A stretch of DNA of 63,026 nt, filler included, from Platydemus manokwari (lineage: Eukaryota): NCBI GenBank assembly GCA_037951405.1. It is 6 parts of 6 records of this genome, joined end to end, with 100 filler letters (N's around TTAATTAATTAA, not from the genome) between each part and the next. Parts side by side here need not be neighbours in the genome. Positions count along the whole stretch, not along the records: positions 43,665 to 52,891 come from JBBMOY011280429.1; 5 more parts are not named here. One strand, 5' to 3'. The notes under the pieces are model-generated. The model was given only the letters and a program-made list of their open reading frames with translations, was not told the origin of the DNA and did not search any database. This document shows positions 1 through 63,026 of this stretch, in pieces; the first letter of the stretch is position 1, and every line of letters begins with the position of its first letter. The translations under genes and the position numbers were made by a program.

Positions 1-2420
1 TCAATGGTGTTGGAAATAATTGTATCAAATTGATTGGTCAATTTACAATAATAATGACCTTGAAGATTATTTGACGACTTTGTAGCTATGAATCCCGTTC
101 GATTGTCATATTCAATAGATTCTTAAATTGATGAATTATAATATTAACAATAAAGAAATTAAAACTACTGAGAATATCACCACAATATTTAAAAAATACT
201 ATTGACAACATTTTTGATTATTTGTCGAAATTTAATATTTAAATTTTAAAAGGAAAATCAATTTACAATGAATTATTATTATTATCAATTTTGAATTACT
301 ATTATTTGATTTGTGAATTTATTATTTTCCACTAGTTTTTCGATTTTGACACATATATTGTTGATATTTGATTTAAGATGTAAACATTTTTTCTTTTCCC
401 TACTCCTAAACTTTTAATTTAAAATTTAAAATTTTATAAATTAATTCTCAAATTATAATAGTAATTTTAATTATAAGAATTTTAAAATAAATCATTGATA
501 ACCAACAGTTAAAAATATATTTGGCTAGACAATTAAAGGTGTTTGGTTAATAAAAGTATTTAAAAAATTAAATATTTCTTGATCATAATATTTAGTTTAG
601 TCTTTACACCGTAAGATCATAGCAATCTATTACGGACTGAGTTATGGTTAAAACAAGGTCATTTACATCGTTTATAAGAAGTAATATGACCAATATGACA
701 CATGAAATTGTTCTTGATCCATATCGAATCGGTTATGATTAATCATCACAAATCTTTTCTTACAATAATAGATTAAATTAAAACTTGGATTGAAATATTT
801 CTTAAATTTATTTTTTTAATTCAATTAAATAAAATATCTCGAAAATGGATTTTTGTTCCACAACCATTAATTGTTGTTATTAATTATTTTGTTTCAGCAT
901 TCTGTATGTTTTCATTTATTGACCTTTTACTTATGGTATTTTGTCTGTGATTAAACTTTCGCTGGTTTATTGATGTCCCAGTATGGTAGTTCAACTTTTG
1001 TTGTTCTCTTCTCTCTAGATTCGTAATAACTTATGCTGATTTTTTGTGGTTCATATTGTGTATTACGATAATTATTTACAGTGTTATGGTTTGACGGGTT
1101 TAAATTTGAGTTAGAAATATAAATATAAAACTTAACAAATAATATAAAAAAAATTAATTGACTCAAATTTACAACTTCAGTTAAAAATCTACGGTATCAA
1201 AATATAGTTCGATGATTTCGGTTAGAACTTAAATGCAAAACAAGTGGAATACTTTTCCTGTCTACACGAAAATCATTAAATGTATAAACTTCAAAATGTC
1301 ATAAATTAACAATATCGTACTCTTTGTAATCAAGCTTTTTCTCAAATTTCCCCATGATGATTCTATTTCAACAAGTAATTATAGTTTATTCCTATGTTTA
1401 TTTTCTGAATGTGATTATGGTATTGAACTTCTAACGCTTATGCTATCTCGAGGATTACATAACACTTTATTATATAAAAATTATAACTCGTATGCTCGTA
1501 TAAGTAGTGCAGGGACCTACTCAATTGAAATTGCGCTGCAATCGATATAATATAATTTCGAAAGTAGAATTAATAGGTAAACATCGTTTTATATGCGGTT
1601 CTAATAAATATAATTCTAATACTCACTAAAATTTCGAAACAAATATTTTCCTTGATAATTTTCAAAATTTTCACTATTTAACTTAAAAGTGTACTCACCC
1701 GTGCTTTCATTTTAATAGAATTTCTCCATACATCGTTTTCCATTTTTGAAACAACATCGTTTTCTGCCACAGTCATCATCACTTAAAACATCATCTTTAA
1801 TTTAATAATTATAAACTTCATTAAAATTTTTAAATGTCATTGTTAACTGACTCGATTTTATGTTTTTCTTGTCTTATTTTGACACCACAATTTCAATTTT
1901 GGATCATTCTTCGAAATTATTATTTTATTTACGTTGGGGTTATTGTTTTATTCGATTGAGTTGAAACGTGATGTCAATCATGTAGGTGCGTGTTATGTTG
2001 TGATATCATATTTAAAATTATTTTATAATCAAAATAAAACAATAACAAAGAATATGTTGATATTTTTTATTAAAATTAATTACAAATACATAATATTAAA
2101 AAAATCTTCTTTATTTACCCTAACTTAATTAATTTTCAAACCTCTAAAAATTACAAATTTATTCAGATATGCTGAGTATATACCTAAGTATACTTATATT
2201 ATTTTATTATTATATTTTATTTTATTTAGCGTATATTATTTCATTTTTTGTAATTTGATTTTGATGTAAACGATTTTCAAACGAGAAATTGTTTTAAATT
2301 GCTTGTTATAATGTTTTTTTGTTTTATTCTTGAAAATTTTCAGTAGAAAAAATCAAATAGAAATAACTAAAACACAAGATTTATTAAAATGTGTATTTCA
2401 AAATATAATATATAAAATAT

Positions 2421-5231
2421 CTAATCTGAGTCATCGCTTAAATTGCCATCATGTGGACCTATTAAATTTTGACGATTTGTTGTACACTCTTCATGCATTG
2501 TTGCTTTATCAAGACTGTCCAATAGAAATTTCGATTCTGAATCAACTATTGGACATTTCAGATCATGAATGATATTCACCAATTCTTGTGCTGACGCTCG
2601 TAACGAGTGATTATTGGTGATATCAGACACAATTTCTGTCAAATCCTTCAAATAAATATTTAATAAATCCGACAATTTTTCAATAAAATATTGATTTTGC
2701 TTTATTTTTGCCGTTTCTACATGCTCAGATAATAAAATGACGGCTTTAGTGCGTATTGTGTTTGGCACTTCTGATTTATGAATATAATCGATAATCATTC
2801 CTAATGATTCGTCCATTCGATCCACTTGATTGAGAAATGTTAACAAAGATGAAATTCCAGCCAATCGAACATATTCATTGTCATCATAATCAAATGAAAG
2901 AAATATTGAAAGTGGAACATCGGTTAACAGGCCTGCTTGATTCAATTTAGCCATTGAATGTAGGACAGCTGATGTTATGCAATACTTGTGACTGGGCAAT
3001 GTCATATCTTCAATCAATTGCTTATTTAGAACTTCAATGAACATTTGAAGATCTTTTTCATTAACGAATGATCTTGTAACTGATGTCATTCCATTGCTAA
3101 TAGCTTTGATTACACTGGCACGAAAATGTGATGAAGATATAGCAGAGAATTGTCCAGAAACATCTAACATATCAATATATAAATGGAAAAGATCATTCCA
3201 TTTATCGGCTGTTTCTGGAATATAAGTGAATGAGACAGCCTCAATGAGAGCCAGATGAACTAAATAATCTCCAATATATCTCCAACAATTCATTTTCAAT
3301 ATCGGACTTCCTTCATCTTTCTCACAAAACAAAGAAATCAATGCCGTTTTCAATGAATCTCGAGGAAACACCGTCGACGAATCAATGAGTGCATTTTTCA
3401 ATTGACGAATCGCTTCCAGACGAATTCGAGTGGAATTCCGTCGTTTATAAACCTGATTCATCAACCATTCAAGATGATCTAATCCGTTTATTTTGTCTAG
3501 CGCCACTAAACCACAAAATTTGGCCCAAAAATTGGATTCGTTTTGTGATAACAATTTAGCCTCATCTTCTCTCATTAGATTTCTAATTTGTCCAACAAGT
3601 TTCATTTCTGGATCTAAATGAACCCAACCAAGATTGGGGCCATCAATTTGATCTCTTTTTCTCGTGATGAGTTTTTGACCGGTTTTCAAATGAGTCGATT
3701 TTGAGGATGTCGCAATTTCAACTCGATTTAACATTTCTGACTTCATCCGGACGACTTGTTTAAACAAGCCATCCGGTTCTTGAATTTCCAAATCGATTGG
3801 TCCGGCATGAAAAAACGATTTGCCATCTTGGGTTTGACCGAGTATTAACTCGATAATTTTCTGCTTTTTATGGAAATGAGCTTTGCCAGCAATGTTGATG
3901 TGGCCTTTTCTCCTAACTAACTCGCTAATCAGAGATTTCCATCGCCCAAGATTTGCCTTATCAATGATCGAGCTATTGATAAACTTTTCTCTTCTCAAAT
4001 AAAAGCGAAAAATCTCACAAATATCTCTCATCGACGAAATCAAAGCCCAACTGCGAACCACCAAGCCCGATTTTATTCGATAAAATCGCTTATATCGAAG
4101 CGGCATCGATCGCACATTCGTCACATCAAATCGCATTTCAGCTTTACAAGCCGTCCAATCCAATACGATTCCTTCGTTTTTCATCTCATACTCCACCAAT
4201 CGATCATTTTTCATTTTTATCTCATACATTGACTCTTCTAATCGTTCTTCATAAAAATAATTTTTCACGAATTCCCAACCAAAATATTCTGCAATACCCC
4301 AACCAATCCAAGAATCATGCCATGTTTTCGGTTCGATAAAAGCTCCAATAAATTGTTCACACAATCCAATCATCAACAAGTGGGGCGTGTGAAAAATCTG
4401 TTCAACGATTCGATTATTGTGAAGAAGATTCAAGTCAAAAAGAGTCAGAGAAGAAGCAGTGTAGTGTTCTTCGAGGAGATTTTCTACAAATACAGCTTTA
4501 TAATTCTCAAAAGGATATTCCATTTGAAAATTTGTCTGTAGGAATGATAAGATTTTCATCATGGGACCGATGGATGCTTTGAGATAATCGATCATTTCAT
4601 GAGGAAAATAATAGCCGAATTTAGGATTTTCGTTATCGACATAGAAATCCAATTCTCCAACAACAAACGTGATATTTCTAGCAGTCGTTTGTCGAGAAAC
4701 ATGAAAAATATGAACATCATCATCTTTCGACACAAAATCACCACTGGAGATGACAATCATATTTTCATGTGGAGAAATTATTTCAATCCACCATTCACAG
4801 GCCTCATTGAACTCAATACAAGGAAAAACCGATCCAGTTCCATTATTATATGGATTGCAATACATGTAGGTGCCGACCGTTCCAGTGCTTGAAATGACAA
4901 ATTGTAAACCACATTTATTTCCAACACTTGTAAATTGTATTAAAATCGATAAGCATTCCAATTTTACAACACTATCTTCGAATTCATCTGGAATCAAAAT
5001 TGAAATCAACTCATCACTTATTCTTTCATAAGTCGCAGGAATGGCTGCATTTTCCATGTCTGCTTTATGAATTAAAATGCCTTCAATTTCTGGACCATTG
5101 CAATTTATCTGGACCACTTTTAAATTTTGAACAAGAGGCCAAACAAGTAATTTTGTTACACCTTGAATAGACTGGTTAGCGAAATTTAATTTTCGGATTG
5201 ATAAATCTTGACGTTGAAGTTTGAAACTCAT
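2421..5231 (-). CDS. TAF2: TFIID subunit 2 (TAF2)-like protein, M1 aminopeptidase-like fold, 936 aa, single exon, divergent
   Basis: Uninterrupted 936-aa ORF. Colinear TAF2-like blocks: N-terminal FKLQRQDLSIRKLNFANQSIQG, FPCIEFNEACEWWIEI, YPFENYKAVFVE, LCEQFIGAFI..KTWHDSWI..GIAEY, GPIDLEIQEPDG, WVHLDPEM, LPSHKYCITSAVL. No HEXXH zinc motif, as expected for TAF2. Confidence 0.88.
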   Translation of the reverse strand: MSFKLQRQDLSIRKLNFANQSIQGVTKLLVWPLVQNLKVVQINCNGPEIEGILIHKADMENAAIPATYERISDELISILIPDEFEDSVVKLECLSILIQFTSVGNKCGLQFVISSTGTVGTYMYCNPYNNGTGSVFPCIEFNEACEWWIEIISPHENMIVISSGDFVSKDDDVHIFHVSRQTTARNITFVVGELDFYVDNENPKFGYYFPHEMIDYLKASIGPMMKILSFLQTNFQMEYPFENYKAVFVENLLEEHYTASSLTLFDLNLLHNNRIVEQIFHTPHLLMIGLCEQFIGAFIEPKTWHDSWIGWGIAEYFGWEFVKNYFYEERLEESMYEIKMKNDRLVEYEMKNEGIVLDWTACKAEMRFDVTNVRSMPLRYKRFYRIKSGLVVRSWALISSMRDICEIFRFYLRREKFINSSIIDKANLGRWKSLISELVRRKGHINIAGKAHFHKKQKIIELILGQTQDGKSFFHAGPIDLEIQEPDGLFKQVVRMKSEMLNRVEIATSSKSTHLKTGQKLITRKRDQIDGPNLGWVHLDPEMKLVGQIRNLMREDEAKLLSQNESNFWAKFCGLVALDKINGLDHLEWLMNQVYKRRNSTRIRLEAIRQLKNALIDSSTVFPRDSLKTALISLFCEKDEGSPILKMNCWRYIGDYLVHLALIEAVSFTYIPETADKWNDLFHLYIDMLDVSGQFSAISSSHFRASVIKAISNGMTSVTRSFVNEKDLQMFIEVLNKQLIEDMTLPSHKYCITSAVLHSMAKLNQAGLLTDVPLSIFLSFDYDDNEYVRLAGISSLLTFLNQVDRMDESLGMIIDYIHKSEVPNTIRTKAVILLSEHVETAKIKQNQYFIEKLSDLLNIYLKDLTEIVSDITNNHSLRASAQELVNIIHDLKCPIVDSESKFLLDSLDKATMHEECTTNRQNLIGPHDGNLSDDSD

Positions 5232-6663
5232 TTTTATTTTTCCAAAGATTAATCAATAAATAATAAAAGAAAAAAATTAAATTAAAAAATTAATTTTATT
5301 ATTTATTGGATAAAAAATTATTTAAAAATAAATTTTAAAATATACATTTGAAATCTACATTTAAAAACAAGCAAATTTTAAATAATATTATTAAAATTAA
5401 TAAACTCTCAATAAATTTTAAAAAATGAAATAGAGATAAGTATTTTATGCTTGATTTATTCATTATAATTAGAAATTTTTAATATAGATAAATATTTAAC
5501 CATCCTATAATAGGCTTTATTTCACAAAAACAAGAATTTTTGCAATAATGTTTATTAATTATAAATTATCATCATAAAATTGGTTGGATTTACATTTTGA
5601 AAAACAACTTTAAATTCATATGATTAAAACTAATTAAATTAAAGTGCAACAAATATGTTTAAACGTTTATGAACAAAGTCAATAAGCATTAGTTTTTAAA
5701 TATGTTAACGATTTTTATATTTACATAAGAAATATTTTCCAAAATAATATTAATTTTTTATAAATTTACCTAAATACGTCTGCATTCAAAGAAGTTTCTT
5801 TCATCACAATCTATATCTTCAAATATTTTTCACTTCCAAATATTTTTCACATCAACGAAACACAAACAGATTTCAGCAGTCGTCTCCTAAATAGAATATA
5901 AGTATTCAAGACTATCAATCTAGAGTCAATTTGACATAATCTGAATCACAAGCTCGATTGTAATAAGAAATATTGACAATGAAAGACAATGGATCGAAAA
6001 AATAGGGAGTGAAGAAAAATATAAACCAATGATTAAAAAAATAAATTGTTGGGATGAAAAAATGAAGGTGGCCGTAGCAGTTGTGAGAATATTGATAATA
6101 ACGAGAGTATTAAAAATTGAAGTATTGAAGAACAAAATTAGAGGCTTATATGATTTGTTTTGAGTAAATTTCGAATATAATTTGAAATATGGTGAATGAT
6201 TTTTGTGGAATTTAAAACCAATGATGTACAGTTATGTCGTCGCAGCTTTTGATGAAATCAATTAATTCTGGATTCATTAAGGCAATACTGAAAATGTTAG
6301 ATTTTATATCATTTACTTGTAAAAGAAATATAATTTTTGTGCATTAATAAATTTTTATATTTTTGAACCATAAATTTTATACAAAAAATTTTTACATGAG
6401 TTTTTTTCATAAAATTATCACAAAATATTTACAAATAAATCATATTCATGCCAAAAGTCAAAGAGTTAAGATAAAATCACTAATGAGTCAAATCAAAAAT
6501 CACTAATTGTCTTCATCAATATCCATCTTACACTTGGGTTTTTGCAAGCTTTGATAGGAAGATTGAAATTGAGATTGTTGGGATCTGGGTCTTATCTTGA
6601 GGTAGACTGAAGACAGGGATTATGAAGATGATCCCACTGTGGACATTGATGGTTGTAGAGATA

Positions 6664-7130
6664 TGTTGGGTTTTGGTCTTATAAGTTATCACTCCCAACA
6701 AAAATGAGTTCTTTAAAGCTGATCTGATTTAAATTCAATTCAACTCACTCGATATATAAAAATATATTATCGATTAAGATCACAGCTGTATGAATTCGTA
6801 AAACAATTATTAAATAATAAATCAAAACCAACAACACTTTTATAAGAAAAGTGCGCTATTGCAGATCAAAAACAAATTACCAAGTTTTTCAGAATAATTT
6901 ACAATTAAAAATTATTGATTTATTAATAAATCGGACCCACAAGCAAAATTATTTGATCAGCAACAAACTTAAGTTTAGCACAAACAATTTAAGGTATGTG
7001 AGTGGTCGATTCGAATTTGACGAAACGACCTATAAGTAATGATTTTGAATAATATAGATTTTAAAATGTTTTTATTCTGGCAATTTCCGCACCTTTGAGC
7101 TGCTTCTGTTTAAGCAAAGTATCCAATACC
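6664..7130 (-). repeat. 3' part of an LTR, homologous to the 3' part of solo LTR 48979-50315
   Basis: Colinear shared blocks with ~49840-50315 (reverse complement of 6664-7130 vs plus strand): aaggtgcggaa, ttttaaaatctatatt, tataggtc, gaatcg.ccactcac, ggtccgatttattaataaat, atcagatca, gaactca, tgttgggagt, cttataag, accaaaacccaaca (terminal CA). Confidence 0.8.
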
Positions 7131-7449
7131 ACCAATTGTGTGTAATTGAAGCTTGTGGATTTTTCGAACTCTATGGATTCGTCGTCTGGAAACAAGTATC
7201 GTGGTCGACAGCTTTTTTTTTAAAGTTTTCGCTTTCTGATATTTTTTTTCTCCGTTAAGTTTTTTAGATTTAAAATATTTTTATTTACATCTACCCATCT
7301 ATACATCATCCTTTTGTATAGTACTTTATTCCATATTGAATTTTCGTGTAAGGTTTTGGCTGATCGATTTCCTCTTTGAGCTGTCTCATTTGCTCCTTTT
7401 CTTGCTCATATGGTATGTATATTTTTGTTGTGTCATCCTTTTTAGTATA

Positions 7450-9588
7450 GCTATCACTGTTACTTTTTAATTCCTCTTTTTTGACTCGTTTTTTGGTTTT
7501 CTGAGAAGCTCTTTTAAATATTGGTATTTCTTTTTAAATGATTGTTTTCTAGCTCTTTCTTGTTCCCATTCCATTTTCTTTACTCGGCAGCTTAATTGCT
7601 CTAGCTCAATGAGCTGATTAGCTTTATACTCCTCAAACGGTACTCCCGATTTAATGATGTGTATTGCCTCGTCTACGCTGTCTATTTCGACTTTCTGTGA
7701 GTCGCCTGTATAATGCGTATTTTCATGCAGCTTCGATTGATAACAGCAATTATATTGATGGTGTTCGATTACATATACATCTGGGAATCCCGCTTTCTGC
7801 CTTTATTCTACTGCGGACACTTTTGTTTGAATTTCTTTCCAAGCTAAGTGTTTTGCCAATACTGGACAGAAGCATGCAGCCCTCTTCCAACCCTTCGTGT
7901 ACATTTTTTTCTAGTTGTTTATAGGACAGTAGTTAGGTGAATAGCAGCTTGGTCATCATTGCCACATAATAAATACCTACGAAAAATGAGAAGAAATTGT
8001 CCCCACAATCCTTGCAGTATGTTCATTGCTGCTTTTTTATAATGATCTGCACTTAATATCGCCTCATAATTGTATTCTTTTCCGCTTTGGTTTCCGTCTA
8101 TGATCCTTTGTACCATGAAAGAGATAACTTTGTCTTTTACTATTGGATACAGCAGGTGTTTTCTAACCCGCTCAATATCTTGCGGTGAGTAGAGACCGCT
8201 TTTTTCCATGTCTGCTATTGTTTGGAACTCTATTCCCCTTGATGTGCCGTTTAATTCTAATTTCTTGGACTTTTGCAGCTAGTCGCCTATCTGGAGTCGT
8301 TATCCATTGGTCTTTCCCAATCTCATACATTGGCTCGAGGGGGTTTAAGCACGAATCGATTTCCTTGGGTTTGTTTTTCCAATCTGTCAATATTCTTGTA
8401 ACAGACAGCACGTATACCATTTTCCCTTGATACATCATTGCTAACACATTTGCTCATTTGGCACGTGTGCTAGCATAACTTGGACCGCTTGACATTTGAA
8501 GGTGTGCAACACTTCTCCGACTACTCTGGCAAAAATTCCTCTTTTTTTAAACACCACTGGTGCCATTAGTTCTGGACTAGTGACAGTTACTGCGATTTTC
8601 GTTAGCAATAATTCTCTATTAATTCTCCAATCATTGGTTATTGTTTCTTGGTATAATTCATACATATGGCCAATTTGTTTATGGTATAAATAATCCATTT
8701 TGTTGTTTACATAAGGCCATTTTTACGTCATGCTTGTCTACCGTTTTTCTGGACTCTTTGATTTGCCTGAGGGTTAAATATATGCCTTTGTAATTGGTTG
8801 ATTTTACCGCTTTGCCGCATTTAACTGCTTCTCCTTTCTCTATGAATCTCATGGCATCTGATGTACTGGTTGATACAAATATCCTTGGCGTTGCTTTTTA
8901 GTGAACAGGTATGTTTCTCGCTTCCTCGTATCTCTTTTTCTTATTTTCATCGGTGGTTGCCTTCCGCTTATTACATAAAAATTTGTTGCTTTTAGGAAGG
9001 CTAAATTGCATGCATACTGATCTATTTGATAAACTATCATAGATTCTCCTGTGTCACAACTGGTTTTATTTGCTGTGTAAAATGAATGTGTCATAATTTT
9101 TCTGGTGGATGTGTCGATCGCTGCTTGAAATTTTCTAAGTTGTTTTTGATACTCGCATTCTACTATTGATGTTTGTTTCCACCCGACTATATTTCTTTGT
9201 TACTGTATTATCTCTCCTAATTTTGCTATTAATTCTATGCCGTGAATTTTTAAAATTTTTGTTTGAAATGCAGGTTCACATTCTATTGTCGTCACTATGG
9301 CTGCTATCGGACTGTATGTTGGCTTTAGTGTTGTCGTGTATCCTCCGTTGTTTGAGCAATAGAAAACAGACTCTTGGTATGTTACAATACATTCTTTGCT
9401 ATTGTTCTTATGAAGTCTCCTTGATAAACATGGTATAACTTCTTCCCTTCCTGTACCATGGCCACAGGATTTACCTCCGGGCAATCCTTAATATCGAATA
9501 ATGAATATTTCTGCTCCATTTTTGGCTTTGCACAGTCAAAGGCTACGATTATTTCAAAAATAGTCATTACAACTAGCAGTAATTTCAT
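7450..9588 (-). pseudogene. Chuvirus-type (gB-like class III) fusion glycoprotein / env, copy 1, frameshifted
   Basis: Signal peptide MKLLLVVMTIFEIIVA then FDCAKPKMEQKYSLFDIKDCPE. Also NNKMDYLY, GIFARVVGEVLHTFKC, TRIL, PMYEIGKDQW, SGLYSPQDIERVRKHLLYP and TM FSFFVGIYYVAMMTKLLF. These match the recalled chuvirus G pattern (YDC..SLLD..C; GEV.H..KC; SGIY...D.......I.FP). Basic KIRKR is a possible furin site. Confidence 0.8.
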
Positions 9589-12087
9589 GATAGTTGGATT
9601 TACTTTGGCCAACTTTTTGGCTTTCTTTATGGCCTCTTTTTGTTTGATTTCTCTCGTTGTTGGACTGCTTGAGTCGGTTGATAAATCATCGTTTTTTTCT
9701 AAAAGCATCTTTTTCAACGCCGGTTTGCCTATTATACGCTTTGATCTTTCTTCTTCGATTTCTTGGTCACTATCGCTTTCAGTGAAAATCTTTTTCCGCA
9801 ATTGTTTATGTGCCACCTTGAACTCTGACTCATTTCTTGGTCTTTGCTGCGTGATCAGTGTTCGTAATTCTAATATATCTTTTATTATTCGATTATTTCT
9901 ATCTGCTTTGAGACTTTTCCCATTCTTCTTGTATTTTCGTTATTTTCTCTTCAAAGTTTTTAAATCTATCATCCCATACAGCATCACCGTGACAGCTCTG
10001 TGATGGGGTATACGACAGAGATGGATTCGCTATCGCATTCGTGGTTATTTCTATTGGTGTTATAAAATTATCATGTATTTGCAGCATGCCTTTATCGATC
10101 AAATAGTCATCATCCAGTATTTTTCGGCCTTCGTAAGTCATATTAAATGTTGTGTAAACCATGCCTTTTTCTCTTAGGGCTTTATAAAACCACTTTCTTA
10201 ATTTTCTTCTTGTAGCACAAACATGAAATTTATGGCAGCCATTAATCACATGTTCATAGTCCCATTCGTAATAATACAATGTGGTAATTGGTATTGTTTT
10301 GTGGCATTCCTTATGCTGTCGAATCAATTTGCCCCTTATTTCAATTACTTAATGATATTTATCGCTCTGTCCCCCATAGAAATATATGTTATCTTTTACA
10401 GCAGTGATGTGATCGAATATCTCTGTTATTGCTGTCTTGTTCAAACCTTGTTTAATGCATATGGTACAAGATCTACAGTTTCGTCAATGTGAATCAACAT
10501 ATCTTTTCCCCATCTATCTAGGGTACTTTGTTTCTGTTTACCCAAAAATATAAAAAGACTGATTTGTATTTGCTCCGTTAATTCATTAAGTATATTATCT
10601 TATTACCGTCGTTTCAACCAATACACCTTTGATTACGATTCGGTCTGAAAGTCTATAATGCTCATCTTCACTTTCTTCATTAATATTCTTACAGCGATAA
10701 TTATCGATGTAAGTCTTCATTTACCACAATAAATTGTGGCAGTTTACTTACTTATCAAATTGCTTTCTTATCTAACAAATCAGTTAACAATTCATTCCTT
10801 TACCATTACCAATATGAAATTTGATTTAAGACATAGTATATATCTTCTAGTATATATCAGTGAACTTACAAACATTCAGCTGCATTCATACTTAAATAAA
10901 ATTTTCCGATTTAAGAATAACCGCAACAGATGAAAACTCAATTTCAATCTCGATACCAAAAATCATTATCATAAATCATTCTGCAGAGCTATCCAATTTT
11001 ATTTTGAATATTTTTTACTTTAGTTTAGATTGGATTGTTTGGTAATTTATGTTGTTGTATATTTTCTGATTTACCGGTGTGCATGTGTGTATGGCTGCCT
11101 GTTCATGCCTGCCAATGTTCATGTTTAAAAATGTATTTTCAATGTTCCACAGTAAGCGGTTTTGATTCATTAACTTCGCATTTCACACAAGTACGAAAGA
11201 AACTTCATCTCCACTGCTAAATTATTTGTATCTGTATTAACGTACCAATATTTAATAATATTACCCACAAAAGATACGATCGGTCTTGGTGTGTCATTTG
11301 ATTTCTATTAAAAGTTTTAGACAGAACTTCAATCACCTTTTCTTTGAGGGTTTTAAAAGTAAATTTCTGCAAACAAATGGGTTTCATGATTATGACGAAT
11401 TATTTTGTTACAATATTGATTATTATTCTTTTATATTCCTCTGGTAAAATCAATTGTAAAACACCATAACCAATCTAATTCAACTATTACGTCAGAACTA
11501 ACGATAAAGAGTTGCTCGAAAATCATCCCAAAGTTTTAGATTTACCAGAAAATAACTTTCAACGATAATTATTGAAATAAGTATTGAGTAGAAATTAAAA
11601 CAAAGTAAGTCGTTATGCTGTCAAATAATCACAGATTAATTTCAGATGATTGAACAGCTTATTATGAAAGCAGCAGGCAGACTTTTATTTTCAGCAAGCC
11701 GCGCAGAATTCAAGTGCTTTAAAAATCTGCTAATCTTCAGTAAAAACGATTTTAAATTTTCAGCATACCATATGTTAAAATTTTTGAGGTGATTCTTGGC
11801 TTTATCAGATAAATCTGCATGTTGAAGGATATTATGTATCTATTTATTGTATTAATTTATAAATTATTGAATGGTTTATTTATTCGTTTGATATTGTTTA
11901 TATCTTGAACGCAATGAAAATCAAAATTTAACTTCGAATTGCTTTGAAAATGTAAATAAAATATTAAATTCAAAACTTTTCATTAAATAATGTTCATCAA
12001 AAACCGTATTTGGTTTGTCAAATGAAGAATTATAAATCTAAAATTTGTATAAGATTTTATATAGTATCACTTATTAATAACTTATTA

Positions 12088-12187
12088 NNNNNNNNNNNNN
12101 NNNNNNNNNNNNNNNNNNNNNNNNNNNNNNNTTAATTAATTAANNNNNNNNNNNNNNNNNNNNNNNNNNNNNNNNNNNNNNNNNNNN
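12088..12187. other. Artificial contig linker (N44-TTAATTAATTAA-N44)
   Basis: 100-bp N run with a central six-frame stop 12-mer. Confidence 0.98.
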
Positions 12188-12189
12188 AA

Positions 12190-13033
12190 CACGATGATGG
12201 GGTTAAAAATATTTATTTGAGAAAATACTATTATGTTTGTGTAACTTTTGAATTAGGACATATCGGGATATAGAAAACAACCGAAGTTGTTCCAAACGAA
12301 TTCTATTGACAAGGCTGGTATTGATATTGTACGACCATATCTTGAAACGAAGTAAGGAAACCAGTTTTTACTAGACACCATAGATTGTTTTTCCAAATAT
12401 GTATAGCTTACTCTATTTAAGGTATCATGTCACCTCAAAATCAGTAAAGTATTCGCCGTTCAAAGTTTCTTAGAAAAATATGGATATTTATTAGTGAGAC
12501 AAAGCTATGTAAAAGAAAAACCTTGGAAAATTTTATGAATCATCATAAGAAAACTTTTAAAGAAGTACATAATTATAATCAGAATTAGATTGTGAAGCAA
12601 ACAGAATACTATAACCGAGGGAAATATTTCCATGAATTATCAGTTGGTGATACTGTAATGATTGTAAATCCGTTTTACAAACCTTTTGGTAAAAGCTTTG
12701 TAGTCCCATTCAATATTTTAGAGAAAATATGTGCATCGATTTATAAGCTTTATTAGTAGGAAATTAAATAAAATTATTCAACGAAACTATAATAAAGTAA
12801 ATAAAATCAGAATTAGAGATAATATCGCAAATGATGATTGAGGAAAGGACAATAAAACGAATATCAAAAGTATGAACAAGCGGTATAGCATCATCAATAG
12901 AAATGATGACTCAATAAATGAGATATTATCAAACACGGGCGAAAAAACGAAGATGCCTATCGGTGAAAAGTCAGCAATATATCTGAAACACTTAGTCGCA
13001 GGCTTTCCCAAAGACGGGTGAATGTAATATTTG

Positions 13034-13070
<37 letters not shown>

Positions 13071-13150
13071 ATTTGACATAATATTTGCAAAACCTTTGAA
13101 TAAATTAATATTAATATTAAACTTTTCTTATCACAATTCTTTACAATTAT
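12190..13150 (+). mobile_element. Ty3/Gypsy integrase remnant with probable start of 3' LTR
   Basis: Degraded GIDIVRPYLETK*GNQFLLDTIDCFSKY (integrase core start) and LSVGDTVMIVNP...PFNILEK...YKL (GPY/F-like region). Purine-rich AAAGACGGGTGAA precedes TGTAAT at ~13022. Confidence 0.7.
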
Positions 13151-13649
13151 TGCTATTCTTGATTAGGTTTGGATGTATTTTATCAATACAACTATCGCTA
13201 TTGATTTGATGACTTCATTTTTCATTGCGAAATTAATCAATATAGATTTTTAAGTGCCTCCCCATAAGGATTTTTAAAATCTGGTTCTTTGAATTTTTAA
13301 GTAGTTTCCACGTTTTTCAGATTTATGTGCTAATAATTTCAATTTTAAAATGATTTTCAAGTTCAGAAGTTGAAATTACATAATTACATGAATTACATAA
13401 ATCGATATGTGAAGTGTTTTTAGAATAAAATGGAGTTTCTTTTTTCCAAAATGCAAGCACATTAAATATGTTTGTTCATTAATAATTTAAACATGGTAAA
13501 TTTACTTGATTTGATCATTATTATATGAACTAATTAGATTTGATAATTGATAAATCTTCTTCTCTGCTTATCGACTGCTTTCCCTACATATTCCATAACC
13601 TTGCTTTGTGATTGTTTTATTTTTATGTTTTTCTTACAGAATTATCTTA

Positions 13650-14225
13650 TACCAAACATTTGTACTCGTACGAATGTCTTATTTGTATGTTCGCAGTGTA
13701 ATTCTTTAGCAAATAAATCCTCATCTTTAATTATATGTGATTTATTTTTGTATCATATTAAGTTGAGAATTCACTTACTTCAAGGTTCTCAAATAACTTT
13801 AAGCTAGAAATTCATTTGATTTTCATACATGCTTTATTCATTGGATTACGAATATTGTTTATTCGGCATATCATATTTGAATCAGCATAGTTTATATTCC
13901 CTAAATTTGTGCAGTCATAATTAATATCATCTTGCATTAGAATCACATCATTTGTACTTACTGACTGAAGTTGAATTTGATGAATATGTGATTCATCAGT
14001 TTTATTACCATTATTTCATTATTATTGGTTGAGCTCATCCACATTTAGTGGGAATAATTTTTAAGCTTGTTCATTGTCAGTAGTAGCTACTTCAGATAAA
14101 TTTGAAGTTTCAACAAAAGAAGTCATTATTACGATTTTGTTTATTACAAGCAAGTCATTCAATTTTAAAACAAATTGAAATCCTTTTTCTAGAGAGCTTT
14201 GGTTATCAATCTTATTCAGGTTTTA
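13650..14225 (-). repeat. Dispersed repeat, copy A (homologous to 21675-22120)
   Basis: Shared acctga.taagattga..aaagct.tct and ATGACTTCTTTTGTTGAAAC.TCAA....GAAGTAGC..CTA.TGACA (MTSFVETS..EVA..D). The ORF has stops. Confidence 0.6.
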
Positions 14226-16955
14226 ATAAAAAAATATTTAAATTATTTAATAAATACTCTATATAAAATAATTTAATCTATTGTCCTGTAACGATTCATT
14301 GACAACCATACTCCGGTAACTGACTCTAAATCTGCCTTTTTTAATATTTCATAAGATATAATTGAAAAAAATCAGCTCCTGAATCTGTTAATGCTACCAT
14401 CTCGTAAACATCAATCTTTACCTCGATAAAAAATTACCTTGATTAATTTTAGAAACCATATTTACTCTATTATCTGGCCTTAACAATACAGATTATATTC
14501 GCACATATCTATCAGCTGAACTGGTGCTTGAATTTGACATTGGTTGATTACTTATCGAAATTGTTTTAAATATAATTATTCCAACTCATATGGTGCAGGA
14601 GGTTGGTGTGGATAACATCTAAATGGTTTGCTTACACAATATTTCATCAATTATTACAAATAATGAATTTCTATTAAATCTGTAACTTATCAAAATCGGT
14701 TTAAACTGATGATATCAAAATATTACCAGTTTGGTAATAAAAGAGAAAATACTCAATTACATTTACTTTTGTAACCACCTTCTTTCTATTGATAGGTTCA
14801 AAATATAGTGTAAAAACACAATATTTTTTCATAAAGATATATTTAATAGAGCACTGTTTACAAAAACAAAATAAATCACAACCTCGCATTCAAACAATAT
14901 CAATAAAGGTAAAACTTGATCTGAAAAAGAAGATCATGGACCTTGTTTTATATCAGATTATTTTCTGTAAAGTGGTAACTTATTACTTTCCACCACTCTC
15001 GAATTATTTACTGTAACAGATGTAGGTTTTTGGTGGGAGTATAAGTGTCATCTGATTTTAGATGCTTGATACGTCTGTATGAGCACATATCTTAGACGAT
15101 ATCGATCAATTTTAACATTTCGGTATATTCCATACAAGTGTTATGATTTTAAAAAGTATATAAAAATCTTTTAAAACATGAATAGAGAAATTCAAAAAGT
15201 GGATTCGAGTATTGAAATTCATTGAAATCATTCAGTACTAATCAAGTTCCTAAAGCTTTTTTTTCAATTGGAATAACACAAGTTTTATTAGAAGAAAAAT
15301 AATATTTCTGCAGAAAATTAAAATCGATGATCAAATCAATTTATAGGATATAGATTTGGTTTGTAAATTGATTTATTTATTATGATATTGATAAGTATTT
15401 TTAATTTTAAAATTCACGATATAATTATAATATCGATTATTAAATTCTCGATACTTTGCTATTATCAACAATGATGTTATAAAAATAAAGATAGACGTCT
15501 ATGAAAGACAATAATTTACAAAATAGAAATGTGGGAAATTTGAGCCATGTTTAATAATGAAACTGATGTTGTATAAGATGAAGGTGATTTTAAGGATTCC
15601 TAATGATCAATGAATATTTTGAAATGGTGTGAATCACTGTATTTGAGATGTATTTCAATGTTTTATTGATACATTATAAGTTCGTGGAAATTCATGAATT
15701 ATCAAATATTATATTCTATAATGATTCAGTAAAACAACAGAAAAAATGGTTATTAGCTTACTGAATTTGAAATATCAAAATTTTTGATATAATTTTATCT
15801 TTCCTTTCTACATTTATCTTTGTTATTTTAGCGTATTGCCTGACAATATTTTTGTATAAATTTTCAAATTAACACGGTATGATAAAAATTTATCCGCTGA
15901 TGATCAGTCACCGGGTTTCTGTTATAGATATTGTTGTTCAGACTTCAACAGTAAAATTAATCGAATTAGCTACATGGGTTTGTTTGAATAATGTTGCATT
16001 GATTAGGTTTTTCATGGCAATTTTCATTTGTTTATTTCGTATACCAAATGATAGCAAAACTCTTATAATTTCGGTAATTATCTTATTTTTGCTGAGAAAC
16101 TTTTGATATTTTATTTCTGTTAAAGCATTAAAGAATTTTATATTCCATTATTTTGAACCAATTAAATAAATCACTAGTTATGATGTTTTGGTTGGATGTG
16201 TTGATGATGTACAATCAATGAAAACTAATTGAGAAACTAACCTTCACATAAATACGATATCTCACAGCTATTCTTGTTCAAATGATTAACGCTCCTAAAT
16301 TTAATGCCTAATGATGATGTTTTTTCGATACTAGACAATCCTGAACAAACAAGAATTATTAACCACCAGTGACAATACTTGAAACTAAATTTAAATATTA
16401 AAATATAAAATCTCTCATAGTTTTGACTTGATGTTTAAATAATCGAATTATACTAATAAATATTAATTGTACTAAACTGAGTTTAATAAAGGCTCCAGTA
16501 GCTGTATGCCGCTTGTATACTATAATGGTGCATAATATCCATTGATATATAATGTACGCAAAACTAACTAGCATTATAAGCGAGATTTATCTTGTAAAAA
16601 TAGTAAAAACATTCCATATCAATCAAACATCATGCACTCATGTCATAGATAGAAGAAAATATTTTGTATTGATTAAAAGTAAATGTGCTAGATGGATCAA
16701 AAATGAAGCTTTCATATTATCAATAGAAGCAAGTATTTTCGAGTCCAGGTACTCGGAATTTGCTTGATATTATCGGTTTAGTAATAATTAATTTAATTAG
16801 TTATTTTTATAAACAAAACATAAACATAAATTATAATCTAATTAAATATAAAATATAATCATTATAGTTTATTAATGATAATAACCGTCAAAGCTAATCA
16901 CTAAATTGTCAAACTATATCATACAACAATAATGTCTATATCTTAAGGCTATATT

Positions 16956-17865
16956 TTAAAAAGTCGTGTCAATCTGACACATGTTTCCTCTAATTTTCCA
17001 ATCCGTGCTCTCATTTTTGTCAGTGATATCAATTCCATATAAGTTGACCAGCTGCTTTATGTTTTTCGGCGGTGAAACTCCTTGGAAAGTAAGCGCTGCT
17101 ATAAAGTGCCAGTTTTGCTTTAACACGTATTTCATTATATCTTCAAAGTCAAAATCCGATTTAATCTGAATGGCCAAAACAAGGTTTGAGATATTAATGT
17201 ATTTCTTATAATCATTGATTGGACGATAACAGTCAACGGTCTCCATACATTTGCCACTGGTTAAAACTTTAACGAATCTTTTTCCCAAAAAAGCGTAATT
17301 TTTTTCTCCATCGCTACGCATATCATATTTAGGCAGAATGACCAATCTGCTATTCATATATGTGCCAGTAGCCATTATTGTCATGTTTCAATTGCCTTTA
17401 ACTATTGAAATAGCTTGAGTACCGTTTAGAATTCTAAGTGCGTTAGGACGTCTGTACCCCTTGAAAGAAGTTATTCCTTGTAGTAGTTGAAATGCTGCAC
17501 TATTCGAGGCTCCTTCGAACTGAAATGGAAATCAAGCATTGGTAAGAAAATGAATTTTATTTTACCAAATCATTGTATCGATTATTGATAAATATCGACA
17601 CATTCGTACATGCAGTATTGGATTGACATATTTCATGAAATGAAAACAACTGACACATCGATTGATTTCTATTGTATATAAAGGCTTTACAAGCTGCCAA
17701 ATCACATTCTACTGCACATTGTATCCGTGATGTCGTAAATATTGATTGCATAGAATTGAATACACAAGACTTCATGGAATGATAAACTGAATCCGCATTG
17801 ATATCACTCAATAAAATAATAAGAGACCAGTAAAACATTAAAAATGTTAGAGAAATATAAATCAT
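16956..17865 (-). pseudogene. Two-exon secreted PAN/apple-domain protein (exons 17865-17566, 17519-16956) with one in-frame TGA at 17390-17388
   Basis: Hydrophobic signal peptide, then PAN motif SRIQCAVEC...CKAFIYN....CQL. A 46-nt phase-0 GT-AG intron joins in frame to FEGASNSAAF...VKGN*NMTIMATG, which continues to the stop at 16956. Confidence 0.65.
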
Positions 17866-18299
17866 TCCTTTATATAAGATTATTGGATGTGTGTTTATTT
17901 CATTCTTATTTCATTGGCTGTATGTATTGCTGACGAGGAATTTGTTTAATTCTTTTATGTTATTGAAACGAAATTGTTTAAATTGACAATTTCCAGATAA
18001 ATTTTAAATATTAATATTACAATTAATTTCATTCTTATTGTCTTCGTTTTTGATATAAATAAAAATGGCCAAATCTTATTAATTTTTATAATTTTTATAA
18101 TTTTAAAACTGAGAATTAAACAAAATTTTTAAGAAGATTCTTTTATAAATATTAATGTGGTATATTTATTTCTAATAAACTTTTTTAAAAAATATCTTTT
18201 AAGTCAAGTTTTCATAATTTTATTCTTATGTTATTATATTTTTAAATGAACCACAAGTTCCCACTATTTAAAAATCTTTAATTGTTTCAATATTTCTTT

Positions 18300-21200
18300 T
18301 TATTACTTTTCCTTTTTCGTTTTGTCATTGTTAGCTTCTTTCATGATTCTGCTCTATCACTTCGTTTCAGCCTTAATATCCTTCTAGATCCTTATTCCGC
18401 ATTTCATTTTTATTAGTACTCTTCTTTGAATTTGCGTTTAGTTGGTGTTTCTCTATCTTTACTTTGTTTTTATCTCAATGTTCTTCTTTATCTTATATCT
18501 GTTTATTCTACTGTTTGCTTAATTCTGTAATCTGTCGATCTTTTCCCCGAATATGACCTCTACTGCACGATCATTTATGGTTTTTAACATTATTGCATTC
18601 AACATGTATTCTATCTCTGGTAATTTTGAAGCCCAGTTTGTATTTTGTCTCTCCTTTTTTCGTCGCGTTTATATAATCTCTCATTGTTCGAAATTGTCGT
18701 TCAATGATTCCGTTCTCATTTAGAAAGCATTCGTAGCCTTTTTCCCAATCTACATGTATTTCCTCTGGTGCTCCTCTTGCTTTCAGAGTCTATGGTTCTT
18801 TCTTTGTTTCTGCTGTTATTATTTTAGTTTTTTGGAATGCTTTATACTGACTTAGAATTTTTTCGTTTGTCTTTCAAATCGAAATTATTGTTCATGTATT
18901 GTGTAACTTTCTTTGTTCCTGCTAGAAACAGCGATTTGTGTGTGTTCTATCATTTCTTTTATTTTCTCTACTGGTATTAAGATTTTGTTTTATTTAGTTT
19001 TTACTATGTCTTCTTCGACTATGTAATTAATACTTCATCTTCGACATATCGCTCTTTTTATTATTTCTGTCTCATCAATGTTGGTTTGCTAATTTTTACT
19101 TTCTTCTCTGTAATTATTGATAATATTATGGTTTTTATTTTTCCGTGCTGATGTTATTTTTTCTGTTAGACATTTAGAACACATCGTAAAGGTATTCTTT
19201 AAGATGATGTATGCATTTCCATGATTAGCTCCTTGTCTTAAGATAATGTTTATATCAAGGATGATTTAGCCATGTTTAAAATTGTAGAGTTATGGGGTTC
19301 TTTGTCTTCAGTATGAATGTGATTTATTTATGATCGGTTGTTAGTGTGAATCCTTTTCTGTACTAAGAGTCATTGAAATGCTGACAGAAGTAATATATTA
19401 CCAGTAATTCCTTTTTGGTGATACAATATCCTTTCTCATATTTAGTCATTGCTTGAGATCCGTATGCAATGACTCTTTCATTTTCTCAAAAGTTACATGG
19501 TTATCTAGGATGAACTCTTTATTTTAATCTGAGAATGACAGGATCAGTGTTTCTGTCAGAGCATTTTTCATGTCTTTGAATGCCGCGCTGCATACTTTAT
19601 ATCACATCAGTTTGTCATTATTTTCCCCACACAATGCTTCTAGTGCACTTGATTTCTTCGAGCATTCCTTCATATATTTTTTGTAATATCTGCAAATTCC
19701 AATAATACTTTGTAGGTTCTTAATAGATTTTGATCTTTAAAATTTTTCTATTGCTGAGTCTCACTTTGGTCTGTCTTAATACCTTTTATTCTTATATTAT
19801 GACCAAGGAACTTAATTTATAAGCCGTCAAAATATAAAATGGCTACTTTCTATCATATCACCTAGCATTTCTTCAATAATTCTTTAAATTCTCCCGGGTC
19901 TTCTGCGAACTCAAGCGGCATCAGTGGAAGCAGCATTCCTCCTCTTTCATCAAGAATGCCGTGTTTTATTATGATTCTTAGTCAAGCTTTACTTAATTAA
20001 TATACATACAAGTGAGTATTTCATGGTAAATTACATCTTATAATATTGTTTACTCTTTAATATTTAATTGCTTCTTCTTTCCTTCTAAATTCCCTGGTTA
20101 TGTCTGATGTTTGATGTTTATGGGACTGCCGTTTGTTATCATTTTATGTACAACTATATATTCCAAAACGAGAACCTCCTTTACCGCAAGACATTCTTTT
20201 GTTGGCTCGGATCCATCTTCATTGATTATACTTTTACCAAATCTTCTTTTTATCTCACAAATGAAGTTGTATTAATTTTGAAACTCTAATCCGCCTAAAC
20301 TCTTCAGTTTCATGTGCTCAAATATTATGATTAATATAATCGTGTACTGACTTCCTCGATTTAGTTTCATTCTGTCTTTGAGTTTCATATACTGTCTTTG
20401 GCACATCGTAAACTTTCACTTGTATATTCGATTTCTACTTGCTCGAGTGTCTTTACCATCGTGTTATTCATTACATTTAGTCTAACCTCAGTGTTTAATA
20501 AACAATCAATCTTATTATTCACTATTTTATACTCGTGCTTGGTCTCTCTTGCATTTTATAATAAGAAATTCGGGAATAGTTCAACTATTTGATAGTTAAT
20601 AATCTAACTTCTTTCTGGTCTCCAAGGTCTTTTTCTGCATTGTCAGTAAACTTTTATTTAGATATTTTGCAATATTACATCTTTTATGTTCTACGCATTG
20701 CCTTATTTGTTTATTTTATTGCTTATTTTATTTATTTTAAATAGCTTAATTATTTATAAATTAATGTGGACAATGTTGTACTCAAAATGATGATCAAGTA
20801 TATCTGAATTAATATAAATATTTAAAAAATTAATCTCAACTTTGATGACATCACCCTGCTCACAGGTAAAACTGCAGCCAACCATACCAAGGGGACAAAT
20901 TTGTAGTAATGAATAAACCCAACCTAACTTCTTCTCCATTGTCAATCATCTTTTCTTTTGAAATTTTGCAACTTTTTATTTTACTCTCCTACCTGATTCT
21001 ATATTATTGTTGTTACCGATTACAATTTGGTTTTCTACTTTCTAATCTTTTAAGTTCTGGCACTGCGTTGTTTGTTAATTTTACCTAGATTATTTATATT
21101 ATAAATAATATTATGTCTAATTATACTCTCGGTATTGTGCTCACACTTAGATATACTGTTTAGTTGCACGTCAAGACTTTCTCACTATTGCAATTTCATG

Positions 21201-21500
21201 CGATATGCCCTGGACTTTTTTCGCAATTATAGCACGTCCTATTTTATGCTCTTCCTTTACGGACTCCTTGGTTTTGGTTACTCTCTCACTATTGTTGATT
21301 GTTATCTTAAAAAAATATAAGAACAAAAAGAAGGTAGTGTTTTACATTTATTAGCTGCTTAACTAGCAATAAAAGAAGGGTTTAGGCTAAGGCCCTGGAC
21401 TTGACACAGAAGTTACAACTGCTGTAAATTAACCCAAACAAGCTGAAAATCAGACTTAGAAACTGATAAAATAAAGAAGGATTGAAACAAATTAAGCAAA
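18300..21500 (-). mobile_element. Highly degraded Ty3/Gypsy retrotransposon (gag/protease/RT/RNase H/integrase traces)
   Basis: Minus-strand remnants MPLEFAEDPGEF, IKFLGH and LQSIIGICRYYKKY...LEALCG (RT thumb), with strong purine skew across the region. Many stops. Boundaries approximate. Confidence 0.65.
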
Positions 21501-21674
21501 AAAATACAAAAGGCGATGTCCTTGTGAGAATTGATTTCAATTAAAATAATTTTAAATAAAAAATTTTAATTACGATTTAAAATAATTAAATATTTTAAAA
21601 GTTAATATTTTGAAATTTATAATTGATTGTTTAAAAAAGGAAATTTAAATATATATATATATTATTTATATATA

Positions 21675-22120
21675 CCTGATTAAGATTGAAAAAAAGCTTT
21701 CTGGAAATTTGTTTGAAAAATGTTTGATTTGTTATTAAATAAATCTTAAGAAAATTCTAACAATGACTTCTTTTGTTGAAACATCAATTGCAAATGAAGT
21801 AGCCGCTAGTGACAGTCCTCAATTTAAATCATAAGGGGAGGATAGCTTTAAATGATTTTATAAAGAATGCAAGATATGGAAAATTACCATTTCGTAAACA
21901 AGCCAAAGTTGAGAGAATTTATTTATCACCTTATAACCTGTAAGCACCTAAGTGATAAACAAGTTCTCAATTATAAAATGGAAGAGAAATCATATGAATT
22001 AAGAAATATTATTTCTAAAAAATAATAAGTCCAGTAGAATAGGAGATAATCATAAAGATTATATTTCGGTACAAAAATATCGTCCTGGGGTAGAATATTT
22101 TAACTTTTGAGATTGTAAGA
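21675..22120 (+). repeat. Dispersed repeat, copy B (homologous to 13650-14225)
   Basis: ATG at 21763 starts MTSFVETSIANEVAASD. The upstream flank also matches copy A. Confidence 0.6.
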
Positions 22121-22209
22121 AATCTAGCAAGATTAAAAGTAATAATATCTTATATATGCCTAAACAAATAAATAATTAATAATAATAATTTATTTATGGT
22201 AAAATTAAA

Positions 22210-22960
22210 ACAAATTAAGATCTCATACACTTAGGTAAAATCAAGTGGCTAATGTGCTTTGATAAATTTAAATGGTTACATATCAATTTCATCCTCACAA
22301 ATGAATTTTTTGATCGAAATTATGTAGATCTAATTTATTTATTTTTCATTCCTAAATATCATGTTTATTGGAACCAATTTCTATGACATCTTGATGATTA
22401 TCTTGACATTCCTTAAATAAATTCGGATTCGCATGTTTATTAATTACTTCTGCCAATTGTTATTAATGATAATATTTCTGTGAACGTAGTTCTATCTCTA
22501 ACAATCATTTATATTATAGCAATTTGATCTTCCATTTTGATCTTACAGCTATCCATTTTGTTAAAGATTTTTCATTTGATTCGTTTTTAAATTTTCCTGG
22601 AACTTTTTTATTGGCCATATTATGTAAATAGTGATATAACTAAAATATAAATTTCATTATTTGATTTTACTCATTAATTATATCTTGATAAATATCTTCC
22701 TTTTTAATCTTTAGTATTCCACTGTCTGTATCTATATACAATATTTAAATGATATTTTTCCATTTAGGTTTTAGAATATTAGAGTAAAATTCATAACATT
22801 CTAAATTACAAAATCCTAAATATATTTATTTGTTTATTTAATTTTATTTATTCTTAACAATAATGTATTGCAAATAAATCTTCACTAAAATTTGTAAATC
22901 TTATATAAGTTTGTTTTGTATTTTGTTCTATGGCTTTAAAGGTCCATAATCAATTTTATA
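22210..22960 (-). pseudogene. Family B DNA polymerase C-terminal fragment (Maverick/Polinton-like)
   Basis: YEFYSNILKPKW...ILYIDTDSGIL (motif C, DTDS) with stops and frameshifts. Confidence 0.65.
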
Positions 22961-23073
22961 TTTTTATTTCCTTCATCATCTCTCTTTTGATGCCTGGCCT
23001 CTATATTTGATTTCATTGTCACGAAATATTTCACTGTTTCTATTTCCGTCATCAGCGTTTTTTTCACTCCCAG

Positions 23074-23173
23074 NNNNNNNNNNNNNNNNNNNNNNNNNNN
23101 NNNNNNNNNNNNNNNNNTTAATTAATTAANNNNNNNNNNNNNNNNNNNNNNNNNNNNNNNNNNNNNNNNNNNN
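23074..23173. other. Artificial contig linker
   Basis: N44-TTAATTAATTAA-N44. Confidence 0.98.
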
Positions 23174-24000
23174 ATTTATTATTAATTGAAAAAGGAATAA
23201 GAGGAGGAATTAGTTCAGTTCATGGAAATAGAAAAGTTATTTCAAATAATGGAATAAAAAATCAAAATTTTGATTATTATTATAAACCAGAAAGATATGA
23301 ATGGGATCAAATAATCAATTATTCAAAAAAAGATAATTTTGATATGTCTAATTATTTTAAAGAAAGAATATCAAAGTACTATGATGCAAATTCATTATAT
23401 GCTACTTGTATGACAAAACCTTTATTAACAGGAGAAATTGAAGAAGTTGAACCAATCTATGAATCAACGGTATCAGATGAAATAGGATTTATTTATAAAG
23501 TTGATTTGAAATATCCGAAAGAAATTCATGATAAAACAAAATATTTTCCATTATGTCCAGAAAAATTTTAAGTTGTTGATAGTTTATTATCAGAGTATCA
23601 ACTAAATAATCGATCTAGTGTTATAAAAGATGGGAATGGTATTTATTCAGAAAAACTAATGTTAACTCAATTTAATAAATGGAATTATATTGTAGAAGGA
23701 TCTTTATTAGATTATTACATTAAACAATGAATGATTTTAATAAAATTCCATAAAAAACTAAAATTAAAAAAACCAAGATGGTTAGAAGGATATATAAAAC
23801 ATAATATTGAACAAAGAACTAAAGCAAAGAATGAAGGAGATAAATTTGGAGAAGAATTTTTCAAACTTTTAAATAATTCATTTTATGGAAAAACAATTGG
23901 AAGATGTTAGAAAAAGATTGAATATATCAATAGTTTCATCTGATAGAGAATTTCAATTATTAGCATTGAAATTAACATTCAAAAGAGCAAAGATATTCAC
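23174..24000 (+). pseudogene. Protein-primed-type family B DNA polymerase fragment (Maverick/Polinton/adintovirus-like)
   Basis: IEKGIRGGIS, YYDANSLYATCM (motif A), GFIYKVDLKYPKEIHD...PLCPE, FFKLLNNSFYGKTI (motif B). Contains in-frame stops. Confidence 0.85.
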
Positions 24001-24862
24001 TCTGATGGAAACTTCTTTGGTGATTATTTGATAGTGAATCAACGATTTTTCAACCGATAATTAACTATGTATTTAAATGAGATGCTGCGAGCTAGAGATT
24101 GATGTTTCCACCGATATCTGAAACTTCACAGATTAATAGGTTGCGTGTAATGAGTTATATAATAATATGATTAAGAATAACAATACTTTATTATAGTAAA
24201 TATTAACAAATGTGTTATGGTGTAAGGTTAGAAAGAGTACGTTGTTGTGCCCTCAAGATTTATCTGTAAATAACAACCGCCGTGGGAACTAAGTGTCGCC
24301 CCACTGCGGTATATAAACTAAAGAAGTAGTGATTTTAGACTCAAAAACTCTGTTACGATTTTGTGAGGATTTAATGTTCACTGACAACAAATCTCCTTTC
24401 GGAGAATGGAATAAGTTGAGCAAAACAATAATGAATTTTTACCATTTTGAATTAATAATTGCGCTGGATAATAAGTAACAATTGTCACCGGAGGCTTGAA
24501 TGATTGATTTGTAATTGGTTTTGCAAACTCGAAGTTGGAGTTGAAATCCCTAATTGGATATTTTGATTGTAATTCCGAATTGAATTTATAATCACTATGT
24601 GTCCCGTGAAATTGTTGCGAAAATACTGAATTTTACTTCAGTATTTATACAGATTTTGAATGTGGGCGAATGATTAATTTTATTCCTGATTTGTGCGTTT
24701 CCTTAGTAATATCAATTTGCATTTAAATTTGAATTTCTATGACTATATTTCGGATTCCCATGGCAACGTGGATTAATAATTTATCGAAAAAATTTTATAT
24801 CTATTATTAATATCATTCCGCCCACACGCCTACATTTTAATTAATGTGGGTTTTCGGTTTTA

Positions 24863-24877
24863 ATTATTATTATTAGT

Positions 24878-24918
<41 letters not shown>
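24863..24918. repeat. (ATT)n microsatellite
   Basis: Directly visible. Confidence 0.95.
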
Positions 24919-26359
24919 GTAGTTTATGGGATTATAAGCTTGCAGCCTGCATGGGTATTATCCCGACAGCTACATTATATATTTTAACGGGGAAATTATG
25001 TCAAATATAAATTGCGAAACATTATCGGAATTATTCAAGACGATATTTTATGGAACAGATAAGATGATATTGAAATTTCTAATAGAATAATTACGAATGT
25101 TTCAAATCTTCCACATTTAGAGAGTAATTTTTCATCATTATTATCTAAATTAAATCGGCTAATCGATATGGTGGTGTTTTAATTCGTTCGTTGGAAAAAC
25201 ACTTGTATCATCTTAAATCAGCATTATCGATATCTCAATTTTATTGATCATGATATTTTCTATTCAGTCTGTGTGGAAATGATTTTCGTCATTTATTGCA
25301 TTGAAATTTTATAGGCATTATATTATAATAATTCCCAATTATAGCTCCCAATCAAAGACAATATTGAGTGTTAAATACGTCACTAAGTTTAAGAAAGGAC
25401 GTTCGTAACAATGCTGATATACAAATCTTAGGCCAGGAAATATTAAAAGAAATTTCGAGAATATTGTGGTTGAATTAATTTATACCAATACTTCGGAATT
25501 ATATTATTGTTTCAATAAAATCGTTATTTTTGATTCAGCATCAAAACCGTTATCTCAAATTTTCAACGGATATAGCTTATTAATAATAAATAACATTAAC
25601 CATAAAACTCACACGATTTACATTAAATTGCTATCATAGTGCATGAACAAGTCGCCATTATAGCCGTACGTTATACCACGAAAATTTTCCAAATTTACAT
25701 TGGAAAATCACATAATCAATCAATGAAAACAGATGTCGACATATAGATATTCTTAATATTTAACAATAGTAACATAAATCAGGAATCTCAATATAAAAGG
25801 TTAATGAATCTATATAGTTCGCTAATTGTCAATACAATGAGATTGGATCTATATCGATTTAATAAGAACAATGAATATTTAATTTATCACTCCAGTTTTC
25901 ACGCGATTTAAACAAACCGACAAACTGAAATTCATTTTTCCAACAGTATTGATTCCATCGAAGAACACTCAAAATAAAATTATTTTATATCATACCTTAT
26001 AAAAAATATTTTGAATAACAGAATTAATTAATTAATTTAATAGGGGGTTCCTTTCGAATGCTGAAGAGTACTTCTTGTTACTCATCGGAGAATTTGTCTG
26101 ATTAATAACTTTTATTTTGTTCATAATTATTATCGTTTACATGAATAATAATCGAAAGAATAATCGAAAAAAATCGAATAAAAGTAATTCAAAAAATCAA
26201 TCTCGTCCAAATCACACCATAATCAAGAAAAGAAAATTAACATCAATTTATATTGATAATACATCCTTATTATTTATTGATTCAAAATCCAGATGAAAAA
26301 TTTATTGAAAAAATTCTTCGGTTATCGAAATTTGATCAAAAAGAATATAAAATTTCTAA

Positions 26360-29300
26360 TTAAAATTTTGAGTGTGAATTTATTTTGCTTTTTCCTTTCG
26401 TTGATGACATGAATTTGAGGAAATCTGAATAGATAATTCTGTAGAATAATACGATATTCATCAGGGTGATGATGGCCATTCCAATGCTACCGATTGTAAA
26501 ATAACCGAGACTGACATTGTGACGATTTTTCACTAACCATCGAGTCATCCAACATAGTGTCACCATGCGAAAAATGACAAATGTTCCTGAAAAAGATTGT
26601 AATGATTTACGAAAGACCCAAGCAAAATAATATCATTAAAATGTGTTAAATGAACACTACATATATATTGATATATAAGCAGTTCATAATATAGCGATAT
26701 AGATTTAGAACATATAATTTTAAGTACAGAATCTATTTCAAATGGGTAGCCTAGTGCGTACGCATTCTGGCACCCTAAAACATGAAAACATAATGTAAAA
26801 TAAAACATTACCAACATATATTCTATATAGTGAATTTAAACAAAATTTTGTGTAATTTTATCTAATATTTTTTAACTATTTATACCAGTCGATAATATGT
26901 ACTTTATATAATAATTTTAATTTATTATAATATAATTATTTTTTTTAATTACTTATCATATTGAGCTACCTTCATTCATCGTACTGGTAGCTCAATCTAT
27001 AATCCATTATGAATTGGATATCTTCAAGTTTTCGTACTCCAACGGGATTTATCTTAACTACAATAATGCGTCAGAGTTTATTGCATGTCAGGGCTTTAAA
27101 ATCCCATTGGAGTTCTGCGCGGATTTTTAGACACAATATAGTAATCTTGGGTTTAGAATTACTTGATGAATTGGTCTCTCAATTAGTATATAAACGGATA
27201 GCTATTTATTAGATTTCTCTTAGTCATATATGTCCCTGATCCGAGGCCCACGGATGTCCGCATCATAAAATCATCACCATCATAATAAGGCCGAAATAGG
27301 ACTAATTTTCAGCAATAGACAGTTTATTTATTTATTTTTCCTATTTTGCATATTCAACCATGATTTAAAATAAAGGTAAACATAGAAGTAAAGATTTTAA
27401 TCCATTTTCTGTACAAAATAAACATTCGTATTAATATATTAAAAAAAATTATTGATTATTAACAAGAAATAATGAATTAATAGACCTTATTTTAAATAAA
27501 AAATTTTCAAAAATATAAAATAAATAAATTTATTGGAATATTTTTTTAATTATTATTTCTACACCATTTCCGACGAAACATGTAAAAATGTAAACACGTG
27601 TAAAAGAATATAATAAATATAAAATTTGATTAGCGAATGATCACAAAATAATCCAAGTAAATCTTTGAATTTATTTTCTCAACAATTTAGACAATTTTTA
27701 AACATTTTTGCTAAATTATGAATAACAAGATATTGATAACAACCGAAACAGTCGATAGGAATCGACTTAAAACGTATTTACAATATTATTGTCGAAAGTT
27801 CACCATAGCATGGTAAAAATGTAACTATTGATATTAGTGTGAATGTATAATAATGCCTGGATCACAGACACACCCATTATCATACATATATGGATTATAA
27901 TTATCGATATAGCTCATTGAAACAGCAATGTATAAGCAGTAAACAATAGAATACATACAGATAATATACCATGATTTATGTATGTATGTGTGTGTGCGGG
28001 AACATGAGATAAACCATCAAAAAACCACACGCATATTAAACAATTAATTTGAGCAAATCATATAAATTAACCATGGCGACAGAGTACCGTAGCTATCTCA
28101 ACACATACAAACTTAGTGGAGTATTTTAACGCAGTATATTCCATAAACACTTATTTTGTTTATTTACTCAAGAAAATATGACGACGGTGTAGCTAAGACG
28201 ACAAAAGCGTGATTTGCACGATAATATTGAATTTTTAATGTGAAATATATTCATCGACCACATTAAACTATCAATATAATTAAACAATCCGCATTTCAAA
28301 GTGCTATGATTACAGACCGCTAAAATGGTGTTTATAATTTTCATAGAACAAAATTTCTTATTCTCACGTGTACAGATAAATTTCACTATTGAAGCGGTAA
28401 CAACAATCTTGGTAATAATTCTATTAGAACACTACCGACAAGTATTTGAAAATAAATCTAATAATGGATCACACAAACATTGCCATCAATGTTAAATATT
28501 ATTTATGTTTCAAATTTAGAGGTCATTTACTGAAAGTTCATTTATAAAGTACTATATATGGTGTCACCCTATTTAACCTGGTGTTCAACTTTGATATCGA
28601 TCTTTTTTGCTGCGTTATCGCGATAAAATATATTAATTCTGAAATTGATAATTCAGTATTTTCAAATAAATCTCTAAGACTATTGAGATTTTCTGAATAA
28701 TGCAGACCGTAAGCAAATATTTAACATAAGGAGTTGCAATAATTACTTTATTTCGCTAATGGTTATGAGAAGCACATCTTTGATTAACTTACTGACTGTA
28801 ACAATTATGAGGTAAATTATTAAATCCATATTGTGATTATTTTCGGGTTTTTCCACAAATATAATTGATTATCTCGTGTACCCAAATTTAGACATCTCCA
28901 TCTATTATTTACATATATTTTTAACGGCTGTTTAAGGTGCAATATTTTCTGAATAAATATCATTGATTTATTGTTTATGTGACCTTTGTCGATTCTTCAG
29001 TTGTTAATTATTCTGATATGCAAAAATTAATGCCTGATGGCAGTTCCCGTGTCTAAAATCTATTCTAGTATCGAAGGTACATTGTAAGTAAATCAATTAT
29101 TAAAAAACTGAAAAAAAAACAATCGACCTTTAGATATTATTCAAATTTTCGTTACAAAATTATAATCGAATTTTTTTATTCATCTTTGATTTCGTGTGAA
29201 TTTTGTTTATCAATAACCCTAATATTCAAGTGGCTATTTAAACAATAAAATCGATTCCAGATTTACCTATATTCAATATATTGTTCGTTCTGTATATCGG

Positions 29301-32300
29301 GCTAGATTTATTGAATCCCAATAAACCTAATATCTGTCTCAAATGGAGAAATATAGAATTCACTTCCACTAACAAGGCCACTAAAGCATAACCGACAAAC
29401 AAACGAGTAACCACGGAAATGCCAAAACAAATTAAAATCTAAAATGAAAGAAAAATAGATATAATATAAAATTCACCAAAATCAATCTCACTATGAAATG
29501 GTGAAATACTAGTTCATATGATTGTCTTCCTGGTCCCTTGGTGATCATGTCAAATGCATCATGGATAAAATAGCCTGAATATCAAAGACTCGAAATAGAA
29601 ATATTTTGATGAAAATCAAAATGAAAACAGTTCCAAAATTCATCAAATTTCAATATTAAAAATAGAAGGACATGGGTTTGACTCGAATTGATATTTTATT
29701 AATTATTAATAGTCTGATAACAATCATGTAAATAAACACTGTAAAAATCGGAAGTTTGAAAACATTGGTCTGTGATGCCTTAAGATAACCTTATAATATT
29801 TATTGTATACAAATATATAAATAATCGATATTCAGTGTTAAGTAAAACTACGTTACAAAATTATTTCACACAGTTTTTATCAAGATCTGCAATTTTTTGT
29901 AACAAATCTTGTACTTTAATAAAGGTCCTGGAAATAAAATATGGATGAGTTTGAAAATATTGCAAGATAGGTTTTCTCATTCGAACATAAAAACATTTAG
30001 AACTGGCGGGAATAGAACAAAAATTATTGATTATTACAAAATAGCAGTCTCAAATCGGAATGATTCAAAAATATACATATTTCGGAAGTCCCGAAACTTA
30101 TATGTACAACATTTAAAAGCAACACGAAAAATAAATCATTGTTTTTCTATAGCTTGGTGCGTGGAGGAACTGATCACTTGATAAAAATTTATGAAAAAAA
30201 GTAGAAATTAAATTAATAAAAATCGATTTATTTCATCTGAAAGTGTTAAAATAAAATTAAGATTAAATCATGGCTTTGAATAATTTCATGGGAGGATAGC
30301 GAATGAGATTGCGTTATATTGTGCTGATAAAGTTCAATAAATGTGTTTTCGTCAGATGGATCCCAAAGAGTATAGAACAAGGAAAATAAAGTATAACAAT
30401 TAAACAATGCTTGAGAACAATTTTGATTTGGGGCTGTATGTCATTTTTCGGTGTTGGAAAAAAAATCTTAGATTTGTACATACAAGCGTTGAGTTTCAAA
30501 AGAATCGAAGGTTGTAATCTGTATTTTCATTCACGAGTACTAATCAATACGATACAAAAACCTCCAAAATTCGACAAAACATAAAAAACACAATCTAAAA
30601 CTTGGCTTTCAACCTGCAGTTTGAAATCAGTATTTACAGTTGAGATTTGTGTGCAAATTTTGTATCACGTTTGTATCACACATTGATTTGATCTTTTATT
30701 TCTCATGTTTCTATTGTATTTATTGATTTTATATACTCGAGATTGATCAATCCTTGTGTATATGTTACCGTGTGACTATGTCTCTTTTTCGAATTATAAT
30801 TTTCCATTTAAGTCAGCTGTGATTGGTTGGTTGCTATGCCTGGATGGTTGTGCAGGCTTGCAAATACTTAAAGTGCAAAATCGTTATTGTTTTTGTGACA
30901 TTTCATCTTTACTCAACACAAATTATTTTAGTTAAAAAATAATAATATCAATGAAAACAATAATTTAAAATTATTAATGCATTTGAGCATAATTGATTTT
31001 GTCTCACACTTTCCAAATAAAATTGTGATATTAATTTGGTGCACTAAAAACTAATGGAAATCAATTTAAAAATGAATTAAAATTAAATCAATCATTTTAA
31101 AATCATTTATAACAATTTTATGCAAAAATTACCTCACATATCCACAAAATTCAATCACAAACAGTTCAAGTGATATTAAAATTTTCAAAAACTAGATTTC
31201 AACATATTTATTGATTTTTAAGGAATTATTGATATAAAACGTCTCGATAATAAATGAAGTAAATTGCTATAAATATTCAACTGTGATTCGAATTAATTAA
31301 TGTCAAACGATGTCATTTTAATAACAGAGATAAGGTGTATCATGATAATATTTTTCCAGAAAAAATTACGAAATTCCGAAAACAAATTAATTAATTAGAC
31401 GTTCCATATTAGAAATCAATAATTAATTAATTTTAAAAATGATTTTCATTTTAAGAGATCTCAAGTTTAATAAGAAATCAATATTTTAATCATTTTAATT
31501 AATTATTGGTATGTTGGATTTGTTTTTTAAAAATATTTTAATCAATAAATAAATTACAGCCAACCCTGTTTAATATGAACATATTTTAATGTGAACATTT
31601 AAGTCCAGAATTATTGGAAATTATATGGTTTACATAGGAAATTATGTTTTATAATACGAACACTGTTTATTTTGAACAATGGACAAAAAATAGTCCAAAA
31701 TAAATCAATAAATTATACAATTGTTGTTTAAATATTTAATTTTTAACTGTCTTTTATGAACATGAAAAACATAAATTCAAAACGAAAGAGAAAAGATTTA
31801 AGTATCGAAGAGAAACGGAAATTGTTAAAATTATTCGATGAAGATAAATGTTGTTCTCAACACCTTCTTTCATCAAAATATAATCTTTCATTAGGCTGTA
31901 TAAATAATCTGAAGAAATCTTTAGATTCCATTTTAAATTCAAACTTGAATATCAAACAAAAATGACAAACACATTGACGTAGTGGATATCAAGTTGATGC
32001 CATCTTCTTATATCAATGATTTCAGATCCAGAGAACAAGAAATATCACTATCAGTGGTGATATACTATAACAAAAAGCATTATAATTAGCAAATCACTTA
32101 AAAAATCATGATTTTAAATCATCATAAAGTTAGCTTGATTTTTTCCTTTCCAGACATATGATATCATCGAAAAAAATTATTGGGGAACCTAAAATCGTAG
32201 ATGAAAGGTATGTTCTTAATTTTAAGAAATTGTGATAAGGTTACACAAGAGATATGATGAAAAAAGGTTGATTTATATCAAGCAATAGTTTGGATTTCGA

Positions 32301-33636
32301 AAGCATGGAATAGTGTAAAACCTGCGACTGTTTCTAATTGTTTTACCAAGTCTTCAAAAAATGCGTATGTTAAAGAAATGAATATCGAATGTGATGATTT
32401 TCCATGTTTTGAAATTAATCCAAAATTTGACGAAGATATCTTGTTTAATTTAGTCGAAACATATGAAAATGAAGAAACAAATGACAATTCTGTTGAAGAG
32501 ATGGAAGAAGATACAGCAATAACAGGATTTGAAGCCTATCAGTATGCAAGAAAACTTGAAAAATCCTTCCAATCTAATATTCCTGATAAGGTGAACAAAA
32601 TATGGGATTTAATTTGAAGAACTTCAAGTAAAAAAAGCATCCAGGCAATTTAAAATCACAGACTTTATTATGTGTCAATGAAATAAAAATTGTGTTAAAT
32701 AGGCGTAATAAATACTTTTTGTGATATCTTTGATATTGTTATGTTAATAGCTGTTTATATTATTTTTTATTTATGAACATTTGAAAAAATCGGAACACTA
32801 ATGTTCATATTGAACAGAGTCGACTGTATAATCAACATTATTTTTTTTAATAATAAATATTATTAATAATAATCATTAAATTAATTTAAATTTCGCGTTC
32901 AACATTTGTTTATTTATTGAAAGCACTTCTCATAACATATTGTTATATTATTAAAATTTAAATATCAATTAAACTTAAAGTGCAAATGTGACACATTTTA
33001 CAAAGTACACCTATTTGTAATTCTGAAGTATCATAATCATTATAATTGCCTAATCACTCTACGGCATATCTAGCCGTAATAATTGGTACTCCCAGACCTT
33101 ATTTGTTCATAAACAGCTAATTATGCATACAATTCTTTCTGAAGCACATATTCAAATCAAATGATTCAGTTAATTTGTGTAATTATACAAGTACAAGAAA
33201 TCAAAATACCTAAGGAAAATGAAACTAAAATTACACTTCCTTTTGTGTGCGTGTTGATTAGGTCCACTCGAATATTTTCGTTTAAATAAAAGCTGGAATG
33301 AAATATTGGAACATTATTCGATGAAAATATCTTTATTCAACATTTATTTGAAAATAATAATCAAAATATATGAATGCGAAAATACTAAAAATCAAATTAA
33401 AAAACTTACCAAAGAACTGATAAAGATCCAGTTATAAATGAATGCAATAAGGACATTAGGACATTTCTATATTTCCAAAAAATTTCCGAAGATTTTAATT
33501 GGGTATTTTTACTGCCATTTTGAGTAATAGAAAGCAACCTCGGTGGTCCCAAAACATTCACAAAATGATTCAAAACGTAAAATATGAGAAAACTAGCAAA
33601 AATTGTAGGCAAAACAATGAATAAAAAACTTTCCAT
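26360..33636 (-). CDS. TLC domain-containing membrane protein (TLCD1/TLCD2-like), 263 aa, 5 exons: 33636-33410, 33292-33210, 29574-29492, 29438-29267, 26586-26360
   Basis: All introns are GT-AG with consistent phases (227+83+83+172+227=792 nt). TLC motifs: WKYRNVLMSLLHS, GYFIHDAFDM, ELVFHH, LLVEVNSIFLHLR, TFVIFR, MNIVLFYRI. Confidence 0.9.
31557..32826 (+). mobile_element. Internally deleted Tigger/pogo (CENP-B-like) DNA transposon in intron 2 of the TLC gene
   Basis: 26-bp TIRs (CAGCCAACCCTGTTTAATATGAACAT vs CAGTCGACTCTGTTCAATATGAACAT, 4 mismatches) with TA on both sides. HTH KRKRKDLSIEEKRKLL, C-terminal AIVWISKAWNSVKPATVSNCF and an acidic tail. The DDE core is deleted. Confidence 0.9.
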
Positions 33637-33779
33637 TTATAAAATTTGAATTTGTGTGAACTAATTATAAAACTTATTTCAAACTGTAGATAAAGAATTA
33701 CTCATTTACATATCCCCGCACCATAGTCAAGGTTATATATCGATTCAAAGAAACAATATGAATTAGCACTTTAATAAAT

Positions 33780-33879
33780 NNNNNNNNNNNNNNNNNNNNN
33801 NNNNNNNNNNNNNNNNNNNNNNNTTAATTAATTAANNNNNNNNNNNNNNNNNNNNNNNNNNNNNNNNNNNNNNNNNNNN
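33780..33879. other. Artificial contig linker
   Basis: N44-TTAATTAATTAA-N44. Confidence 0.98.
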
Positions 33880-36874
33880 ATAATAATAAAATATATTAAC
33901 CTCAATTATTTTGTTAAACGAAAGAATATCGTGTCACAGAATTCCACGACATCATGCCAACATTGCTGCATCTATGTTAAATTAATGAGTCTATTTGAAT
34001 GACGCGAAGCATTGAGATCGTAAATAATTTAAAATTATTTTTGACATTCATCGAATTTTTTTACTATTAATTCTCTGGAAGAAAATAATCAATGTAAAAT
34101 TCTTTAAAAATATTCATTTTAAAGAAAATGAGATAAAAATTTATCATTTTAATTTTGCTTTTTTAAAATGATTTCGAAAAATATTTTTCACTTTCAACAT
34201 ATATCTCATTTCAGTCCCTTTAAATATTTCTTTCAAATATGGATATGTTGCTATGACAACATCGATGGAATTGTGTTCATGAAACATTCCTAAGACTTTA
34301 CGATTGATTAAAAAGTTGTTTTAGATTTTTCAATTTGACCGCTCGATATTTAGATGGTGAAAGAGAAGGACAGAAGAACACCATCTGAAATTTATCACTG
34401 TCTTTCGGATTGAGACAGACAAAGCTAAGAAACGAATGGAAATTGACAGATTAAGTCTAATATAATTGATTCGATCAAAACAGAATCAATTATCCTAGCA
34501 ACAGTTGGTGAAGTCTAAGACCACCAGTGATTCAATCACAATATTTAATAAAATTATTTAAATAAATAATAATTTATTCCTTGAATTTTTATTCAATTCT
34601 GTAATAATGATTTTCAGAATAAGGTGCTTGGTTTTCTGTGATATGATTGGCTGAAAAAATACTAGAGAGACCAAAATAATTTTTTACGATTTATACAAAA
34701 AAATTCGGAATAGCCAGAGAAAATCGGAGAAGAAAAATGAAATTTTTATTAATGACAGTTTTAATATAAAAATTAAACTTCAATGTAAATTGTGATGAAA
34801 TAAAAATAAAATATTTATTGATTATTTTCTTCATTTTCATGTTATTAACGAGTAGAATGAACTGCAAAATCAGTATATCTGTGCTCTATTCATCGGAATT
34901 TCCAATGAATCAATCGACATGTCATTACAAGACATTCAATATTAAATGAAAATGATTAAAAATAAACTTGGCAGGAATGGTTTGATACAAAAGGTACAAT
35001 AAACATTGTGGAAGTTTGTTCCGTCCGGGAAATTGAATAATCCATAAAATATGAATTATATTACTGAAGTTATCTTAGACTTCGCATGCTTGGTTGAACA
35101 GCCAGCAGTAATGTATATTGTGAAGGATGTTGATAATCAAAAACCCGAAAGATTAGGAAGAATTAACAATGGATAGATTAATGATATATCCCATAGTATA
35201 GTTGTAAGGGATGAAAAGATGCTAATAACTGTTAGCTTATATGAACAATGGGAAAAGAGAAATGTCGAAAGAGAATTCTATGCATGACGATGGCAACTCT
35301 AATTGTATACCAAATCAAGTCTCAATCCAAAATAGAATGACTTGATTTTTCTTTGAATTACGATTTGTGCAGTAATAATTATGTTCTTGTATGGTTTGTT
35401 CATGTTATGGAAGTTATAATAAATTTGGGTAAAATAGATATTGATTATTTGAAAAATAAATTAATTAGAATAAAATCGATAAAATTAAATCAGATGATGG
35501 TATAAAGTACTAAAAATAATTTAAATTATTAACGACACTACGGTACCGAAAGATAAATGAAATCCAGACAAAATTATATTAATCATCGAGCACAAAGTAC
35601 TGAAGTTAAAAATTACAATAAACACTGCAGTCAAAATCGGAAATTCGCTCATTTAAAAGATCTGTTTATATTTGTAAAATGCCTGAAACGCATTTCTGAA
35701 ATAATCGTCTGCAAATTTAATATTCGAAAACATTTTAAAAATCGAAAAAAACTCTTTCAGTAATTTTATCTTTCTATCAAAAATAAAATGAGAAATAAAT
35801 AACCAATAGGATCCTTGTTTTTGAACATCAACGAAATTATACACTGAAATATATTTTTCTGAACTCAGTAAGTTGTAATTTAGTTCTTGAGATCTCAGAG
35901 AGATAATTATAGGAGTAGTTTTTGGAAAAATTTATTGATAGAGTCAATTTCAATGCAAATAAAGTTGTAAATCAAGTTAAATTCAATAAAATTTTATAAA
36001 TAATATGTGCTGTTTTTGTCAAAGTTAAAACCTCGAGGGTTTGTAGTACAGTAATCAATTCATTTATTTTTCAAGAACTCACGCTATTGAATTTGCTAAT
36101 GAATTTCTGTGAACACAAAACCCACAACAGTAAGTGCCAGTGAACGAATTTTCAGCTGGTACTCAAGAATTTTACAAATACAGTCCTGGAATTAAAAATC
36201 ATATCACAATTTGTCGAGGAGATTGTTTACGTTTTATGAATAATTGTCTATTATTGTCATGTCATTTATGATTCTCATTTCTAGACAGTCGACAATTTAG
36301 GAGACACACATATTATGAAGAATTTTATAGGTAATAAATGGACAATAATAACTGTAATAATAATGATCATTATATTTTCAGTAATAATAATAACAATAAA
36401 TGGCAAAACATTACAATCCTGAGATAGGTTTTAGCTAGAAATCGATTGCCAACGACCTAAATAATAACATGATAGAGTGTTGCTAACTAAAATGATTGGA
36501 TGAGCATTCATTGAACGAAAATGAAATATAAAATCAATAATGTTTATATATTATGTTCCTTCATTGGTTGAGTAAGATTGCTGTTGAGTTGGCATTGATT
36601 GAGATAAAATATTCAGGTCACACCCTGTGACAGGTTTTGATTGATAATGTTGTAATGCTGTGTTTTTGTGAAATTGATATTTATTGTGTTACAAGATTTA
36701 TTTAAATAGAGATCTGTTTGGTTTTGCTAGATTGATTTTGACCTACTTGTGTCTGAAAGCTTCGATTCATGACGTCATCGTGTCAGTACAGGCACTGCCT
36801 GTTACAAGCTCGCATTCTTCTTTCACTCATCTCGGCTTTTCTATGGGTAGAATTTGTACGCTTTTGTGAGGTTT

Positions 36875-37085
36875 AATGATAATAATAATAATATTAATAA
36901 TAATCATCATCATCATCATGATTAATAATAATCATAATAATAATCATAATTAATAATAATAATAATCATAATGATAATAATAAACATAATTAATAATAAT
37001 AATGATAAACAAAAAATAGTCGAAAAAATAGATAAAATCTGTTATTATTATCGAGATTATATTATTATTAATAATAATAAATAAA
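36875..37085. repeat. Compound (AAT/CAT)n microsatellite region
   Basis: Directly visible, interrupted. Confidence 0.85.
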
Positions 37086-38310
37086 TCAGACTGGTCAGTG
37101 ATAAATCTTCATCTGAATTAATTATGTTAATACCCATAATTAATTATACAAATCGTTTCAGTAAAGCTCATCTCTACTTCTGATTCAATAATTCAATCAC
37201 AGAATTATCAATAGAATTATCTTTAACGCTATTTAACTTATTGATTCAACTCCTGGAATCGCTTCCGTAAATCTATCATTGTATATAAAATACCGATTAT
37301 TTCATACAGTTGATATATTCAGCTGATTCTCACAACAATTCACTGGCATTATTATTGAATGAAATCGTCATCATTTCATTATCGATTATGCCATCATTTA
37401 ACCTATCAACACAAACATAACAAATAATTATTTTCAAATATTTCTTTAATTGTTTCACACATGACCAGCTGACATCAATAACTGATTGAGAATGGTTTGA
37501 GTTGACAAAGATAATTGATGGATAAATAATTATTAAATATCGATGATAACAGAGAATATTTAATCTCATTCATAAATACATTGGGTCACATTGATTTGTA
37601 GGGCATTTTATATTTATGCCGTGTTATATTATAATAAAGATGATAATATATAATGATATTAAATACAATACTTGTAATTTATGAGGGAACACGTTGCTAA
37701 CGTTGTGATCTGTCAAGGTTATCAGTTGCGAGCAATGACATCAGCATTTGATTTGATCTGAAATAATAATTGATGTGTGTTGTGATATCAGAATTGCTAC
37801 AACAATGCCACACAACCCATCAGGGCATTGACAGAAAATGTCAAGAAAGATAATTTTAAACTTGTTTATCTCGACGTTTTAGAAAAAATACTCGCATCAC
37901 GATTGAAGAAATTATTAATGAGAATTGGGATAAGAAAAATCAATTATTATATTAAATTGAATTTTAACATACACACGATCAAATGTGAGTATGAGAAATA
38001 TCGATTAAAACAAGACCAAATCATTTATTGAATTATTATTTGATCTAACTCTGTATTTTCATTACATTTCTGTCATGCCATTTGTATTGTGATGTGACAA
38101 ATACCGAGACCTGCATTGATGTTTACAAGCTGAAATATTATAATGTTTTGATTTGGTTGAGTTGTTTAATACTGTATTGATTTAATTAAAACAAACTATT
38201 GTTATATAATTGGAGTTGAGTTTGAGACGACATTGATTTGTCAAATAAAAGATTAGTAAGAAATAAAATCACAAATTAATGAAATATTCAAGGAAAACTA
38301 ATCAAAATGA

Positions 38311-38322
38311 GTAATAATAATG

Positions 38323-38367
<45 letters not shown>
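38311..38367. repeat. (AAT)n microsatellite
   Basis: Directly visible. Confidence 0.95.
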
Positions 38368-38368
<1 letters not shown>

Positions 38369-39605
38369 TTATATTATATTATATATTATATATAAAGCTA
38401 TATTGAATCGCGAAGACAATACAAATATTTTGTCATCTTCCAAATATTGTGTGAAAGAGTGAATATATTAGAGATGGCATAAATGCTGCATGATAATACA
38501 TACAGAAATATAATGACAAATAATCACACTGTCTGATAGATTTTCATAGCTGTAAATATGGTTTAATTAGTTGTTATTTGTGTGTTGATCTGTCTTGAAT
38601 CTTGTCTTGTTGGGATATAACATTAGATATCTTGTTGTGTTTCAATGTTTTGTTTTGATCGACACATCAGGCATAATTTGATTTTTCATCTATTTTCCCA
38701 ACCATCAATATAATGACGTAACTAATTTAATTAAATCGATATGAATAATTGTTGTAATTGTTGAATGACGAAATAATATGATGTGATGATGTCATTTGCT
38801 ATCACGTCTATTGGAACAAGATTATTGATCATTGACATCGATATTCAGCGTTTCTATTTTATTTATAATACAGTTTCGATGAAATTCAGATACTCATAAA
38901 CGTGACTCACAGCTCTCGAGCGCCATGCAATACAAAATCCGTATGTTGAAAACGAAACTATTTCCGACCCCTATGGGAAAACAGGAGTTTGAGAGCCGAG
39001 TCCAAATGTCTTGGATTAATTTTATTCGAACACATACGGACTCAGAAATGGACTGTATAATACCCTTATCAGTCAGCTGTACTAAAAGATCTGAACAATA
39101 CTTCTGGTCACATCGGTTTTCGAGCTCCCTAAGCATTACAGAAAGTAATAACACCAATTTTCGATGATTGCTTCAATGCATATCTCAATAATCCCAAATA
39201 GGCACCCTTTTTGCTTTCCCATAATCGAACTGTCTTTGTTAAGAGCCCTATCTTGATAATAAATCTATCTATTTTCATTGGTCAATCAAATTACACCTTG
39301 GTCAACCAATTTATGAACTCGCTGACTATTCGATCAATGTTCAACTTTTATGATAGTGAACCACTGCATCATTAATAATAATAATTATAATTATTATTAT
39401 TAATTTATATTATTAATTTTGTCACGCAAATTTCAAATGGTCATTTATCATGATTTGATTCCGTAAAATGATTCAGAATATTTTATTAATTATCTGCTCT
39501 TTATCATGAAATGAAATCCATAGAATCTTTTCAAACATTTATTAAAAATTTAAATTATTTTTTTTAATTAAAATTATAAAAATTCTTTTTCATATTTTTT
39601 ATTAA

Positions 39606-39890
39606 CACATTGACGGACAGTATGAACACGTGAAGTTCGAAATTTAACACTATATGTGCGTACTTAAGCTGCAAGTCGTGTAATAATAGGTGAAAAACAA
39701 AAGTCAACCGAAAGAATTGTTTTCAAAACATGACAACACTAGTCTTGTATTTGTACGCCGGCAAATGCACATTTGTGCCGCTATAGCCGCATTGTCCAAA
39801 AAAGACCGTTTCGTTTTAGGCGGCTGTTGCCGTCATGCTACATAGTGAACTTCGCTTCGACGGTTATAGATGCAAATGTCCGCCAACGGG
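39606..39890. mobile_element. Non-autonomous piggyBac-like element (285 bp)
   Basis: TTAA on both sides (39602-39605, 39891-39894). 14-bp TIRs CACATTGACGGACA vs CCCGTTGGCGGACA (3 mismatches). More GC-rich than the flanks. Confidence 0.7.
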
Positions 39891-42800
39891 TTAAAATCAT
39901 AGATTGATAAAGTTGCAAAGTAAAATCATATACAATCGTTTTAATTTTATTATAATACTTGTCTCCATCAGTTATGTGTTTAAAAGCATTCACTTACACG
40001 CTACAATCTTTCTGTGATGAAGATTTTATTGTATTAAAAATTATCTTTATTAATTAAAACTGCCAGTCCATCGACATAACAGTGTTAGAGCCCTTTCAAC
40101 ACACCAGCACCATGATAGGCCCTTTAATTCTCAAGTTGATAATTTACTAAACGAAGGATTTGAACCAAAGGTCTACACATGTTCTCTTTACCGTTGCATT
40201 GTTGTTTTATAAGAGTTTCTTTATTTTACGATCGATTTAGGAATCTGATGAAGCTCTACTGTAAATAATGATTTCCTACAATTTACAGTATGTTAGTGAA
40301 ATCTAAAATACTGTTGGTAATTTTATTAAAATCTGGCTAAGGTAGATGTGGCTCTTTTATAGAAATAAATCACTTCAATAAATAAATAAATAAATAATCA
40401 AATAAAATATAGAATAGAGATAATTCAATAATCTGCATCAATAAATAATCAGGAATTTGATTTAAACATTTGATTTGAATAATTATTGAAAATTCCGTTG
40501 TGTTGCCGTGATGGATAAGAATGACTGCTATTAGCCTGTCTTTCTTATAAGGTGTTATATTGATTTCCAATAGGAGCACATGTCATGGGGACTACTTGTT
40601 TGGATTCTATTCTGAGAGGATCAATGCAGAATATGTAGAAAAGATAAAAAAGATAGCACATATGGAGTATATATATCGGGTTTGTGTTGCTGGAAAACTA
40701 TTTTCAAACAGTGTTAATTCGGAAAACATGAATTGAAAATATTTATTGAATTAAAATTTCCTCATGATAATTATCAATAAAATTGACTCGATCGATAACG
40801 TTTAAAAACGACACCATTCGTTAGTTGAGATCGATAGAAATAAATTTAACTTTAATGATTTTGAGAATCGATTTTATTGTATATTTTAATTAAAATTATA
40901 AATGGTACTTCTACTAGATTTTTGTTTCTAATAATTTTCGTTTTCGTCAGTTTTCAAAATCGGGTCAAAATCTGGTTTTCTCGCCAGTTTAAATAGTCAT
41001 CTGATTTGGATACTTTTACCCAATGGTTGATAGAATTTTTTTAGGTTTTTGTTTATTTTTCAGAATCTCTTACCTCTACTCACATTGCCAATCACTTCAT
41101 CTTCATATATTTAATTTATTTTGGCACTTTCCACCACAATCTGATTTAATTATTATTAACAATTTCGATTATTATTATTGAATTTATTATTTTAATAACT
41201 TTTTTTTATCAATTTTATTTATTGTCATTGATTTTATTATTTGTAACTTGATTCTCATTTTATAAATAATAAATACAGATACGTTATAAGAATTTATTTA
41301 ATTTGAATAATAATCTTTCTTACAAAGATAATCAATATAATTTCGTACACATGTAATCGATATAAATCTTTATGATATAAATAATTCCTTTGGTACAAAG
41401 ATAATCACATTGTAATCAATTTTTACCCTAGTCAAATAAATATCAGATAACAAATGATCAAGGGGTTAAATAAACGTGAAATAACCTATTGATGACATTG
41501 GTTTGGGGATTCAATTCAAATTGTGGTTTGATATTAGAATAATAATTTCTTTTTTAATTTAGGTATTAAGATAGACACTCGATGCTATTGAGCTTTAGCC
41601 ACTCTTCACCAGCCATTTGTCAGACTAATCCTTTATTACCAAGTGTTATGAGTCGTTTTTCCGTGTCACTTTACCTCTCTGGTATCTTAGATTTATTAAA
41701 TGTTGTGGTGCATGTTGTCGATTCGGTATTTCTTTTTTGCTAACAATCATGGGCGTCTTTTCATGTTCTGTTTCACTATCTGAGTATAATACCAATCTGT
41801 CCATCATCAATTCTTCTGATTATCCCAAGTTTTTGTTTCTTAGTTCTCCATAACACACACAGAGAAAGAAATAGGCGGTAGATCGACATTTATATAGGCT
41901 ATTCGATGGTAAGAAATATGAAAGATTAATTTAACTCGTGTAAATATTTCCATTAAATATATTTTTGTGTGTTGGGAAGGGAATCCGCAAACACTTCGAG
42001 TTGGTTTGAAAACAATTATTAGCAAATTTCACCTATAACAAAAGGTGTAATTAATTGAGGTTTTACAAAAAATTATTAATCGCAACTCGTATTCGAATGT
42101 TAAAACCTAATATTTGTATTATGCGCACATTCCATCATATTTTTCTAACAATTGAGTTCATAACAGTGTATCTGAGAGTACAATTGCAACAGAATTTCAA
42201 TTATTGATGTCATAAAACACCAATGATAAGTATTTCACGAGTCTAGACACAACTGGAAATGTCCATTATCAAATTCAATTTGGTATTCATCAATCGATAA
42301 ATTGAAAAATACACTTATCGACACTGACACTGGCTATGAAACTAATTGGTTAGTTCTAAACCCGTCATGCCAAGTCTGCATTTCTATCATAGAAATTTCA
42401 TAGACTTGGTAATGATTGATCAATTCAGAATAACGTGTGGTAGATTTTTACTGGAAATACTTGGCAGTAATTTGAGATGATTTTCGATTAAATTTGGATT
42501 TGGTCAAACAATGGGAAAACATTTGATGGATAACTGGATTATTACAAATCATTTCAACTAATAAACTAATGGTGAATATTATTATTTTTTCCTGTAATCA
42601 ATTCAAACCGATCTGTTTATGTTAAATTATCACTGATAATATCGAATTGCAAATACAAGTTCTGTGTTGGTGGCTTAGCGCAGAATCAAGTAGAAATTAT
42701 AAACAATATAATGGAGGTCCTTAATTGTCTTTTAAGATGATTACAATTAAAATAGAGCTACAAAATAAATTGCACTTAATTATCCCACGACATTATAAGC

Positions 42801-43465
42801 CATTATAATTTTATTATATTATCATTATTATAATTATTATCATTAATATTTAAGTAATTTCAATAAAATCGATAACATAATATCTTTATTTTGAGTGATA
42901 TCATGATTAGATCCGATATTCAGTTGAGACAGATGCCACTACAAGTGACCGAAGTAATGATTGAAATTGTTGTGTGTTCAAATGCATTATTGAGTTCAGT
43001 CGATGTGGTAATTAACATTAATGAACAGAAAGTAATACAAGACCGGTCTTAAGATTTACAATTTGTTGAAATAGTCATTAAATGATCAATAAAGCCTCAA
43101 ATAAATCGATAATATAAATCGATATTTTGGTGTTATTTCATTGGCTGAAATTTATTTTAAGATATTGATAAAGCATTTTAAATTCATTTTTCTAAATCGA
43201 TAAATGAGTAAATATAATTTGCCAAGAAAAATTGTTTGTTTTAGCCATTATGGGGATAGAAATATTGATTTGGGACAATTTTGTTGTGATTCACTTATTA
43301 TGGCTAGCAGATTTGATTTCGGTGCTGTCGATTTATGAAACAGCTTGTGTGTCAGAAGAAATGTAATCTGACTACTTGATTGATTTAGATTTGAAGTGAT
43401 TTATATTCGTGATCTCAAGACTTGATTAAAAATAAAATGTAATTTACTTTGATATCTCGAAATAT

Positions 43466-43564
43466 TAATAATAATAGCAATAATAATAATAATAATAATA
43501 ACAATAATAATAATAATGATATTAATAATAACAATAATAATAATAATAATGTTAATAATAAATA
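43466..43564. repeat. (AAT)n microsatellite at contig end
   Basis: Directly visible. Confidence 0.95.
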
Positions 43565-43664
43565 NNNNNNNNNNNNNNNNNNNNNNNNNNNNNNNNNNNN
43601 NNNNNNNNTTAATTAATTAANNNNNNNNNNNNNNNNNNNNNNNNNNNNNNNNNNNNNNNNNNNN
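43565..43664. other. Artificial contig linker
   Basis: N44-TTAATTAATTAA-N44. Confidence 0.98.
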
Positions 43665-45570
43665 AAGCATTTTAAATCTTCCGAAATGATTTTAACTTGA
43701 TTTAGCAACTTTTCGATGAATATTTTTCGGGGTAACCCGGGGGTTTGCACTATCCATGTTGTAATATCATTTCCCTTACTTATTTCTAGCTGATAGATGG
43801 TTCCACAATTTAAATTGTATATGTTCACCACTCCATTACTACTCTCATGTAATCTGTCATCTGATGTTTGTCAATTTCTTTCTCCTTTAACTTTTAGTTC
43901 TTTTTTATGTTGTAACGTAAATGATTTTGTCTTTTCATTTTTATACTTATTATTTAATATCATCATCTTTCCATATCTACTGAAAACTTTGAACTCCTCT
44001 TTTTCTATATTATTAAAGGTGAAGATCATGACTGGACTGTCGCAAGTCTGAACACAGAGTAACACAATGTTTACGGTTGTTAAAGTTGCTATTCTTGGGA
44101 TTCTCCTCTTATAAATTATTGGTGTCGTGGTATCATTATTTCTCCTTTTTCTACCATACATTATTATCAAAGCTATTGTTATTGTTATGAGTGTTAAGAC
44201 TAGACTGCATATTAGCTACAATTTTAGATACTTAATGTATTGTTCACATTCTTTGACAGTTTCTATCATTTTGATTCTATCTTTTATCATTTTATCTCTT
44301 TCTATTTTTATTTATTCTAATTCTTTTCTCCACTGAATTGCCTTTCCTTTTATTCTGAGATGTTCTCTTTTTTCATCTTTTATTTTCCATTCTGCTTTTT
44401 TTGTCTATAATACGTTATTTTTTTCCTCTTTCTTTTTCCTATTTCATTTTTGTCATTAATTATCTTTGTTTGCCTCCATTCTGGCACATTGATTATTAAC
44501 CTATCCTTACTGGTCGCACAAGATTTAAAGCTTTTTTCACAATTACATTTTTATGTGTATGGATCAGCGTAACAGTGTGTGAACGATATATCATGTGTTC
44601 CTAATGCTGATAATATGATTGTTTTAGATGGTATAGTATTATTTAGCTTTATTTCCTTTTCTTCCTTAATTCTTATTTTTGCATCTATTCCCATTAATGC
44701 TATGAGATAGAATCTTAAGCTATTGGTGTATGGTTTCTGTGATATTCCCATTAACTCCTTCATAGCTTTTTATGCTTTAAATTTCCATTCATTTATGCGA
44801 GGTTTTGGATCTTTTATAATTGCCCTTAAATGTCCAATAACTTCAATTGTTTTCAGTTTACTACTTGCTAACTGTATTATTATTAAGAAATTAACTCTCC
44901 ATTCTTGATTTATTAACTCTTCCCATTTTCCTATTATCGTTATCTCTTCCAATTTCTCTATTTTTCATTTCTCACCATATCCTCGATTACACTTAACTAC
45001 AAATTCTATTCTATATGTTTCATTTTTAACCTGTATTTAACTGAAATCCTTTAACTTTCTCCAATTACATTGTTGTTGACAAACTATTATTGCTCTATTA
45101 TTCTCTATTGTTATGAAATATGGTAGAATGAATTTTCTTCTTATTTCACATACTGTTTTTGTACTTTCTTTTGTCATTATTGATGGCGATGTACTCTTAA
45201 TGCCTTCATTTGTGGTGATATTTTCTACCATGATTGGTAATTTGATTTTGTGACCTTCTATTTTTATTTCACTTATTAGTTCAGAGTTATTGGATTCATT
45301 AGTCTTATTAAAACATTTAACCGGTCTGATCATTAGACTAATTATTAAGGAAACTATTATAATTTTTCCTATTCTCTTAATTGATTTCCTTTTCTTTTCC
45401 TGTTTTAATTCACTTTCTCTTATGGTGTTAATATTTAGAATATATTTTGAGTTTGAGTCGGCTGTTTTCTTAATGTTTCTTATCTTGCTACTGGTTGTTC
45501 TTCTTCAGCTTTCTTACGTCTATTTACATGTACTACTGACGGGTCTTCATTCTTTTTCTTTCTTATAAAC
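43665..45570 (-). pseudogene. Degraded coding region of unknown product, probably retroelement accessory polyprotein
   Basis: Consecutive intronless minus-strand ORF fragments (45037-45333, 44770-44952, 44551-44763, 43871-44170, 43613-43831) with the same A-rich skew as the neighbouring Gypsy. A basic stretch is followed by the hydrophobic segment IATLTTVNIVLLCV. Confidence 0.4.
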
Positions 45571-45998
45571 AAATTTGTATCAGTTGCTTTTGTTGGGGTT
45601 CCGAGAAAAAACAGACTTAAAGACAATGTATGCTTGATATCGATATATATATTTGTATAACCTTTTTATTTATATGTAAATAATGGGATGTGCAAAATAT
45701 TAATTTACCTTTTTTATTTTTTTATTCCTGTTTAAAGAATAATATTAATTGGAAAAAGTTCTAGTCGTTAAACAACAATTTTTAGCTAAAATAATTTAAA
45801 GAAATTCTAATTGAAATATTAAGTTTAAATATTAAATATTTCGAGAATAGTAAAAATCCTTTTATCATATTTTAATATGATAATAATTAAGAATCAAATA
45901 TGGCTAATATTTAGATAAAAACTTAGAATAAATTTGGAATAAATTGATAAAATAGGCTTAATTAAAATGAAAATATTTAAATCATTTTCATTTTTCAA

Positions 45999-47006
45999 CG
46001 TAGCGACTAAAAAATCCAATTATTTAAACCCATATTTTTGTGAATTTCCCGACATTACTCTTACAATAAAATAAAATGTTAACAATTAAACCCGCATGGC
46101 AACCAATGCAGAGAAGGAAATTCTTTTGAATTGTGAAAATTCATCACAATAAAGAATTAAAGCAACCCGCATATTTTATTCATCCCGAATAAAACCCTAT
46201 TGTCACCGAAACCATATATAAGGCAGTTTAAACATCATATGGCTTTCGACCAAATCCGCCTGTTACAAGAAGTCCCATTACATCGAGAGAAAAACTAGAA
46301 TCATTCGTGAAGTGAAGAAGATCATTTGTGCCGTCGAAGCCGCCAATTTCTCTGCAGCCGTTGTTCCAGCATATGCCCTATATTGACTATAGGAAGAGTA
46401 TTGAATAATACTAGCGATTTCCGAAGTGAAGATCACGTAAGAGTAATATCTTGTAAAATCATTATATTTTGCACGTCAAATTATCCCAGCGTTCATTGTA
46501 TATTGTAGTAATTCATAACCATAATCGTATAGTAATATTGTATAAGTAGTAATTTATAATCCCATAATTGTATAACTGTAGTCACAATATAACTTCAAAA
46601 CCCCAATTTGAGTTGACTTAGTGAATTGTTATAAGGTATCACAATTTCATAGTAGTGATCGTCATTGTCATATATCACCTTTTATTTTTATTGGGAATAA
46701 TTTTGATTGATTTAAAGAGGCTGATTTAAATACGAGTGAGGACCGAGTTAAAGTGAATAGCATTAATATTAGTAGGGTTAAGTTAAAGATAAATTACCAA
46801 AATCGATTACTACGCCGATCCACTTATCGTCATATAAGAAGCGATCGTCGAGGCGAAAGAACATCAATAATCATAAGGTTTTGTTGCTACCTGAGGGTCA
46901 ATAACGGACTCACAGCACTGATTGAGTCGTAGAAACGATTCAATCAATTGAAATAAGCAAATAATAATAATAACCATAAAAAAGAGAGTGCCCCCAAAAC
47001 GCTCCA
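45999..47006 (+). mobile_element. Probable LTR (solo or partial) truncating the integrase
   Basis: Ends CGTAGCG and CGCTCCA are each one mismatch from TGTAGCG/CGCTACA. Internal TATATAAG at ~46215. Integrase homology stops at 47007. No TSD found. Confidence 0.4.
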
Positions 47007-47740
47007 CTTTTGCTACCTCATAGGAATCTTTATATGGCCCGTGCAATTTTGGTGAAATTCCCTTTTTAACTTCAGGCCCATAAATCCTAACCTTATCTCA
47101 TATCTTAAATCCATTATTATATTCTTTTTTGTCATGATAATCCTTATATTGTTCTTGTTTAAATTTTAAATTTAATTGCGCACGTAGGTAAATTTCCCCT
47201 AATTTTTCCTTCATTGTTGCTACATACTATTTTTCATCCTTCAATTGCGATGTTTGCGGCAAGAATTCTAGGTCTATAGGAAAATATGTATCTCTCATAT
47301 ACTTTAAATAAAACGATGAATATCCTGTTGTTTTATTTATTGCTGTATTATGGTTTAATATATTCATCCCAATCAGTTTGTTTTTTATTAACAAAATTTG
47401 ACAACATAATTCGGAGTGTCTGATTATATCGCTCTACTAATCCGTGGTCTATATGGCGATGTACTAATTTTCTTGATTTTAAAAACCTCCGTGACTTTTC
47501 TTATGGCATTACTTAAAAAGTCCTTTCCTCTGTCAGTTAACAATTTACGAGGCGCTCCATATTGAAATTTCTTTTTATACTAATAATTTTGCTATTGTCT
47601 CGCTCTTATGAGTTTTAGTCAGAAATGAAATTCGGTTAAAGTTATCGCAAAATACTATTATGTACTTATTGCCTTTTTCTGTTTTCGTCAATGGTCCCAT
47701 TACATCCATTCACACATTTCTATAGGTCTTTCCACTGGTG
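47007..47740 (-). pseudogene. Gypsy integrase (DDE core plus GPY/F region)
   Basis: MDVMGPLTKTEKGNKYIIVFCDNF, YGAPRKLLTDRGKDFLS, TSPY, TTGYSSFYLKY, DKVRIY...KLHGPYKDSYEV. Confidence 0.9.
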
Positions 47741-47879
47741 GTAGTGGTTTTGATGGTTTCTTCCCATTCTATCTTCATATTACTTTCTTCTTTACTTCTT
47801 TTTCCTCTACCAGGTGTTTTATCTAACTTATCTTGCAGTCCATATTTTTCTGTACTCAGCTATTGCTTTTTTCATAGCG

Positions 47880-48978
47880 TTATAAATCGGCATTGCGGTT
47901 TGTGCATATTTTTCTTGAAATCTCCTATAATAGCCTGCCATTCCTAAGAATGTTTCAGCTTCATTTATCGTTGTTGGCTCTGGAAAATTTTCAATTTTCC
48001 CTATTTTAGCTAGGTAGGGTGATATTCCCTTTGATGATATTATATGTTCTAAAATGCTACTTCGGGTCTAGCCCATTCACATTTAGTGGGTTTGATTATT
48101 AATCCTGCCTTTTTTAATCGAAAAAACTCTCTTCCTATATCTATTAAATGTCCCTCGAATGTTGATGAGTACACTAATATGTTGTCTATGTAATCCATTG
48201 CACTTGGTAAATCTGTTAACACTGTATTCATTAATTGTTGAAATGTTACTGGAGCTCTCGTTAATCCAAAAGGCATCTTCACATACTCCTATAATCATTC
48301 TCCAAGGCAAAATGCGGTTTTCTCTGTGTCATCTTCTTTCATTTGACTTGATTAAATCTCTTATTAAGATCTTAGTGTAGTATTTTGCTTCATTAAATTT
48401 ATCAAGAATTTCTCTTATGCTTGGTAATGGGAAAACATCCTGTTTGGTATTCTTATTTAGCTCGCTATAGTCTACATAAAGTCTTATTTCTCCATCTTTC
48501 TTTTTAACTGGAACCATAAGTCTTAAATGGTGATCTACTTTTCCTAACTAATCCGAATTCTTCCATATCTCTTATTTGTCTTTCTGCTTCCTCTAATAAT
48601 TTATACGGCATCCTTTTAGATGGTAATTTAATTGGGGTGTTATCTGTCATTATTATCACATGTTCTATTATTGCTGTTGATCCTACGTCATATTTATGTT
48701 TAGCCATTAAATCACTGTATCTATCAATTATTTGTTGTAATTTCTCATTATGTTCTGATGTTAAATATTCCTTTTGTATCTTAACTTCTCTATATTTTTT
48801 AATTCTCTCAGGTATATTTGAGTGTATAACTGCTATGATTTTCGCTTTAACTAGCTTTTCTATTGTTTCACCTTGATGCAGTATTTTGTCCTCGGTATCA
48901 TAATTTATTATGTATACTGGAAAGTATCCATCTTTTATTTGCGCTACGGTGTTAATTATTTTAATATTCTCATCCATT
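47880..48978 (-). pseudogene. Gypsy reverse transcriptase (with end of PR-RT spacer)
   Basis: IEHVI...PIK...RMPY, VPVKKKDGEIRLYVDYSELN, MPFGLTRAPVTFQQLMN, YIDNILVYS (YxDD mutated), FLGMAGYYRRF. Frameshifted. Confidence 0.92.
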
Positions 48979-50315
48979 TGTTGAGAAAGCCCCTCCAACG
49001 CTCCAAGTACATTTCATCATATACCCTTTGATGCCCCGAGCATATCTTATCATATACCCTCTGCTGCCCCGAGCATATCTTATCACATACCATCCAATGC
49101 TCCAAGCACGTCTAACATAACAACCACAAATGCCAATGAAAGCATTTAGCTCGATCAAGATGGCAACTGGGATGGAACGTTTTATCGTGGGGATAAGCAC
49201 GAGAAGATCGGCCGGAAAGAACCCCAAGAAACAATGAAGACGGAACCAATGATCTCGACAGATCCGAGAGAAGAGAATTCCCGATGGTGGTGAATGCACA
49301 AACGTGTGGATATGGACGAACAATATGATCTTGGATTCTCATAAACATTTACATTTAATTTTTACGTTTGATTTATTTCATGATTTTGTCTCTAATCTGT
49401 ATGTCTTATAATATGTAATTATCCAATCCTTCCTCAAATGTACACTGTATTCAAGTATTTGTATAGTGTATTTGTCACAAATTATATTTTCAATCACAAT
49501 TATTATAATGGAAATTTTAACGATAATAAACTTTAAAATAAATCGGACAACAAAAATAATAAATAGCGGGCCTAAAATAACAATATTAGAAAAATTAATT
49601 TAATTTACATAGAATTTTAGAAATGTGTTTAAGTGAGCTAATAATATATAGAAATTCCAAAATATAGAAAATCCTAAATTGTAGAAAATTGAAGAGTAAA
49701 CTGTTTTGAATCTTAGAATAGAATAAAATTAAACCGCCAACGACTGTTTTTATCGTTAGAAGAAGATTAAATCGACAGAAGAAAATTCATAAACGTCTTT
49801 TGCGAGAATGCTGGCAATATTGTATATTACGACAAGCAGGAGTAAATTCTAAGGTGCGGAAGCTGCCTAAACTGAAATAATATATTTTAAAATCTATATT
49901 CTCTAAAATCTTAATATATAGGTCTTTTCGTTAAATAAGAATCGGCCACTCACTAACCTTAACTTGTACGAGCTAAAAATCTAGTTTTCTTGAGGAATAA
50001 ATAAATAAATTGTTTGGTCCGATTTATTAATAAATTAATTGTTCATAATTTTTAATTGTAATTGATAGAACTTTGTGTACTTGTTATAGTTTTCAATAGC
50101 GGATTATTTTAAATTCAATTGTCTTACGTTTTGATTTGAATTAACGATTTTATATAGTAAACAGTTGATATCGTAATCAATAACAGTTTTATTTATAAAT
50201 TGCATTTTTTATAATTGACTGATAATCGAGAGGGTTGATTTGAATTAACATCAGATCAATCTTAAGAACTCACTTGTGTTGGGAGTAACACTCTTATAAG
50301 AACCAAAACCCAACA
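48979..50315 (+). mobile_element. Solo LTR (1337 bp) inserted antisense into the element 2 pol region
   Basis: Termini TGTTG...CAACA and 4-bp TSD CATT (48975-48978 and 50316-50319). Removing it restores the frame ...FMLEPRIM-DENIKIINT.... Confidence 0.9.
48991..49110 (+). repeat. 33-bp tandem repeat (~3.5 units) inside the solo LTR
   Basis: Translates as PSNAPSTFHHI-PFDAPSISYHI-PSAAPSISYHI-PSNAPST. Confidence 0.85.
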
Positions 50316-50965
50316 CATTATTCTGGGTTCTAACATAAATGATTCGTCTTCCTGATTCCTTCCTACAGTTATGCGATATATTCCGCTACTCCATTTTGGA
50401 ATTACTGTATTTTCACATAATTTTAACGCTTTGGATTGATTAAAGACACCAATTGATGTGGTTTTTGTTTTATTGTTTGGATCTTCCGTACTTATGGTTT
50501 GAAAATCTTTTAAGTCTCTTAGCTCATCTCTTGATTTTATTCTTAGTGTACGCAAGTCAAAATATTCCATCCTTTAAGCCTTCCTAATAAATCCATTCCT
50601 ATTAAAACTGCAAATGATGTTTTTTCTATCGCTTTAAACATGTGATCAATTCTTTTATTTTCTATTGTCAACTTTAACTGTAATTTTCCTACCGTTACTA
50701 TAGGTGCTCCTGTTAGTGTATCTGTATTTACATCTATGCTTTCTATTTCTTCCGTTTCTAATATTTTTGTGTTCTCCATGGAGTCATCTGCTCCGGTATC
50801 AATCAACACTTTAACATACCTTCCATTAATTTGTACTACTATTACTGATCTTGTTCCTTTTCCAGGTGTTATCTGAACCATTCTTTTTTGATATAACTGC
50901 GCTTGTATATTTTTCCATCTCTTTTCTAATGCCTTAGTCCTATCTACTGTCTCTTTGATTTGCAT
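50316..50965 (-). pseudogene. Retroviral-type aspartic protease and start of PR-RT spacer
   Basis: VQINGRYVKVLIDTGADDS...VLIGMDLL, followed by a frameshift into W/EYFDLRTLRI. Confidence 0.9.
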
Positions 50966-51062
50966 TCTAGCCTGTAAATCATCTTCTATAAATATTGGTT
51001 TAATTCCATCCGTTGCTGGAGGTGGTTGGTAATATTCCTATGGATGTACATGTGTCTTTCCT

Positions 51063-52815
51063 TTATTTGGCTGATATTGTCGATGAAAAAATCATTTTTA
51101 TCAAAACTATGATGTAATATATTCCAAGAAAGAATGAAAAAACTTGTCTTATCTCTTGGAAACTTGCATACAAACTATAAAACATTCCCTTAATTGCCTT
51201 CTTAAAATGATCCCCAGATAACAAAGCTTCATAGTTGAATGATCCATCTATACTTTCTTGGAATACCTTATGCACCATGTTCATTATGACTTTCTCTTGT
51301 TGTATTGGAAATAACATGTGTTTTCTTGCCTTTTCTATATCTTCTGCTGCATATATCCCGTTATTATCCATGTCATTTACTGGTTGAAATGCTAAATTTC
51401 CTGTTGGTTTATTTGCTTTTAATGTTTTTACATCACTACGTGGTTTTTTGTGATCTGTTTCTATACATCTTCCATTATCAGATCAAAATACAGGATCCAT
51501 TACATATAATTATGTCCTAAAATGATTCTTTGACTGGTTACAAGAATGTCTTCTGATTATTATATATTATCGGCATTTCATTGGTACAATGCTCATGTTT
51601 CCTTACTACAAGGTTTGTCACTATTTTACACTTAAACGTATAGATAACTTCTCCTACAACTCAAGAGAAGATTCCTTTTTCCTCAAATATTATTGGTACG
51701 ACAAGTTCTGGATTTGTTATGGCTAAAGCTAACTTAGTCTTCAAGACTCCCATACTTAGCTTACAATTATTCAAGATTAATTCCATATAAACTTTCTCCA
51801 TTAGTCCTTTAACTAGATGATAGAAATAGTTCAGCTTATTATTAAAGTATTGTGCCAATTTTACATCCAATTTATTGACTTCTTTTTTAGCATCTTTTAT
51901 CTCATTTTCATTTAAATATATCATTTAAATATATATTTGTTACTATAACCATTTGAGCACATCTCCTATCATGCCCCTTATGTATGAATCTCATTGCATT
52001 TTTTCTGTCCTCACTCATTTATACTGTTGGTGTTTCTTTCATTCTTATCTCTGATGTTTCTCTATTAATATCGGGTAAATAACTTTCTACAAATTTTATC
52101 TCCTTAAATATTTTACCACTCACTGCGTGTAATCTTTCCTTTTTTATTAATGTTAATGGACATTGATATGGGTTTGCCCTATACATGATTAATGATATTC
52201 CTGTGTCTCATATTTCTTTTCCATATTCACAATTTATCCATGTTGTCATTTTTTTTAGTTTGTGCGTCAAATGTAGGTTGAAGTTCTCTTAATTCTATTA
52301 TGTAATGCTACTACATTTTCTAATGTCTTATTCCGCACTTGATATTCTGATCTCATACAATATCCTCCTGTTCCTCTCCAACCGCAGGTCCTATTATTTG
52401 TCATGTATTGCCTTTCCCTAATGTTATTGCATATCCTTGTGATGTGCAATATGTTCCTTCTTCAAATGCTTGTTTAGATTTTTCCTCTGTAGGTATTTCT
52501 GGCATTGGTGCCCATGCTGGTTCTAATATTGCTGTGTATGGTCCCGAAGACCATGAACAGTGATATGTTAGCTCTTAGTACATGATTTTGCAATCCCTGG
52601 CTTTTCAAACAGAAATTCGGACTCTTGATACACCTATATATCCTTAGCTATAGATTTTGTTAAATTTACAGGGTATGCCTCTGGACATTTATCGATGTCT
52701 AATAATGAGTATTTTTGTTCCCAATCTGGTTTTCCACAATCGTAACCATCTATTCCTGCATCTGCTCCTCATATTAATCCTACTAGGTATTAGGTGTATT
52801 AGTATGATTCCGGCT
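51063..52815 (-). pseudogene. Chuvirus-type (gB-like class III) fusion glycoprotein / env, copy 2
   Basis: Hydrophobic leader then GIDGYDCGKPDWEQKYSLLDIDKCPEAYPV. Also FNNKLNYFYH, KTKLALAITNPELVVPIIFEEKGIFS*VVGEVIYTFKC, NGIYAAEDIEKARKHMLFP, NYEALLSGDHFKKA and TM FSFFLGIYYIIVLIKMIF. Colinear with copy 1. Confidence 0.8.
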
Positions 52816-52891
52816 TTTTTTTAAAAAAACAAAAACATTTTTTTAAATATTTATTTAATGAAATTCAATCAAAATATTTTCCATTTGCAGA

Positions 52892-52991
52892 NNNNNNNNN
52901 NNNNNNNNNNNNNNNNNNNNNNNNNNNNNNNNNNNTTAATTAATTAANNNNNNNNNNNNNNNNNNNNNNNNNNNNNNNNNNNNNNNNNNNN
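52892..52991. other. Artificial contig linker
   Basis: N44-TTAATTAATTAA-N44. Confidence 0.98.
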
Positions 52992-54823
52992 ACACAAATA
53001 ATAAATTGAACAATTGATACAACATTCAAGGCAAAAATGTTTATTTATAAGGTTAAACAAAAAGGATAATAAGGTTAAACAAAAGGATATCATTAGAGCA
53101 TTTATTGCTATTGTTAATCAATCACGTTTAATAAAAAGTTTATTGTTTATTCATTTGGATATTGTTGGTTGTTGGTTGCGAGCTTTCATTATTGTATTGT
53201 CGAATATTGTTGGGTTGCGAGTTTGAATTGTCAGTAGCGGAGCAGTCCACACTCGGGGTCATTGTGCTTTCATGTTTATGTTTAGGGATTATATTTGGGG
53301 CTTTAGTACTATGTAACTTGTAACTTATTATATATGTAGGGATATTTGCTATATACATGCATGGGGTGTATGCCCAACAAAACTATGCTTGCTTTTTGTT
53401 ACTCGTTTATAATTATAAAATAGGCAGCAATAACTAATTAACACTCATACAATTTTTTTATACAAAAATTAGACTAATATACACCAAAACGACAACAAAA
53501 TCAATTCTGGGAAAGTTTTGGATTAAGAGCCCCTTTGTGGAATTGAAGTTAAATCGATTGCAAGGATGAGATTAGCTCTTTAAATATGAAATATAACGGA
53601 TGATGTAGATTGTAGAATGATTACACAGGAATTAGGCTTACTTTTACTATATAACTGAATTGAATGATCTTCCAAATTAAGACTGTGCATAAACCGGGTT
53701 TGAATAACTTGGACGCTGAATATCGCATATAATTGCTTCAATAAGTGCCATTTGGCTTAGTGATTTCAAAATAGTGCATTGTTTTAAGTTTTTTAGAGTT
53801 ATAATAATTGTCGTAGTGTTGAGTGCACCACCCAACTATTAAATATTTTTTGGGTGGTCGATTTAGTTTAAATATTACTGGTTCCTAGGGGCTTCAGTAA
53901 CTGGTATGAGGACCGAATTACTGGTAAAGTTATGAATTTATATTGAATATCCAGGCGCAGAGGAACTGATGTTGCTCTGAGCCTGAAATGATGAATTAAT
54001 GGTAAATCCCAAACATGATCGAGCTTATTATAAAGTTAATAGGTTTGAAAATAAGTCCCTTCAAACTATATTTATTAGTTATTATTCAATAAAGATTAAA
54101 CGAAATCTTTTGATCTACAATGTTTATATATTATGGAAAAAGAAATACAACAATTAGTATTAAAAAGAATAACAAAAGTTTGTCACAATAACCCGTACCT
54201 TGCCTGAGCGATTAATAGGTGAATCCGTAAAACGGACGAAGCAGATGATTATTATTTAAATTGAGAGATGTTATTCACTGACAATAATGTGGTTATCATT
54301 AATAGTAATAATTAGTATTTAAGTTACAATAGTTTAAGAATAAACGTGGTTACTAAGCAAGCGTTAAATGATGATTCAAAATTAAACACAAAATGGAATC
54401 CTTACTAGTGTCTGGTTATAAGAAAGCTGATCGAAATTAGGTCCACAAAGTTTTAATCCTGCACGATTGGCTAACAGTTGCCAAAGATCCAAAACACAAG
54501 TGTCGGTAGTGTGAGGTTTAAGATTTAAATTGAATTATATTGAATTTAAATTTTTTAAATTAAATTATATTATATTAAATTTAATTATATTAAATTTAAT
54601 TTTTTAAATTAAATTTAATAATTTAAAACAAAGAATAAAAATATTTATTATTTATATTGCTAAGACAATTACTGTAACCTCTCAAAAATGTTTTAAAAAA
54701 TTATTCATAAAATTTAAATGTGTTTAAAAAAATATATTTTATAATAATCGGAATTTTTAAAAGAAATAATATTTGTTTGAATAATGTTTAATATGAAAAT
54801 ATATTTTTTGGACTTTAATAGTT

Positions 54824-55800
54824 ATGGGTTTTCAACATAACCTAAAAAGCGATGAAGTGCTAGCCACTAACATGGCGACCGCGCACTTGGATGCGATCCT
54901 AGATTCGCAGTTGCCACTTAGATTCAAACTGGTGGATAATGTCGAACACTTTATTAAAAAGTGTAATCGATATTTCGAGGCTGGAAAAATCCAAAAGCAC
55001 GTCCAATACGCTATTGTATTACCACGATTGGTCGACGGCTTAGTAGAACAATTTAAGGCGAAGGACGCCAAAATGGGGTACGAGGACAGACTTAGGAAGG
55101 CATTTGGTCAAAGGAAATCCTTCGCCCAGGATTGGATGGAATCTCTAAGTTTTAGGAGGAAGGCCGCTCCGGCTGATGTCTATTTTAAAAAGGTAGATAA
55201 AATGGTGGAAGACATTTTGTCTCACAACATAACTAACTGCTTTCTTCTTGGTGCACTGTGCAGATGATGTGGAGCTAGAGAAAGAAATCAAAATGAGAGA
55301 TATTGGAGAATTGGATCAAATAAAAAAACCGTAAAAAAAACTAATTGAAGTAAGAAATAAAGAAATAGAAGTAAATACGGTGGAAATCGGAGAATGGACC
55401 ACGATAGTCAGATGGCAACCAAAATGCAGGGCTCCGGGAAGGAAAGTAGATAATAGGACGTCCTATAATTACCAAAAAACCAGGGCATATAGCACGAAAT
55501 TGTAAAATCGAGAAAGTAGTGACGAGTAGGTCACATAGCGAGAAATTGCCTAAACGTCATAAAGTGCCGTAGATATCAATACCGAGGACATCACGAGAGT
55601 GAATGTTACACAAATTTAAAGAGAAGGGGACAACAACGTCCATCTTCAAGAAAGGAACATCAATAATACAGCGAAGGTTTGAACACAGACAGGGTAATAA
55701 TAGAATAAATGAAAACAGGCAGAATTTCAAGGGACAAATTACAGAATGGTGAACTGAAATAATAGGCAATTAGGGGCGTTCGTACAAGAATCGGATTCAG
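54824..55800 (+). pseudogene. LTR retrotransposon gag remnant (capsid-like region plus decayed zinc knuckles)
   Basis: VEHFIKKCNRYFE...YEDRLRKAFG, then two GHIARNC motifs (~55484-55503 and ~55530-55550) of CX2CX4HX4C knuckles. Confidence 0.7.
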
Positions 55801-57812
55801 AATATAACGAAGAACACCCAAAAGAGATCGCTACGACTCACAGAGAGTGTGTCCAAGCAATACACTAAACAGTAAATCTAAGTCTGAGCAAGATAACGAG
55901 AGTATAAGTAGTCATATTGATATTTATAATATAAGTAATTTAAATAAAATAAACAAAATAAAAACTAAAATAAACGAGCGAGACATTACCCAGAACAAAA
56001 TAAATTGGAAAGTAGAAAAACAAACATATGTTATCTTCTTCCTTACAGTAACCATGTTGGCATATAAAAATTTAATGCATTGTCTTTTATCTGATTTATT
56101 TCTCGCATAAACGTTAGTAATTCTTCAAAGACATACTTATAGATAAACATATACTTTATAATTTTAAAGATAAACTCTAGCAGGAAACTATAAAAATTCT
56201 CATGGTTAAAATATTTTAGTTAAAGTCTTTTTATTTAATAATAAATAGGGATTAATTTCAATTTAAAGTAATATATTTGTTTAGCATTTAGATTGAGAAG
56301 CCAATAATTTAGTAATAACTATTTCTCCAAGAAGTATCGGATTGTATGATAACTTGAACAAGTAAGATTCCTAAAACTTAAATTGCTAGTCTATTCACTG
56401 AAGCCTTTCCGAAGATTAGCTCTCATACCACATCTTTTCAAGTAGCGGTCATCATTGTCTTTTACAACGTTCTATTCCGCATCTTCACACTTGTTGGACA
56501 AGTTCACGAGAAGTCATTGATCGGTTAGAGTATTTAAATATGAAAATCCTGATTGAGTGATATAATCAGAATTTTCAAGAATTTTCAAATTATCGAGTGA
56601 TAAAATTAATCAAAATTAATTAAATCAAGGAACAATAAATCAAATCATCAAAATAGGTTGCACTATATGTCAACAGTTACCAATGGATAAAGATTAATAG
56701 AAGAAAATAAATGGAAAAGAACCAAAATAGAAACGGTACAAATACTAAAGTCGATAATTTTATCTGATTAAGATACAGTTGTAACTAAGAAATAAGGAGC
56801 ATAATTTTTGGTAAGAAGTAGAAGTTACGGTTTACCACAGTTGCAAACATTATCTGGATTTATTTGAGATCTGACAAATTCAATTAAATAAGCGAATTTT
56901 CAACGTGTGTGTAAGTCTAAGTTATTTCAACTAATTTGATTTTTCAATATAACATCCTGTTAATGAGATAGAGTGCACCTACACATTTATAAACCTTGCG
57001 AACGTATTTATTGAACACATCGCAATTATTTTTTATTCCAAAAACTATGTATTTGTTGGGATACTTCTGAACAATTAATTAAACTCTGTCTCTAAAAGAG
57101 GATTGAGCGGTTTAAAGCTATCTGACTCCAAACAATTGCGGATACTAGCACTCTTATATAATCCTTATGACAATTACAATACAAACAAAATGCAACGTAG
57201 ATAATAATGTTTATTGAAATGTATCACAAAATATACAAGCTGAATAACTACAACAGCGTATGAGCTGAACAGAATTAATAAATTACAATGGTTCTACAAG
57301 ATCAGTTTCAATTCCTATCCCTAAAGAGGATGGGTATTGTCGGTGCCGCCTAATAGCCCGGACACAGACTCAGACCCGATAAAAGGTTAGGCAGAGAGGA
57401 GTTATAAGAGCTGACAAGTCCGTGAATGGATTGCAGATATAACTGTAAAATGAATAATAAGGAAAAATTACTCATTGTAAGTTTTAGTTGAAATCGCTAG
57501 AGATTATTCAGTGGTTGACTAACTATAGCGCTGTAAGGCGGTTGTACTGAGGTAATGCTCAGTATTTATACTAATTTTTGGATAAGGCTCCATATGGAAC
57601 AAAGCATAGCTTTGTTTGCGTATTTGTTTAAATTTCCTTCTAAATTCTTACAAATTGGGCTTTGTTTGTTTATATTTTGCAAAATGAGCTTTGCTTTGCC
57701 TTGCTTTGACTTAGCTATGTCTTTGTGTTTGTTTAGTTATTGATTGTTTATTTATTTTTACTAAATTTTGAAATTTTATTTTACATATTATTATATTTAT
57801 TCTACACTATAA

Positions 57813-57815
<3 letters not shown>

Positions 57816-57850
<35 letters not shown>
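57816..57850. repeat. (TA)n microsatellite
   Basis: Directly visible. Confidence 0.95.
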
Positions 57851-57853
<3 letters not shown>

Positions 57854-58865
57854 CCATAACATGTACTACTTAGTACACCTACTCATAAACTATGCTCCAC
57901 AAAATATCAACCGAAATTGACTTCCAATTGGCAGTTGGGCATTTTTACATTGATTTTTATATTCGCGACCTGTGTATATTTTTTGGTGTCACGTTTTTTT
58001 CATATTTTAACTCGCTATTTAGTTTTCCATGCTCTTGTTGGGTTTTTAAGTTTTTGCATGAGGGGATTGGCCAATCCCTATGTGTTCGTTGTTTGTAGCT
58101 ATGCCACTTTTTCCAATTATTTTTGACCATCTAATTCACTATGATTGACTGATAACTATATGAGTATGGTTGCGTAGGTATGCAAATGTTTAGTGTTTAA
58201 ACGAGGGTTCCAATTTGCAAGTCCATTTTTCTTTTAGCAGAATTTCATCTCAATCAACATATTCATAATTTCGCTGAAGATAATTATTAAACTTTATAAA
58301 GCAATCATAATTGTTTGTATTTTGAGAAGCATTTCACTAGTGCATACAGATCGCATCTTCATTCCAGCTTTTCACAGTTTTAATTTTAACATTATACGAC
58401 AGTTTTTTAAGCACCCTTTTGGTTCGCATTGATGGTCATTGTTAATCGTCGACCGAAGCATAATTTCCATGTAGCATATAATTAACATTTCTACTGACAA
58501 TAAATAATAGGTCATTAATTAATTAACTCCAGTTACTTAATACGGTATATTATATTATAAATATTCAATAGTACCACAAGCTGAGTTTTGCAATTTCAAA
58601 CCTGCGTATTGATCACTTGAGTATTTCGACTATTGAATCTAAGAATAGTTCAGAAACATTTCTCGTCGAATGTTGACAATCAAACTTTATTTCATAAAAA
58701 TTATTAATTATTGAACTAATGAAATGATATCTAACAAGTTGCTTCATTTGGATTTAGAATAAAATTGAAAATTATATTTGAAATAAAATTGAGCAATAAG
58801 ATATCTTTTAAAATGTTCTATCTTGAACAATATCCTTAAATCATTTCTCTAGTTGACAATAAAAT

Positions 58866-59348
58866 ATAGGAATGGAACGAAAGTCTTGTTCAATAGAAAA
58901 TAATATTTATTTAACCAATAAAGAAATTGAAAATAGTCACTTTTGAGGTGCTCACACTTTTGCTAGCGTTCTGGAATCTGTTTTAAGCCTTTTTCATAGA
59001 ATTCCGCAGGTTCTGAAACAAACCACTTTTCCAAATCATCGTTCATCGCTTAAAAGGAGTGTAACGTTTTCCCATGAAGTGCGTTTTTCATAGAAAACAG
59101 GTAGTCTGAAGGGGCAAGATCTGGGAAGTATGGTGGATGCAGTATTACTATAAAAAACCGGTCTCAGCAAGCTTATTTTGAGGTTGAACGTCATCTTGAA
59201 GTAAATGGAACTTTTCAAAACTGTTTCCATACAACCAACTCCTCTTTTCTCGAATATTCATATTGTTTATATTTTCAATTTACACATTGTCTTTATTGGT
59301 TAAATAAATATTATTTTCTATTGAACAAGACTTTCGTTCCAATCCTAT
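58866..59348. mobile_element. MITE with 59-bp near-perfect terminal inverted repeats
   Basis: 58866-58924 matches the reverse complement of 59290-59348 with one mismatch. The interior has no recognisable coding capacity. Confidence 0.85.
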
Positions 59349-59590
59349 TGTTTAATCGATTATCGATAGTAGCGGATAATTTTCTTAACAACTAAACAAA
59401 GTAATTTGATTATAATTATAACTTTAATAAATGCGTTCAATTGTATCATATTAATTTTACACAATAATTCTTTCAACAAATATTTTTTTGCATTTTAGGA
59501 AAAACATCTCCAATATCAAACGAATCACATGTACCAAAAATCTTTAAAAAACATACACATTTTTGATTGAATTTAAACGTTATTATTTAA

Positions 59591-62500
59591 TCAAAGACCG
59601 TGTTCCATTAAAGGTTTAGTATCATTATCGTGTTTCATAGGTTTTTCATTCATTAAAGGTTGGTCACCTGTTCCTTTACGTTTTCTTGATTTTTGAATTT
59701 TTTTTGTATCGACATTAACAACTTCAGAAACATATTTCCATTTTTCCGTACAAGGTTGCTGTGGATCATCATTCAAGCAACATAATTGATATTCTTGAAT
59801 TATTTCTGGTTTCACGATCCACCTAAATTATTTAGATTTTATTCACCGAAAAATTAAGAATATCATTATAAATATTGATTTTCAATAAATTTTATGTGCT
59901 ACTTTATTTATTGTTTAATTGTCCAGTTTTATAAATAATATGAATTCTTTTTAAATCTACTTTGTTATCAAATTAAAGCTTCTAAATTATCATAAATCTG
60001 GTGCTCAATTAATAAAATTAATCTCATTGGAATAATTTTTTGAAGTTCGGTAAAATCCCTTACATAAGGTGTCCAAAAAAATTGGCCCGAACTACGAGCA
60101 CAATGATAGCTATGAATTAACCAAAGATGCAACGATGATCAGCACAATATAAACAAGAATTGTGCTCGTAGTTTTCATTCACCATACAATAAAACTCATT
60201 GAAAAAATAGGTCTGTTTATCATACAAAATAGGGTGAAATTTTTTGGTAATCGTGTATATGAAATCAGTGATTTACAAATTGGGAAATATGGACCTATGC
60301 AACAAGATATGAGAAAATAAATAAAATCTTCAAATCAAATTTATAGAATAAAATGATTTCTACCACAGAGTTAATTTTAAAAAAAGGAAAGCCTCTTTAT
60401 TGAACACTCTGGAATATTGATGCTAATGCACTTTTCATATTACTTTGAAGATGTTAATTTTTATAAAGTTTGAATGAATACAGAAATCATTTGATAATCT
60501 ATTGATATAAATGAAAAAATGTATTGAAAAATCCTATAAAACAATTGTTCAATTTCGATTGAAGCGAGAATTATAAAACGTTATCAAGCAGATGATCTCA
60601 TATCATATTTATGAGAAATGTCATTTATTGAATTAGTTTTAATGAAATCCAAACATTGATCTTCATCTCTATGATGAATTCCATGATAAATTTTGTTCAA
60701 AAAACAAGCTACATATATCACATTTCAAATAAAATAATTGAGATATAAATATTTACAAATCAATTATTGTGCCAATTATTATCGTTTGTCATTTTTGCGA
60801 TCAAATAAATTTTTTATGTTTAAAAATATTTAAATAATAACGGAAGAGGAGCAATATATGTTTTATTTAAAGGCATCCACTATAATAAGTAGGAAAATCA
60901 TTGTTTTAAAGGGAATAAATATTTATAAATTTTTAAACATGAATTAATTGAATATTCTAGTTTCACTAATAATGATTAAACAGAAATAAAACGATTATTT
61001 GATGATAAATATCTGTAATAGATTTAAGAATGATAAAAAATGAATATGATATATAAATAATAGTGTTGATAATTCAGAAATAATATATAAAATGATGTGA
61101 TGAAATGATCAATGAATAATGATATATAAATAATTGTTGAGATAATCAAAAAATAATATATAAAATGACCAGAAATAATATATAAAATGACCAGAAATAA
61201 TATATAAAATGACCAGAAATAATATATAAAATGACCAGAAATAATGTATAAAATGATCAATAAAGAATAATATATAAATAATTGTTGAGATAATTCAGAA
61301 ATATTATATAAACTGACATAATGAAGAATGATGGCATATGCTATCATTATAAATATGCCGTTAACATATATTTGTCAACCCAAAATGTATCCACAGTTAT
61401 ATTTATGCCATTATAATGAATAACAAATCAAATCTCATCATTATATCAAATATATCAATAAAACTATCCAATCAAAAACTCACATTCCATCTTTCCAATC
61501 TGCCATCTCTTTCAATTTATCAAAGAATCGTTTTTTGCCAATTGAAAATTCATCCCAATCTTTACCTTGTAAATCATTTTCAAATGATACATCAGGTATT
61601 CTCCTGGTGATATGATATTCCCAAAACATTCTGAATTCATAACACAATTTAGCTCGACTCAATTGATTGCAATGCACCAATCGAATCAAATATGTGATGG
61701 CTTCTGGTGGAACAGATTTGATTTTAGATGAATTAGTGGAATAATCAAGATCAGATTGGAGATTGCAATGAATTGGAAACCCATCACCAGTACGGCATAT
61801 CATTCGAAACAAATCATTTGTGGTTTGATTGGAATGAATTTTATCATTTGAAATGAAACAAGGCCCAATGATTTTGGGATTGATTTGATGAACTTGTTGT
61901 TTAAGCTCGGCTTGGAATTGTTTTTCTCGAATATCAATCAGAATTTGCATTGTTTCCCCTGTGATGGGTTTCTTCTTTGATGGAACAGTTGGAATCTCTT
62001 CACTTGGATCGACATCCATTATATCTTCACCTTCAGAAAGATATCCATGAGGAACGACAAATGACATATCCTCAGGCTCCTCATTAATTTCTTCATCTTC
62101 TTCATTCTTTCAATAATAAAAATTCTCATTTCAATCAATAATTTCATAAACTTACATCTGATGAATTTATATCTTCTCCAGACTCATATTCCCATTCTTG
62201 ATCAGAATCCAGGTCATAATCGAAAAATGTTTTATCCTCAGCCAATGGATTCAATGGGGTAATCAATGCGCTTTTCTTTCTCCAAGTGCCGTAATATGGT
62301 GGTCGAATATTTTCCACAAATAAAAATGTCTTAGTTTTAAGCCTTTTTGAAGTAAGAAGATCAACATCTGGATCAGGTCTGAAGCAAATTCATAAATTGA
62401 TTTAAATCACATAATAACTTACAAAATCCATGTTTCGTCACAAAAACCGTTTCCTACTTTTCCTTCTAATAGCTCATCTAAGTAAGTTTTAGAACTATTC

Positions 62501-62950
62501 AATAAATCCGATAAAGATTTGATTCTATTTTTTTTAATTCTTTCTATTAAAGACATTCTCATATCTTTTTTAACTTCAATGGGCTTAAATCCACAAATGT
62601 TTTGTAAATCACATGACACATTTTCTTGAAAATCCTATTAGATCTAAAACATTTAAATAACTAAACAAAAATTTATTAACCTGATCATTTTTATCTTTAT
62701 TTAAAAATCCTAATAAAATCGCTCTTTGTTTCTCAAGTTTTTTATGTTTCTCTTCTTCTTCTCTGCGTTTGTCCTCTTCCTTCTTTTTGCGTTCCTCTTC
62801 TTTTCTACGTTTCTCTTCTTCTTTTTCAATTTCCTTTAAGCGCTTTTCTTCTTCTTTTTTACGTTTTTCCTCATCCTTTTCAATTCCCGGTACTTTTTTG
62901 ACATAATGTAATTCATTCAAATCTTTACCATTATTATTTAATATTATCAA
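59591..62950 (-). CDS. CHAF1A: Chromatin assembly factor 1 subunit A (p150), 5'-incomplete; exons ~62950-62681, 62634-62423, 62378-62156, 62106-61484, 59822-59591
   Basis: KER coiled coil ending in a PIP-like QRAILLGFL. CAF1A core FVENIRPPYYGTWRK...PLAED...DYDLDSDQEWE...GEDI, then FVVPHGYLSEGE and a C-terminal winged-helix-like WIVKPEIIQEYQL. GT-AG introns with consistent phases. Confidence 0.9.
60061..60258. mobile_element. Possible Tc1/mariner-type MITE with internal 15-bp inverted repeat (CHAF1A intron)
   Basis: Degenerate termini TACA..GGTGTCCAAAAAAATT and AATTTTTTGG..TCGTGTA. Perfect inverted repeat AACTACGAGCACAAT (60090-60104) / ATTGTGCTCGTAGTT (60159-60173). Confidence 0.45.
61151..61260. 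repeat. 22-bp minisatellite (AAATAATATATAAAATGACCAG) x ~5 in CHAF1A intron
   Basis: Four exact units plus one degenerate unit. It explains the spurious ORF 61024-61347. Confidence 0.95.
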
Positions 62951-63026
62951 CTGTCATTAATATATTATTATTTGAAATTCTAAAATTCATAAATAGACAG
63001 ATTAATCAAATACCGAGAATTGCTTT

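Follow-up and report, generated by a model that had tools for sequence, protein, structure and literature searches.

Does the chuvirus-like glycoprotein at positions 7450–9588 record a virus that was endogenised in the genome of Platydemus manokwari, or does it belong to a mobile element of the host? The window analysed here, a stretch of 63,026 nucleotides made up of six contigs, contains 71% A+T, and a value above 70% is reported for the Schmidtea genome in PMC11410931. Apart from the glycoprotein, most of the recognisable sequence in the window is decayed mobile DNA. We find that this glycoprotein, termed env copy 1, is not an endogenised chuvirus. In all probability the locus represents a truncated, broken remnant from a multi-copy Ty3/gypsy family in which a chuvirus/gB-type env likely lies in frame between gag and protease (gag-env-pol, Burro-like), and whose host is likely a triclad flatworm. 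The initial annotation had missed the nature of the carrier, a Ty3/gypsy element whose env precedes the protease in frame, which is a group already described in PMC6431247 and PMC13524379.

Anatomy of env copy 1 and its flanks

Env copy 1 occupies 9588–7836 on the minus strand of the contig that spans 1–12087 of the window. It matches the Pfam family PF24664 (Monjiviricetes_fusion) with an E value of 4.3e-20, passing the cut-off, and as a second copy in the window is linked to the same family, the profile search upholds the chuvirus/gB-type identity for both. The six motifs quoted in the initial annotation were all located on the minus strand: FDCAKP at 9540, GLYSPQD at 8197 and NYEAILS at 8071 in copy 1, and YDCGKP at 52744, GIYAAED at 51359 and NYEALLS at 51236 in copy 2. 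Counted over 9582–7836, copy 1 is interrupted by 3 stops and 7 frame changes; near some of these frame changes deep relatives differ from it in length, and the changes at those sites therefore probably arose in copy 1 alone. The extent originally given to the glycoprotein, 7450–9588, requires correction. Its larger part, 9588–7836, is glycoprotein, while 7450–7836 is a charged linker devoid of any profile match, and the element fragment as a whole is longer, running from ~10500 to ~7250. Within this fragment G+C amounts to 0.35–0.37 compared with 0.25–0.28 in the flanks, and contig depth drops to the single-contig level above 10509, at its upstream edge.

The env starts with a predicted internal signal peptide (9541–9588, minus strand), which shares one open frame (9939–9382) with the linker upstream and comprises a hydrophobic 17-mer of mean Kyte-Doolittle value 2.49 immediately N-terminal of FDCAKP. 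The decayed ectodomain (7952–9540, minus strand), assigned to class III (chuvirus G/gB-type), is colinear with that of the relatives in tblastn (best E 4e-75), and its domain I appears by eye ~25 residues shorter than theirs. The assignment of a class III fold is based on Pfam and PMC13524379; a sequence profile of one alignment (A2) searched against the PDB retrieved no solved fusion protein, only DDI1-type proteases. A predicted transmembrane segment and a subsequent hydrophobic helix, both present in all relatives, are placed at 7836–7951 (minus strand) by tblastn, hydropathy and the C-termini of the relatives, and tblastn pieces at 7889–7806 align to P0007, P0008 and P0134. Hydrophobic segments, signal-like and of membrane type, are thus found at both ends of env copy 1.

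Downstream, the charged post-env linker (7250–7835, minus strand) is still covered by multi-copy contigs, after which the element is lost. A profile of 56 protease sequences detected no protease after env copy 1 (best iE 5.4); none lies within 2.6 kb downstream, nor any gag within 2.4 kb upstream. Neither RT nor LTR was found beside env copy 1, and no LTR-like direct repeat on the 9–12 kb contigs. A repeat common to 6661–7098 and 49848–50318 (69% over 487 nt, in opposite orientation relative to env) is very deep at 7000–7120; it ends copy 1, lies inside the interruption between protease and RT of copy 2 and is likely a separate high-copy element.

Upstream of env, the stop-free frame 10348–9902 on the minus strand harbours a putative ubiquitin/SUMO-like domain of the element polyprotein (10058–10234). 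It was detected with a home-made profile derived from 12 relatives, whose sole significant match in the six-frame translated window is at 10234–10058 (iE 1.1e-4, 11 bits); across 20 windows that had been reversed or shuffled, no score exceeded 1.3 bits. Such a domain is located upstream of env in 12 of the 18 relatives searched, and one of the profile seeds, P0137, gives a weak Pfam ubiquitin match (E 0.018). Searching the frame directly left Pfam and Atlas blank and returned only chance-level RNase P matches from the PDB. Between the ubiquitin-like domain and env, 9589–10057 (minus strand) translates into a charged low-complexity linker with one frame change, which matched neither Pfam nor an 11-sequence interval profile. 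No BCL2-like domain was found before env copy 1, a weak test, as few stored relatives show Bcl-2 (P0009 and P0136).

The second element and the divergence of the two copies

Env copy 2 (51069–52756, minus strand) was identified by tblastn and by its match to PF24664 (E 7.1e-17, cut-off passed). It is more decayed than copy 1, with 12 stops and 4 frame changes, and its contig (43665–52891) ends 135 nt upstream. Approximately 60–75 codons after env begins a retropepsin with the motif LIDTGAD (50570–50863, minus strand), which passes the cut-off for Pfam RVP (E 1.9e-4) and just misses that for gag-asp_proteas (E 5.6e-6). The spacing between env and protease matches that of P0010 and falls short of that in P0005. 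The protease lies in another frame than env, and ~1.4 kb of other DNA intervenes before RT. The decayed pol that follows (47005–48968, minus strand) retains a pre-RT domain, the RT (RVT_1, E 7.7e-10) and the integrase core (rve, E 0.042), but has lost RNase H and the zinc finger of the integrase by deletion. It is colinear with P0005, P0138 and P0141 at 30–60% identity, and colinearity with P0005 extends from env to integrase. The relatives that resemble it most in env do so in RT as well, so the pol of copy 2 is likely native to its env. Beyond a ~1.4-kb interruption, a post-integrase continuation (45489–45593, minus strand) matches P0138, P0139 and P0141 by tblastn at E values of 1e-4 to 1e-3 and a profile at iE 1.9e-6. 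Copy 2 has no ankyrin and a single protease, close after env. Gag was seen in neither copy, copy 1 being a fragment and copy 2 meeting the end of its contig. In the decayed frames of the minus-strand tail of the second element (43665–45600), where Pfam was blank, inspection by eye suggests a hydrophobic stretch near 45300, one of membrane type near 44190 and an end that resembles fibronectin III.

The two envs had been described as colinear paralogs. Their colinearity is confirmed by six-frame tblastn between the contigs, in which they align in the same order (E 7e-18, 3e-17, 7e-10 and 7e-9); with regard to paralogy, it is more apt to assign each of them to an element family of its own. Amino-acid identity between them is 39–43% over 228–311 codons. 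Codon mapping through five different relatives yielded nucleotide identities of 0.55–0.60, 0.66–0.70 and 0.39–0.42 at the first, second and third positions, the second being the highest and the third the lowest. With pN at 0.37–0.40 and pS at 0.65–0.70, dN/dS is about 0.27–0.34, a value taken from well-aligned columns only and with dS near saturation, which shows constraint and measures it poorly. The env lineages diverged under protein-level constraint, as had been proposed for a diversified group. Cysteines were likewise said to be kept, and both copies have cysteine at 6 of the 9 cysteine positions mapped in both (through P0138).

That more than two copies exist is borne out by a public sequencing run, X1, which possibly derives from the source sample and is the one run used for copy number. 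In it, 350 contigs are at least 80% alike to 7000–10600 (47 at 99% or above, 48 at 95–99%, 107 at 90–95% and 148 below 90%). Exactly matching pieces have a depth of 14–18 and variant letters depths of several hundred; depths summed in this way do not give the number of copies. The family of copy 1 is multi-copy, and we infer roughly tens of copies.

Elsewhere in the window, 2424–5231 (minus strand) encodes an intact, intronless and fast-evolving TAF2 frame of 936 aa, with three relatives at 43–54% identity, which is possibly a retrocopy or a lineage-specific paralog. CAF1A at 61483–62953 is split over several frames, and exact protein look-up retrieved neither of the two. A decayed RT/RNase H of another gypsy-type element is located at 19267–19816 (minus strand), and related pieces at 21071–21295 and 55401–55957 match each other. 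The fragment at 23176–23568 (plus strand), with a DNA_pol_B_2 match below the cut-off (E 2.8e-4), we take to be possibly Polinton-like. Further weak matches below the cut-off were noted to a DDE_1 transposase at 32261–32614 (plus strand), to a TLC domain at 29241–29438 (minus strand) and to a PAN domain at 16959–17910 (minus strand).

Relatives of the env and its origin

A phmmer search with env across 1.84 billion proteins returned 126 matches, 10 of them at E values of 1e-30 or below; an earlier word-index search of longer proteins with part of copy 1 had found none among 718 candidates. The Pfam domain scan covered 19 of the 126. Eight of the ten strongest relatives carry retropepsin and/or RT after env in one chain, one of the remaining two has a weak Bcl-2 match before env, and the other is a bare fragment. 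Searching with the glycoprotein of P0006 gave 13 proteins of 2099–4029 aa, all with RT or a protease annotation (7 were scanned with Pfam). Ty3_capsid or Retrotrans_gag domains are carried by relatives, and gag precedes env in P0008, P0019, P0134, P0136, P0137 and P0142. The order is Ty3 capsid, CCHC, Bcl-2, env, protease and ankyrin in P0136, and CCHC, ubiquitin (weak), env, protease, RT, RNase H and integrase in P0137; P0130, with ankyrin repeats, measures 4844 aa. In intact relatives env is in one frame with gag and protease, whereas the decayed copy 2 has fitting spacing in different frames. Linkers from env to the first protease reach ~300 residues. A metagenome scan revealed at least one locus among 596 candidate stretches, L001, in which a single frame of 3426 aa encodes env, protease, RT, RNase H and integrase; a scan of IMG/VR with P0009 gave no match.

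Some features of these relatives deserve mention in their own right. Directly after the long frame of L001, at 10617–12104 (plus strand), lies a frame of 496 aa that encodes an RNase_T exonuclease domain (E 1.4e-5) and possibly serves the element as an accessory gene. P0005 (NCBI HBK71150.1), a polyprotein of env, protease, RT, RNase H and integrase, is filed under a Flavobacteriaceae MAG and likely represents misbinned animal (eukaryotic) DNA. Several retropepsins are common in the env-bearing polyproteins P0004–P0142, with 56 domains in 25 proteins and 2–7 per protein in 16 of the 25. In 8 of these 25 stored relatives a retropepsin follows the integrase, and D-[ST]-G is present in all 56 domains. 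A limited literature search found no paper on the presence of several proteases in such elements.

For an env tree, 138 of the 142 stored proteins matched the env profile; 83 covered at least 380 columns and 55 were dropped, resulting in 85 rows with both window copies. The tree, from a quick search, is unrooted and says nothing on the env donor. One branch of 30 rows (SH-aLRT 97) unites the two window copies with every one of the 23 rows that bear a protease. Outside it are 54 of the 57 stand-alone virus-sized rows, which by their length and their score with the profile were taken for viruses or EVEs; the three inside are N-terminally cut fragments that begin at residue 1. The two window copies are sisters (99), a value that shared decay and A+T bias may inflate. 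Taken together, the domains of the relatives and the 30-row branch bear out the earlier view of an env-bearing retroelement rather than a single endogenised virus fragment.

One rival is that a jingchuvirus glycoprotein was endogenised as a non-retroviral EVE, was copied by host retroelements and came to lie near pol fragments by accident. PF24664 is indeed a family of viral fusion proteins, stand-alone glycoproteins of ~650 aa are among the 126 matches, copy 1 has no pol beside it, and in arthropods such EVEs have been reported close to fragments of Gypsy (PMC10084718). The stand-alone matches are weak, however (E 1e-10 to 1e-3, about 19–28% identity), and lie outside the branch with both copies, so that the tree largely refutes this origin; moreover, a ubiquitin-like domain of the element type precedes copy 1. 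Adjoining viral N or L genes, which would speak for a viral fragment, were looked for in the minus frames of both regions and in 110 other frames, and no match was obtained. We therefore give this explanation very little credence. Even harder to accept is an element of the Anakin type, a BEL/Pao retrotransposon with a captured chuvirus G. This pairing is known from mosquitoes (PMC7642597) and its env is of the same Pfam family, but the frames scanned contain no Pao-type Pfam family, the gag domains of the relatives are Ty3_capsid or Retrotrans_gag, and env precedes protease in copy 2. Troyka (PMC12440569) was also considered and, as described there, has no bearing on copy 1.

Copy 1 might instead be a non-autonomous or deleted derivative that consists of the ubiquitin-like domain and env, had lost pol and was moved in trans. 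The lack of protease and gag within the distances given above, in a 3.3-kb piece that is nevertheless multi-copy, would fit such a derivative. Yet the fragment ends at another high-copy repeat, where depth jumps (7000–7120), as in simple truncation, and the long env–protease linkers of the relatives argue in the same direction. As far as origin is concerned, this possibility, which we judge quite improbable, does not conflict with the explanation that we prefer. A more far-reaching proposal, unlikely but less so, is that the genome has a deep sub-branch of its own, whose young, unbroken, high-copy members would be a working enveloped flatworm retrovirus outside the family in which Burro was described. 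The wider group would cut its giant membrane-spanning polyprotein with several retropepsins, and its env would be an old sister lineage of chuvirus G, possibly donor rather than recipient.

On the basis of these data, we prefer a broken piece of a Ty3/gypsy family of the gag-env-pol type, and suggest the following model for its intact members. A single polyprotein of 3000–5000 residues would be made, whose internal signal peptide may route env into the ER and free gag, which stays in the cytosol. Env would be held in the membrane by the transmembrane segment, with protease and pol remaining on its cytosolic side, and there the retropepsin(s) of the element could cut RT and integrase loose. Env might finally let particles fuse with other cells, although the introduction of PMC13524379 calls the infectivity of such elements unclear. 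Selection would have acted on env during transposition of the families, and copy 1 presumably decayed after insertion and is inactive.

Comparison with known systems

GAG-ENV-POL errantiviruses of the Ty3/gypsy type with an HSV/gB-type env are described from Nematoda, Bryozoa and Platyhelminthes (PMC13524379), among them Smed_errantivirus_1–6 of Schmidtea mediterranea with 45, 215, 3, 8, 1 and 1 copies, respectively, according to the supplement. Like copy 2 and the relatives, these have a gB/class III env before pol, and they are multi-copy. In two gap-free blocks of env domains I–II aligned by eye, Smed_errantivirus_3 agrees with copy 1 at 29 of 46 (9139–9002) and 24 of 40 positions (8891–8772), as compared with 27 of 46 and 21 of 40 for the best stored proteins; the blocks are author-chosen and the margin is small. 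This agreement and the A+T content of the window together make a triclad host likely; a microsporidian host, which the intronless TAF2 had at first suggested, became improbable when flatworm elements emerged as the closest named ones. By this visual comparison it appears to be the closest named match to copy 1 in PMC13524379, whereas the nematode errantivirus rows seen there look unlike it. In contrast to the Smed elements, copy 1 is broken, truncated and from another genome, and gag, LTRs and a primer-binding site are not seen.

Burro (GYPSM1) comprises giant gypsy-like LTR retrotransposons of more than 30 kb in dugesiid planarians, with decayed fragments in Dugesia japonica; its env, in frame between BCL2 and protease, matches mononegavirus fusion glycoproteins, and a ubiquitin/SUMO-like motif lies upstream (PMC6431247). 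Copy 1 resembles Burro in the putative ubiquitin/SUMO-like domain upstream of env, as detected with our home-made profile, and the relatives resemble it in their Bcl-2 and ankyrin domains and large size (up to 4844 aa). Burro has a BCL2-like domain directly before env, for which copy 1 gave no match, and copy 1 is accordingly called Burro-like and not filed as Burro; copy 2 differs in its lack of ankyrin and in the single protease that follows env at a short distance. From their spans of 14.5–18 kb, we infer that the Smed_errantivirus entries are of the Burro type; Burro is not named in the main text of PMC13524379.

Two other pairings of animal genomes with this glycoprotein can be set beside copy 1. 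Anakin (PMC7642597) is similarly an LTR retrotransposon with a chuvirus-type glycoprotein in many copies, but its pol is BEL/Pao, not Ty3/gypsy, and its hosts are mosquitoes. The Jingchuvirales glycoprotein EVEs of arthropods (PMC10084718) belong to the same Pfam family and are decayed in animal genomes as well; unlike copy 1, they are stand-alone virus-sized genes, and in our tree the stand-alone rows are separate from the branch to which the window copies belong.

Chuvirus-like G matches in AT-rich invertebrate assemblies or metagenome bins can be retrotransposon envs instead of relics of a chuvirus infection. The finding touches on the infectivity of such elements and on the direction of fusogen exchange between RNA viruses and retroelements, neither of which a broken fragment can advance. 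With it, the gag-env-pol retroelements that have a class III fusogen gain one further genome, in which at least two divergent families occur, and between families it shows a signal of purifying selection on env. An env of gB/class III type with terminal hydrophobic segments is present, env precedes protease, RT and integrase in copy 2 and the relatives, and domain order and Ty3-type capsid matches in the relatives agree on a Ty3/gypsy placement; by analogy with these, copy 1 itself would have had the order gag-env-pol. We file it among the GAG-ENV-POL gB-type errantiviruses, as an element that works like Burro: the layout is already published (PMC6431247; PMC13524379), and copy 1 is a new, broken example of it.

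Follow-up and report, generated by a model that had tools for sequence, protein, structure and literature searches.

A stretch on the minus strand of contig part 43665-52891, within the 63,026-nucleotide window of Platydemus manokwari DNA analysed here (six contigs joined by N spacers), is very probably a decayed and truncated Ty3/gypsy copy in which a gene for a fusion glycoprotein (G) stands ahead of protease, reverse transcriptase (RT) and integrase. The element is likely of the Burro/GYPSM1 (GAG-ENV-POL) kind, and when intact it likely had one frame for Gag, G and Pol together with a second membrane protein. The order G-protease-RT-integrase, within a single contig and on its minus strand, as proposed in an earlier note on this DNA, is confirmed by Pfam and by tblastn to relatives; this contig has no gag in the interval from G to protease, as that note had also claimed. 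The copy itself is a dead, truncated retroelement: all of its ORFs are broken by many stops and frameshifts, it carries two insertions of about 1.4 kb, RNase H is gone and G is cut short, so that the suggestion of a potentially infectious element fails for this copy. The element extends beyond the second insertion to about 43700. Both of its ends run off the contig, which holds no long direct repeat, and an ad hoc primer-site pattern, uninformative in itself, gave 0 matches. On the G side the contig gives way, 76 nt before the start of the glycoprotein, to an N spacer (52892..52991, from the N runs), and gag and the 5' LTR are therefore out of sight. An exact look-up of three proteins of the window in a protein collection returned no identical entry.

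The glycoprotein (51063..52815, minus strand) is a broken G of the chuvirus/gB type (class III-like), identified by Pfam PF24664 Monjiviricetes_fusion (E 7.1e-17, 61 bits against a cut-off of 27) and by collinear tblastn pieces at 26-51% to relatives. Roughly a dozen stops interrupt its ectodomain, which is spread over some six frame segments; a remnant of the signal is kept, and a stop follows the first hydrophobic segment (near 51140-51070). The claim of a class III-type fusogen ahead of Pol stands, for the window's own G by Pfam only and for the gB/chuvirus-G fold through a relative, P0006, which is 45% identical to this G over 130 aa. The predicted fold of the P0006 G (pLDDT 81) resembles both HSV gB (E 9.6e-15, Z 10.4, rmsd 8.0 over 417 residues) and the G of a chu-like virus. 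A second glycoprotein, copy 1 (7810..9600, minus strand), lies on another contig, is about 40% identical to G and is also broken; the search for relatives started from it. Neither Gag nor any other convincing Pfam family turned up in its roughly 400 upstream and 250 downstream codons.

Downstream of G, the retropepsin (50546..50860, minus strand) matches Pfam RVP (22.1 bits, cut-off 20.7) and gag-asp_proteas, and is 32% identical to P0002 and L001. Between protease and RT lies a spacer domain homologous to that of the relatives, with no Pfam dUTPase match in the window or in the relatives. Its first half (50320..50545, minus strand, placed by comparison with relatives) falls in an open frame at 50573-50265, and its second half continues with the RT at 47867..48974 on the same strand. 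The RT is 40-53% identical to relatives, frameshifted and degenerate in its catalytic motif, yet it is recognised as RVT_1 (E 7.7e-10), and its best match among solved structures is the Ty3 RT (E 4.2e-11, four sequences matched in all). The two halves of the spacer domain are separated by the first insertion (48975..50319, about 1.35-1.4 kb), whose limits come from a single contig belonging to another copy (joint 48968-50370) and part of which corresponds to a repeat also present at 6661-7098 (blastn, 69% over 487 nt). Past the RT, a deletion scar (47757..47866, minus strand) leaves 111 nt where five of five relatives have 276-316 aa, and the RNase H and the integrase zinc finger have been lost with it. 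The integrase core and GPY/F module follow, frameshifted, at 47006..47756 on the minus strand; Pfam rve is below its cut-off (E 0.042), and tblastn to the relatives P0002, P0003, P0125 and L001 reaches about E 1e-41. The GPY/F integrase named in the earlier note is indeed there, with the GPY motif near 47040. The second insertion (45586..47005, 1.42 kb) sits inside the C-terminal part of the integrase and is delimited by the joints 45585-47006 and 45581-47027, seen in contigs from other copies. The remaining C-terminus (45470..45585, minus strand) bears a VHVNR motif near 45533 that also follows GPY in P0002, P0003, P0020, P0125 and L001, and it matches P0003 weakly by blastp (E 0.017). Thus, by best match of the RT and by motif, the RT type and the GPY/F module are those of Ty3/gypsy. 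The Pol order, with protease and RT first and integrase last, is that of Metaviridae; RNase H between RT and integrase is absent here, with a gap of deletion size, and present in the relatives.

The spacer between G and protease (50861..51062, minus strand) is in frame with the protease, as had been noted, and the protease catalytic codon at 50800 lies 89 codons past the end of G, with the second hydrophobic segment missing. In the 10 of 12 relatives having the motif, 98-338 codons separate the end of G from the protease motif, and a pattern-based search places a second hydrophobic segment in 12 of 16 relatives. We infer a small deletion in this copy's spacer, because it is shorter than those of the relatives and has no second hydrophobic segment. 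Copy 1 retains such a segment, by eye and across a frameshift; a profile of the segment matched neither window copy and, having missed the one seen by eye in copy 1, is uninformative. The earlier note had remarked that the linker resembles the tail of copy 1; this resemblance is not significant, its best frame being equalled by 40 of 500 shuffles and the others by 149 and 242 of 500, and the spacers of the relatives (10 of 10) show no significant likeness to the linker either.

One alternative is a single event, nesting or a deletion at about 51060, that placed part of a chuvirus-like G beside a gypsy pol unrelated to it. G homology does end abruptly at 51066, the frames of G and protease differ with a stop between them, summed depth falls over 50749-51056 (1337 versus 4377 and 7429 alongside), and another copy has a different junction that starts at the same base. 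In that other copy, however, G is likewise linked to pol sequence (a single contig with the joint 50546-51066 and 32 letters on its shorter side); AT skew is uniform across G, protease, RT and integrase (-0.22 to -0.33, against +0.04 in the first insertion and +0.07 in the second); and the intact relatives closest to G carry it fused to Pol and match both G and Pol here in collinear order. We thus give a single joining event a very slim chance. An assembly artefact at about 51000 is scarcely credible: the family is high-copy and the assembly fragmented (5381 contigs from sequencing were placed), but a public-run contig of 824 nt spans 50375-51198 with 0 differences, although the run is possibly the source of the assembly, and the order agrees with that of intact relatives. 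The idea that G might be fused to Pol holds for those relatives; since the frames differ here with a stop between, such a fusion can be demonstrated for the relatives only.

These relatives come from a phmmer search of copy 1's G against 1.84 billion representatives, which gave 124 matches, 14 of them at least 790 aa long and occupying eight of the top ten ranks. A word-based search with a 139-aa piece of G yielded 0 relatives among 249 candidates, and two scans of viral contigs found none; metagenome contigs contributed at least one locus, from 593 matched stretches among the matches listed. In the 16 relatives tabulated, RT follows G in 7 and precedes it in none, and a protease motif lies downstream of G in 14. 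The order G-PR-RT-RH-IN recurs in single open frames. The DNA locus L001, for instance, is one open frame of 3426 codons that encodes G, RT, RH and IN as well as three proteases and two signal-anchor cassettes; its helical region before G gave no consistent family in Atlas. CCHC knuckles occur upstream of G in 5 of 16 relatives, with P0046 as a sixth bearing a knuckle, and three knuckles are seen among the relatives. A Bcl-2-like domain stands directly before G in five relatives (segments selected by a motif; Pfam Bcl-2 in four of the five, best E 2.2e-5), and ankyrin repeats occur in one, a frame of 4844 aa. No such cargo is seen in the window, where the corresponding region lies past the contig end.

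A gag-less lineage is not borne out, as relatives carry Gag ahead of G. A lineage with env and pol but no gag, or an element ordered ENV-GAG-POL, like those of oribatid mites (PMC13524379), from which gag dropped out at the junction, would accord with the lack of any visible gag and with the flanks of copy 1, which are also without Gag. However, the contig ends 76 nt from G, Gag lies between G and protease in no relative and upstream of G in six, and the distance from G to protease is near that of the shortest relative (89 versus 98 codons). We therefore regard either form as improbable. Under the preferred reading of a decayed GAG-ENV-POL copy, gag is expected beyond the contig end, since Gag knuckles precede G in relatives.

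The placement of env before pol, which the earlier note contrasted with the usual order, is already known (PMC13524379; the accessible part of PMC6431247). Planarian Burro/GYPSM1, in the accessible text of Arkhipova and Yushenova 2019 (PMC6431247), is a giant Ty3/gypsy element with Bcl-2-like, ubiquitin-like, ankyrin and multi-knuckle cargo, an in-frame env, placed after gag and before pol, that matches the fusion glycoproteins of mononegaviruses, and a dUTPase-like domain that separates protease from RT; copies in decay are reported from Dugesia japonica. Our element resembles Burro as far as that text describes it, in having env before pol and an extra domain between protease and RT, and its relatives add the single frame and the Bcl-2-like, ankyrin and multi-knuckle cargo. 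Several proteases and a membrane protein past the integrase both go unmentioned in the accessible description of Burro. GAG-ENV-POL Ty3/gypsy elements with gB-type env occur in flatworms, nematodes and bryozoans and do not form one clade (Chary and Hayashi 2026, PMC13524379). As in these gB-type errantiviruses, an HSV/gB-type env lies within 2 kb upstream of a Ty3/gypsy pol here, and Smed_errantivirus_3 of Platyhelminthes group C1a is likewise multi-copy with gB-type env before pol; those elements are intact, whereas ours is a fossil. Short env domain I-II motifs of Smed_errantivirus_2 and _3, chosen by eye and post hoc, recur in the two G copies of the window, against 0 of 129 collected proteins. 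Kinship with Burro and the Smed elements is likely, judged from layout, the relatives' cargo and these motifs.

Other systems share less. The capture of chuvirus G by BEL/Pao elements, which the earlier note took as its best-described setting, is represented by Anakin of mosquitoes (PMC7642597, as far as accessible), which shares the glycoprotein family with this element; chuvirus-like G also stands beside gypsy pol, in 114 arthropod elements (PMC13524379). BEL/Pao itself is ruled out by the Ty3-type RT, the gypsy-type protease families and GPY/F. Troyka, described in the accessible part of PMC12440569 as an LTR retroelement of aquatic animals with PR-RT-RH-IN and neither env nor GPY/F, is rejected because both are present here. 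Non-canonical nematode ERVs have env and pol flipped (PMC13524379, citing Sacco et al. 2022, in the part accessible). Their hosts are nematodes, and the likeness, by description, is in how env and pol are ordered. These ERVs reportedly have a continuous gag-env-pro-pol frame.

What the earlier note overlooked is a signal-plus-anchor cassette after the integrase, at about 45400-44150. The decayed frame in which it lies (43665..45469, minus strand) predicts a second membrane protein from stop counts, hydropathy and the relatives' layout: the coding frame has one or two stops per 300 nt, versus 9-20 in other frames, and the hydropathy value is 2.82. A signal-like segment at about 45372-45313 is followed by an ectodomain, an anchor at 44215-44159 and a tail that reaches the contig end. 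All five relatives that extend so far have such a cassette past the integrase. The window frame matches no Pfam family, its ectodomain scores E 0.11 or worse against the relatives' cassettes, and a profile of five cassette segments did not match it (best E 0.17, elsewhere). That the relatives' cassette is fibronectin-III-like is a weak lead; a single-sequence fold of the P0002 ectodomain gave pLDDT 33. In the literature as far as accessible we found no description of a post-integrase membrane protein in such elements, and the words "polyprotein", "fused" and "fibronectin" are absent from the main text of PMC13524379.

In an intact element, an internal signal sequence might thread G into the ER, signal peptidase would release G from Gag, and the G anchor would bring the chain back to the cytosol, where the retropepsin, in one to several copies among relatives, could cut Pol free. 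Past the integrase, a further signal and anchor would then yield another type I membrane protein, and G may trimerise on budding particles and fuse membranes, so that the element moves between host cells. The decayed copy is incapable of any of these steps. With the classification unchanged, it is possible, though in our judgement unlikely, that the element is an intracellular retrotransposon whose G and second membrane protein serve not entry but, for example, membrane anchoring of assembly or manipulation of the host cell. One frame would give equal amounts of Gag, Env and Pol, which fits that function. Most retroviruses do not make the three in equal amounts. The apoptosis-type domains in the cargo also point this way, and copy number is no direct evidence of activity (PMC13524379). 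Against it, relatives only 33-55% alike keep G whole, with conserved cysteines, signal and anchor, and the fold modelled for G is gB-like. We found no report of a fusion-activity or particle test of such elements in the literature, as far as it was accessible.

The outcome for this locus is one more fossil of a described family, in which a contig end makes a gag-env-pol element look gag-less; what remains of value is the conserved membrane cassette after the integrase, together with the protease repeats. A bolder proposal, which we hold to be doubtful, is that Burro-like elements are enveloped retroviruses whose entry machinery has two parts, both derived from one multi-pass polyprotein: ahead of Pol a fusogen of the gB type, and past the integrase (sometimes also inside Pol) an attachment protein that is fibronectin-III-like and evolves fast. 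Signal peptides and tandem retropepsins would do the cutting, in a topology that recalls flavivirus polyproteins rather than retroviruses. If the cassette is the receptor-binding partner of the fusogen, it would offer a handle on how one frame yields cytosolic enzymes and two surface proteins, and it would bear on whether these planarian elements are real viruses, a question posed in the accessible text of PMC6431247.

The glycoprotein-bearing element is real and its architecture is already known, and the copy studied here is dead. The window comprises six contigs of about 10 kb separated by N spacers (GC 28.6%), and the element lies on the minus strand of the contig at 43665-52891. A Pfam scan of its six-frame translation (10 translations, stops written as X) bears out the proposed order of fusion glycoprotein (G), protease, RT and integrase on this contig, with matches to PF24664 (Monjiviricetes_fusion; E 7.1e-17, profile positions 455-576 of 653) in G, to retropepsin families, to RVT_1 (E 7.7e-10) and, weakly, to rve (E 0.042); the GPY motif lies close to 47040. 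The stretch upstream of G is unseen because G starts only 76 nt from the contig end. The earlier note considered the lineage potentially infectious, which does not hold for this copy, where stops and frameshifts break every gene. Its suggestion that G may be fused to Pol fails here too, as a stop ends G after the first hydrophobic segment and the protease uses another frame, but is upheld in the relatives. The linker between G and protease does share the protease frame, as claimed; its supposed resemblance to the tail of copy 1, a second broken glycoprotein in the window, is not significant, the scores in three frames being reached by 40, 149 and 242 of 500 shuffles. Set against relatives, the studied copy is missing the second hydrophobic segment of G, with 89 codons between G and the protease motif where 10 of 12 relatives have 98-338. 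It is also missing RNase H and the zinc finger of the integrase: 111 nt stand where 5/5 relatives have 276-316 aa.

A misassembly near 51000 could also produce such a gene order, and the junction was examined in contigs of one public run containing the stretch, which are not an independent check because the run may be the assembly's source. With that reservation, one 824-nt contig covers 50375-51198 with zero differences. However, linker depth drops and G homology ends abruptly at 51066, both of which count against a clean junction. Among the 15 of 126 joints listed, one other copy has the end of G running into sequence immediately beyond the protease. The studied copy carries two insertions of about 1.4 kb, as these 15 joints also show: in single contigs of other copies, 50370 meets 48968 directly and 47006 meets 45585. 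Base skew is consistent with this, at +0.04 and +0.07 for the inserted DNA and from -0.22 to -0.33 across the five parts of the element. The 5381 public-run contigs aligning to 43665-52891, 981 at ≥99% identity and 1416 at <90%, point to a family with many diverged copies, in which contig depth is no measure of copy number. An interspersed repeat (6661-7098 and 49848-50318, opposite strands, 69% over 487 nt) lies in or beside both G-bearing copies.

Relatives were sought by phmmer with the longest frame of copy 1, the studied copy being more fragmented. This gave 124 matches, 14 of them ≥790 aa; those lower-ranked matches that measure about 650 aa are stand-alone glycoproteins at roughly 20-28% identity. 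The long relatives match the studied copy collinearly, at 39-45% for the best piece of G, 40-53% for RT and 29-38% for the integrase. Pfam was run on 18 of the 124 matches, two cluster members and L001, a related DNA locus, and 16 relatives were tabulated: 12 of the 14 long matches (without P0046 and P0057), P0006, P0027, P0125 and L001. RT lies downstream of G in 7/16 and upstream in 0/16; a protease motif follows G in 14/16. CCHC knuckles precede G in 5/16, and one is also present in P0046, outside the table; P0016 has a Retrotrans_gag match. A single open frame in L001, 3426 codons long, encodes first G, two proteases and a membrane cassette, then a third protease, RT, RNase H and integrase, and last a second cassette. 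P0001, P0003, P0004, P0005, P0016, P0125 and L001 each have between two and six retropepsin domains in the polyprotein, some of them beyond the integrase, and a separate downstream ORF of L001 (10617-12107) encodes a DEDD-type exonuclease domain (RNase_T, E 1.4e-5). P0002, a 2627-aa retroelement polyprotein, is assigned to a Flavobacteriaceae metagenome bin, likely contamination from an animal host.

The assignment of G to class III fusogens agrees with the predicted fold of a relative, P0006, modelled from an alignment with 62 other phmmer matches (pLDDT 81). Among solved structures it matches herpesvirus gB best (E 9.6e-15; Z 10.4, rmsd 8.0, 417 aligned), and among viral models the best matches are glycoproteins of tick and insect negative-strand and chu-like viruses (E 8e-41).

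Membership of Ty3/gypsy is well supported, and the element is likely a member of Burro proper, judged from the published description. As described by Arkhipova and Yushenova (2019; PMC6431247), planarian Burro/GYPSM1 elements have a single frame, 4873-5140 aa long, that encodes Gag and knuckles, domains of ubiquitin-like, Bcl-2-like and ankyrin type, and, in the order gag-env-pol, an in-frame env matching mononegavirus fusion glycoproteins; Dugesia japonica carries decayed copies. Cargo of this kind recurs in our relatives: a Bcl-2-like helical domain, as in Burro, directly precedes the G signal in P0001, P0006, P0015, P0046 and L001 (893-1258), and one may speculate that this signal also serves as its tail anchor. 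GAG-ENV-POL Ty3/gypsy elements with gB-type env are reported from nematodes, bryozoans and flatworms, with six in Schmidtea mediterranea at up to 215 copies (Chary and Hayashi 2026, PMC13524379). Chuvirus G is described in BEL/Pao elements and arthropod genomes (Dezordi 2020; Dezordi 2023). Short env motifs of the published Smed_errantivirus_2 and _3 are found in the window copies and in 0/129 collected proteins; three such motifs arose in 0, 0 and 1 of 200 shuffles, figures that overstate kinship because the motifs were picked after being seen. Troyka does not fit as the element's identity. The host is probably a planarian, to judge from motif similarity, base composition and published work. 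Functionally, the element is comparable to an errantivirus that carries env, with its genes in a rearranged order and in one frame.

Copy 1 (9600-7100, minus) has an exact 11-residue motif in common with Smed_errantivirus_3. Its decayed flanks (about 400 codons upstream and 250 downstream) hold no convincing Pfam family, and no protease is recognisable downstream before the repeat interrupts at about 7098. Elsewhere in the window, a leftover gypsy pol of another kind, comprising the end of RT and RNase H, lies at 19816-19297 (minus), and an uninterrupted 936-codon TAF2 gene at 5231-2424 (minus; 43-54% to three relatives). Another contig has a decayed frame at 54797-55700 (plus) that looks gag-like, with motifs resembling zinc knuckles by eye and no Pfam match. 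By eye, further fragments resemble a Polinton-type DNA polymerase (23176-23568, plus), a pogo/Tigger-type transposase (32261-32614, plus) and chromatin assembly factor 1A (62109-61483, minus).

The first reading missed a predicted second membrane protein after the integrase. Beyond the second insertion, the integrase tail continues with a VHVNR motif, also present in five relatives, followed by about 600 decayed codons in which stops number 1-2 per 300 nt, against 9-20 in the other frames; this stretch contains a signal-like segment and, at 44215, a strong anchor. In all five relatives reaching well past the integrase (P0002, P0003, P0020, P0125, L001), an anchor likewise follows a signal-like segment in this region, P0020 being the weakest. 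Pairwise and profile comparison found no match between their cassettes and the window frame; what is conserved is the layout. In L001 the cassettes lie in one frame at 4754-5335 (between proteases) and 9044-10057 (post-integrase). Four of the five share a short motif, presumably fibronectin-III-like, and an Atlas search with the L001 post-integrase cassette returned fn3 clusters at 0.87-0.89 with low recognition, a fibronectin type III-like identity being a lead only. Single-sequence fold prediction of the P0002 ectodomain was unreliable. We found no printed description of this cassette or of the protease repeats, though Repbase entries and paper figures may contain them.

The direct observations are gene order, G-Pol fusion in relatives, the fold of one relative, cassette layout and the decay of the studied copy. 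The boldest reading, conceivable if rather unlikely, is that one multi-pass polyprotein yields a two-protein entry machine. In the main reading, internal signals would lead to co-translational membrane insertion of the polyprotein, signal peptidase would free G and the retropepsins would free Pol; G would be carried on budding particles, and the element may spread from cell to cell within its host.
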